From: Octopus vulgaris
Taxonomy: Eukaryota
Assembly (NCBI GenBank): GCA_951406725.2
Contig: OX597842.1
Span: 28,024,001-28,088,000 of the forward strand
Direction of reading: 5' to 3'
Length of the DNA: 64,000 nucleotides
The position numbers and the translations under genes are program-made. Below the pieces are notes generated by a model. The model was not told the DNA's origin. It was given only the letters and a program-made list of their open reading frames with translations, and did not search any database. Below are positions 1-64,000 of this stretch, in pieces. Numbering within the stretch: the stretch's first letter is position 1; each line of letters opens with the position of its first letter.

Positions 1-1052
1 CATGCGCTCAGGCTAAGGCACCTCTGGATTTACCTGGACGGTGAGCAGGTGTGGTCTCCGTTTGTCAAGCTGTTATTTCCACAGTTCACATCGTTTAACG
101 AACTGAACCCATGGATCAAGTGTAGACCGAGGTTGGGCATGTGGCATGCAGAGTGCTATCAGGCACTCGTGCTTCTCTCCCAGTCGGGCAACGCCGGTGG
201 CGGGGCTACTACCGCGTTCTTCTATAGAGGGTTAGTAGAGTTTAAGTGTGACGACGTCCTAGGAGAAACTCTGGGCTTCGACGAAAATCAACTGGCCAGC
301 CTGTTCCAAAGAACATTCGGTCCGGGGCCTATGGATAATTACCAAAAGTCCCTGGCCTGGCAATGTTACAGAGGAGCTTTACCGGTTCGAGATAAGCTCT
401 TTAGACATGGGTGTGCACCTTCGCCGGTTTGTGCAAGATGTAAGAGGGACAGTGAAACTGTCCTGCACGCGATTGTGCAATGCCCCAAGGTGACTGAACT
501 CTGGACTTATGTCGAACACCTGCTGTCGCATTCGAGAAGAGTACAACTGTCGAGCGAATCTGTAATTAAGATAGTTCCGCCGACCTTCCTGAATAGGGAG
601 GAGCGAGCCTGTTTTCTTTCGGTAGTTGCTATGGCGAAAGAAGTAGTGTGGAAGACGAGAGTAAAAGGAATTGCAACAGGCATGTTTATCTCCAGTCTCG
701 AGCTAATCGACTTTTTCGTTTTCCACATGAAACGGAAAATAAGGCTGGAGAAGAAATGCCTGTCGCAAAGTGTGTTTCGTAAAAGATGGAAGTCTACAGC
801 AAGTATGTTGCGAGTGAAAGAACCTGTTTAATCGAGAATGTGAAAAAGGAGAAAGCAAAGTCTTCAGTGTGAGGATGTGGTTTGTGGGGTCAACCGCGTC
901 CTCCGCTTCATTTTTTTGTTAATCACTCATTCTCATTTAATTGTATATATTTTAATTGTTTGTTTATTCATACGTTTCGTCTCATTCGATACCCTGACCC
1001 CAACGTTTGTTTTGTCCCCTCTTTTTCTCAACCTTATGGTGAATAAAGAAAT
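1..1052 (+). mobile_element. 3' end of L1/Tx1-clade non-LTR retrotransposon (ORF2 C-terminus with zf-RVT CCHC motif, stop 831, 3' UTR with AATAAA)
   Basis: ORF open from the window edge to 831 contains AWQCYRGALPVRDKL..C-ARC-KRDSETVLHAIVQC (zf-RVT). AATAAA at 1042-1047 is followed directly by a TC-rich tract. Confidence 0.85.
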
Positions 1053-1390
1053 ACTCTCTCTCACCCATTCTCCTTATGCTCTCTCTCTCTCACCCTTTTT
1101 CCTCCTCACACTGTATTTTTCTATCAGTATTTCCCCTTCTCCCATCCTCCCTTTTATTCTCTCACCCTATCTCTCTCTCTGTATTTTCCCCCTCTCTCAT
1201 TCTCTCACTTATTCTTTTACCCCCTCTCTCTTTCTGTATTTTCCTGTCTCTTATTCTTTTACCCCCTCTCTCTCTCTGTATTTTCCTCTCTCTCATCCTC
1301 CCTCTTATTCTCTCTCACCATCTCTCTCTCCCATTCTCCTTATTCTCTCTCACCCTCTCTCCCTCTGACACTGTATTTTTCTCTCTCCCC
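1053..1390. repeat. CT-rich degenerate microsatellite/minisatellite
   Basis: Repeated ctctctct/ctgtatttt/cttattct units. Confidence 0.85.
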
Positions 1391-1789
1391 GTCTTGGGTG
1401 GGCGACACGGGTGGAACGGAGGTTTTTGGAAATTTTGTTTTTCTAATTTTCGCTTTTAAAATGCGTCCTTCCTTTCTCTTTGATTTCCAAATAAGCTTTT
1501 TTAAATACTTCGAAATCAAAACTGGGCGCAGCCGTACCTTAAATAAGCAGTCTATTCACCTGCTAGAAATAGCAACCAAATCTCACACAAACTCTTTTTC
1601 GCACATTTTTTTCTATTTGTAAATTTTTATTTTTTCCATAATCGATTCATAGAATCCGATTATATCGCATTATTATTTCTATTCGTAGGGGTTGTGATGA
1701 GTTTCCACAAAAATCCCAAACTGGTCGGATTTGTTTCTTGGCGATAAAATTTCAGAGAAATTTCCCGCGCTAACCCCCCCCCCCCCAAA

Positions 1790-2049
1790 AAAAAAACAGG
1801 TATTATATATACTGTGTGGCAAAAAGGGAAAATAAAGGGTTCGTTTTATTTATAGACGACATTGATTGGTTGAAATTGCAGAAATTGAAGAAAAAAAACA
1901 ACAAATATCTTACAAACTATAGAATTTTCTCAAGAAAACCAAGAGAAAAAGATGTTTTATAAACACATTCTACCAGTATATGAAGTTTAAAAGTGTTTAA
2001 GTTACGTGGAAATTATTTTAAAAAACTGCCGTTCAAACGGAAAAGATCC
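1790..2049. mobile_element. Right arm of the GGATCTTT-TIR foldback/MITE family (same family as 8428-9490 and 35374-35826)
   Basis: Ends ...CTGCCGTTCAAACGGAAAAGATCC and shares acacattctaccagtat/gaagtttaaaagtgttta with the other copies. No left arm found. Confidence 0.7.
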
Positions 2050-2294
2050 CCATCTAGCCCTGTCATATTGTGTATGTTATGCTGAATCTCCCTGTGAACT
2101 ACATTAAGGGTATGTGTGCCTGTGGAGTACTCAGCCACTTGTGCATTAATTTCACGAGCAGGCTGTTCCATCGATCATATCAAAAGAAACAAATGTTGTC
2201 ATAACCGGCCGAGTGCTCCTAATGTGCTTTTGTCTGACCCATGCAAGCATGGAAAAAGAGATTTTAAAACGATGATGATGATTAGAAAAATAAC

Positions 2295-2700
2295 CCTGAA
2301 ATATTTCCTCAGGAAAATCTTTCCCACACAAGTTTCGATGTTAAGCGAGAAGGGTGGAGCAAACCAAACGACATTTCTGCGGCGCTTCCTTTCCTGGTGT
2401 CAGGGCCTGGCATGTAGGAGAGGCAGTCCTTAAATCCACTCCATGCCAGTGCCTCGTTGTAGAAGGGGGCAGCAGCGTCAAAGCTATCTTGGTTCGAGGA
2501 CAGATTCGAGATCCTCTTGCTTACACCTCTCACTAGGTTCTTGAAAAATATAGGGCTGGTGCCAGTTCTAATGCAAGACATTCTCTGGTTTGGCTTGTGA
2601 TAAAGCTTGTGTCTACCAGAGCACAGATCGAAAGTAACATGGAAGAAAGTTACTGTGAGGAGTTTAGTCTTGTGTTGAGGTCCAGAAGGCAAGTTGCTGA
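2295..2700 (-). mobile_element. Penelope-like (Naiad-type) RT C-terminal fragment, degraded
   Basis: Minus-strand peptides SKRISNLSSNQDSFDAAAPFYNEAL..SG and, in a shifted frame, RRNVVWFAPPFSLNIETCVGKIFL. Confidence 0.7.
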
Positions 2701-3261
2701 AATGGGAAACTAACGAATTGTGGTTCTAATCGTTCTGCACATTTATCAGTGTGATAACTGAGGTATATTCGGCGATATTGTGGGGAGGAAATTTGTTGTT
2801 TGTGGACCATACAGCTCTTTTGGATTAAAATTCCTCTCGAATCAATTTAGTTTCGAAGGCAGCCCAAGCATCTGATTATGTAAATTAGGTTTTGGGGTGT
2901 GCAAGGGACGTTGGATTTGATTTTGAATATTTGCCCTTGTCTGAAATGGAATTTCGATCCTTCTAAAAGATTTTCTGCAAATAGGTGAACCACACTTTAC
3001 AACTCTTGCATCTGTTGTTCTAGGGAATAGTTTGGCATCGGTGAGAATCTTCAACAAGTAAGACTGAATAAAGAAGACTCATTTACCCCCAAATACAGAC
3101 CAAATAAATAAATATGAACCCATATTAAAAATAAAGGACTTACCCCATCTAATGTAGGGCATAAGCCAGAAAAAAAAATAGAGAGAACAAATAAAAATTT
3201 ACAGATTTACCTCCCCTTAACTGTAAAATATATGAATGAACAATTATCTCCACTTGCCGTA

Positions 3262-3936
3262 TATATTTTTTTTTCAACTCTCAGTTTGATAAGCAACTCG
3301 AAACCGGTCCTTCAATTATTTTGAAAGGACAAAACCTTATTTTGTACAAAATTATATATCTTTTTTTTCAACTCTCAGTTTGATAAGCAACTCGAAACCG
3401 GTCCTTCAATTATTTTGAAAGGACAAAACCTTATTTTGTACAAAATTATATATCTTTTTTTTCAACTCTCAGTTTGATAAGCAACTCGAAACCGGTCCTT
3501 CAATTATTTTGAAAGGACAAAACCTTATTTTGTACAAAATTATATATCTTTTTTTTTCAACTCTCAGTTTGATAAGCAACTCGAAACCGGTCCTTCAATT
3601 ATTTTGAAAGGACAAAACCTTATTTTTACAAAATTATAAATCTTTTTTTTTCAACTCTCAGTTTGATAAGCAACTCGAAACCGGTCCTTCAATTATTTTG
3701 AAAGGACAAAACCTTATTTTGTACAAAATTATATATCTTTTTTTTTCAACTCTCAGTTTGATAAGCAACTCGAAACCGGTCCTTCAATTATTTTGAAAGG
3801 ACAAAACCTTATTTTGTACAAAATTATATATCTTTTTCTTTCAACTCTCAGTTTGATAAGCAACTCGAAACCGGTCCTTCAATTATTTTGAAAGGACAAA
3901 ACCTTATTTTGTACAAAATTATATATCTTTTTTTTT
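3262..3936 (+). repeat. Tandem repeat, 7 copies of a 94-95 bp unit containing a hammerhead-like core
   Basis: Units start at about 3275, 3369, 3463, 3558, 3652, 3747 and 3842 and are near-identical. Each contains TTGATAAGCAACTCGAAACCGGTC. Confidence 0.95.
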
Positions 3937-4104
3937 CCATGACTCCAATATACCCCTAAATCCTGTGAAACAAATCTTCTGATTTTTTCATCATTTCTCT
4001 TTTTATATATATCCACCATGTGTTTCTCCACTAAAATATCTTCTACTCCATATATATATATATATATACACATATATACATAAATATATATGTGTACACA
4101 CACA

Positions 4105-4152
<48 letters not shown>

Positions 4153-4454
4153 TATATATATATATATATACATACATATATACACACATATATATACATA
4201 TATATATACATACATATGTATGTATATATATACATACATATATATATACGTACATATATATATACATATATATACATATATATATATACACATACATACA
4301 TACATACATATATATATACACATATGCATATATATATATATATATACACATACATACATACATACACATATATATATACTTTATTTAAAGCATATTACTC
4401 TACCACTGGTATTTGAGTACTCTTTTTTCCACCTTGTTTCACATTTATGTCACT

Positions 4455-4497
<43 letters not shown>

Positions 4498-4500
4498 CAT

Positions 4501-4538
<38 letters not shown>

Positions 4539-4598
4539 ATATATATATATATACATACATACATATATATATTAAACTGTTAAGAGTAGATATTAGAC

Positions 4599-4629
4599 CT
4601 TGATCTTAGCCATAAGACTGAGAAGCAAT
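4599..4629 (-). pseudogene. U2: U2 snRNA 5' fragment (first 31 nt)
   Basis: Reverse complement ATTGCTTCTCAGTCTTATGGCTAAGATCAAG vs U2 5' end ATCGCTTCTCGGCCTTTTGGCTAAGATCAAG: 27/31 identical. Confidence 0.75.
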
Positions 4630-4969
4630 AACTATGTGTGTGTGTGTGTGTGTGTGTGTGTTTCTATGCTTGTCTCCCTCAACTGCTTGACAACCAATGT
4701 TAGTATGTTTACATCCCCATGACTTAGTAATAATACTGATTATTCATTTTTATACTTTTTATGATCTAGTTATATGTTTTTAAAAAATACATTTTATTTT
4801 ATATTTATGATTTAGTTTATGTCTATCATTGTTTGAATTGCATAATAGTGGTTTTATCTCGAATTTATAGATATTATATATTTATATTGTAAAATTTGAT
4901 TTAATACTAAATTGAATTTTCCCCTGTAAGTTTGGAGTTATACTCCCTAATATTATTATTATATATATA

Positions 4970-6500
4970 TCATCATCATCATCATCATCATCGTTTAACG
5001 TCCGCTTTCCATGCTAGCATGGGTTGGACGATTTGACTGAGGTCTGGCGAACCAGACTCCAATCTGATCTGGCAGAGTTTCTACAGCTTGATGCCTTTCC
5101 TAATGCCAACCACTCCGAGAGTGTAGTGGGTGCTTTTACGTGTCACTGGCACGAGGGCCAGTCTGGTGGTACTGGCAACGGCCACACTCAAATGGTGCTT
5201 TTTATGTGCCACCTGCACAGGAGCCAGTCCAGTGGCACTGGCAACGATCTCACTCGAATGTTTTTTTCATGTGCCACCAGCACAAGTGCCAGTAAGGCGA
5301 CGCAGGTGACGACCACACTCGAATGGTGTTTTTAACTTACCATCGGCACGAAGGCCAGCTTGTTGCTCTGGCAACGATCTCACTCGTATGGTACTCTTAG
5401 CGCTCCACTAGCAACGGATACCAGTCACCAAGTTTGATTTCGACTTCGATTTCACTTGCCTCAACTGGTCTTCACAAGCAGAGTTTAGTGTCCAATGAAG
5501 AAAAGGCACACATAAGGGGACTGGTTACCCCCTAGCATAGGCCACAAGGTTATGGTCACACTTGCGCTTGCCGAGTCTTCTGCAGCACAGCATATTTCCA
5601 GAGGTCCCGGTCATTAGTAATTGCCTCAGTGAGGCCCAATGTTCTAAGGTCATGCTTCACCACTTCATCCCAGGTCTTCCTGGGTCTACCAATTTTACAG
5701 GTTCCCTCATCTGCTAGGGTGTGGCACTTTTTCACACAACTATCTTCAGCCATTCTCGCCACATGACCATACCAGTGCAAACGTCTCTCTTGCACACCAC
5801 ATCTGATGTTTCTTAGGTCCAACATTTCTCTCAAGGTACTTACACTCTGTCGAGTATGAACACTGACATTACACATCCATCGGAGCATACTGGCTTCATT
5901 TCTTGTGAGCTTACGCATATCCTCAGCAGTCACGGCCCAAGTTTCACTGCCATGTAGCATGGCTGTTTGTACACATGCGTCATACAGTCTGCCTTTTACT
6001 CTGAACGAGAGGCCCTTTATCGCCAGCAGAGGTAAGAGCTCTCTGAACTTTGCCCAGGCTATTCTTATTCTAGCAGCTACACTTTCAGCACACCCGCCCC
6101 GCTACTGACTTGGTCACCTAGGTAACGGAAGCTATCAACTACTTCTAGTTTTTCTCCCTGGAATGTGGTGGAAGTTGGTCTCTGCGCATTTTCAGTGTTT
6201 ATTGCTCCTGAGCATCTGCCACATACAAAAACTATCTTCCTAGTTAGCCTTCCTTTGACATTGCTGCACCTCTTATGTGTCCATAGCTTACACTTGGTGC
6301 AGCTTTATAGAGTTTCTACCTATGCCTTTTCTACAGATCGAGCAGGGTCATCTACCTGAAGGCGTTTGTGATTTGTCTACCTTCCTACTTATTAGGACTT
6401 CGGTTTTAGCTAGGTTGATTCTAAGGCCCCTTCGATTCTAATCCTTGTTTCCACACCTGAAACTTCTCCTCCAGTTCTGATAGTGACTCAGCAATTAGAG
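4970..6500 (-). mobile_element. 5'-truncated RTE-clade LINE (RT C-terminus with PHD-like insert, repeat-bearing 3' UTR, (GAT)n tail)
   Basis: ORF 5556-5960 MLHGSETW..LRWMC..RRLHWYGHV..GRPRKTW. Same family as 41812-43535. (CAT)n at 4970-4992. Confidence 0.9.
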
Positions 6501-6894
6501 CAAGGTCATCAGCAATATACATACATATACACAACTGTATACCCATATATATACATATATAAATACATATATGCAATTGTCAGATTTACAATTATTCCAA
6601 CACATCTTCAGGTTCTATTTGAAAATATTATATATCTAATTTTACATCCCTTTAAAAATACGCAATACAATTAAGCATTAAAGATTAAAAATTAAGAAGA
6701 AAAATGATACTTTGAAATATTAAGAATTAAAATTTATTAATTATACATTATAAATATGAATTAGTATATATACATCAATCATGTAAAATCAAGTATATGA
6801 GAAATACAGAATGTGAGATATAAGATTAAACATCAGAATAAAAATGTGTGTTTAAATGTGATATATAACAAGAAAAATTCAAATACACACATTG

Positions 6895-7330
6895 AAACTC
6901 CGACGTCTGGCAGCTGACTTGGCAGACACCCATAAAATTATTAACCATCTTACAAACAATAACTCTGAGCACCTTTTCAAACTCCACCTGTGGACATGTT
7001 TACAAAGTCAGAAAACAGCACAGCTCCCATGACTTTAGGAAACATTTTTTCACGCTAAGAGTTGCTGAAGCATGGAACAAACTGCCGGCATCAGTTGTTA
7101 GTTGTCAGAGCACTGCATCCTTCAAAACTTCCATGCTTTCTGAGATTTGCCAACACTACACCTGATTTTCTCCCCTCCATACACACACAATCATGTATCT
7201 GACTCATACATTATTCGCTTTCCAGACATTTGTACATTACTGCATATACTTTATATGCACTGTCTGACAAGTTGTGGTGCACCTGAGCACTGTATACAAT
7301 AATTTCATTATTATTATTATTATTATTATA
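6895..7330 (+). mobile_element. CR1-type LINE 3' end with (ATT)n tail
   Basis: Translates RRLAADL..HKII..GHVYKV..RKHFFTLRVAEAWNKLP..SFK, followed by an (ATT)n tail. Confidence 0.75.
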
Positions 7331-7494
7331 TGAGGATTTGGTACAAGTAGTGAAGTTGACAACCAATCTAAGACTTTTTACAAAAGATCATTCTGATGAA
7401 AGAGAGATGTAGGAAATAGTGACATTTCTGTCGAACAAAGTCTAGGTGCATTCAAAATCAACCTGACTTACAACCTTTGTCTTTAATTCCAACT

Positions 7495-8410
7495 GATTTT
7501 GTATAGGCTGACCTTGCAAATAACTTCACAGACCCCGTGTGGCTTGCAAACAGACCCATTATTACTCCAACAAATGAAATATCACAATTTGTGAATGAAT
7601 TCATGTTGACCAGGATCCCTGGCGAGGTAAAGATATACAGAAAGCTCAGATACAGTTGATAACGAAGCTCTGTACCTAATCAAATTCATCAACAAACTCC
7701 TACCATCAGAGTTTCCATGGACATATCCTCACCTCAAAGACAAGAGGCTGCATTAGGTTTTCGAAGAATTTAGATGTTAAACAAGGCCATTGCAATGACA
7801 CAGGCTACGTTATTATCTGCTTGCACGATCTTATTATTGTGACTGAGGTTGCTTGTGGCCCTTCTGCAGGATCAGTGCTGGTAATCTCAAGGATTCCGCA
7901 TGGGTCTCAATGACTGGAGTTCCCATTCACAGTTACCACATAAACAATTTCCTGTGGAACCAGTCTCTGCCTTGACATGCAGCAAGGCACAGGGACAGAC
8001 ATTTAAACCAAGCAGAATATATCTTCCAACGCAATTCTTCTCCCGTGGTCAGCTGTAAGTTTCCTTTTCTAGATTTTGGATGAAGGCTAATGTAAAAATA
8101 TTGGCTGAGACAAATAGAAACTGTATATTGACTGACAATTGTGTCCACAAGGAGGTTCTACTTGAAAACAAAATGTGCATTTTAAGTAAGTTTCACAAAA
8201 TGGAATTTACAACTTTCGTTTTTTGAAAAATTCCACAGGATATTTAAACTGTCTCTATAACAATGGAAGTGTTTAGGGAGATGCTGGGACTTACAACAAC
8301 AACAACAACAAATGAAATTTCAAAGTTTGTCTTTATTTCCACAGTTTATCTAGAACAATGAGGGAACCAAACCAGTAAAGGGGTCTACAGGTGGTAGAGA
8401 GATCTGCTAG
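7495..8410 (+). mobile_element. Helitron remnant (PIF1-like helicase C-terminus, degraded; 3' CTAG end)
   Basis: Disrupted peptides RPIITPTNE..VNEFML..IPGE, NLDVKQGHCN, QFPV, KAQGQTF, FSRGQL, NCVHKEVL. Terminal CTAG at 8407-8410. Confidence 0.75.
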
Positions 8411-8427
8411 AATTAGTAACCAAATCC

Positions 8428-9490
8428 GGATCTTTACCTTTCGACCGGCAGATTTAGAAAAATAATTTCTTGTAACTAAACACTTTCAAACTTCGTATTC
8501 TGGTAGAATGTGTCGTATAAAACATCTTTTACTCTTAGCGTTTTTGAGAAAAGTTTATATTTACAAAGTTATTTCGTGTTAAATTTGTCGTATTTCAGTA
8601 ATTTCAACCAATCAATGATGTGTATTCAGCTGAATAAAATTACTGCTAACCCATGCTAGCATGCAAAGCGGACGTTAAAGGACGATGATGATGATGTTTG
8701 TCAACAACAACTGGTGGTATATATTTCGTTTGTTGTTGTTATTTATGACATCGTTCATGCGTTTGTACTGGTTTTAGCTTTAAGGTGTTAGGGTTAGGGT
8801 TTTAGGTTAGGGCTAGGTTTTAGTGTCAGGGCTAAGGTTTTAGGGTTAGGGTTAGGGTTAGAGTTAAGGTTTTAGTGTTAGGGCTAGGGTTTTAGTGTCA
8901 GGGCTAAGGTTTTAGGGTTAGGGTTAGGGTTTTAGGGTTAGAGTTAAGGTTTTAGTGTTAGGGCTAGGGTTTTAGTGTCAGGGCTAAGGTTTTAGGGTTA
9001 GGGTTAGAGTTAAGGTTTTAGTGTTAGGGCTAGGGTTTTAGTGTCAGGGCTAAGGTGTTAGGGTTAGGGTTAAAAAAGTCTTACCGAAAATAGTAGCTGA
9101 AAAACAGGAAAAAACATAACTAAAACCAGTAGAAATGCACGAACGATTCTGGTGGTGCCATGAAGTAAACATGTTTCAGATAGACTCGTTTTTCATACAA
9201 ACGTAACTGAGATGAAATATGTCATAAATAACAGTGACAAACGAAATATACACCGCCAGAAGTTGTTGTTGTTGACAAACAACGGCAGTAATTTTATTCA
9301 GATGAATACACGCCATTGATTGGTTGATATTACCGAAATACGACAAATTTAACACGAAATATAAACTTTTCTCAAAAACGCTAAGAGTAAAAGATGTTTT
9401 ATACGACACATTCTACCAGAATACGAAGTTTGAAAGTGTTTAGTTCCAAAAAATTATTTTCTAAATCTGCCAGTCAAAAGGTAAAGATCC
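8428..9490. mobile_element. Foldback non-autonomous DNA transposon: ~300-350 bp imperfect TIRs, 8-bp TSD CCAAATCC, telomere-like core
   Basis: GGATCTTTACCTTT... / ...AAAAGGTAAAGATCC termini. CCAAATCC at 8420-8427 and 9491-9498. Superfamily (Merlin/MULE/hAT) not resolved. Confidence 0.9.
8783..9072 (+). repeat. Interstitial TTAGGG-variant repeat inside the foldback element
   Basis: TTAGGG, TTTTAGGG, TTAGAG and TCAGGG units in a higher-order arrangement. Confidence 0.9.
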
Positions 9491-9668
9491 CCAAATCCTA
9501 CTCCATTCATAACTTATCACCTTAAAGAAGGACACATTAAACAATGTGGTTCTATGTTCTCTATACTTATGAAAAAGACAGGATGGTCCTGGATGGAAGG
9601 CATTTGATAATAGGTCTGTGGTAAAGACAGACTTGCGACTAAGCAACAGCAACAATTTACAAAGAAAT

Positions 9669-9874
9669 TCAATTGAATAATGATGATAAACATTCGAGTG
9701 CATCGTAACATTCAGTTCTTACAAGAGCTGCTTTTAATATTCGAAGTGTACGTTTCTCTGGATCAGTACATTGATGCCATTTGTGCAGCATCTGGAAGCC
9801 TTGTTCCGCAACGTCAAGAGGATAGTCATGCCTGATGTTGTCCAGCTCATATTGTTGAATTTCTAATTCCCTTC
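9669..9874 (-). CDS. Last exon: death domain helices 2-6 and stop
   Basis: ttttgcag|GA AGG GAA... gives (G)RELEIQQYELDNIRHDYPLDVAEQGFQMLHKW..TLRILKAALVRTEC..LFN*. Phase 1 start. Confidence 0.85.
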
Positions 9875-12800
9875 CTGCAAAAGAAATAAGAAATAATTGC
9901 AACAGCATTAACGATAATATAAAACCTGTGTACTGTAGGCTGTATTAATTAGGACAAAGAAATTATGTGAATAGAAGAATGAGAAATACTTAAGAAACAG
10001 GGAAATTAGAAGACATTGTTATCTATTTCTAAAGATGTTGACAAAAATATCAAACAATTTGAAATAAAGGCTGGAGAAGGAGAAGAATATTTTAAAGAAT
10101 TGAAAATTACACATGAGAAAATGTCTGGTGAACAACTGGCAGGAGAAGTGTTTGTGTGGGTAGCAGTGTATGAGAGCCTAAAGAATTGACAAAGACCACC
10201 AACAGATAATTTCATCCATCCGTCCATTTTCTCTGCCCTCTATTCATAGGAGGGTTGTAGGGGAAGAGTCTTCAGGCACCTCCTTCATATGATCCTATCA
10301 GAGGCAACCTTCATTAGAATTTCTGAAAGGATTTCCAAGCATGGCCAATTGAAACTATGGATATCATCCAACCATTTCATTCTTGCTCTACCCCTAGGTC
10401 TCCTGTCGGTTGGCTCAGCTTGAAGAATCCCTCTTGTGGTTCTTTCCTGTGATATTTTAATCACATGCCAGGATTACTGGAGCTGTGAATTCTCAATGCA
10501 GAGAAGCAGTCACTTGACCTGGAGAGACCCCAAATCTCCAGCCTGCACACCTTGTTGAGTAACGTTACTCCAGAGACTCTTTGGAGGAATACAATCTCAG
10601 TCGTTTGATAACATCCTGTGATCAATGCCTGAAATAGTCATTTGCGATGTCTTTCCACCTATGATTAATAAATATTTAAAAATTATCAACATTCAGAAAT
10701 ATCTCAAAAGTGGGGATTGTGTACCTGAATGATTTCAACCACTCCAAAGTAAAAATATAATACTGTTAGGTAAATATCACTTATTTTAGAGGGCACTGGC
10801 TTAAGGTTTTTGGATTCATGACTTATAACAAGAACTTCTTTCACTGGATCAAGGCCACAATTTCAAAGAATCTAATACAGGAGAGGCCCTAGAGTAAACA
10901 AAGCAATGAGAAGAGTTCTACCAACATCTACACCATACACCTACAACACTCGGGTCCTGATAGAATCACTGCATTCACAAACAAGCAAGTTTACAGGGAG
11001 GGCAGGTTAAGGTTAGGGCTGAGGAAGGACTTTGTATGTGGCAAATATACAGGAATAGTTCATAGGAACAAGTATGAAAGACATAGTTGATAGTTTCTGT
11101 TACCTAAAGGACAGAATTAGAAGTAGAGGAAACTATTCTGAAAGCACAGTAGTTAGAAGGAAAACGAGATGAAAAATGTACAGGGAGTTATTATGTCTAC
11201 TGGCAACTAAGGGATTCTGTCTCCATATGAGGGAGAGATTGCACTTTACAAATACACCTCATGCAATGTTACATAGAATGTGAAAGATGCAATGGAAACT
11301 GCCAGGAAATGAGGTGAGCAGACATCACTAGAAGTGTAATGTTAATGTGTTGAAAACTTGGAGCCAAATAACTGGATCTCAGAAGAATCTGTGATAGTGT
11401 ACAAGAAAAAAGATAATGGTATAGATATAGAAGGGACATGGCAGATGAAATCTGGGTAAAGAAGTGCCTGGAATTCAAGTGGAAAGAAACAAGCGATCAA
11501 ACTGGACAAAGGACCACAACAACTCTGGGAGAAGTCGTCTGACCATTACAAACTTAGAAAAATGGATGTAAGGTGATGATGATAATGGACCTGGTGTTAG
11601 TGGATTCATTTTATCCTAGTATATGACTGGTACATTTTGTATGACACCCAGAGGTATAGCAAGCTGGCAATGTTGTAGATGATGTCCTTTCTTAAATTAG
11701 ATAAATCATTTCTGAGTGTGAACTGCCATGCTACATGGCAGTGAAACATGGGCCATGACTGCTGAGGACATGCGTAGGCTTGACAGAAATGAAGGTAGTA
11801 TGATCCGCTGGATGTGGAATGTCTGTGTGCATACACGACACAGTGTAAACACCCTGAGAGGAAAGTTGGACATGAGAAGCATCAAATGTGGTGTGCAAGA
11901 GAGACGACTACGCTGATATGGTCACGTGTTACGTATGGATGAGGACAACTGTGTGAGGAAGTGCCACTCCCTAACTGTAGAACGAAGCTGTGGAAGAGGT
12001 AGACCCAGGAAGACATGGAATGAGATGGTGAAGCATGGCCTTTGAACATTGGGCCTCACAGAGGCAATGGCAGGAGACCGAGACCGTTGGAAATATACTG
12101 TGATTGAGAAGACCCAGCAACTAAAGTGAGATCGCAGCCATGGCCAATGCCAGTGTTGCATGTCCGGCCCATTTAAGAGTATCCTTAATGCATCGGGTGA
12201 CATGATATGCTTGAGAAGACCTGTTGAGTCAAGTAAAACCAAAATTGCAGCTGTGGCCAGTGCCCCATGACTAGCCCCCGTTCTGGTGGCACATAAAAGG
12301 CATCATCCGAATGTAGTCGATGCCAGTGTCATCTGACTGACTCCTTGTGTTGGTGGCACGTAAAAAGGCCATCCGAACATGACTGATGCTAGGTCCACCT
12401 GACTGGCTCCTGTACTGGTGACACATAAAAAGTAGCCACTACACTCTCGGAGTGGCTGGCATTAGGAAGGGCATCCAGCTGTAGAAACTCTGCCAGATCA
12501 GATTGGAGCCTGGTGCAGCCACTGGCTCTCCAGACCTCAGTCAAACAGTCCAACCCATGCCAGCATGGAAAACAGACGTCAAATGATGATGATGATGATG
12601 GTTTCTATCAGCTGACTCAGGGGATATTGTCATGATCCCTTGAGTCAGGGATCAAAGGTTCAAATCTAATCCCCAGCACCGCTCAATGTACCTGGTAAAG
12701 ACATTTCTCTATGCTTCACTCTATCTAGATGTATATAGGTACCATAGGGAGGTAGAAGACATTGCTGTAAATAATAGGAGCATTGTATAAATGATATTTT

Positions 12801-14625
12801 ATGTTGTGTTAAACTGTCAGAGAATGGGAAATGGGATATTGTGATGTTCATGCCTTTCCACGTGACATTTGTAATGTAAAGGAGAGTGAAATGATTTCAA
12901 TTGAGAAACAAGATCAAGTTGAGTTTGAATTTTCTGTTGAGATTCTTTTTTTCTAATATAAATGAGTGTTTCATTAACTTACAATGCTGAGTTCAATCCA
13001 GCCATGAACACAATCAACAATGGGGCCTGTCTTCTATAGAGACAGGAAATATATGTTGACCTGGGACTAAAGAATTACAATAAATATAGAAAAACAGACT
13101 GGCCAGGGGAGAGATGACAACATGTCCCACACAATGCACACTCTCATTTTAAAAAGGTTACATTTGATAATGTGGTCCTCTTCACCCAAGAGAAAGAGCG
13201 ATGGCACATCTGGAACCCTTTCCCCTTAATTCTGCCAGATTAAGGCAGATATCTGCCGAAATAAACATCAACAACAACACTCTACTAGTAAACTTACTAA
13301 AAGTGTAAACAAGCAAAAACATTGTCATTAATTCACCTGTTTACTCTTAAACAACAATATTTTTGAGTCCCCTTTTACAAACGATAGTATTAACTCTACT
13401 GGACCTTCTAATTTATACATTTTACAACCGTGCTGACGTCTGTAGATATTTTATGAAATTTCAGTGATAGCTTTACTTTATAGCTAAACTTTCAATTGGA
13501 AATTAGGAATGGAACCGGTTCTCAGTCATTCAAACAAACAAAAGTTTAGCTGAAAGCAAAATTTATAGAAATTGGGTATTTTATACTCACCAAGTGGCTG
13601 CCATTTACCTGCCAACTTTTGGGACACCCAATGAAGATGGATCTGCTCTACCATTTCAGAATCTGAAATAAATATTTCCAAATTTTACACTTCATAGCAC
13701 AATTTCCCGATCTCTGTTAATGGTTTATATTTTATTATTGTAAGGCATTCCTATCATCAATGGACAACTTCTGACCACTATAGGCTTGGTCAACATTTTA
13801 TACTTCCTACAGTGGTCCTATATAATGGCTCAATATTTAGGTCCATAACAAAATAGACTGACCTTCCTAAGCCTCCTTTTACTATTAAGACATCCTACTT
13901 AATCTAACAACGTTGCAATCATCTTATTTAATGATCACATGTTAACACCTTTTATCTTTCTTCTCTCTTATATCCATGTTAAACCTATGACATGGCATTG
14001 TCCCCTCGCCACTGGACTTCACTTAATCAACATTCCCCTCATCTTTTGCTTAATTCTGATGTCAACCAAGCTGGTCATCAACGACCTTGACACAAACTCA
14101 TGTCACACCTGTTATCTTTGTCAAACGTTGCTGCTTTTAATCTTTAATTTTAAACTATGCAACTCACAGTTCACCAGAATTTCATCTGATTCAGGAAATA
14201 TTTAAGGACTCCTTAATGAAATGCTTTTCTTTCCTGATGAGCAATGATTAGTTCTACACAGGTGAAACAGAAAGTGATAGCAAGTATCCTAAAACACTGT
14301 ATACTTGCACAAAACATCTTTAACATGCAAATGTTCATACACAGATTATCGCAAAGGAAAAACATCTGAAATGGTACAAAAGAAGTGATATTTAAGAATA
14401 TATTATCAAGATGGTGATATAGATCAAACTTCAAGCACCAAATCTTGTTTTTGCTCAGAAGTTTTGACTTGGCAAATGCTTATTGCCCATCCTCGGTTTC
14501 TTCAATGACATCAATGCCTCTACTCTTATCGGACAATGAGATCGGACAACATCGATTGTTTTGTATCTTGCAACCAGTGTCATCTAAGTAAGAGAGATAG
14601 ATAGATAGATAGATAGATAGATTGT

Positions 14626-14679
<54 letters not shown>

Positions 14680-17600
14680 AATTGTCTCAGCAGCAGACCA
14701 AAGCTTCTTACTTGGACAAAGACATCATTTAATGGATGTAATGATAGATTTACTAACAGTGAAAAAAAAGACAGGGTGATCACACTTGTAAGCTTTCAAC
14801 TTAACCATCTTGTTCAACAAGAACATCAACAACAATAATCAGTAAACTTATTGAAAATGTACAACAAACAAACACTGTCATTAACTCACCTGTTTACCAT
14901 TAAACAACAAAATGTTTTTCTTCCTTCATTCAAAAGACAATATTAACTCTATTGTTTTTTTTTTCTAATTTAACCATTTTAGCAACAGAGCCAACACTGC
15001 TGGACATTTTATTAAATTTCTGTAATATCAATATTTTAAATACAATTCATGTTGTTACACGACTGGAAAGTACAGACGCTGCTACATGTAGATGCATAGA
15101 GAGAGAGAGAGAGAGAGATGAAGGAAGAAACAGGGAAAGAGAGAGAGACAACAATGAGATGAAAGAAAAGTGAATGCATCTCATTATGGGGAGAGAACAG
15201 CTTCAGGGTTTATATTTTATCTTTGTATTTTGGCCTCAACGTGAAAGACATTTTTCCTGTGTCTCATGTTTCCATATTTCTATAAAACCCCTTCATTGGA
15301 TATTCTTGCATTTGTAGGTAACGAATAGAATTACTTTTATCGCTAACCATTCAAAAGAAATGTAACAATGGAACCTGTTCTCAGTCATTCACACAAATAA
15401 TATATCTCAGGTGAAGGTAAAATTTATAGAAATCAATTACAGTTATTTTATACTCACCAACAGATTCTGCAACCGTCTTGACCGCTTTTTCTTCAGACTT
15501 TGGACATTCTGAAATAAGCATTTCAAAGTTTTATACTTCATAGTAAAATTTCTTTGTCTCTTTTAATAATCTATATTCCATTTTTGTAAGGCATTCATAT
15601 CATCAATAGTCAATTGGTGACCACTATGCTTTTGGTCAACACTTTCTAAGCTGTTACTATATAATAGTTCAATATTTAGAACCGCAGCAAAATAGGCAAA
15701 CCTTTCTAAATCTCATCTTTCTATTAAGACATCCTATATACTAATCTAACAATTCTGAAATTCTCTCACTTAGTTATCACTTCATAACACTCTTTTTCTC
15801 TTAGTTTTGTCTTTCTTTGTTATGTCTGTGCTGGTCATATGACATGCCATTGTCCTCTCATCTCGAACCTTCACTAACCAATATTCTTCTCATCTTCTAC
15901 TAAATTCCAGTCTCAACCAAACAGGTCTTCAAAGATCTGGCCACAAAGGCATGACACATTGCTTCAGGAAGGATAAACATACCCCAGCTCTCATTTTTAT
16001 ATGTTACTGTTGGTAATCTTTAATTTTAACTGCCCACATCACACTTCACCAGAATACCACCTGATTCAGGAAAGATCTGAAGATATTTCAATGTCATTCA
16101 TCCTCCTTAATAAGCAGCTTTTTCTTTTTCCAGGTGAGCAATGATTAGTTCTACACAGGTGGAGCAGAAAGTGATAACAGGTATCCTGAAACATTACATT
16201 TGTATAAAACCTCCTTAACTTAAAACTGTTTATCTACACATTATTGCAAAGGAGTTATACCTGAAATGGGACACTAGAATTCATTCTCAAGAATATATAA
16301 GACTCGCTAAGAGTCAGATCCTTAAACTCTCAGTTGAGATTTTGTCATTGAAATTCTTATATTACAAAGCTGACTGTGATGTTGTAGGAAGTACTGTTGT
16401 CCTTAATTATCAGTTTCCCAAGATACTTATAAATCATTAACCTCATATAAAAGCTGACAACTGAATATAAAAACTTGATGTTTACTGATGGGACCTTGGA
16501 AATATATTGATATTTCATTTATATTTCAGTAAAATGTATTAGTCTTATGTTGCAGACAGTACTCTTTTGATGTGGGACAGGTTTCCTACTTGGATAAAGA
16601 CAATATTCAGTGGGTGTAGTCATGGATATACTATCAAAGAGAAAAGACACCTGGGACATCTTTTATCATACGTCTGTCAGATTATGACAGATCTGGGTCG
16701 ATACAACATTATTCCATTCCATAATGTCATGTGACAAACAGACAGATCATCAAATCATATTCTTACCAACTCTCCTTTTGCTTTCTATACATGTTTTACA
16801 CTTGGGGAATCTTTCAGGTTGAGTTTTGCTACAATCTTCACATAAAACAGTATGTGCACAGGGTTGTAACTCCATGCTGGCTTCATTCACATCACAAAGC
16901 ATACATCTGTGGAAAAAACATAAAACACATCCCACCTATAACATTCATTTCTAACAAATATTACATGTTTGTTTTATGTTTACAGTACAGAATATTATGA
17001 AACACTAGACTGACCAGAGTGAGGTGCATGGCTAAGTTGTTAGGCTTTTGGACTCATAGAGTAAAATTGCGGTTTCAATTCCTGGACAAGGCGATGTGTA
17101 AAGTTCTTTAGCAAAACACTTCAGTCTAGGTTTGCCCTGCATACAAACCTGCCCCTTGTTATAGGTGAGTCCATGTTCATTGATCTACATCTTATCAACT
17201 TCAGATGTGTTCCTCCAAAACAATTTTATTTGCCTCAGTTGATTGGATCAAAACCCAAACGAGTTAGATTCACCTTCTACTGAGCTATGTGCATACTATT
17301 TAGCTTCTTATAAGGACAGGTGTGATAAATTGAGCTCTTCGTCATTCACCACCTGATACACACTTGAAGTTACATATTGTAGGTCCCTTAAATCATGACT
17401 CAATACCAGATGAAAAAGGGATGCAAACTGGTCTGAGGATATCCTCTTCCATGAACCATGACAGATTTAAATCGAGATACAAATTATTGTTTAAAAATAC
17501 CCACAGTTTATGCAATAAAGTTCACTATTTTTGATTCCTAAGTTAAAAGTACTGATTCCAATCTCATTTGTTAAACCTGGACACATTCTTTACTGTGCAA

Positions 17601-20600
17601 TGGTGTTTTTAGCATGGCTGGCTACATTTTCTTTCACAAAGACCTCTTTCATTACCTTGGAGGTGGTGCGATGGTCTATGCTTGCTCAAGCTTTTCAGAA
17701 ATTGCTTGTGAAGATTTAAACCAGTCACAAGAGGAATTTTTCTGCGACATAAAAGCACATCAACATTTACCATCCTCGAAACTTTTTAGAGCTGCATCTA
17801 TCAAAATGGTCACCTATGTTCTCATACTTGTGATTTCAATTACCCAATATTGATTAGGAAATCTTTCACTGGCCACAAAATGCAACCGATTTCCTTCATT
17901 TAATGTTAGATTCAAACTAATCCCAAGTAGTCCTCTCTCCCTTAAAAGGTAACAACACTTTCGATCTGCTATTTACCACTGCTCCTGAAATTATCAGCCT
18001 CAATAGTGATGAACCCTTAGGTGACTCTGATCATACTCCAATCTTGCAAAAATATTTCTAATGGATAGAAAGAAAAGCCACCATAACCTCCAAACTGCTT
18101 CGTTTTCCTGGAACTCCGACTGTACTGAGGTATAGTTCCCTGACTGGCTTCGACTTTACACTTCTGGAGATGTCAAGACTAACCTTCAGCACATCCATCC
18201 TTAATTCATGAATAAGTGTCGGTGCCATAGAAACGTTTTAGAAGCCTGAATATGTGAGAGACTGCCAGGAAATATCGATGAGATGCTGGACGTGATAAAA
18301 GAACAGGGGATAAAAGAAGAAGGGGCAACATGGTACCCTGCCATATTAAAGGAGTGACAAATGTACCGTTTTCACTGCTACTGAGATCAAATTCCATAAA
18401 ACCTGTTGAATTCTGCAATATCGCAATGCTAATTGAAGCATATGTGCAATTATGCTTCCTCTTGTCTTGGTGGTGTTATTCATCTGCTTCTCAAAGGGTG
18501 CACCCTTTTTCTACTGCACCAGCTTTTTGTCCTCTTCTAATTCACACTTAGCCCAGTTTAATGGAAAGTTGCCAGTATTCTTCCCCGTTCATAAAGGGAG
18601 TGACCAGACATCCCCTGTTGACTACCATCCAGTCAGTCTCACAGAATTAATGGATCTACAGGAAGACATTTTGGAACATCTGGAACCCTCATAAGCTTAT
18701 TCAAACTCCAACCATTTTGATTTATCCCTAACTGTTGCTGCATTGAATTTCTTCACAGATGGTGGTTCATGGGTGGATATTATCTCTATCAACTTCACCA
18801 AAGTCTTTAATTCCATGCCACAGTGATCAATTATGGCACAACTGTCTGGAATGGGTGCGAGGACTAAATTATATAACTGCTTAAAATACTTACATTCTCA
18901 GTTGAAAAGACAGAGTCACAACACTAAGCTAACATTCTGCACCCAACACAGAAGACCTACAAGGAACTACTCTTGGTTTTCTCTTGCTCCTTCTATGTAT
19001 CAGCTAAATACATGCCAACTATCTGCTATAGATCCTTTCTTCAATCTGACCTGGATACAATGCAGCAATGCACTGCTGATTGCAAACTCAAGCTGGCCAT
19101 AGAATGGTGCACCACTATACACTTTGGAATGGAAATTCCAAAATGTACCAACTCTCTCCAGAACAACAAACTTCAAAAGTCTGCAGGTGAACTTGACCGT
19201 GACATTAATGTCAACAATGATGTGTAATGCATGAACCACATTTCTAAAAATCATCAGAAATATTAAAGTATTGCTCAGTAAAACCTCTGCCCGTCAATTT
19301 GTTAAGTTATCAGTTTAAAATTATGCCTGGCTATCATACGTCTACACTTACAGTTTACATTTCCAATCTGGAATCCCCATCCTGTCCAGAATATCTATTC
19401 AGAGAAGAACAACAAGGCAAATACTCTCTCTTATTTACCATATCTTGAATATATTGCTTCTCTGGGTATTGACATCTTATTAGATGCTATATACCTTTGC
19501 TTCAATCTGATCTCCAAACCAGGCAAATACTCTCTGTTAGTCACCATATACTGAATGTATTGTTTCTCTGGGTATCAGCACACTAAAGTTTTGAAGTCTA
19601 GCAGCTAATCTGGTATAATCCCTTAGGTTTATACATAATCTTGCCAACAACAACTTTGGCAACATTTTTGAATTCAAAATCTCAGCCAGCAGCAGACATT
19701 CTTATGAAATTAAAATAAAAAACAGTGCAGCACCCATGACTTTACGAAATACTTTATCTCACTCAGAATTATTTAAGCACACAACAAACCACCTGAGTCA
19801 GCTGTTAGCTGTCAGCATACGGCATCCTCCAAAATATTCTTTTCTTACCGAGGATATATAGCCAGTACAAGGTGTTGATGTGGCTGCGTGTATGTTATTT
19901 ACAAGAGTTCATAAAGAGATGAAGAATAAATTCAAGACCTATATATTTACTACGGAAAAATATATTTTATTTACTGGTCGATGACGATACACAGAATTAA
20001 TATGTAGCATCTAGTTGAATGAAATAATCTATACAAGAAAGTTCAGAGATAGGAAATATAGAAAAATAGCCAAGTGGTGGCTTTCAGCCATGTGCGTAGA
20101 GAAACAGACGGACATAGCAATGACGTGAATGGCTCTAAGTCTAATTGACTCAGTAAACCACCGCCTATTACTTGTCAAGCTTCAAGCATATAGTTTCCAT
20201 CCGGATATTGTACGATGGGCTGGTGCCTTCCTCTCAGATCGCTCCTTCCAATTCCAAGTTAATGGTTCTGGTCCGACGTCTCCAGTGCGAGCAGTGGCAT
20301 GCCTCAAGGTTCAGTGCTTGGGCCGTTATTGTTCTTATTCAGAGAAGAACAACAAGGCAAATGCTCTCTCTTAGTTACCATATCTTGAATATATTGCTTC
20401 TCTGGGTATTGACATCTTATTAGATGCTATATACCTTTGCTTCAATCTGATCTCCAAACCAGGCAAATACTCTCTGTTAGTCACCATATACTGAATGTAT
20501 TGTTTCTCTGGGTATCAGCACACTAAAGTTTTGAAGTCTAGCAGCTAATCTGGTATAATCCCTTAGGTTTATACATAATCTTGCCAACAACAACTTTGGC

Positions 20601-22905
20601 AACATTTTTGAATTCAAAATCTCAGCCAGCAGCAGACATTCTTATAAAATTAAAATAAAAAACAGTGCAGCACCCATGACTTTACGAAATACTTTATCTC
20701 ACTCAGAATTATTTAAGCACACAACAAACCACCTGAGTCAGCTGTTAGCTGTCAGCATACGGCATCCTCCAAAATATTTGTCCTATGAAGAAAGGATATA
20801 TAGCCAGTACTTTAAGGTGTTGATGTGGCTGCGTGTATCTCATTTACACAAGTTCATAAAGAGATGAAGAATAACCTCTCGAAAGAGCTGTTCTTTACTC
20901 CTGCTCCAGAGCGTCGGCTACGGGGTCATGACGATAAAGAATTAATATGACGATTTCATCTCAATCGAAGGAGAGGAGCTTTCTCCGTCCGGAAAGTTGC
21001 GGAGATGGAACAAGCTGCCAGAAATAATGGTGAAGATGGTGGCTTTGTTCAAAGCCTTGACCTGTGGCCTGAACTCTTTAGATGAAACAGACGGACATAG
21101 CAATGACGTGAATGGCTCTAAGTCTAATCGACTAAGAAGCAAAGAGCAGGGTTAGCAAGCTTACATACACACATACATGCTTACATACATGCTACGTACG
21201 TATATACATAACTACGTACGTATATATCCATATATATATATATATATATATAAGAGAGAGACAAATACATATACCCGAAAACAACCACGCACACATATAT
21301 GTATATATATATACATACACATACATACTGTTAACTAAAATAGTATTAAGAATCATTAAAATTAAGATAATATTAATTGTTAATACAACGAAAGGGGTCG
21401 GAAGGGTAATTCGTAATATACAAAAAAGAGGGGCCTAAAAGGGTAAAAGACGTAAGGGTTAATAAAAGGCAAAGGTTGGAAAATATTGAGATAAAATTTC
21501 TAAGAAGGGTATAAACTCAAAACACAGATTTACCATAACCAGTGTAAAGAAGATGTAGGTTATTTGCATAAGATACATAATTAAAAATTACACCACATAT
21601 TCCGTAAACAATCAGAAGACTAGGAAACCGTCCAGATATCAACACTTGTAAATTTTATCTGAATATTTTCCAACAGTAATCAGACACAAGAACAGGAGTA
21701 AAGAGGGAGGACAATTTATTAAATGAACCCCTGGATATTGAGCCCAGGAGTTGAACTTGGAACACAAACGGATCAAAGTAAGGGGATGATTCTGCATTTA
21801 GCCCAAGGCCAGAGGAAAGAGGAAAATTTCAAGAGAAGGTGGGGGGGTGAGGTGTTTTACATGGAATGAAAGGAAGAAGGGAGAGGATTTGAACCTGTAA
21901 CGTTGAGGTAACGAAGGATGAGATGAAGTAAAGAATCCAGTCAGGTAACAACAACAACAACAATAATTATGATGATTAATTAATGAAGTTAGATTACAGT
22001 GTCATTAGAGTGAGAGAGAGAGAGAGAGGGGTGAAGCATGACGACCCATGGTGGGATTATGACATGAATGACTCGAAACAAGAAAACAAAGATTAAAGAA
22101 ACAGATTTGGATAATCCAAATCCATTGGGGACTTACTTTTGAACTGCCAGATGGAGAGGGGTGTCACCCTTGAGGTTCACCTTATTGACATCGATGCCTT
22201 TCTGTTTCAGGAGAAAATCAACAACTTCCTTGTATCCATGAGTAGAGGCAAGATGGAGAGGGGTGGAACCTTGCTTGGTCACAGCATTAACATCCGTGTC
22301 TTTCTGTTGCAGGAGAAGTTCAACAACGTCCTTGCTTCCATAGACCGAGGCAAAATGGAGACCTGTCCAACGATCTTTCGTCTCAGCTTTAACATCCGTG
22401 TCTTTCTGTTGCAGGAGAAGTTCAACAACGTCCTTGCTTCTACAGCAACAGGCAAAATGGAGAGCTGTCCAGCCCAATATATTTTTCTGATTAACCTAAA
22501 AAAGATAAACAATAAAGACATTAAAGATGGTGTTTATTGGGGAAAGAAGGAAAAAAATGAAAAATGTCAGAAAAACAGAATCAGATTAATTTAAACAGGT
22601 GGAATGAAGGTGGGGGGAAAATAAATGAGATTTATAATGTATCTATACACACACACATTTGTGTATGCATATATATATACACTCTCGCACATACATATAT
22701 ACATAAATACCATATATACATACGTGTTTTATATCTTCACGGATCATTTGTTTATGCATTTTTGTGTATATATGCGTTTATGTGTGTGTATATTTGTGTA
22801 TGTATGTACAGGTCTGTGTGAGCTGAAGAAAAGTTTTTAATTAAAAAAATATAAATATAAACTGTTTCATATACATAAAACACAAACCAACATACATATC
22901 ATTAT

Positions 22906-22939
<34 letters not shown>

Positions 22940-25900
22940 TCGCTGACCTGTAAATTGTTATTTTCTTTGCTATTTAACAGGACTTTGACTACATCTTCAT
23001 AGTTATTCGCCACAGCCAGATGTAGAGGTGTGTCGCCCCATGAGTCCTGCTTATTAACATTTGCTCCACTGGAGACTAAGAAGGCCACAACATCAGTTTC
23101 GTGGCTGAAAGGAAGAAAAACAAACATAAAACATCACATTCACTTAATAATTACATTAAATATACACTCGTGTTCCATAAAAACCTAAATGCCTCGTGTG
23201 TGTGTATATATATATATATAAAACCTATGTATGTAGTTCCTACAGCCTCGTGTGTGTATATATATATATATATGTGCAAATATGTATGTATGTAAAGGCA
23301 AATATGTATTACCTACACAAATGTGCCCCAGGCGAATGTTTCCTTGTAACTTCTAGAAAAATGGATGTTTTTCAATGAAATTTCTTTCACAAATATCATT
23401 CAGATGGCAAATATTCCAATTATATCGGAATTTGTTGTGAGAAAAAACTTTTCGGTGGGTGGAGAGAGAAATTTAGGAAAGTTCACCCGAGTCGGCTTTC
23501 TTTCCAAAAAAATAGATATTTTCAAATGAAATTTTCAATAAAACCGTTTCAGATGGTGAAGATTTCGATTATATCGGAATTTAATATGAAGAAAATTATA
23601 AAAATTGGTGGATTCGCACAGATATACACTGACACAAAACAGAAAATAAAAAGATGAACTTTGGGAAAATAACCGTGATGTGTGTCAGTATGTATGTGTG
23701 CGAAACCATCAAATTTTTAAAGTTTTTTCATGTTAAATTCCGATATAATCCTAATCTACACCATTTGAAAGGTGTATTAGGTGGAAAAATATTAGGTGGA
23801 AAAATATTAGGTGGAAAAAATCAACAGCATAATATAGTGAAATAGCAACATAATAACAATAACAACAATAATAATACAGTACAATGCAAAACATTATAGA
23901 TCAGCAAATACATATAAAATGAAAAATATTGATTTACATCAGCAAAATCCAGAAGTGTACATGCATATAAAGGCATACAAGTCAGACTTTTGACGGTGAT
24001 ATATATTAAGTGGTACGTTTAGAAATGATTTAAGATTGAAAGCTCAATAGGATTGACTGGAACATTTGAATTTCAATTGTCTCCGTTACGGTTGGTTTAT
24101 TAAGATACACTTACATACATTCACACGTATATGTGCGCTTATACATATATACATAGATAAACAAAAAAACAGAAAATACAAGCTTACATACACACATACA
24201 TACATAACTACGTACGTATAGATCCATATATATATATATATATATATATAAACAAATACATATACCCGAAAACAACCACGCACACATATATGTATATATA
24301 TACATACACATACATACTGTTAACTAAAATAGTATTAAGAATCATTAAAATTAAGATAATATTAATTGTTAATACAACGAAAGGGGTCGGAAGGGTAATT
24401 CGTAATATACAAAAAAGAGGGGCCTAAAAGGGTAGAAAAAGGTAAGGGTTAGTAAAAGGCAAAGGTTGGGAAATATTGAGATAAAATTTATAAGAAGGGT
24501 ATAAACTCAAAACCCAGATTTACCATAACCAGTGTAAAGAAGATGTAGGTTATTTGCATAAGATACATAATTAAAAATTACACCACATATTCCGTAAACA
24601 ATCAGAAGACTAGGAAACCGTCCAGATATCAACACTTGTAAATTTTATCTGAATATTTTCCAACAGTAATCAGACACAAGAACAGGAGTAAAGAGGGAGG
24701 ACAATCTATTAAATGAACCTCTGGATATTACTGGTACAGATTTTGACCCCAGCAGTTGAACTTGGAACACAAACGGATCAAAGTAAGGGGATGATTCTGC
24801 ATTTAGCCCAGGGCCAGAGGAAAGAGGAAATTTCAAGAGAAGGTGGGGGGTGAGGTGTTTTACATGGAATGAAAGGAAGAAGGGAGAGGATTTGAACCTG
24901 TAACGTTGAGGTAACGAAGGATGAGATGAAGTAAAGAATCCAGTCAGGTAACAACAACAACAACAACAATAATTATGATGATTAATTAATGAAGTTAGAT
25001 TACAGTGTCATTAGAGTGGAGAGAGAGAGAGAGAGAGAGAGGTGAAGCATGACGACCCATGGTGGGATTATGACATGAATGACTCGAAACAAGAAAACAA
25101 AGATTAAAGAAACAGATTTGGATAATCCAAATCCATTGGGGACTTACTTTTGAACTGCCAGATGGAGAGGGGTGTCACCCTTGAGGTTCACCTTATTGAC
25201 ATCCATGCCTTTCTGTTTCAGGAGAAAATCAACAACTTCCGTGCGTCCATGAGAAGAGGCAAGATGTAGAGGGGTGTAACCATGGTTGGTCACAGCATTA
25301 ACATCGATGCCATTCTGTTGCAGGAGAAGTTCAACAACGTCCTGAGGCAAGATGCTTCCATTCCACAGCTTAACATCTTTGAGGCAAGATGGAGACTGTC
25401 CAACCATCTTCCATCACAGCTTAACATCCGTGTCTTTATGTTGCAGGAGAAGTTCAACAACGTCCTTGCTTCCAGCGACAGGCAAAATGGAGAGCTGTCC
25501 AGCCCAATTTATTTTTCTGATTAACCTAAAAAAGATAAACAATAAAGACATTAAAGATGGTGTTTATTGGGGAAAGAAGGAAAAAAATGAAAAATGTCAG
25601 AGAAACAGAATCAGATTAATTTAAACAGGTGGAATGAAGGTGGGGGAAAATAAATGAGATTTATAATGTATCTATACACACACACATATGTGTATGCATA
25701 TATATATATATACACTCTCGCACATACATATATACATAAATACCTATATATACATACGTGTTTTATATCTTCACGGATCATTTGTTTATGCATTTTTGTG
25801 TATATATGCGTTTATGTGTGTGTATATTTGTGTATGTATGTACAGGTCTGTGTGAGCTGAAGAAAAGTTTTTAATTAAAAAAATATAAATATAAACTGTT

Positions 25901-26998
25901 TCATATACATAAAACACAAACCAACATACATATCATTATACACACACACACACATATATATATATATTCGCTGACCTGTAAATTGTTATTTTCTTTGCTA
26001 TTTAACAGGACTTTGACTACATCTTCATAGTTATTCATCACAGCCCAATGTAGAGGTGTGTAGCCCCCTGAGTTCTGCTTATTAACATTTGCTCCACTGG
26101 AGACTAAGAAGGCCACAGAATCCGTTCGGTGGCTGAAAGGAAGAAAAACAAACATAAAACATCACATTCACTTAATAATTACATTAAATATACACTCGTG
26201 TTCCATTAAATGCATAAAAACCTATGTATACTACAGCCTCGTGTGTGTATATATATATATATATGTGCAAATATGTATTATGTAAAGGCAAACCTACACA
26301 AATGTGCCCCAGGCGAATGTTTCCTTGTAACTTCTAGAAAAATGGATGTTTTTCAATGAAATTTCTTTCACAAATATCCTTCAGATGGCAAATATTCCAA
26401 TTATATCGGAATTTGTTGTGAGAAAAACCTTTTCGGTGGGTGGAGAGAGAAATTTAGGAAAGTTCACCCGAGTCGGCTTTCTTTCCAAAAAAATAGATAT
26501 TTTCAAATGAAATTTTCAATAAAACCGTTTCAGATGGTGAAGATTTCGATTATATCGGAATTTAATATGAAGAAAATTATAAAAATTGGTGGATTCGCAC
26601 AGATATACACTGACACAAAACAGAAAATAAAAAGATGAACTTTGGGAAAATAACCGTGATGTGTGTCAGTATGTATGTGTGCGAAACCATCAAATTTTTA
26701 AAGTTTTTTCATGTTAAATTCCGATATAATCCTAATCTACACCATTTGAAAGGGATTTGTAGAAATTTTCACAGAAACAAAATATCCACTTTTCTGAAAG
26801 TTATAGAAAAACAAAACGGATTTGGGTGAATTTTGAGAAAGTCAACTCCTCAACGTTTGAAAATTTGTTTTTACAACAATTTCCGATATAATTGGAATCT
26901 TCATCATCTGAAGCATTTTTGTCAAAGAAATTTCATTAAAAAATATCCATTTGTCTCAAAGTTATAAGGAAACAAATTCGTCGTGGGGCCCATATGGA

Positions 26999-27067
<69 letters not shown>

Positions 27068-27717
27068 GTACATTATATATCACCGGTATATATCGCTAGT
27101 TGAAATGTCAAAGTCAATAATATTATATAGGTGTATATGTGTATATATATATATATTTATATATATATATGCATGTATGTGTATGTATGTATATATATAT
27201 GTATGTATATAGAGAGACAGACAGACAGAGAAATATGAGCCACTGAAATACGTATAATCGTTAATACACAGTAGACAAATGTGTACGTGTGTGTGTATAC
27301 ACATATTAATAGGTGAGGGTATAAAGTATAAATATTTTTATCCCAGCGAGTGTACAATACAAAACAAGGATTAAGTACCGTTGTTAGTATCTATATATTA
27401 GGTATACATTGAAAAATGTATTGTAATCCTTTTGCGAAAGATGGAATGTCTGAAAATTATAGACAAACTAATTGATAGCAGATTTCTCATCAATCTAAAA
27501 AAACAACAACAACAGCAGCACGTCGTAATTGGCGGGAAAACTACGTCTGCAAATGTAATGTTGTCATAGCAACAGACTATGCAAGAGAAAGTTTGTTGTT
27601 AAGGGCAACGAGGCGTATTTTTACCGCCAAAAGAAACAGTAAAGTATGGCGGTCATATAACACACATAAATGAATATATAAACACACAAATATTTATTAT
27701 ATATGTGTGTGTGTGTG

Positions 27718-27748
<31 letters not shown>

Positions 27749-27845
27749 ATATATATGTGTGTGTGTGTATATATATATGTGTGTGTGTGTGTGTGTATAT
27801 ATATGTGTGTGTGTGTGTGTATATATATATGTGTGTGTGTGTCTG

Positions 27846-27876
<31 letters not shown>

Positions 27877-30800
27877 TTATAAGTTAAACTCCAGTGTTTG
27901 ACTCGAGCAAAAAAAATTGTGCAATAGGTGTAAAATAAAATATAAAAAGAATAAGTAAAAAAAAAAATACGTTGGCGAACGAGGGGCGGTGGAGACGACT
28001 CGGAAAATTCACACGATCAATCTCACAGGATCCGAAAACTACATGTTGTTTTACACCTGTTACACTTTTTGTTTTCATTTTTGGGACCGGTTGTCGAGTG
28101 GGGTTACCGGATCGTGTGAATCATCCGAGTCTGCACCCAACCCACCCGCCCTGTCACAAAACTTGAACAAAAGTAGAGTACCGGGTGTAAAATAATGTGT
28201 AAAAAACGAAAATGAAGAACAAAAAATTCGCCGACGAACGGGGAAGTGGTGAGATTTGAATTTTCCGAGTCGTCTCCCCACCTCCCGTTCGCCATATTTT
28301 TTTTTCATATTCGTTTACTACATGTTGTTTCACACCTATTGCACTATTTTTTCCTTTTTTCTTTGCTTGGGCCAAACACTAGATTTTAACCTAGTGTTTC
28401 CCTCCTCTGTCTTCTCCATCTGAAGGAGCCATGTCCCTCTTCTAATGCAAGACACCTTTCTCTCCAGCAATATTAGCTCCCCCACCTCACCACCTCAACC
28501 AGTCGAGAGGTCTTTGTCTTGCAATTAACTGGTGACCTCACTGGTTCGGATGGCATGTAAAAGGCATCCAGTACACTCTGCAAAGTGGTTGGTGTTAGGA
28601 AGGTCGTCCAGCCATAGAAACCAAACCTAAGCAGACAGTAGCGTTTGGTGTGATCTTCTGACTTGTCTGTTCCTATCAAACCCTCCTACCCATGCCAGCA
28701 TGGAAAAGGAACATTCGATGACAATGATGGTGTGTGTGTGTTTGTGTGTTTGTGCAAAATTCTGGAACAATTTGTGACTGCAGAAGCTATAGAAACTAAT
28801 AAGAACTTCAAAACATGTTTTATTGTCCAGAGATGACCTTATGAAGCACAATTCAAAATATAATAGATCTCAAAATGTGTTGAGTGAGTTGCAGATGGAG
28901 GTGAGAAATAATTTCTGTAAGAAATTTACAGATTATTTACTGTCAAAACAAGCTAGAGAATCTTTCTTGTTGCTTTAGATCTCAAATAACATTTTCTTTG
29001 GAGAAAAATTGATCGATCTCCCCATAATCAATATGAAGAGAAGACACTGAATCAGAATGGGTCAATCTTAAGAACTGTTGGCTCTCAAAGAATATCTCCA
29101 TACTTTGTTATATATATACTGATATGTATGCATGTATGTATGTATAGGATGACTCACGAGTCATCTTCGTAGTCATAAAGCGAGACAGATGAGTGACAAC
29201 CTGGCCACTGGTGGTGGTGTAACGCACCATACTAATCATATCTGTTTTGACAAAAAATAACGAAAAAGATTTTTGTGATTCAATGAAGAGGATTCATGGA
29301 GAAAATGAGAAAAAGATGTTATTTGGTTACTACTATCATGTTGTTATCGTGTCACACTGCCTCTATTATGGTATCTTTGGATATTCAAATAGTCTGGAAT
29401 TGCAAAAAATTTCAAAACAAAAGCAGATCTGAAGATTTTAATTAATTCAAGCCTTACCTTTCCACAGCATAATACAATGCCGTCTGACCTTCTTCGTCAC
29501 TCATGTCTATATTGGCTCCAGATTCTATCAAGAAGGCTATTAGACTTGTGCTGCCCTGTTCACAAGCTGCCATTAAGAAAGTTTTACTGTCTGAACTTCT
29601 TTGGTTGACCTGAAGAGAAGAAAGAGAAGATATATAAAATATATCAAAGGAGAGAGAGAGAGAGAGAGAGAGGAGGGAAGAATAGAGAGAGAGAGAAAGA
29701 AGAGAAGAGAGAGTAAAGAAGATGCTGGAGTGAAAGAAAGGGATATGAAAGATGAAGAAAGAAAGATACACACACACACACACACACACACCAGTGTGCA
29801 ACATGAAATAAAATGTCTTGTTGAAGAATACAACACACAGCCCAGACTGGGAATCAAACTCACTATCTCCTGATTGTGAACCTGTTGCCCTAACCATTGA
29901 GTCATGCGCCTTCATATACATATACACACATACACACACACATGTATGTATGTAAGGGTGGAGGAACTCTTGAGAGTCAACAGCCTTCCAATAAATGTCT
30001 TAAGGCTGTATCATGCATGGGAACATAGAAATAATTGGACTGAATACCCGATCGCGCAGTTAAACCATTGGGAGTGAAGGACTCCTAGCCTTTGTTTGGG
30101 CATCCTTCTAGGCGAAGGTAACTCAGGTAACTGGGATAACTCCGGCATAAAACCTGCAGCTCAGTGGTTGCCGATGATGTTGACTTGTTCTTCTTTCCGG
30201 ATTATGACTGCTGTTGCTTAGTGAGTGGGATTGACTCAGTGCACAGCCTTTCCTCACTTTAAAAAAATCTTCTTGCACAGGCATTGCATGATAACAACAT
30301 TGATTAAGCTTCGTACAATGGCCATACTCGATAACGAGGGAGCAGCCACCATATATATGTATGTATGTATAGTTCCAGTCATTCAAGTCCCACCACTGGT
30401 CTAAGTAGAGTAAAGCTACAACTTCAAATTCTCACAAACATTTAACTTAGACATTGTTACCTAATTAGATTACTATATCCATACTTTGTTATATATATGC
30501 TGATATGTATACATGTATGTATGTATAGGATGACTCACGCGTCATCTTCATAGTCATAAAGCGAGACAGATGAGTGACAACCTGGCCACTGGTGGTGGTG
30601 TAACACACCATACTAATCATATCTGTCGGGCATGTGGAAGAGAGTGTAATTCGGCAGGAGGACTTAAACGACATGCAAAGGTACATGAAGCCCAGTTACA
30701 ACTACAGCCGGCTATTACCAGTAAAGGTCTTAGTTGCCAATTTTGTACAAGACATTGTAGATCTTTAGCTGGGCTAAAAAGTCACATTCGATCACAGCAT

Positions 30801-33661
30801 CAATAACAGTTAAGCTCCGTGCAATGGCCATACTCGATAACGAGGGGGTTAGCCATCATGTATAGGTTATGTCTCCAATCTGGTATGCTCATTTTGTCCA
30901 GAATGCCAATCTACTGGAAGCTGTCCATAGATGTACAACCATGCAATTAGCCTCACTCAATCACTTATCATTTCTTAAATGTATTGCTTCTCCATGCATC
31001 AACACAGAATTTTGTCATTTCTAGCAACTCACTTGATCCCACAAGATTATCCCTCATCTTCCAATAACAACTTTGACCACTTCTGCAATTTAATATCTTT
31101 ACCACTCTGAGACATGCTTATAAAGTAAAAAAAAACACCCATCCCAGTTTCCATGATATCAGAAACAATATTTTTATGCTCAGAATTGTCAAGGCATGGA
31201 ATAAACTATCTACATTGGTTGTTAGCTGTATCCTTCAAAAACACCACACTTTCTGTAATTCAGAAACACAGGTTCCTATGCACCCTTTCCTTTTTGTGGT
31301 TCTTTTACTGCTCCCTTTTCTGTCTTTCAGTGTTCTATCCCGTGAACGATGGCATGCACTTTAGATGGTCATTAGTGTCTTTCTTTACATGACTTGTGCT
31401 TCCTGTCCTTTCATAGAAGTGGACAGAGCAATATCGAAGGAAATCAGTACAAATATACCATTTCATGGTAGATGGAAGAGTCTTTCTTATGAAACATAAG
31501 ATGTCTGTCTTAGGGAAAAAAAATCAGTTGAGAAAATCTACCAGTTTATTACTGGTATGTATGATATCAATTATGAATTGAAGAGAACACTGACAAGATT
31601 TCAAACTTGGTACCTTACAGGAGACACACAGGTAAATAAGAGAAACCATCTACACTAACCAACAGCAGAGATTAGACCATAAGATGGTGTATAAAGTAAT
31701 TGGACAGGTGAAGAGCTATAAAGGGTCAAAACCTCGGAAATAATTGTGTGGATTCTAAATATATCAGACTGGATTTTAGTTTAGTATTCCCTGGTAAAGC
31801 TCATGAAATTCTACACTGTGTTATCACTGATGCCTGGCATAGTAGCACTTTCATTTAATGCTATAATGATGAAGGAGATTTAAATGATGGTGAGAGAAGA
31901 AGAGGATGTTTGAAATGAAGCATGGATCTTCAGATGTCATATGTCTGGCGAAACAGCAACATGAGATCAGCTTGGAAAAGAATGAAAGCAAATCTACAGG
32001 AAAGGTGTAGAGCACAGGTAAATCAAGGTGAAAAAGGCTTAGAAAGACTGTTTAGTTCATGCATAAGCTCAAGGAAAAGATTGAAAATCCTTTTACGTTA
32101 ATCACTGAATCTATTACAAAGTAATTATTTGTGATTAGATATCTGCGACAACTTTGGAACGACACCAACCACAACTAAATATGTGCAACTATGGAAAAGG
32201 AGGAGACAGAAATGAAAAGAAACAATGGAGAAAATAAGAAATATTCTGAAAGTAGGGATCAGAATTTTGAGCCTAAATGAGGCAGCAGCAGTGTCAGGGC
32301 TTACATTAGTTTGTAGCCATACGATATGTAAGAAGGTGTGAGTGGTTCATACACAACTGTATTACACCTGTACAAAAAAACACTATTGACTTCACCTTGA
32401 GGAAAACACCTACCCTCACTAAACTGGCAGACATTCACCCACCATTGAAATACATGTATGATGGTCATCAAGAAATTAAAGGATGTTTTTTCTGCATTTC
32501 ACCATTTGTCAGCTGGCTTCCCTCCCAAATTAAAAGCCACATTTTCTGGTCTCTTACCTAGAGTATCTCTATAGATTTTACAGAATCATTCCACCCACCA
32601 CTCCCTAACCATGATGGTTCTATACCAGTGCTTCTTAAACTTTTCAATTATGGCCCTTTTTTATTTACTAAGAGTTTTTCAATGCCCCTTTTCTTGCTAT
32701 GATTCAATATCTCTGATTTTTAATGTTCTCACAGGTCAGATTAATTTACCTTTGGGTCCTAGTCTTGACATGGGTGACTACTTACCACAGCACCACTCCA
32801 CAATAAATGAACATTTGATGCATCACCACTTCACTTTAGTTTCTGATCCAAACTCAACTACACATTGAGTTTTATATATTTGTACGACCATAGCCGCCTT
32901 GGCTCCCTGGTCCTTATAAAATTCTTTGCAATCCCTACCCAAGGGTAGCATTACTCTCTTAGAGAAGCCCTGTTTTATAATTCTTGCTGATAGTGTCCTA
33001 TCTGCTGACTACCAGCCAGTCATTCTAACTTCCAATATTTCAATTATGAAGTAAAAAGTCATAAACAACCATCATCTTTGTCCCTTTGGGTATCTTTCTC
33101 TATTCAATGAGCCCCAGTACAGTTCCATAAAGCCGGTTCAAGCAGGGGTCTGATTCCTATGTGACTCCCCAGTGTTTTGGTTATGTTTGACAACTTCTGC
33201 AAAAGAAATACTGTAGCCCTTGACGTCGGTAAAACCTTCAACTGTGTATGGCAAGAGAATTTCTTGACAAAGTCATCATTTATCTATTGGGTCCATCTTT
33301 CCCCCATCTCTTGGACAGAATATTTCCTGCCAGAATACTCCATTGTAGTGTGTAAGGATGGGTTTCTCTCTCACTCACATTCCATCAATTCTGGCATGCC
33401 TCATTGTCTGGTTGAATATTTATAAAAAGTGACAATGATGAGGATTAGAGGAAAGAGGTAAAGAAAGAAATGAAATATTATGGACAAATATATCTGGTTA
33501 TTTAGGAACATTTAATATTGTGTATAAAATAATAAACAAACATTTAACATTGAAGAAGCAATATAAAGTAAACTTACTTTATCATGATTTTCTTTGATAA
33601 ATCGTTTCACATCTTTAAAGTCCCCATTCCGAATCTTGCTTATAATTTTATCTACATCCAT
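9669..33661 (-). CDS. Spliced gene: MIB2-like ankyrin repeats + C3HC4 RING + death domain (406 aa if one duplicated ankyrin cassette is skipped)
   Basis: Ten exons with GT-AG boundaries and compatible phases: 33661-33578, 29609-29458, 26132-25976, 25525-25148 (damaged), 23104-22948, 22495-22137, 16906-16767, 15508-15458, 13662-13591, 9874-9669. 84+152+157+359+140+51+72+206 = 1221 nt. Confidence 0.8.
11725..12600 (+). mobile_element. RTE LINE 3' fragment with (GAT)n tail
   Basis: MLHGSETWAMTAEDMRRLDRNE.. with stops; family 3' end ggcattaggaagggcatccagc..ccatgccagcatgg..gatgatgat. Confidence 0.85.
13591..13662 (-). CDS. Exon 9: death domain N-terminus
   Basis: tatttcag|AT TCT...CTT G|gtgagt, 72 nt, phase 1-1. 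(D)SEMVEQIHLHWVSQKLAGKWQPL(G) supplies the W-x-x-L-G death-domain motif. Confidence 0.85.
15458..15508 (-). CDS. Exon 8: 17-codon linker between RING and death domain
   Basis: tatttcag|AA TGT...GTT G|gtgagt, 51 nt, phase 1-1, open: (E)CPKSEEKAVKTVAESV. Confidence 0.65.
16767..16906 (-). CDS. Exon 7: C3HC4 (MIB/IAP-type) RING finger
   Basis: ttccacag|A TGT...GTT G|gtaag. CMLC-x10-PCAHTVLCEDC..RFPKCKTCI. Phase 2-1. Confidence 0.85.
17500..19830 (+). mobile_element. Heavily degraded CR1-type LINE
   Basis: Remnant motifs VDYHPVSLT, INFTKVFNSMP, GRPTRNYSW (GVPQGS-like), PIWNPH, QRRTTR and the 3' end seen at 6895-7330. Confidence 0.55.
19395..21127. repeat. Recent local duplication (19395-19928 vs 20336-20874; 20101-20145 vs 21083-21127)
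   Basis: ~535 bp near-identical direct repeat starting tattcagagaagaacaacaaggcaa, plus a 45-bp block repeated ~980 bp apart. Confidence 0.9.
22137..22495 (-). CDS. Exon 6: ~3.5 ankyrin repeats (34-aa units)
   Basis: tttttag|GTT AAT...CAA AA|gtaagt, 359 nt. GWTALHFAC, WTGLHFAS, GSTPLHLAS and GDTPLHLAV motifs. Confidence 0.9.
22948..23104 (-). CDS. Exon 5: ankyrin repeat exon (cassette copy 2)
   Basis: ctttcag|C CAC...CAG|gtcagc, 157 nt. HETDVVAFLVSSGANVNKQDSWGDTPLHLAVANNYEDVVKVLL. Confidence 0.88.
25148..25525 (-). pseudogene. Exon 4: frameshifted/scrambled duplicate of exon 6 (or assembly-damaged)
   Basis: Same splice sites as exon 6 but 378 nt (should be 3n+2). A 2-nt deletion after GCC TGT CGC gives an early TGA; the middle is rearranged; the 3' half is intact ankyrin. 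Confidence 0.7.
25976..26132 (-). CDS. Exon 3: ankyrin repeat exon (cassette copy 1)
   Basis: 157 nt, phase 2-0. HRTDSVAFLVSSGANVNKQNSGGYTPLHWAVMNNYEDVVKVLL. Confidence 0.85.
26300..26997. mobile_element. MITE with long imperfect TIRs (truncated duplicate at about 23320-23772)
   Basis: gccccaggcgaatgtttccttgtaactt..attccaattatatcggaa vs ttccgatataattggaat..aagttataaggaaacaaattcgtcgtggggc. Confidence 0.75.
27529..27652. promoter_or_regulatory. Cluster of E2F, RFX X-box and YY1-like motifs in intron 2
   Basis: TTGGCGGGAAAA 27529-27540; GTTGTCATAGCAAC 27560-27573; GTTGTTAAGGGCAAC 27595-27609; TTTTACCGCCAAAA 27619-27632; ATGGCGG 27646-27652. Confidence 0.5.
27883..28390. mobile_element. Foldback/MITE-like inverted-repeat element
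   Basis: gttaaa..agtgtttg..tgcaataggtgt..gagacgactcggaaaattc vs gaattttccgagtcgtctc..acacctattgca..caaacact..tttaac. Confidence 0.75.
29458..29609 (-). CDS. Exon 2: ankyrin repeats resembling the first MIB2 repeats
   Basis: ctcttcag|GTC...GAA AG|gtaag, 152 nt. VNQRSSDSKTFLMAACEQG..IAFLIESGANIDMSDEEGQTALYYAVE. Confidence 0.88.
30530..30860 (+). mobile_element. 3' end of an RTE-like LINE encoding two C2H2-like fingers
   Basis: CRACGRECNSAGGLKRHAKVH and CQFCTRHCRSLAGLKSHIRSQH*. The 3' motif caatggccatactcgataacgaggg recurs at about 30316. Confidence 0.55.
33578..33661 (-). CDS. First coding exon (N-cap ankyrin-like helix pair)
   Basis: caaaag|AC ATG GAT GTA...GAT AAA|gtaagt. MDVDKIISKIRNGDFKDVKRFIKENHDK; phase 0 matches exon 2. 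Confidence 0.75.
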
Positions 33662-33885
33662 GTCTTTTGAATAAAAAGGAAAATAAGATAGTTTTTAAAA
33701 ACTTATAAAATGAGGTAAAGAGCAATTTAAAGAAATATTAAAAACTTCAGCTTATCTCAACAATTATTTATAGCTGAATGTTCTTCTTGACACTAATAAA
33801 CCTAACAACAGTCATTGTGTTGCATCTTTTGGTTTGCTACATTGCTCTGCTTATCACAGTCTCATTGGTCACACACACACACACA

Positions 33886-33938
<53 letters not shown>

Positions 33939-34075
33939 GCACACACACACACACATACCACCACACACACACACACACACACACAGAAGCACACACAAAC
34001 AAGCACACACGCACATACCAGCACACACACACACATACAAGCACACACACAGAAGCACACACACGCATACACACA

Positions 34076-34124
<49 letters not shown>

Positions 34125-34435
34125 GCACACACACACAAGCGTGTGTGTGTTTACATTTGTTGTCTCTGGCAATTTCTTAGCTTTCGGTGATTAGATTGTT
34201 ATCACTTCTCCCGTTGACGAATAGACCATTGGAATAAGAGATCCCCTACTTGAGCAACAGGTAAGGATTAAGGACATGAAGGGGATCCAGAAATAAAAAA
34301 GGCATCAAATACATATTCATCTAACCCATGCTAGCATGGAAAACAGACGTAAAAATGACTACCATACATGCATATGCAAACATATGTACATCTATGTATA
34401 TGTATACGTGTGTTTGTGTGCGCATGTGTGTGTAA

Positions 34436-34695
34436 AGGCATGTGGCCTAGTGGTTAGGGTGTTGCACTCACAGTGGCTAGATTGTGGGTTCAATTCCCAT
34501 ACTGAGCAGTACCTTGTATTCTTGAGCAAAACACCTCATTTCACTTTGCTGCAGTCCACTCAGCTGTAAATGGATCACCCTCCAAGAGACTTGTGTTGTG
34601 ATTAGGGGGAACACTTACTGGCCTGCTTGAAAGATGAAATGATGCAAAGCACATTGTGACCAGGGATGTGTAACAGCATTTGATAGTCTGGTCAA
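34436..34695 (+). mobile_element. tRNA-derived SINE (diverged)
   Basis: A box TGGCCTAGTGG and B box GGTTCAATTCC; 3' cattgtgaccag..gtgtaaca..tggtc shared with the 40230 copy. Confidence 0.75.
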
Positions 34696-35373
34696 CACAC
34701 ACGTCTATATACGCGCATACCCGCACGTCTATATACGTACACTCACATGCGCGCACAATAAACGGTTCATACACACGTCTATATACACACATGTACAAGA
34801 AAAAACACGGCTAAAGGCAAAATACAGGAAAATGTGTTAAAAAATATGTAAAAAGACAATGAGTAAAACACGTCCTATATACGCACATGCACGCACACAC
34901 GTCTATATACGCCTGTATCCGCACACATGCACACATCCATACGCGCGCACAAAAGATTCCATATACACGTCTATATACGCAAAGGGAAAATGCAGGGTGG
35001 AAGGTAGAATAGAGAAAAAATATGTGTAAAAAATATATGAGCAATAAACCTATAAAACAATATCTCTATAAATATGTAAAAAATATATATAGATATATAT
35101 ATATAAAAAATATAAAGAAATATAAGTAAAAAGTATAGAGAGATAAAAAGTTTGTACGTGGACACACGTGCATGCGAGTATGTGTGTATATAGACGTGTT
35201 TTAGTCTTTGTCGTTTTTACACACTTTTTGCCCATTTTCCTCTATTTTGCCTTCAGCCGTTTTTTCTTGTACATGTGCGTATATAGATGTGTGTATGAAC
35301 CTTTTTGTGTGTGTGTGTGCGTGCGTATAGAGACATGTTTTACTTTTATTACATATTTTTTTATATGTATTTT

Positions 35374-35826
35374 GGATCTTTTCCTTTTGAACGGCACATG
35401 TCAACACAATATCACATTTTCTTGTCAAATGAAAATGTCACCCATAATTATAACCCTAGTATCAATCTATTGCATTTCAATCTATTTTAGGGTTAGGTTT
35501 AGAATTATGGTTAGGGTTAGGGTTAGGTGTGGGGGGAAGGGTATCTTTTTTTCTTCGCAAATGTAAATAATCCCAATCTGTTTCTTAAAGGAGGGACATA
35601 TTCATACAGCACGGAATGTTTTCACTCCAAATAGACTCCAGCGATTGGTTAAAATTGCCGAAATCCTCGATTTTAAAGAGGAAATATCTTACAAACTATA
35701 GAATTTTCTCAATAAAGCAAAGAAAAAATGATACTTTATAAACACATTCTACCAGTATACGAAGTTTAAAAGTGTTTAGTTAACTAGAAATTGTGTTGCC
35801 ATGTGCCGTTCAAAAGGAAAAGATCC
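35374..35826. mobile_element. GGATCTTT-TIR MITE with 8-bp TSD TGTATTTT and internal TTAGGG repeats, nested in an older palindromic element (about 34700-35900)
   Basis: GGATCTTTTCCTTTTGAACGGCACATG / CATGTGCCGTTCAAAAGGAAAAGATCC termini. TGTATTTT at 35366-35373 and 35827-35834. Confidence 0.9.
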
Positions 35827-35940
35827 TGTATTTTGCCTCTAGCCCTGTTTTTTCTTGTGCATGTGCGTATATAGACATGTGTATGAACCATTTTTGTGCA
35901 CATGTGTGTGCGCGAGCGTGTGTGCTGTGTGTGTGTATGC

Positions 35941-36598
35941 GGCGAGCTGGCGGAACCGTTAGCACGCAGGGCGAAATGCGTAGCCATACTACGTCTGCCG
36001 TTACGTTCTGAGTTCAAATTCCGCTGAGGTCGACTTTGCCTTTCATCCTTTCAGGGTTCGATTAATTAAGTACCAGTTACGCACTGGAGTCTGTCCTTGT
36101 TTGTCCCCTCTGTGTTTATCCCCTTGTGGGTAGTAAAGAAGTATGTATATCATCATCATCATCGTTTAACGTCCGCTTTCCATGCTAGCATGCGTTGGAC
36201 GATTTTGGCTGAGGGCTAGCGAACCAGATGACCGCACCAGGCTCCAATCTTGACCTGGCAGAGTTTCTACAGCTGGATGCCCTTCCTAACGCCAACCACT
36301 CCGAGAGTGTAGTGGGTGCTGTTTATGTGCTACTGGCATGGGGGTCAGTCAGGCGGTACTGGCAATGACGGCGAGCTGGCAGAAACGTTAGCATGCCGGG
36401 CGAAATGCTTAGCGGTATTTCGTCTACAGCTACGTTCTGAGTTCAAATTCTGCCGAGGTCGACTTTGCCTTTCATCCTTTCGGGGTCGATTAATTAAGTA
36501 CCAGTTACGCACTGGGGTCGATGTAATCGACTTAATACCTATGTCTGTCCTTGTTTGTCCCCTCTGTGTTTAGCCCCTTATGGGTAATAAAGAAATAG
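35941..36598 (+). mobile_element. Two copies of a second SINE family (35941-36140, 36370-36598) interleaved with an RTE 3' tail
   Basis: GGCGAGCTGGC.GAA.CGTTAGCA head, GAGTTCAAATTC B box, central gcctttcatcctttc.gggt.cgat..aagtacc domain. Confidence 0.8.
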
Positions 36599-36697
36599 GT
36601 ACTGGCAATGACCTTGCTCAAATCTTTTTACACATGCCACTGGCACAGGTGCCAGTGAGGCGATGTTGGTAACGATCACGCTTGAATGGTGCCCTTT

Positions 36698-36748
<51 letters not shown>

Positions 36749-36847
36749 GACAAGAAATAATTTCTGTCTCCTTTTTATGGAAACAAAGGGTTTATAGGAC
36801 TGCAAAAAAAGAAGTGCTCAAATGCAACTGAGACAGAGATAAAGAAA

Positions 36848-37630
36848 CATTGATCATAAAATAAACATCAAATTCGAGTCAATGACTTTATATATAACAC
36901 CGTATCTCCAAACATTTCATCAGATATAAATATTACCATGGCTCTTAAACATACAGAGTATACATATATAAAAAAAAAACATATAAAGTAGACATAAAAA
37001 TCATCAAAGGTAAAAAATATATATGTGAATAAAAATGCAGGTGTATAGAACGGCCTATCAAGAAGGTATATACAATCGACTAAGAATTCTAAAGCGTGTC
37101 ATGCTACTAAAAATCCAAATAAAATATCGACTAAAAAGAAAAATTTTCTTACCCCCCTCAAATGAAAGAGTACGTGAAAAAAGTTTGTTTCATAAAACCC
37201 ATGGTAGGTTAGAATCCAGGAGCAAAAAGAGTTCCACAAAATCAAGTGAAACACACCTATGGCCATTTCAGGAGTTCATTGCCGCAGTTCGATTACGAGT
37301 TAAAGCGCATCTTGGCAATGACCCCACATCATGATGAACAGGAATCTCAACAAATTCTTTGTTTAGTCGATTGATATTTTATTTTAGTTTATTTGGATTT
37401 TTAGCAGCAAGACACGCTTTGGAATTTTTAGCCAATTGTATATACCTTCTTGATAGGCTGTTCTATATATCTGTGTTTTTATTCGTGTATATATTTTTTA
37501 CCTTCTGTGTATTTTATATATGTATACTTTTTATGTTTAAGAGCCATGGTAATATTTATATATGATGAAATGTTACGGTGTTATATATAAAGTCGCTGAC
37601 TCGAATTTGATGTTTGTTCTATGATCAATA
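36848..37630. repeat. Inverted repeat, ~280-bp arms with ~225-bp spacer
   Basis: 36848-37135 is the reverse complement of 37362-37630, e.g. aatattaccatggctcttaaacata / tatgtttaagagccatggtaatatt. Confidence 0.85.
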
Positions 37631-39417
37631 TTTATATATATATATAATGTATATATATATATATGCCCAGGAAAAACCACTACAGATTTTCCTCCAGAGT
37701 TTTCTTGCGAATGGCAAGCTGCCAAGCAAACTTTAGAAGGGAATAATATGCCCAATCCATGAAGGAGGAAGCAGAGCAGGTGCCATAACTTATAGGCCTA
37801 TGTCTCTGACTTCACACACAAGCAAAGTCATTCCTGGAAGAAAGTGACTTGCTGAGTGATAGCATGGTTTTCGACCAAGTAGGAGCTGAAACAGTTACTT
37901 AACAACTCAAATGTGGACGTAATATACTTTGCAAAAGCTTTTGATAAAGTTAATCATGATATGATATGCCACAAACTATGTGATCTTGGCAAAGGTGGAA
38001 AACTAACAGTGGACCTTGAAGCAATCCAGCGAAGCTACTAAAAGAATATCATCTCATTGCAACAGCTCAACTACTGGGGAAGGCTGAAACAGGTAAGACT
38101 TTACTCCCTAGAGTGAAGGTGGGGAAGATATGCAGTGATATACATCTGGAGGATCCTGGAAGGGATTGTACTAAATTTTGGCTTATATATGACAAGATTT
38201 AAGACGAGAAAATTTTTTCTTTACCTTGAATCAGAAGTTTTCAGTTGGATAAGTTTGAGTTTTAAGATTTTCAGCTAAGTTTGTTCGGAGTTTTAAAATT
38301 TGAGATATCAATCAAGTTCTCTCGCTGGTATGAATAAAATGATATTAGATTCATCAGTTTATATAATTGTAGTAAAAGGAAGTAAGTCGTCTCAGCCAAT
38401 AAGGCTATTCATTGTGTTTTTCGTGGAATTTTATTTATATATACATTTATCTTCTTTTATTACGTTCACTCAATTTCATGCTACTCTAACTGACCTGAAT
38501 TTCTGTGACCTTGGATGTTGTTTACAACTTATCCTCTCAAAGTCTAATTCAATTCATTTAGTACACACACACACACACACACCTATGTATGGAGATTATA
38601 TGAAGCCCACTTAAACCTTGACAACTTGTTAAAATTTTTATCATTGGTTTTATTGGGCAACACCTATATGGAAACATGATCATACACACACACACACACA
38701 CTCTCTCTCTCTCTCTCCCTCTCTCAGACACACACACACACACATTGTAAACATGTGTGGCCTAGTGATTACATTATGGCATTCCCGATCTTGTGTTCAT
38801 GATTTCGAATCCCAGAGGGTGGTGCTTAGAAGTCCTCAGATGAATACCTCATTTCACATTGTTCCCGTCAACTGAGCTGTAAATAAATAACCCTGTGATC
38901 GACTGGTGCCCTGTTTCAGGAGAATATCATGATCTGTGTCGCTTATACACCATAGTCCTCAGAATAACGTGAAGAATTGCAGTATGACCAGCAGGGCACA
39001 GCAATGGCTGATCATCTGGACACTACAGTGATTTATATATATATATATATATATATATGTTTGTGACTGTATAAAATAGGTACAAGCGTGGCTGTGCAGT
39101 TAAGAGATTTCATACTGTTATAGCAAAGGTTCCTGCATCAATTTTGTATGTTTTACTGTTAGTGTTAGTACAGTATTCTTTCTCAGTTCTATTTAACCAT
39201 GATGCATTGAGGTTGAAATCCCTCTTTTCATTCCAAATTTTCCCCCAGAATGATTGTAGAGCTTCTCGGGAGGGAACTTTCTTAATGGTAATGTTTTCCT
39301 TCCTTGTCTCTCTCTATAATGCTTGTGGGTTGGAAGCAAACTCACGATTGATATTGGCTTGTTCAAAAATTTGCATGTGATAGCAAAGTTTCTCGCTTGT
39401 CGTCCTGAGTTCATGTT

Positions 39418-40075
39418 TTAAAGATTTTTGAGAAGCTTAATTTCTGAAGATTGGTATTTAGGCAGTATGTTCCATATCCACAGGGCCCCAATAACTACAG
39501 GTATAAGCCTGAACTTGTAATCTGGATAGATTAACTGCAGATTTCTCAATAGTTCAATGTAGGTATTCTCTTTTTCACTCATCTTCAGATTTATGTTAAC
39601 ATCTGTTGGGCAGCTAATTTCCACAACTCTACACAGTTTCTCTCCTCTATCCCAAATCATTATATCAGGTCTTTTGTGCTTACATTTTACTGAGGTCTTC
39701 ACTGGGACATTCCACCAGTGGCTATGGTTTCTACTGTAATGTGGGTTCTTATTTCTCTGTCTGCAGGGTTATCCTTCTGACAGATTTCATTATAGAGTGT
39801 CCTTGCTACAACATCATGTCTCATTGGTAGAGAACCGTGATGACATTTTTGGACAATGACGTGTGATGTGGCTGATATCGTCAGTGTTAATTCCACAAAG
39901 TAGGTGTCGGTTGCCATATTTTACTGCTTCTCCTGCATCTCTACCCCTTTTGCGCATCAGATTGATATTTCCTGTTCCTGGATTGCAAACACATACCCTT
40001 GAAAGTGGGAGGTAGTTACCTGGCTATTGGTCCATGATAGACTGCTTTGATGATCAATGTTACTATCATCTCTGA
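39418..40075 (-). mobile_element. R4/Dong-like non-LTR remnant (restriction-like endonuclease domain)
   Basis: RHDVVARTLY, HKRPDIMIWDR..VVEISCP.D.N...EK...Y..L and IPVVIGAL motifs. Confidence 0.8.
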
Positions 40076-40112
40076 GCTTTTTACTAACATACTATGTACA
40101 TATGTGTGTATG

Positions 40113-40229
<117 letters not shown>

Positions 40230-40500
40230 GGAGGCGCAATGGCCTAGTGGTTAGGGCAGCGGACTCGCGGTCGCAGGATCGCGGTTTCGATTCCCAGACC
40301 GGGCGTTGTGTGTGTTTATTGAGCGAAAACATCTAAAAGCTCCACGAGGCTCCGGCAGGGGGTGGTGATCCCTGCTGTACTCTTTCACCACTCTTTCTCC
40401 CACTCTTTCTTCTATTGGCCTGCTTGCTTAGAAAGCGGGGTGGCCTCATTGTGACCAGCAATGTGTAACAACATCTGATGGTCTGGTCGGTCACGTGATA
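40230..40500 (+). mobile_element. tRNA-derived SINE (young copy)
   Basis: GGCGCAATGGCCTAGTGGTTAGG A box and GGTTTCGATTCC B box, CpG-rich, embedded in (TA)n. Degenerate relatives at about 17020, 29790 (minus) and 38755. Confidence 0.85.
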
Positions 40501-41811
40501 TATATATGTGTGTGTGTGCGTGTGTATATATATGTGTATATATATATATGTATATATACACACACACATATATCGGGTCATCCCATAAATAATGGAGTTT
40601 TTTATGCTCCTTTTATTTTCCAAAATTACGATAAGCAAAGTTGTATTTTAATCTAAAATATACCCTCCTTCATTTTCTACAATGCTCTTCCGTCTATCTA
40701 ATCCAGGGGAATTTCACTGTAAGACTACCTTTCTCTTTATAAATGTCCCAAAAATGTCACACTGCCTTGGCTTTGTTGTCTCACTTTATTCAACATATAC
40801 ATACTCACACACGACCCGCGTTGGACCCCCTCGCTCATACTATTATTGAACCGGGAGTCTAACAGTGGTCCTCCTGTAGCACCTACATAGCCTTACCTGC
40901 CATTTAGGTCTTCTGGATACCAAGACCTCTCAAATTGTGTGTGTATATATGAATGTATGCATGTATATAGAGATAGATTACACTGGTGGATTTGTGGAAC
41001 GGGTAAATTGCTGCTCAAGGTGATGGGTAAGTTATTTTTTATTAAAAATAACTAATTGGTGAACCTTTTAACTCCACCTCGTGGATACGATCTGGATGAC
41101 CATATATTATTTTGTCCATGGCCACAATGGTGCCTCCAAGTAATCCATTTGGTACTTGTGAGACAGCTGGAAGCATCTGAGCAGATATGCAAGGCTTTTG
41201 CACCCTCTCTTCTAATGGCCCTTGCATTCATTTAAAAGACTTTTCCTTGCTTTAAGATGTGGAGCATTTTTAAGAAGGCTTCCAGATGTCTGAAGAACAC
41301 TGACTACCCCACCTACTCTGAAGTATAAAGGAACGGTCCCTTGAACGAATGGCTTACGCCACTGGTCATGTCCAGCACTGCCAACGTATCTACTATGATC
41401 ATTGCTAGAGCAGCTGATTGGCTTCTGTGCAGGTGGCACGTAAAATTCACCATTTCGAGTGTGGCCATTGCCAGTACCGCCTGACTGGCCCTCGTGCCAG
41501 TCGAACATAAAAGCACCCACTACACTCTCAGAGTTGTTGCGTTGTTATATTGCTCTATGCTTTATCGCCCCACCCTCTGTCTCGCTCTCCCTCCCTCTCT
41601 CTCTCTTAGTCTCTCCCTCTCATTTTCATAGTTAAGTCACGTTGTCGCTTTACATAGAAAGTTAAATAATTAGAGGAGAAACAGATTAGATTTCTATTGA
41701 ATAATGAATATGGCTTGAATTCATAAGATTTTTTCAACCACGCCCTAGCTGGAGCCTTTTAGATCATAAAACATATATATATATATACTCATACACCCCA
41801 AATCACATCAG

Positions 41812-43535
41812 GTGTGGAAGCATGGTTTAGAATCGAAGGGCCTTAGAGTCAACCTAGCTAAAACCAAAGTCCTAATAAGTAGGAAGGTAGACAAATCACA
41901 AACGCCTTCAGGTAGATGGCCCTGCCCGATCTGTAGAAAAGGTGTAGGTAGAAACTCTATAAGATGCACCAAGTGTAAGCTATGGACACATAAGAGGTGC
42001 AGCAATGTCATAGGAAGGCTAACTAGGAAGATGGTTTTTGTATGTGGCAGATGCTCGGGAGCATTAACCTCTGAAAATCTGCAGAAAACAACTTCCGTCA
42101 CTTTCCAGGGGGAAAAACTAGAAGTAGTTGATAGCTTCCGTTATCTTGGTGACCAAGTCAATAGTGGGGGTGGGTGTGCTGAAAGTGTAACTGCTAGAGT
42201 AAGAATAGCCTGGGCAAAGTTTAGGGAGCTCTTACCTCTGTTGGTGACTAAAGGCCTCTCGCTCAGAGTAAAAGGCAGACTGTATGATGCATGTGTACGA
42301 ACAGCCATGCTACATGGCAGTGAAACATGGGCCGTGACTGCTGAGGACATGCGTAAGCTCGCGAGAAATGAAGCTAGTATGCTCCGTTGGATGTGTAATG
42401 TCAGTGTTCATAGTCGACAGAGTGTAAGTACCTTGAGAGAAATGTTGGACCTAAGAGGAATCAGATGTTGTGTGCAAGAGAGACGATTGCGCTGGTATGG
42501 TCATGTGGTGAGAATGGATGAAGATAGGTGTGTGAAAAAAAGTGCCACACCCTGGCAGTTGAGGGGACCTGTGGAAGAGGTAGACCCAGGAAAACCTGGA
42601 TCGAGGTGGTGAAGCACGACCTTCGAACTCTAGGTCTCACCAAGGAAATGACCAGAGACCGAGATCTATGGAAGTATGCTGTGCGTGAGAAGACCCGGCA
42701 AGACCAGTGAGAACAATCAAAATCAAATCATATATCAGAAAGCAGGGGTTAAGTGACCCATCCGTTCGTGTCCGCTGTCAGCCTCGTCTGGCACCCGTGC
42801 CGGTGATACGTAAAAGCACCATTCGCTCGTGGCCGTTTGCCAGCTCTGCCTGGCCCCGTGTCGGTGGCACGTAAAAGCACCATCCGTTCGTGTTCGTTGC
42901 CAGCCTCGCCTGGCCCCGTGTCGGTGGCACGTAAAAGCACCATCCGTTCGTGGCCGTTTGCCAGCTCTGTCTGGCCCCGTGTCGGTGGCACGTAAAAGCA
43001 ACATCCGTCCGTGTCCGTTGCCAGCCTCGGCTGGCCCCCGTGCCGGTGACACGTAAAAGCACCGTCCGTTCGTGGCCGTTTGCCAGCTCTGTCTGGCAAC
43101 CGTGTCGGTGGCACGTAAAAGCACCATCCGTTCGCGTCCGTTGCCAGCCTCGGCTGGCCCCCGTGCCGGTGACACGTAAAAGCACCGTCCGTTCGTGGCC
43201 GTTTGCCAGCTCTGTCTGGCCCCGTGTCGGTGGCACGTAAAAGCACCATCCGTTCGTGTCCGTTGCCAGCATCGCCTGGCCCCGTGCCGGTGACACGTAA
43301 AAGCACCATCCGTTCGTGGCCGTTCGCCAGCTCTGTCTGGCACCTGTGCAAGTGGCACGTAAAAAACACCCACTACACTCGCGGAGTGGTTGGCGTTAGG
43401 AAGGGCATCCAGCCGTAGAAACACTGCCAGATCTGACTGGGCCTGACGAAGCCTTCCAGCTTCACAGACCCCAGTTGACCCGTCCAACCCATGCTAGCAT
43501 GGAAAGCGGACGCTAAACGATGATGATGATGATGT
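41812..43535 (+). mobile_element. 5'-truncated RTE LINE with PHD-like finger in the RT C-terminus and an expanded 3' UTR minisatellite
   Basis: GLRVNLAKTKV..CPICRKGVGRNSIRCTKCKLWTHKRCS..CGRC..FRYLG..YDACVRTAMLHGSETW..GRPRKTW; (GAT)n tail. Confidence 0.92.
42758..43365 (+). repeat. ~60-61 bp minisatellite, about 10 copies, in the RTE 3' UTR
   Basis: Unit cacgtaaaagcaccatccgttcgtg(g/t)ccgtt(t)gccagc..ctggccccgtg(t/c)cggtg; two variants alternate. Confidence 0.92.
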
Positions 43536-43540
43536 ATATA

Positions 43541-44820
43541 TCATCATCACCATCATCATCATCGTTTAATGTCCGCTTTCCATGCTAGGGTCTAGGAAGC
43601 CAGGAGGCTGCACCAGGCCCAGTCTGGTTCGGCAGTGTTTCTACAGCTGGATGCCCTTCCTTATGCCGACCACTCTGTGAGTGTAGTGGGTGCTTTTACG
43701 TGCCACCGACACAGGTGCCAAACAAGGCTGGCAAACGGCCACGCTCGGATGGTGCTTTTACGTGCCACCAGCAAGGAGGCCAGTCAGGGCGGCGCTGGCT
43801 ATGGTCACGTTCGGATGGTACTCTTACGTGCCACCGGCACTGGTATCACAGCTACAAATTCCATTGATGTTGATTGATTTCGATTTTGATTTTCAGTTGC
43901 CTCAACAGGTCTTCACAAGCAGAGTTTTGTGTCCCAAGAAGGAAAGGTATGCATAGGACTGGCTACATCCCAGGTAGAGGCCACGGGTTATGGCCTCACT
44001 TGTCCTGCCGGGTCTTCTCACGCACAGCATACTTCCAAAGGTCTCGGTCTCTGATCATTTCCTCGGTGAGACCTAAAGATTGAAGGTTGTGTTTCACCAC
44101 CTCGTCCCAGGTTTTCCTGGGTCTACCTCTTCCACAGGTTCCCTCAACCGCCAGGGTGTGGCACTTTTTCACACAACTATCTTCACCCATTCTTGACACA
44201 TGACCATACCAGTGCAAACGCCTCTCTTGCACACCACAACTGATACTTCTTAGGTCCAACTTTTCTCTCAAGGTACTTACACTCTGTCGGGCATGAACAC
44301 TGACATTACACATCCATTGGAGCATACTGGCTTCATTTCTTGCGAGCTTACGCATATCCTCAGCAGTCGCGGCCCAAGTTTCACTGCCATGTAGCATGGC
44401 TGTTTGTACACATGCGTCAAACAGTCTGCCTTTTACTCTGAGCGAGAGGCCCTTTATCGCCAGCAGAGGTAAGAGCGCTCTGAACTTTGCCCAGGCTATT
44501 CTTACTGTAGCAGTTACACTTTCAGCACACCCGCCCCTGCTACTGACTTGGTCACCTAGGTAACGGAAGCTATCAACTACTTCTAGTTTTTCCCCCTGGA
44601 ATGTGGCGGAAGATGGTCTGTGCGCATTTTCAGTGTTTATTGCTCCTGAGCATTTGCCACATACAAAAACTATCTTCCTAGTTAGCCTTCCTTTGACATT
44701 GCTGCACCTCTTATGTGTCCATAGCTTACACATCTTATAGAGTTTCTACCTACGCCTTTTCTACAGATCGAGCAGGGCCATCTACTTGAAGGCGTTTGTG
44801 ATTTGTCTACCTTCCTACTT
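43541..44820 (-). mobile_element. 5'-truncated RTE LINE, tail-to-tail with the 41812 copy
   Basis: ORF 43996-44733 is homologous to 41812-42710; (CAT)n at 43541-43563. Confidence 0.92.
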
Positions 44821-44863
<43 letters not shown>

Positions 44864-45064
44864 CACTACACTCACGGAGTGGTTGGCGTTAGGAAGGGCA
44901 TCCAGCCGTAGAAACACTGCTAGATCTCACTGGGCCTGATGAAGCCTTCCAGCTTCACAGACCCCAGTTGAACCGTCCAACCCATGCTAGCATGGAGAAC
45001 GGACGCTAAATGATGATGATGATGATGATGATATATGTATATATGTATATATATACATATATAT

Positions 45065-45106
<42 letters not shown>

Positions 45107-45249
45107 GTGTGTGTATATATATATATATATATGTGTGTGTGTATGTATATGTATACAATTATCTCATATATATATTGTGTATACATTCAATATATATACA
45201 TATATATTTATATATATATATATAAGTCTATAGGTATATGTATATGCAG

Positions 45250-45760
45250 TAGGAGTTGGACTCCATTTACAGATTGGCTGAGAATAATAATATGCAGTTT
45301 AATGCTGACAAATTCCAAGCACTGCGCCACCAGCATCAAAACCTAACTTACAGGGTACACCGGTCCACAGGGATTTTCAATCCTAGAGCCTAAGTCAGTG
45401 AGGGACCTGGGTATCGACAAGAGTGATGATACCTCTTTCGAAGTGCACATTACCAGGATGGCGACTAAGTGCAGATGACTGTCTGTATGGATACTAAGAA
45501 CATTCCGAACCAGAGATAAGGAAACCATGATGGTCCGCTGGCGGACATTCGTCCTCAACCACCTGGATTAGGGCTCACAGCTATGGTCACCCACCAGTGT
45601 GAAATTAACAGCGGACTTTCATGCAATCGAGAGAAGATTCACAAAGAAGATCGTCTCTTTGCAACAGCTCGGCTACTGGGAAAGGTTGAAACAGTTAAGA
45701 CTCTACTCCCTGGAGAGAAGACGGGACAGGTATGCAGTAATATATATCTGGAAGATCCTG
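45250..45760 (+). mobile_element. CR1-type LINE fragment
   Basis: NNMQFNADKF, VRDLGI, ILRTFRTRD, YWERLKQLRLYSLERRRDRY motifs. Confidence 0.75.
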
Positions 45761-46927
45761 CCCAGAAGGCTGCACCAGGCTCCTATCTGATCAGGTAGGG
45801 TTACTACCGCTGGATTCCCTCCTAACATCTACCACTCCAAGAGTGCAATGGGTACTTGTACGTGCCACCAGCACGGAGGCCAGTCATGTGGTACTGCCAA
45901 TAGCCACACTCAAATGGTGTTTTTTATATGCCACCTGAACAGGAGCCAGTACAGTGGCACTGGCAACGTTCATGCTTGGATGGTGCTTTTAGTATTCCAC
46001 TGGCGTGGTTGCCAGTCAGGCGGTGCTATCATCGGTCATCTCAACGAATTTGATTTCACTTGCCTCAACAGGTCCTCACAAGCGAAGTTTAGTGTCCAAT
46101 GAGAGACATGTACGGATATATACATATACACACACACAGTTTATATCCATTTAAAAGGAAAAAAGATGGGTCCATATATAACATCAAAAGGAGCAGCTTT
46201 TTTTCTCTGATGAAATTACACTCATGTCACATAAATGTAATATTAATTTACAAATTTGTAATTAATTTATTGAAACAATTGTAAGCAGCGAAGATGACCA
46301 CTTTGTAAGCAATAAACAATTATCAACTTCCTTATCTCCATTTTCTTTTCTTTTTTGAAATGGATATAAACTATATTCTTAATATATACCTATTGTTTTA
46401 AGGGTAGTTCATTGCCCAAAAATAATAGGTATTCAACCAGTGTTTCCTTAAATGCAACCATCCCTTCACAAGGTTAACATATCCCCTAATTATATACTTA
46501 TATTCAATTTATATATATATGTATATATGAGTATATGCATGTATGTATAGACAGATAGATGAATTGATGGATAGGTGTGAGTGTATACATATTTCGGTCT
46601 TACCTATTCTTTCTAAATACATACACCCACATACATTCATACCTGCGTGTTTCTAAATTGACGCAAAAGGTTGACCTAAGATTTGAATAGGGATAAGAAA
46701 TTTAATGACAATAAATTGAGATGTTTTAGAATTTCTTTAGAATTGTTAAAGAAAAGAAATAGTGACTCACCAGGTGAATGAGTGTTTCATTGTGTAAGAA
46801 ATAGCAGGTACGCAGATAGCTATGTATATGTACATATATGGATATAAATACGTGTGTATGAATGTATGTGGGTGTATGTGTACAGTTGTATTTGTATTTA
46901 AGTATGTTGATGTTTATGTTTGCACAA

Positions 46928-46961
<34 letters not shown>

Positions 46962-47410
46962 CTATGTTTGGATTTATACGTGTATGTATGATTGTTTGTA
47001 GTTATGTATATACGTAAACATGAATTGTTCGTGTATGAATATATGTATTTATGTATATATGGTGATGATGACGATGGCTATCCACTCATGAGTAAAAAAG
47101 GCCATCACTGACCATCTACCATGCGAAATGTCTGCAAGGACAGTTCTAAGTAGTATTGTGTTCATGGTCAGCTTTATTCGGATTCGCAGCTGTGGCATTC
47201 ATGCATGTCGCAGGGCCCTCCTAGTTGACCACGTATCGTAAATGACTCTTATCTAGCGATCGTACAACCGAGAATATTAAATCCTCACTGATACTTTGCA
47301 CACTATTGACATGATCCAGAGACAAGCCAGGACAAGCTATCAAGTGCCAATGTGAGGGCACTATGATCCCATGCGCAAGGAAAACACCCCCCGTAAATTG
47401 GGGTGTCTTT

Positions 47411-47457
<47 letters not shown>

Positions 47458-47611
47458 GCACACATATACACATATTATGGATGTGTACATACATACCTCA
47501 TTATTTTAAACACATATAGACACCTTCTTTGGGTGAAGCAGTGGGTAGTTATGGTGTTTTGAGTAGTATAGTTTGTATATATAAATATATATTATATATA
47601 TATATACATAC

Positions 47612-47687
<76 letters not shown>

Positions 47688-47894
47688 AATATATTTATAT
47701 ATGTATGTATGTATTTGTATATATATATATATAAAATATATATATATGTATATATATATACATGTGTGTGTGTATGTATATATATATATATATACATACA
47801 TATATGTATATGTGTATATATGTATGTACATGTATATATGTAAGTATATGTGTATATGTGTGTGTATATATATATATGTATATATATTATATTA

Positions 47895-50800
47895 TATTAG
47901 ATCTTCTGAAAAAAAGAATAAATAAATTTTTTAAAAGCTTCGGCCTATCCATTATCATTGAAAGTGAAAATTATTCTGCTAATTATTTAGATGTTAATTG
48001 TAACATTACTAATGGTTTACATGAACCCTATATTAAACCTAATTCTAACCTAATATACATTAACCGTTCTAGTAATCACCCCCTCAAATTAAAAATGCAC
48101 TAGTGCGTAGCATTAGTCAGAGAATTTCTAGTTTATCCTCAAACGAGGAAATTTTTAACAAACACTGTGATAGATACAATGCAGCATTGCTTAAGGCAGG
48201 ATATAAAAGTAAGATTTGGTTTATACCTAAGGGGAACCCCCTAATGGAGGTAGAACTATCAGGAACAACACAAATAGATTTAGGATAATCAACAATATAC
48301 ATAAGAATAGTAAAAATAGAATATATGATAACACCTATAATAAATGTAGAAGTGACGTTAACCTTGGAAAGGTGAACGGTAGCTCAAATAGATCTAAACA
48401 TACGGGTAATAGTAGTAATATTAATAATAATATACGAATTAAAACTTATGGTAGACATGATAATGGTAAAGTTTACTTGCGCAATAACCATGGTAATATT
48501 GATATAGATAGATATAACAATGACAGTGGTAAGAATAGTAATCCTATGAGTTGGTCTACGAATAGGATTTTTACAAATAACATTAATTCTATAGGCAATC
48601 CTAATTCTGATAAGGATACTCTTTGGTTGATTATCCCGTATGCAATGCAGATTAAAACAAACATAGTGAGAGCTTTGCATAATGTTATTTTTAGGCATTT
48701 TGGTAAGGATAGGAATAAATTTAGTCCTTTAATTAACAACGGTACTGTTAGAGTGGGATATAGCATTACTCATAATCTAGCCACCATTATCTCCTCTTTT
48801 AATAACAAGAAACTGGATCACTTCTATAAGGATAGAAAATTGAATTTAGACCAGGAAAACTTGCCCCTCTTCATTAATAATAGGAATAGAAACTTTCTTG
48901 GAACAAATGGGAACAACCTCCTTACTAATAATGAGTGCACCATACCTGTCAGAGATAATATAAATGTAATAGATCATACTACTACTACCAATACTAGTAC
49001 TAGTGATAGGAATATAGCCGATAATGTGAAATTAACTCATTCGTTGATTTTGGGTTTGGATGATGATAACAATTGTAACACTTATAATGTGAATAGTAGT
49101 ATAGGGGTGGTGTCCAATCTTAGATTTCCTCATTCTGTTAATCTTTGTAATTGTAGAAATAAAAATAAATGTGTATTTGGTAATCAATGCCTCAGGAAGG
49201 AGGTAGTTTACCAATGCACTGTAGATACACAATTGAGTAGTAGGGTGTATATCGGGGCAACTATGAATAGCATAAAACAAAGATGGAATTATCACAGATA
49301 TACTTTTAGGAATAAAAATAGAATGTACTCTACAGGGCTAAGTGCATACATTTGGGAACTTAAAAGTAAGAACTTAGATTTTAGATTAAACTGGAAAATA
49401 CTAACTTCAGCACCTGTGTATAATGGAAAAAATAAAAAATGCTCTCTATGTATTAATGAAATTTTCTTCATTATTAAAGCGGGTCGGCAAATTATTAAAC
49501 ATTAATGAAAAAAACTTCTTTTGTATTCATAGGCTACCGTTCACCTTTTCTAGATTCAAATAGAACTTAGCACTTCCACTATTATTAATTTTTTAATTCC
49601 CTTCTTTAACTAAATATACCTGTGGTCTTCTATAATTCTAAAGTATACAATTTATAAATTTCATAATTTTATAATTTTTATAGCTACATTTGTATAATAA
49701 TTAATGGATGTGTCTAGTATTATTGGTTTCTTGGTTTTTGTATGTGGGTTTTTGTTTGTTTTTTAAGAGAAATGCAATATGACATAAAATAACATATTCA
49801 TTTTAGTATTTGCCTTGTAATGTGTGATTTTTGAAGTTTTCCAATATTGCATAGTATATTGCATAGTATATATGTATATCTTGGTTAGATACCTAGCTCT
49901 GGATAATGTAATGATATTGTATAATATGTAATATATGAGAGCCTTTTGTGAGTTTGGTGGGTTTAGGTTGAGATTATAGGTTTTTTGTATGTGTTTATTT
50001 GGAAGGTTTTTATTATATATTTGGTCTTTTTGTACTCACCTTAATTTGTATCTTATGCTATTCACTGATAAACCTTTTTCATTTTTTTCATTTTCTCATT
50101 TACATGCATTTTGCTTTATAATTATTACCAGCCTCATATATTTAGTTTATATCTATAGTCCTCTGGATCTGTACTTTAAACTATCCTTCCATACATATTT
50201 ACTTTCAACAATATAACATATATATTCACTTTATTTATTTTTATTTATTTTCCATTTTATTGTAATATTATCAATCTTTGCATCTAGTCTTCTATTTATT
50301 TATTTATTTGCCTATTTAAGTGTAGATGTTTACATACATATCAAGTCATCTAATTTGTTACCTATTTATTTTTTACTTATTTACTTATACTGGTGTAGTT
50401 TTATACATACATATCTATCATTTATTTTTATTTAATTTTAATAATATATGAATACATATATACTAGTTTGTACTTATAATTATGTGTATAACCGTATTTA
50501 TTCCTTCTTATTTATTTTATCTCTTTTCATCTTAAGTCTTTATAATATAAAATTTATTTAAAATTTCTGTGATGTTCTCATAAGCGTTTACATTAATACT
50601 TCCCCTTCTATTCTTTAATGCCTAAACTGGTATATTATGGCACTATATTTATTAAGTTAATAAGTGACTTATTTATAATATTTAAATTAATATATATTTT
50701 ATATTTTATTTTATATTTTATAATTTAGCGTACTTAAAATCATAACAAACTTACGATAAACCTAACAACCGTATGTTTACTCTGTAACAAACCGGTGTTA

Positions 50801-51263
50801 TAAATTTTAAGTTACCCATGAAATAATTATCTGAATTAGTAGCATACTGATATTTAAAAATATATTTATATCTAAATTAAATATTTTATAGAATGCATGG
50901 ATGGTTCTTTTTTTGTTATTGAGGCTCAGTTATAATTTTGAAGGACTAAATGTTAGCATAGTTGCTTCCCTTTTTGTTTATCTAAGTGCTAGTTGTTGCT
51001 TGTGATTATGTATGTGTATAAGTGTATGTATATACATATAACTATGTGTGTATGTGCGATTGATCTGTAGATGCGTGTGTGAATATTGGCGTTCCCTGAC
51101 TAACCAACCGTATAATTTTCTTTTGTGATTTAAATTTCAAACCAATAGCCAATCGAATTAATCTAAATTTTCTTTACCTAGTGGTCAGCATTTCTTAACT
51201 CATAGTTATTTCGATCTTGAAAGGATGGACTTGGTGCTAACTTAACTGTATCTATTTTTATTA

Positions 51264-51344
<81 letters not shown>

Positions 51345-51990
51345 AGTAATTTTTATTAACTTTTATAGCTTTAGAATTTTATGAACTGTACCACGGATTT
51401 AATTATTATTTTTCATCTCCATATGTGTTAGCCTTTTTTTTATAAAAAAAACTATTAGCCAAATATGTATAATATCGGTACTTATTAATATTAATATATA
51501 CACTGTTATATATTTTGTTTTATTTTGTTCTGTTTACCTTCCTTTTTGTACAAATCTGTATTATATTATATAAGTGTAGCATTATGATGTATAAGTTTTT
51601 ATATTTTACATTTTTATATTTTTATATTTATATGTATATGATTATATAATATTTTTCACTATTATAACAAATTTAATTTAATTCTCTGAAGAGGCCGTGG
51701 GGCATCCTTGTTAATGCCTCATTTATACCTGCCTTTATGGCTTATAGGTTAAATGAGGTATGACTGTCCTCACTGCCGAAACAGCTGTCAGTTTTGATTT
51801 ATTTGCATATTATATTTGAAATTTTTTACTTATATCTCTTTATCTTTTTACTATTACTGTATATCTCATTTCATTTTATATATTGCCTTTACTCATATGT
51901 AATGGTGTATTAAAGTATGGATTGAGTATCATCGGATAGTTGATGTTTTACTGATTTAAGTATGTTTCTCCATTCTCTAATTTTGTAGTA
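47895..51990 (+). mobile_element. 5'-truncated Naiad-type Penelope-like element (RT thumb, GIY-YIG endonuclease, long AT-rich 3' region with hammerhead)
   Basis: NYLDV..PYIKPN..YINRSSNHP; SQRISSLSSNEEIF; CNCRNKNKC..NQCLRKEVVYQC..VYIGAT..KQRW..STGLSAYIWELK..CSLCINE. Several frameshifts. Confidence 0.85.
51684..51791 (+). ncRNA. Type I hammerhead ribozyme with extended helix II (Penelope pLTR)
   Basis: CT-CTGAAGA-GGC[~80-nt hairpin]GCC-GAA-ACAGCTGT-C-AG. Palindromic helix III and GUC cleavage triplet. Confidence 0.7.
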
Positions 51991-51997
51991 TTATATG

Positions 51998-52039
<42 letters not shown>

Positions 52040-52041
<2 letters not shown>

Positions 52042-52680
52042 CACCTAGCGATGTTAGTCAAATCAGAATTCGGACACCATGTCCCACCCAAATAGCCATT
52101 TATAGTTTACAGAGACATATGTTGGTGAACGAAGTTTATTCGGGATTTTCCTAAGGAAATTTTCCAGAGACTTCTTGAACTTTATGGGGTCTGTTTCTGC
52201 TTTAATGTGTTTTGATATTATGTTAAAGAGAGTGGGGCCATTTGATGTGAAACAATTGTGCCAAATTGTTATTATGAGATGCAAGTGGGATTTATGTGGT
52301 TGGTCGATCGCATGGGGCAGAAGTCTTGGGTGTATCTTAAAGGAGATGCCAGGATCATTCGGGAACTGCTGCTGGAATATTTTCAACATCATGCAGATGA
52401 TACAGCGCTCGTGACGACATTGAAGAGAATAAAGCTTCAGCTTTTCTAGTCGACGACTCAAATGGTCAAGGACTGTCATTTTTGTAATTGACCTTTGGGG
52501 TGCTTCAAGTTTCATGGGAATTTGTTCTGTGAGGGTAGACCACAGTGGACAACTGTATTGAATAAGGGGTCAGGCAAAAGTGGAGAAGAGAAGGATAATG
52601 GTGAGGACATCAGGATATCTCTCGACTGGAAAGTTCTGAGAATCCAGGAACACATTCTGCTAACCATGTTAACTTTGCTG
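52040..52680 (-). mobile_element. CR1-type LINE 3' fragment
   Basis: KLEAPQRSITK..RLEKLKLYSLQCRHER..NGPTLFN..KFKKSLENFL. Confidence 0.75.
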
Positions 52681-52834
52681 TGTATATGAGCCGCCCACCT
52701 TCTATATATATGTATATCTATCTGTCCATCTGTGTGTCAATCTACGTATCTATCTATGTATATATATATATATATATACACATATATATACTCACATACA
52801 TACACCTATATATAGATATACATGTAAATATATG

Positions 52835-52923
<89 letters not shown>

Positions 52924-53325
52924 AATATACATGTATATAAGTATTATATACACTCATCCAAATGTATGCCTGTGTCTGCCTTTTCTTTAATTTGTTAAAA
53001 TCATTGTCCGATATTTTTTAGTTGTTGCGTTGTTATATCTCTCTATGTTTTATTGCACCCACCCTCTGCCTGTCTGTCTGCCTCTCTCTCCCTGCCCGCC
53101 CTCTCACTCTTAGTCTCTCCCTCTCAATTTCATAGTTAAGTCACGTTGCCGCTTTACTTAGGAAGTTAAATATTTAGAGGAGAAAAAGATTAGATTTCTA
53201 TTCAATAATGAATATGGTTCAATTTCGTAAGATTTGTTCAACTACACCCTAGCTGGAGCATTTTAGATCATAAAACATATATATGCATATATATATACAC
53301 ACACACATAAATATGAATGTATATG

Positions 53326-53384
<59 letters not shown>

Positions 53385-53408
53385 CACACACACATAAATA
53401 TATGTATA

Positions 53409-53468
<60 letters not shown>

Positions 53469-53595
53469 CATACATGCACACATATTTGTGCATATATATA
53501 TGTGTGTGTGTGTTTATATATAATTATTTCATATATATATTGAGTGTATATATACATATATTATGTACGTATATGTATATATATATATCTATATC

Positions 53596-53665
<70 letters not shown>

Positions 53666-53668
<3 letters not shown>

Positions 53669-54192
53669 TCATCATCATCATCATCATCGTTAAACGTCCG
53701 TTTTCCGCGCAAGCATGGGTTGGACGGTTCAACCGGGTTTGGGGAGCTAGGGGCTGCCCCAGGCTCCAGTCTGATCTGGCAGTGTTTCTACAGCTGGATG
53801 CCCTTCCTAACGCCAACCACTCCGCGAGTGTAGTGGGTGCTTTTTACGTGCCACCTGCACAGGTGCCAGAGGGGTCTGGCATCGGCCACGATCGGTTGGT
53901 GCTTTATTATGTGCCACTGGCACAGAAGCCAGTGAAGGCGGTGCTGGCATCGGCCATGTTCGGATGGTGCTTTTTAATGTGCCACCGGCACAGAAACCAG
54001 TCAAGTTGGTGCTGGCATCGGCCACGTTCGGATGGTGCTTTTTATGTGTCACCGGCACAGGTATCACAACTACTGTTTTCATTGATGTTGGTTCGATGTT
54101 CATGTACATGCACTTGACTCAACAGGTCTCCTCAAACACAGCGAGATGTTCCGGGATCCAACGATCGGTTGGTGCTTTTTATGTGCCACCGG

Positions 54193-54195
<3 letters not shown>
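53666..54195 (-). mobile_element. RTE-family 3' UTR/tail copy with ~60-bp repeats
   Basis: (CAT)n, gctggatgcccttcctaacgccaaccactccgcgagtgtagtggg and ggtgcttt..gtgccac repeats. Confidence 0.8.
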
Positions 54196-54228
<33 letters not shown>

Positions 54229-54233
54229 TAGAT

Positions 54234-54266
<33 letters not shown>

Positions 54267-54290
54267 CATAGGTATATATAGATTCTATGC

Positions 54291-54327
<37 letters not shown>

Positions 54328-54420
54328 GGTCCCGGGTTGAGTCGGGGTTAACCACAGTACATAAGGTACTCAATACATAGCAGAGTAAATTAATTTATTT
54401 TATAGAAGGAGCTTCTACAG

Positions 54421-54462
54421 GACTAGAACTGTTTCATTCAAAAGAAATCATCAGGAAGCTAG
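54421..54462 (-). ncRNA. Degenerate hammerhead-like motif (orphan pLTR remnant)
   Basis: Reverse complement CTGATGA-TTTCTTTTGAAT-GAAACAGTT; helices I and III are weak. Confidence 0.35.
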
Positions 54463-54678
54463 GTAACAAGAATAGTTTCGGCATTTATACATTTAGGCAG
54501 ATTTAAAGGGGTGGTGGTGGGGGACTTTTTGGGGTAGGCATGGCGCAAACTATCATTCTTAGGGGAGTGGTCAAAGGAATTAGTGATAAAGTAGATAAAA
54601 GAATAAATAGAATAATAGGGTTTTAGGTAAATAAGGAGACTCTCACTTATACACATATATACACATATATATAAACGT

Positions 54679-54733
<55 letters not shown>

Positions 54734-54758
54734 TACATACATATATACATATATATAT

Positions 54759-54823
<65 letters not shown>

Positions 54824-54848
54824 TACATACATATATACATATATATAT

Positions 54849-54918
<70 letters not shown>

Positions 54919-55536
54919 CATATATGAATATACACATATACATACACATACACACACATATCCATATACACATGTACATATGCACCCATTTACATACATC
55001 TACGTACACACCAATACCCATACTCATACATACACTCATATCCCTACACACTTATATCTAAAAATAAATATAAATATAAATACAAATACAAATATAAAGG
55101 GGGATATACACCCCCATACATACACGCTCATATATCTATACATACCCACACTTTGACCTCGACCCAACAGGCCAGCTCTCCCAAGGGAGCTAGCTTAGCC
55201 AGCCTAAAGACACCATTTATTGCTCCTTTCCCTTCCTTTCTATCTTTCTTCACACTGATACGAACACAAACACTCACAGACGCACACACACACACACACG
55301 CACACTCATTCACATACACAAACGCACGTGTTATATTCATACATACATAAGTGTACCGACTTTCACATAAACGTACACATAACTATGTACACACAAAAAA
55401 CCCACATACGCACGCACATACCTACATATACATACACATATATACTTACACCAGTCATATACAAACCTACATACACATACATACATATACACGTATATAT
55501 ACTCACACATATATACACATACACCTATATACACAC

Positions 55537-55571
<35 letters not shown>

Positions 55572-56037
55572 CATACACATACATGTACATACACACACAT
55601 CTACATACACATACATATACATCCGTACGCACACCCTATTACATACATACATCCACACAGAGGTATACAGGCATCTACACACATACACATACATACACAT
55701 ATATATACATATACCCCTGCGCGCCTACACGGACCCCTTGTACCTTGGATACCAATTCCCGGATTTTTGCACCTACGGATTACTTTTACCAGTCGTCTGG
55801 ACCTACGGATTACCTGCTACCTTTTTTCCGGAGTACTGCTACTATCGTGATTGAAAATCATTATTTAATCTGTCCGTTGACTCTCTTAACTCTTTCCTAA
55901 TTTTTTTCTACTTTTTTCTACTTTGTTCTATTGTTTTCAAACTATCTTCCCCTTTTGCTTTTTTTATCTTCCTTTTGTCTCTCCTTTTTTCTGTATCGCC
56001 ACCACCCACATTTACCTGTTTGCCACCACTTCTCATC

Positions 56038-58886
56038 ATGCCTGACTTGCACTCGTTCGTCCAACACCTTCAATCCCTCCTTAGCCGCTTTCTCGCGTTC
56101 TACCCCCCACAATGTTCCGCACCTGCTAAAAAACTTTCCCGCTTGCTTTTTAAGAAAACTCGCCTTTCCAGCCATCTCTCCTTTCTCAGCCGTTGCCTCC
56201 GCCATCATGTCACACCCCGCGGTTTCCTCTTGAAGTTCCACGCTACCCCCTATTCCTCCCCCTTCATCGAACCCACCCTCGCTCGTACCTCCCGCTCCCT
56301 CCTCCGCGCCACCATCCGCTCCACCCGCCCTCTCCTTGACTCCCTCGACCATCAACTTCCCCAGGCCTACCTCCTTCTCTCCGCCCTCTGCCCTCCACTC
56401 TTCACCCAACCTATCCTCCGCTTCATTCTTAATCTCAACCACCAACTCCACAACTTCCTCACACACACAAAAAACAAAAAACTCCAGCACCTCCTCAACC
56501 CCTCACCCCCTTCCCGGTCCTCCCCCACTGCTCCCCCAAACCCCTCTTTCGTACCTACCCCCTCCCCCTCCCACGGACCCACACCGTGACCTTCCTACGC
56601 CTAACCCATCTTCACCCAACCACCCCTACCCTCCCCTTCACACCCCTGCATCCCCTCTGCCTGACCCTAGTCCTCCCACCACCCCGCTTCCTCGCGCTGT
56701 TGTCACTATACCCCAACCTCCCCCTCTCCGCCGCCGAGCGTTCTCTCCTCAGTAAGGGTCTCCGCTTCACGCCACTCACGCGCCACTGTGATGAGTTCGA
56801 GACTCGGGCTGACGTCAACCTGTTCCTGCGCCGCCTCAAACTTTGCGCATACTACCACGCGTCCCCGCAGCGTCACAACAATCAGGATTGCCTTGTGGAG
56901 CTGGGGCGTCGTCCATCCCACTGGACGCCGCCCCCAGGCCTATTCAGTAGCCTAGATTCGTTTGTACATGACTGCAACGCGTTGGTCCACCGGTTCAACT
57001 TTGAACCACGTCCCCGCCGAACCAACCTCACTCGGGCCGAATCCATTGCCCTTCGCCACCTCCGCCGCCGTGATGACATCGTCATCAAGCCGGCGGACAA
57101 AGGCGGGGCAGTGGTAGTGTGGCGCGCGGACCTATACAGGGAGGAAGCGCTCAACCAGCTTCAAAATCCCCTCTTCTATCACCTCCTCCCCTCCGATCCC
57201 ACCTCCTCCTACCAACAGCGAGTTTCCTCCACCATCCGCGACCTCATCTTCTCTTCTGCTCTCCCCTCCACCGCCACCAACCTCATCGTCCGCACACCCC
57301 GCACCTCCACCATCTACTTCCTTCCCAAGATCCATAAACCCTCTAATCCGGGCCGTCCCATAGTCTCTGCCTGTAATTGCCCCACTGAACTCATTTCCCT
57401 ATACCTCGACCGCATCCTGTCCCCCCTAGTCGCAGGCCTCCCATCCCACATACACGATACCAACCACGCCCTCCGTCTCTTCAATTCCTTTTCCTTCCCT
57501 TCCAGCCCCTCACACCTCCTCTTCACATTAGATGTAAAATCCCTGTACACTGTGATTCCCAACAATGACGGTCTCCTAGCCCTCCAACACTTCCTCGACC
57601 GTCGTCCCGACCCCACCCCTAGCACCCCCACCCTCCTCCGCTTGGCCGAGCTCGTCCTCACCCTCAACTGTTTCACGGTTCGCCGGGGAAACGTACCAAC
57701 AGGTGTCCGGGGTCGCGATGGGAAGTATGATGGGCCCCAATTTCGCCAATCTCTTTCTTGGCTACATTGAGGCCCAAGTATTCTCCCAGTTCTCCGGGCC
57801 GACCCCCGAACTATACGGTCGCTATATAGACGACTGCATAGGTGCCACCTCTCTTTCCCGCGAACTCCTCTGCCAATTCATCTCTTTCCTTTCCAACTTT
57901 CACCCCTCCCTTCAATTCACATCCACCATCTCCAACACCTCTGTCAACTTCCTCGACATCTCTCTCCGAATCGACCACCCCTCCAACTCTCTCACCACCT
58001 CCGCCTTCTTTAAACCTACGGATTCCCACCTCTATCTCAACTTCTCCTCCTCCCACCCCTTCCACACCAAACGAGCCATCCCCTACTCCCAGTTCCTCCG
58101 CCTCCGACGTTTGTGCAGCCGCGACCAGGATTTCGAGACCCAATCTCAATACCTGGCCCGCCTGTTCAGACTCCGAGGTTACCCACCCATACTCATCTCT
58201 AATGCTCTCACCCGCGCCCGACGCATCGACCGCACCACCGCCCTGTCTCCTTCCCCCCATCCACCCCCCAACCGCACCCCTTCCCCCTCCTTTTCCACCC
58301 CTCTACCCTACCCCTTCGTCGCAAGATACTACGTGCCTTCCGTCGCCTCCAGCTTGATCCCACAACCCGCCCCATTTTCCCTAACCCACCCCTGTCCTCC
58401 TTCAAGCGAGCCCGTAATCTACGGGACCTCCTGGTCCACAGCACCCTCTCTCCTTCCCCCTCAGCCCCACACGGATCATTCCCTTGCTCTAGATCCCGCT
58501 GCAACACTTGCCCCTTCATCACCAACACCACTGCTGTCACCGGCTCCAACCGGCGCACTGTACGTATTAGGCACTCTTTTACGTGCACCTCGTCTGGCCT
58601 CATTTACTGCATTAAATGCAACCTATGCGGGATGCTGTATGTAGGACAGACGGGACGCCGGTTGTCCGATCGATTCACAGAACATTTGAGGGACGTTCGC
58701 CTACACTCCCTTTCTCCTATCGCACGCCACTTCCGCTCGGCCTGCCATTCCCTAGATGACATCTCAGTGTTTGGTCTCGCCCCCCACAATGGCCGTCCTC
58801 TTTCTAGGCTCCACTTGGAGCAACGCTACATCTTCACCCTACAAACCACTACCCCACACGGACTTAACACAGCCCCCTCCTCCTAG
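56038..58886 (+). mobile_element. Near full-length Neptune-type Penelope-like retroelement ORF (RT + Cys linker + GIY-YIG), about 3 frameshifts
   Basis: HLSFLSRC..TPRG N-terminus; IKPADKGGAVVVW; PKIHKP..GRPIVS; DVKSLYT; GVAMGS; RYIDD; PCSRSRCNTC; IYCIKC..CGMLYVGQTGR..RFTEH; HGLN*. Confidence 0.93.
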
Positions 58887-58899
58887 TTTTTTTTTTTCA

Positions 58900-61850
58900 G
58901 ATAAACACCCCCCCCCCCCCACACACACACATACCTACATCCCACACGCCTGTTCAAACACACACATACGGATACACATCTACGTACACGCATTCATACA
59001 TCTAATCACACATACTTACAGACACACATGCACACACTAACATACAAACCAACACGCACATACATACACACATACACACATACACACACACATACATACT
59101 TACACACACACACACAGACATACATACATACATACACACACACATACATACGTACACACATACACACACACACACACACACATCGCACATACGTACTTCA
59201 CACACCTATACTTACATACACACACACACATGCACACATACATGTACGCACACACACATACATACACACATACCCACACATGTACACCTTTACACGAATG
59301 CACACACACATACACCTATTCGCACCCAGGCAGCCCACCCCCCTTTTTTCTGCTTTCTAGTTTTGGTTGATGGATCCTCGGTTCCCGTGGAGCGGGTTGT
59401 TCGGGGGCCCTCGCGCGCGCACGCCTTGGCGCGTGACGGTTGGTCGGCCCCATGGGCTTGCGTTGTATTGTTTGTGTGTTGTGTGTGCGAGCGCGCTTCG
59501 TGTGTGTGGGCGTGCTTCGGTTGTGTGCGTGCGTATGTGTACATACATACCCACATACACGCATGCATCCCTACCCACACACATACACGCACACCTACTC
59601 ACACACACACTTACACACACACATACACACACATACCTGCGCACACACACACATACCTACTTCAGACATACACACACACACACATACCTACTTCAGACAT
59701 ACACACACACAGACATACACCCATACACTCACACCCACACGCATACACACACACATACACACGCACACACACACACACCCACATACATACATACATTACA
59801 CTTGTACACACACACACTTACATTCATACACACACACACCTCACACATACATACACACACATACCTACTTCAGACATACACACACACAGACATACACCCA
59901 TACACTCACACTCACACGCATACACACGCACACACATACACACACGCACACATACACACACACACACCTACATACATACATTACACTTGTACACACACAC
60001 ACTTACATTCATACACACACACACCTACAGAGCCATAGCTTCACTCATACATACACACATACCTACACACACACACAAACACTCACAGACACACACCCAT
60101 ACATGCATACACCTATACACACACGCCTACACACATACATAAACACATACATAAACACACACACACACATACACATACATACGCACACACACATATACTT
60201 ACACACATGCACACACACACATACATACATACACCCACACACACATACTTACATACTCCTATACGCACATACATACACACATACACACTCACACATACAT
60301 ACACACACACATACTTACACACACACTCGCCTGCACGCGCACACACATGCATGACAAACACCCATACACTCACACTCACATACACACACACCAACATATA
60401 CACGCACACGCACACACATACACACACACACACACGCCTACACACCTACATACACACACATGCATACACACATATACACGGACACACCCATACATACTTA
60501 CATACATACACCTATACACACACGCCTACACACCTACATACACACACATGCACACACACACACACATACGCACACGCATGCATGCACGCACACGTGCACA
60601 CCTACACGCATGTACGCATACATGCACACACACACACACACGCACGTACACATACATACATACACACACACATACATACACCCATACACATACATGCATC
60701 CTACACACACAGACATACACACTCACACACCTGCATGTACGCGCACACACATGCACATACACACACACTTCCACACACACACACTCATACACACACACAC
60801 ACACACGACATACATCTATACACACACACATACACATCACACACACACACACACACGGACATACATCTATACACACACATATACACACACACATACTTAC
60901 ATACATTCATCGGACACACTGACACTCAGACTTACACACAGACACACTCACACATGCACACAAATACATACTCACACACGCAATCGCAGGCGCGCGCACA
61001 TGCACGCTTGTGCGCGTTCGCGCACGCATACACGCACGCTTGCACAACGCTCATGTTTGACCGACCGGATCTCCTGTCCGTATCTGGGGCCGGCGCGTTG
61101 TCTTTGGGTTCTCCCACGCCTGTCGCCGCGGGACCACTCTTCCATCTTCCCCCTCCTCTCCCCCCCCCCCCCTTCGCTGCAGTTCTTTTTCCCTTAAACC
61201 CCCCCTTTTGTACACACACGCACACACATACACACACCCACTCACACACACACATTTGCATATATATATACACATTACACTTACACACACTTCAAATTTA
61301 CTTGCCACACACACAACTACGCACGCTGGACATATACACACACTACCACTCAACACACACACTGGCACGTTACATACGCCCCCACCCTTTCCCGCCCCGC
61401 ACGCACTAACATATACATATTTTCTGGTTTTTTTATCACGCCTCACACACACATACACACACGCACACGCACACACTCACACATACATACACACGCACAC
61501 ACACATACCTCCCTGTTTCTGATCTGCCTTTCCGACTTGCTAGGGTACCCTCACACCACTCCTTTAATTCTACTACTGCCCGCTACAAGCCATTGTCCAC
61601 CATACACACACATATACACACGCACACATTCACACATACATACACACGCACACACACATACCTCCCTGCTTCTGATCTGCCTTTCTGACTTGCTAGGGTA
61701 CCTCCACACCACTCCTTTAATTCTACTACTGCCCGCTACTAGCCATTGTCCACCATACACACACACGCACACTCACACACACACACGCACACTCACACAC
61801 ACACACCGTCATCTCGCAACACCTTTTTTACCATTCCCTCATTGATTCAG
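58900..61850. repeat. Long (CA)/(CATA)-rich low-complexity tract with internal tandem blocks (Neptune 3' region)
   Basis: About 3 kb of degenerate CA repeats; 61517-61610 is duplicated at 61668-61760. Confidence 0.85.
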
Positions 61851-61988
61851 CTCTCCTGTTTTTAAGAAACATTTTCCTCCTTTTTTACTACTTCCGTCTT
61901 TTCAGTATGTGACCTCGTGAAGACGACCTGCAATTTTTTTTTCCTCTGTCCTCCCGTCTCGGGATCTTTCTTTCTTTGTCTTATGTTT

Positions 61989-62015
61989 CCGACGAAGAGC
62001 TCCGCTCGAAACGTC
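61989..62015 (+). ncRNA. Minimal hammerhead-like motif in the Neptune 3' pLTR (U4C variant)
   Basis: CCGACGA-AGAGC-TCC-GCTC-GAA-ACGT-C. Confidence 0.5.
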
Positions 62016-62111
62016 ATACCCTCCTTCTTCCATTTTCCTGAGCGCCTAATAATAATAATACTGTAATTGTTCCACGTGTTGTTGTTTTTTCTGTTTTCCC
62101 GTTTGGATTAT

Positions 62112-62151
<40 letters not shown>

Positions 62152-62509
62152 CGAACGCACACAAAAACACATATATACACATATATATACACCAACACAC
62201 ATACGCATACATAAATGTATACATATGTATATACATATGCATACACATACACACACACGCGCATCTATATATACATAAACACATACATGCATACAAACAT
62301 ATACATATATACATACATGCATACTCGAATAATAAATATAAGTATATATGTACGTGCAATTACCTATCATACAGAAGGATACATACATATAAACATATAA
62401 ACAGACACATATATACCTATTTACACAAATGTATATATACATACATACATACATACACATACACATAAAACTACATACCTACATATACATAAACACACCG
62501 GCGTACATG

Positions 62510-62550
<41 letters not shown>

Positions 62551-62962
62551 CCACATACATACACATACACATACATACACATACACACACATATACATAC
62601 ATATACATGTATGTAAATACATGCACACATACATATATACACACACATATACACATACACACATATATATATATATATATACATATATACACACATGTAT
62701 ATATATATATATATATATATAATAAATATTAGGGAATGAATCCAAAATTACAGGGAAAAATCAGATTTAGGGTTAAATCCAAATTTATAGTAAAATATTA
62801 TATAATATAATTCGAGACAAAACCACTATTTTAAAACCAAACAAGGAAAGACTTAATCAATACATAAAATTTTAATATAAATTAAATAAACCGCCATCTT
62901 CAGGTGGATTTTCGATCTTCTAATCAGTATCAAAATTTGATACTGATTAGAAGATCGAAAAT

Positions 62963-63006
62963 CCACCTGAAGATTGTCGGTAGCAGACATGAAACATTTG
63001 TAGTGG
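62963..63006 (+). ncRNA. Minimal type I hammerhead ribozyme
   Basis: CCAC-CTGAAGA-TTGTC-GGTAGCA-GACAT-GAA-ACATTTGT-A-GTGG. Helix I CCAC/GTGG; GUA triplet. Confidence 0.75.
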
Positions 63007-63089
63007 CGGTTTATTTAATTTATATTAAAATTTTATGTATTGATTAAGTCTTTCCTTGTTTGGTTTTAAAATAGTGGTTTTGTTTCGAA

Positions 63090-63152
<63 letters not shown>

Positions 63153-63364
63153 ACACATACACATACCTATACATACACACACATCTACATACACATACAT
63201 ATACATCCGTACGCACACCCTTATACATACATCCACACCGAGGAATACAGGCATATACACACATACACATACACACACACATATATATAAACACATATAC
63301 ATACATATATACATATACATACATCTGCTGCATATATATATACCTATTGACTATATATATATAC

Positions 63365-63434
<70 letters not shown>

Positions 63435-63919
63435 ATGTTTATATGTATGTATCCGTCTGTATAATGGGTAACTGCATGTATATATATTTATTATTTATTA
63501 TTTATTATTTATTATTTGAGTATGATTGTATGTATATATGTATATGTTTGTATGCATGTATGTATTTATGTATATAAGGATGCGCGTGTGTATATATAGA
63601 TGCACGTGTGTGTGTATGTGTATGCATGTGTGTATGTATATGTATGTGTATATATGTATATATATACATGTGTGTATATATAAATGTGTATGCGTATGTA
63701 TATGTGTATGGGTATATATGTGTATATGCATGTATGTATGTGTATGTGTGTATATGTAAGGACTTGTTGGTTTTTTTTATATATGTAGATAGATGTGTGT
63801 GCGTGTGTTTTTGTATGTGCTTGTGTATATATACGTGTATGTATATGTATAGATATATGGATGTATGGGTATGTAGCTATGTATATGACTTCATAATTTG
63901 AAACTGACTTATTGGAAGT

Positions 63920-63962
63920 CCACCTGAAGATTGTCGATCAAGACAAGAAACAATTGTAGTGG
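63920..63962 (+). ncRNA. Minimal type I hammerhead ribozyme (second direct copy)
   Basis: CCAC-CTGAAGA-TTGTC-GATCAA-GACAA-GAA-ACAATTGT-A-GTGG. Perfect helix II, palindromic helix III. Confidence 0.8.
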
Positions 63963-64000
63963 CGGTTTTTTTGACTATTTATTAAAATTTTATGTATTGA

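Follow-up and report, generated by a model that had tools for sequence, protein, structure and literature searches.

A candidate natural library of ankyrin binding surfaces in a diversified family of Octopus ankyrin-RING-death-domain genes

Roughly 25 or more Octopus genes, located on one chromosome, encode ankyrin repeats together with a RING and a death domain, and comparison of their sequences shows that codons of the ankyrin binding face are far more diverse than the introns, a diversity that selection likely maintains and gene conversion likely reshuffles. The reading we prefer (probability about 0.6) is that the family forms a repertoire, with selection-kept, conversion-reshuffled codons on the concave face, which recognises foreign proteins in the cytoplasm. 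By analogy with known recognition systems, it would likely serve as a natural library of binders against foreign proteins inside cells. To our knowledge, the recognition of intracellular pathogens in cephalopods is largely an open question; a tandem cluster in which the hypervariable codons are defined offers a direct handle on it, through population typing and infection transcriptomes, and the ankyrin stacks could be used as small stable binders for finding ligands. We found no description of an Octopus ankyrin-RING-death-domain family in the literature searched; in the available text of two cephalopod white-body papers (PMC11252417, PMC6522055), ankyrin is named for unrelated genes only.

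The starting point is a gene with duplicated ankyrin exons on the minus strand of the window, i.e., the 64,000-nt stretch of Octopus vulgaris DNA analysed here. All its exons are on that strand. Exon 1 (33578..33661), located by tblastn with Octopus family proteins, carries the ATG start and the N-terminal capping helices and ends at a GT donor in phase 0; exon 2 (29458..29609) specifies ankyrin repeat 1 and the first half of repeat 2. Two copies of an exon 3-exon 4 cassette follow, recognised by self-BLAST with their flanking introns and 93% alike over 2652 columns. The upstream copy (24176..26753) contains exon 3a (25976..26132; 157 nt), which covers the end of repeat 2 and repeat 3 with the hypervariable codons, and the frameshifted exon 4a (25148..25525; 378 nt). 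The downstream copy (21173..23772) contains the open exons 3b (22948..23104; 157 nt) and 4b (22137..22495; 359 nt), the latter built of 102-nt (34-aa) ankyrin units with a half repeat last. Compared with full-length paralogues, the next intron (16907..21172) is without the linker and capping ankyrin exons. Further downstream are the RING (zf-C3HC4_3) exon (16767..16906), a 51-nt linker exon of symmetric phase 1 (15458..15508), a 72-nt exon for the first part of the death domain (13591..13662), and the final coding exon with death domain and stop (9669..9874). Ankyrin, RING and death exons share one reading frame, which agrees with the coupling of the ankyrin exons to RING and death-domain effectors proposed in a first-pass annotation of this DNA.

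The same annotation had put this gene forward as a candidate receptor, which was not supported: as assembled, it is a poor candidate, with a frameshift in exon 4a, no capping exons, and Phe in place of a RING Cys. The damage in exon 4a consists of gaps of 2, 1 and 1 nt plus, near 25391-25343, an insertion copied from local sequence, leaving the exon out of frame and with stops, although its 3′ 65 codons are intact in their own frame. The missing linker and capping ankyrin part amounts to about 140 aa, and three other genes show the same loss. The Phe occupies the seventh zinc ligand, so that the eight-ligand C3HC4 set is incomplete; all eight ligands are kept in frame in 5 of 10 RING exons of this type. 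With all exons spliced, the frame stops at codon 154; only skipping of exon 4a and one exon 3 opens a frame, of 406 aa, whose predicted product is an uncapped ankyrin stack with a seven-ligand RING. Its sequence thus probably identifies a decaying or reduced family member. Exon 4a and one other copy have small gaps near repeat positions 3 and 13-14.

Realignment bore out the reported counts for exon 3: 3a and 3b, both bounded by AG/GT, differ at 12 of 157 nt, with seven replacements (R/E, S/V, N/D, G/W, Y/D, W/L, M/A) and one synonymous codon. The adjacent intron 3 is indeed nearly identical between the cassette copies (2 substitutions in 445 aligned nt and four gaps), and the remaining introns of the 2.6-kb duplicated unit show 3/621 and 15/918 differences. 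For the intact 65 codons of exon 4, the peptides and the single synonymous change quoted earlier stand, but they include only 6 of the 11 replacements; the other five lie at repeat positions 17 (at the scar edge), 26a, 27, 28 and 28. The claim that the pair differs almost only at positions randomised in designed ankyrin repeat libraries (DARPins) is correct as to bias and overstated as to degree. In exons 3 and 4 together, changes occur at 7 of the 17 classic DARPin positions (33, 2, 3, 5, 13, 14) and at 11 of the other 100 (Fisher p = 0.005), but the former make up 7 of 18 replacements, or 9 of 18 when positions 1 and 10 are counted too. The pair is not an unusually fast duplicate, its 12 exon-3 differences comparing with a family median of 11. 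For 10 of these 12, both states are present in other family copies, so the differences are neither chance nor error, the latter being the objection that the annotation itself had named; the sharing likewise implies that gene conversion has shuffled them.

In all, we found 30 exon-3 copies, and 25 of the 30 cassettes are open. The cassette is a phase-symmetric, frame-preserving two-exon ankyrin module, in which exon 4 has 1 to 13 internal repeats among the 30 cassettes, the differences being between paralogues. Four genes, including that in the window, have a doubled cassette. The junction in the window is unlike that of the other three, which may or may not share one; a single origin for all four is rejected. 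Each gene mapped has one RING and one death domain, and most germ-line copies are complete in the one assembly used. All 18 relatives found in a search covering lengths 399-1271 are from Octopus. The structure model of a full-length relative (pLDDT 83) consists of an ankyrin solenoid, a RING, a disordered linker and a death domain. DARPins are the top PDB matches by sequence and by fold; the linker-RING part gave generic ankyrins only, with MIB1 ANK absent, among the best 60 of 179 PDB matches.

Selection on exon 3 was assessed in 19 near-identical cassettes with site models in our own code, not PAML (NEB, fixed relative branch lengths). Nucleotide diversity is 0.0146 in introns (19 copies, 640 masked columns) and 0.006 at four-fold sites. 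In the same copies, pN is 0.271 at the six DARPin positions chosen a priori versus 0.046 elsewhere, and sites with at least three bases number 8/156 in exon 3 versus 1/640 in the intron (p = 1e-5). The M2a-M1a and M8-M8a comparisons both yielded a 2dL of 85, with omega 16-17 (17.4 at the a priori positions), and the selected sites are ankyrin positions 1, 3, 5, 10 and 13, plus 16 and 19. The signal persists with intron-only trees, with star trees and with double-nucleotide changes allowed (2dL 66-157); a neutral null with free recombination reached at most 11.4 in 14 runs. Exon 4 units are hot at the same positions, with omega 6.3 (46 unique units) and 5.3 (42 unique units), or 7.5 and 4.3 at a priori positions, and 47 units carry 43 distinct surface signatures. 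As internal controls, exon 2 (2dL 3.4) showed no significant positive selection in the site models, and the RING gave 2.6. The diversifying selection first suspected from one exon pair is, hence, a family-wide property of the binding face. It covers the hairpin and inner helix, as delimited in the structure model, and selected sites also lie in helix 2 (positions 19 and 22) and in the linker (position 28). The constraint on the framework is weaker than had been implied at the same time, since in subfamily A omega still reaches 1.6 outside the six DARPin positions.

Mosaic ancestry of the copies is evident from the introns, where 34 of 78 site pairs fail the four-gamete test (clonal null: mean 0.04, maximum 0.30 in 300 runs) and neighbouring sites are more compatible (p = 0.0005). 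Exon and intron divergence show no positive correlation (rho -0.17). Of the "targeted conversion" suggested earlier, conversion is established by the four-gamete pattern and the shared variants, but nothing shows targeting. We infer that conversion homogenises introns and framework, that selection preserves variants at positions 1, 2, 3, 5, 10, 13 and 14 (and 16, 17 and 19) and brings them into new combinations, and that unequal crossing-over, both within exon 4 and in introns, would have changed repeat number. Introns kept 98.5% identical by conversion while selection holds single codons apart would make a clean animal case.

By analogy, each ankyrin stack would bind a different cytosolic ligand, a pathogen or parasite protein, the RING, where intact, would ubiquitinate it, and the death domain may recruit death-fold partners, leading to cell death or NF-kB-type signalling. 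The available sections of one study describe highly conserved ANK repeats with repeat-number variation and inter-repeat recombination in the Podospora NLRs Pa_3_8560 and Pa_2_8180, and, for fungal NLR ANK arrays, positively selected sites in the concave face's inner helix and hairpin (PMC4986451). The Octopus family shares variable repeat number (albeit between paralogues, not alleles), recombination, concave-face selection and linked effector domains. Unlike the fungal NLRs, it is an intron-rich tandem animal cluster in which a two-exon cassette is also duplicated, with N-terminal ankyrins followed by RING and death domain; no NACHT or NB-ARC domain was detected in the family proteins scanned or among the domains of the 18 relatives. 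One DARPin library randomises positions 2, 3, 5, 10, 13 and 14, and earlier libraries differed at 10, 26 and 33, according to the sections available (PMC3308923). The natural hot sites are 1, 2, 3, 5, 10, 13 and 14; in contrast with the libraries, exon 4 units have 34 aa, positions 1, 16 and 17 vary, and 33 hardly does. Evolution thus varies almost the same set of positions as engineers do in their libraries, 1, 16 and 17 being natural additions.

Other ubiquitin-ligase families, such as TRIM5/finTRIM and the nematode and plant F-box/MATH-BTB proteins, have also expanded with positively selected substrate-binding surfaces, but these have other recognition folds and are not known to carry a death domain or to shuffle repeat units. 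Tentatively, and with somewhat less confidence than in the preferred reading, octopuses may have evolved a natural DARPin library of cytosolic ankyrin-RING-death-domain receptors, diversified by conversion, unit shuffling and cassette duplication, that detect pathogen proteins and pass the signal on through co-diversifying death domains; if true, these receptors would fill the NLR- or TRIM-like role known elsewhere.

Family records are automatically named after the E3 ligases Mind bomb MIB1/MIB2. Both Mind bomb and the Octopus family have a zf-C3HC4_3 RING behind the ankyrin stack, and the first match among the Atlas neighbours is mib1-like (0.97), with plant XBAT33-like clusters at 0.96. Mind bomb proteins have the order Mib/Herc2-ZZ-Mib/Herc2, REP, ankyrin stack and two or three RINGs, and no known death domain. 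The Octopus family differs in its single RING, added death domain, multigene character and hypervariability; Mib/Herc2, ZZ and REP were absent in a Pfam scan of five family proteins and in the precomputed domains of the 18 relatives, and exon 1 begins with ATG.

Mind bomb proteins act on self substrates, and the same selection and conversion could have shaped surfaces that read self or conspecific ligands, in allorecognition, gamete or germ-line conflict, or development with paralogue-specific partners. Sequence data cannot name the ligand. The death exon itself is diversifying (2dL 54; pi 0.121 versus 0.011 in the intron; pN 0.143, pS 0.066), an outcome not favoured by a fixed downstream adaptor and one that fits matched pairs among family members. 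On the other hand, host-parasite conflict typically shows itself in omega values of 5-17, growth in copy number, and birth-and-death that leaves broken copies, and Pfam gave no sign of a surface domain in the family proteins scanned. [quoted passage not shown] On balance, we regard self ligands as unlikely, yet as the strongest competitor of foreign-protein recognition.

The doubled cassette might instead be an alternative-splicing device joining exon 3a or 3b to 4b for two specificities, given that both skip paths open the 406-aa frame and that the cassette is phase-symmetric. This is very improbable: all four exons have identical splice-site contexts, joining 3a to 4b requires skipping two exons, and in the two other doubled genes whose cassettes are both open, serial reading would yield a longer stack. 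Dscam-like arrays consist of mutually exclusive exons, seen in transcripts, that are not readable in series; intact Octopus cassettes are frame-compatible in series.

Very improbable, too, is a targeted mutator that generates the diversity, possibly also somatically, through hypermutation, editing-templated conversion or breaks programmed at the variable codons. The extreme contrast between adjacent codons, the multi-base codon changes and the small gaps in exon 4a and another copy would suit it. However, an A-to-I or DGR-like bias is rejected (A>G in only 6 of 45 exon 3 variants, and no other bias), most amino acids are specified by one or two codons, with changes at first and second codon positions, and variants are common to several copies and to O. 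sinensis, which marks them as old germ-line variants. VLR-like receptors arise by cell-to-cell rearrangement from an incomplete germ-line gene.

Selection might also be imitated by neutral decay, by noise from conversion or by errors in the assembly. Recombination inflates site models, the gene in the window and four further cassettes are broken, single-base gaps in repeat arrays may in some cases be consensus errors, and some copies could be uncollapsed alleles. This reading is largely refuted by the tree-free contrasts (pN, multi-base sites), by a recombination null that stays far below the observed 2dL, and by variation at these same positions both in independent repeat types and in O. sinensis records. 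It is at the hot positions, too, that the O. sinensis records depart from the copies closest to them. Turnover is not uniformly fast, since at two isolated loci O. vulgaris and O. sinensis hardly differ at hot sites (0 and 1 differences).

The gene in the window was mapped from Octopus family proteins as ten exons, running from 33661 to 9669; the proteins closest to it come from Octopus and combine ankyrins with a zf-C3HC4_3 RING and a death domain. Self-comparison revealed a 2.6-kb tandem duplicate (24176-26753 and 21173-23772), each copy of which carries, on the minus strand, one 157-nt exon and one larger ankyrin exon: exons 3a (25976-26132) and 4a (25148-25525, 378 nt) upstream, and exons 3b (22948-23104) and 4b (22137-22495) downstream. 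We have termed exon 3 and exon 4 with their flanking introns a cassette. Both ends of the cassette are in phase 2, and the exon 4/exon 3 join would restore a normal repeat, so that its doubling lengthens the ankyrin stack.

The first-pass annotation had counted 12 nt differences between exons 3a and 3b, amounting to seven replacements and one synonymous codon, and our recount bears this out. Intron 3 differs between the two copies by 2 substitutions in 445 nt, and the introns of the 2.6-kb unit, summed, by 20 in 1984 nt. In their intact 3′ part, exons 4a and 4b differ at 14 nt (11 replacements and one synonymous codon). Changes in the pair affect 7 of 17 classic DARPin positions versus 11 of 100 other positions (p=0.005). 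The 12 differences between 3a and 3b are close to the family median of 11; at 10 of these 12 sites, both alternative states are present among other family copies, and nt 1-30 of exon 3a are identical to a copy in another gene. The exon 4 nearest to 4a is 4b, the final 53 nt being identical. Since 4a is closest to 4b while the exon-3 variants are held in paralogues, the pair is likely to have formed by local duplication, with patches from paralogues acquired afterwards.

As assembled, exon 4a is out of frame, and splicing through all exons of the gene leads to a stop at codon 154; whichever exon 3 is left out together with 4a, the reading frame stays open for 406 codons. The lesion includes two gaps in short runs and a scar (25343-25428) that contains 14 nt copied from a stretch lying 51 nt upstream, including a 1-nt gap shared with that source, plus a 12-nt repeat; the scar resembles an insertion made by locally templated repair more than a simple read error. 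The RING has a Phe at the seventh ligand, and capping-repeat and linker exons (~140 aa) were not found by protein mapping, which a 12-codon exon could escape. This member of the family has probably been damaged or reduced. Linker and capping exons are missing from four genes, the other three lying at 27.91-27.94, 28.20-28.22 and 28.23-28.25 Mb on C29 (the contig that carries most copies); the RING is damaged in three of the four and intact in one. A 51-nt symmetric exon (15458-15508 in the window; 29.439 Mb on C29) was detected in 0-4 copies per gene.

The family exons occur mainly on C29, with a peak density at 27.6-30.2 Mb. Searches of the same genome, in which all exon counts are lower bounds, yielded 31 exon 3 matches (30 used, one distant match omitted), 24 exon 2 matches, 10 matches for the window's RING type, and 56 death exon candidates, 40 of which were scored. 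Exon 4 follows all 30 exon-3 copies, its internal 102-nt units numbering from 1 to 13, and 25 of the 30 cassettes are open. Doubled cassettes occur in four genes: that of the window and those at 28.274/28.278, 28.480/28.486 and 29.215/29.219 Mb on C29. Exon 2, the linker-RING block and the death domain each come in two types, variously combined among genes (loci L051-L074 and L096-L105), suggesting whole-block exchange between genes. Each of the 18 relatives found by the linker-RING-death part (lengths 399-1271) belongs to O. vulgaris, O. sinensis or O. bimaculoides, and family members bear generic names in databases. Distant death exons of the family also occur on contigs C31, C10, C8 and C27, so that the wider family is larger than the 40 death exons scored.

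Position numbers used here are those of the ankyrin consensus. In the 19 closest cassettes, diversity is 0.0146 in introns (640 columns, gaps and simple repeats masked) and 0.006 at four-fold sites, while pN reaches 0.271 at the six DARPin binding-face positions chosen a priori (33, 2, 3, 5, 13 and 14) versus 0.046 at the remaining 46 codons. In exon 3, six amino acids occur at position 3 and seven, plus one stop, at position 13; position 2 does not vary. PMC3308923 places 2, 3, 5, 10, 13 and 14 on one exposed face and describes a library in which, in contrast to earlier ones, 26 and 33 were kept constant.

Codon site models, run with our own code, gave for exon 3 an M2a-M1a 2dL of 85 (19 cassettes) or 128 (all 30) and an M8-M8a 2dL of 85, with an omega of 16-17; under neutral simulation with free recombination among four-codon blocks, 2dL did not exceed 11.4 (14 runs). 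Sites 3, 5, 10, 13 and 19 were selected in all six tree/model settings, 1 and 16 in four, and 14 in three. For exon 4, 92 units were kept after dropping seven with a missing or garbled codon and all beyond a stop; duplicates among the units were collapsed. Omega is 6.3 in subfamily A (at 1, 2, 3, 5, 10, 13, 14, 16, 17 and 28) and 5.3 in subfamily B (at 1, 3, 5 and 13). As counter-evidence, omega in subfamily A is still 1.6 outside the six a-priori positions, and part of the selected sites lie on helix 2. The structure predicted for a full-length member from O. sinensis (pLDDT 83) has a continuous ankyrin solenoid, a RING, a disordered linker and a death domain; going by the helix limits in this model, the hairpin contains positions 1-5, helix 1 positions 10 and 13, and helix 2 positions 19 and 22. 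The top PDB matches are DARPins and ankyrins.

The cassettes are mosaics. Among intron-only site pairs, 34 of 78 are incompatible, exceeding all 300 clonal simulations; compatibility is higher between adjacent intron sites than after shuffling, and exon-3 and intron divergence do not rise together (rho -0.17). Editing or a mutator as the source of variation is not indicated by any base-change bias. When five O. sinensis records are set against the copies closest to them, nine exon-3 residues differ (positions 1, 5, 10, 17 and 22), and two isolated loci are near-unchanged in this comparison.

The hypervariable ankyrin exons are a real feature; their function is putative. Selection, conversion and unequal crossing-over together would produce a repertoire of binding faces, a reading to which we assign a probability of about 0.9. 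By analogy, it is reasonably plausible that the ankyrin stacks bind foreign cytosolic proteins, with the RING and death domain as outputs. Fungal NLR ankyrin arrays (PMC4986451) and hnwd genes (PMC2873952) have a similar way of working, but by its domains the Octopus family belongs neither to the NLRs nor to Mind bomb. No description of this family was found in a literature search with subscription journals mostly outside its coverage.

Outside exons 3 and 4, the death exon tests positive for selection (2dL 54; 17 unique sequences, two gapped copies and one distant copy excluded), the linker exon gives a borderline 2dL of 6.0 (six sequences), and the signal is not significant in exon 2 type I (13 unique sequences) or the RING (eight unique). 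Diversity of the death exon (9669-9874 in the window; loci L106-L124) is ~11 times that of the upstream intron; its selected sites lie around helix 3 and at the end of helix 4, and its nearest solved domains are, weakly, those of Fas and RIPK1.

The window also contains plus-strand retroelement-like open frames at 55855-58886 and 48231-49505, presumably Penelope-type remnants, the latter with a weak GIY-YIG match below cut-off. Directly downstream of the gene's last exon lies an array of 20-nt units from TTAGGG-like repeats (8770-9073). A 95-nt tandem array of 98% identity lies at 3260-3937. A local duplication with 940-nt spacing occupies 19396-20153 and 20336-21136, and an old one (69%) surrounds two small linker exons at 13467-14403 and 15325-16298.
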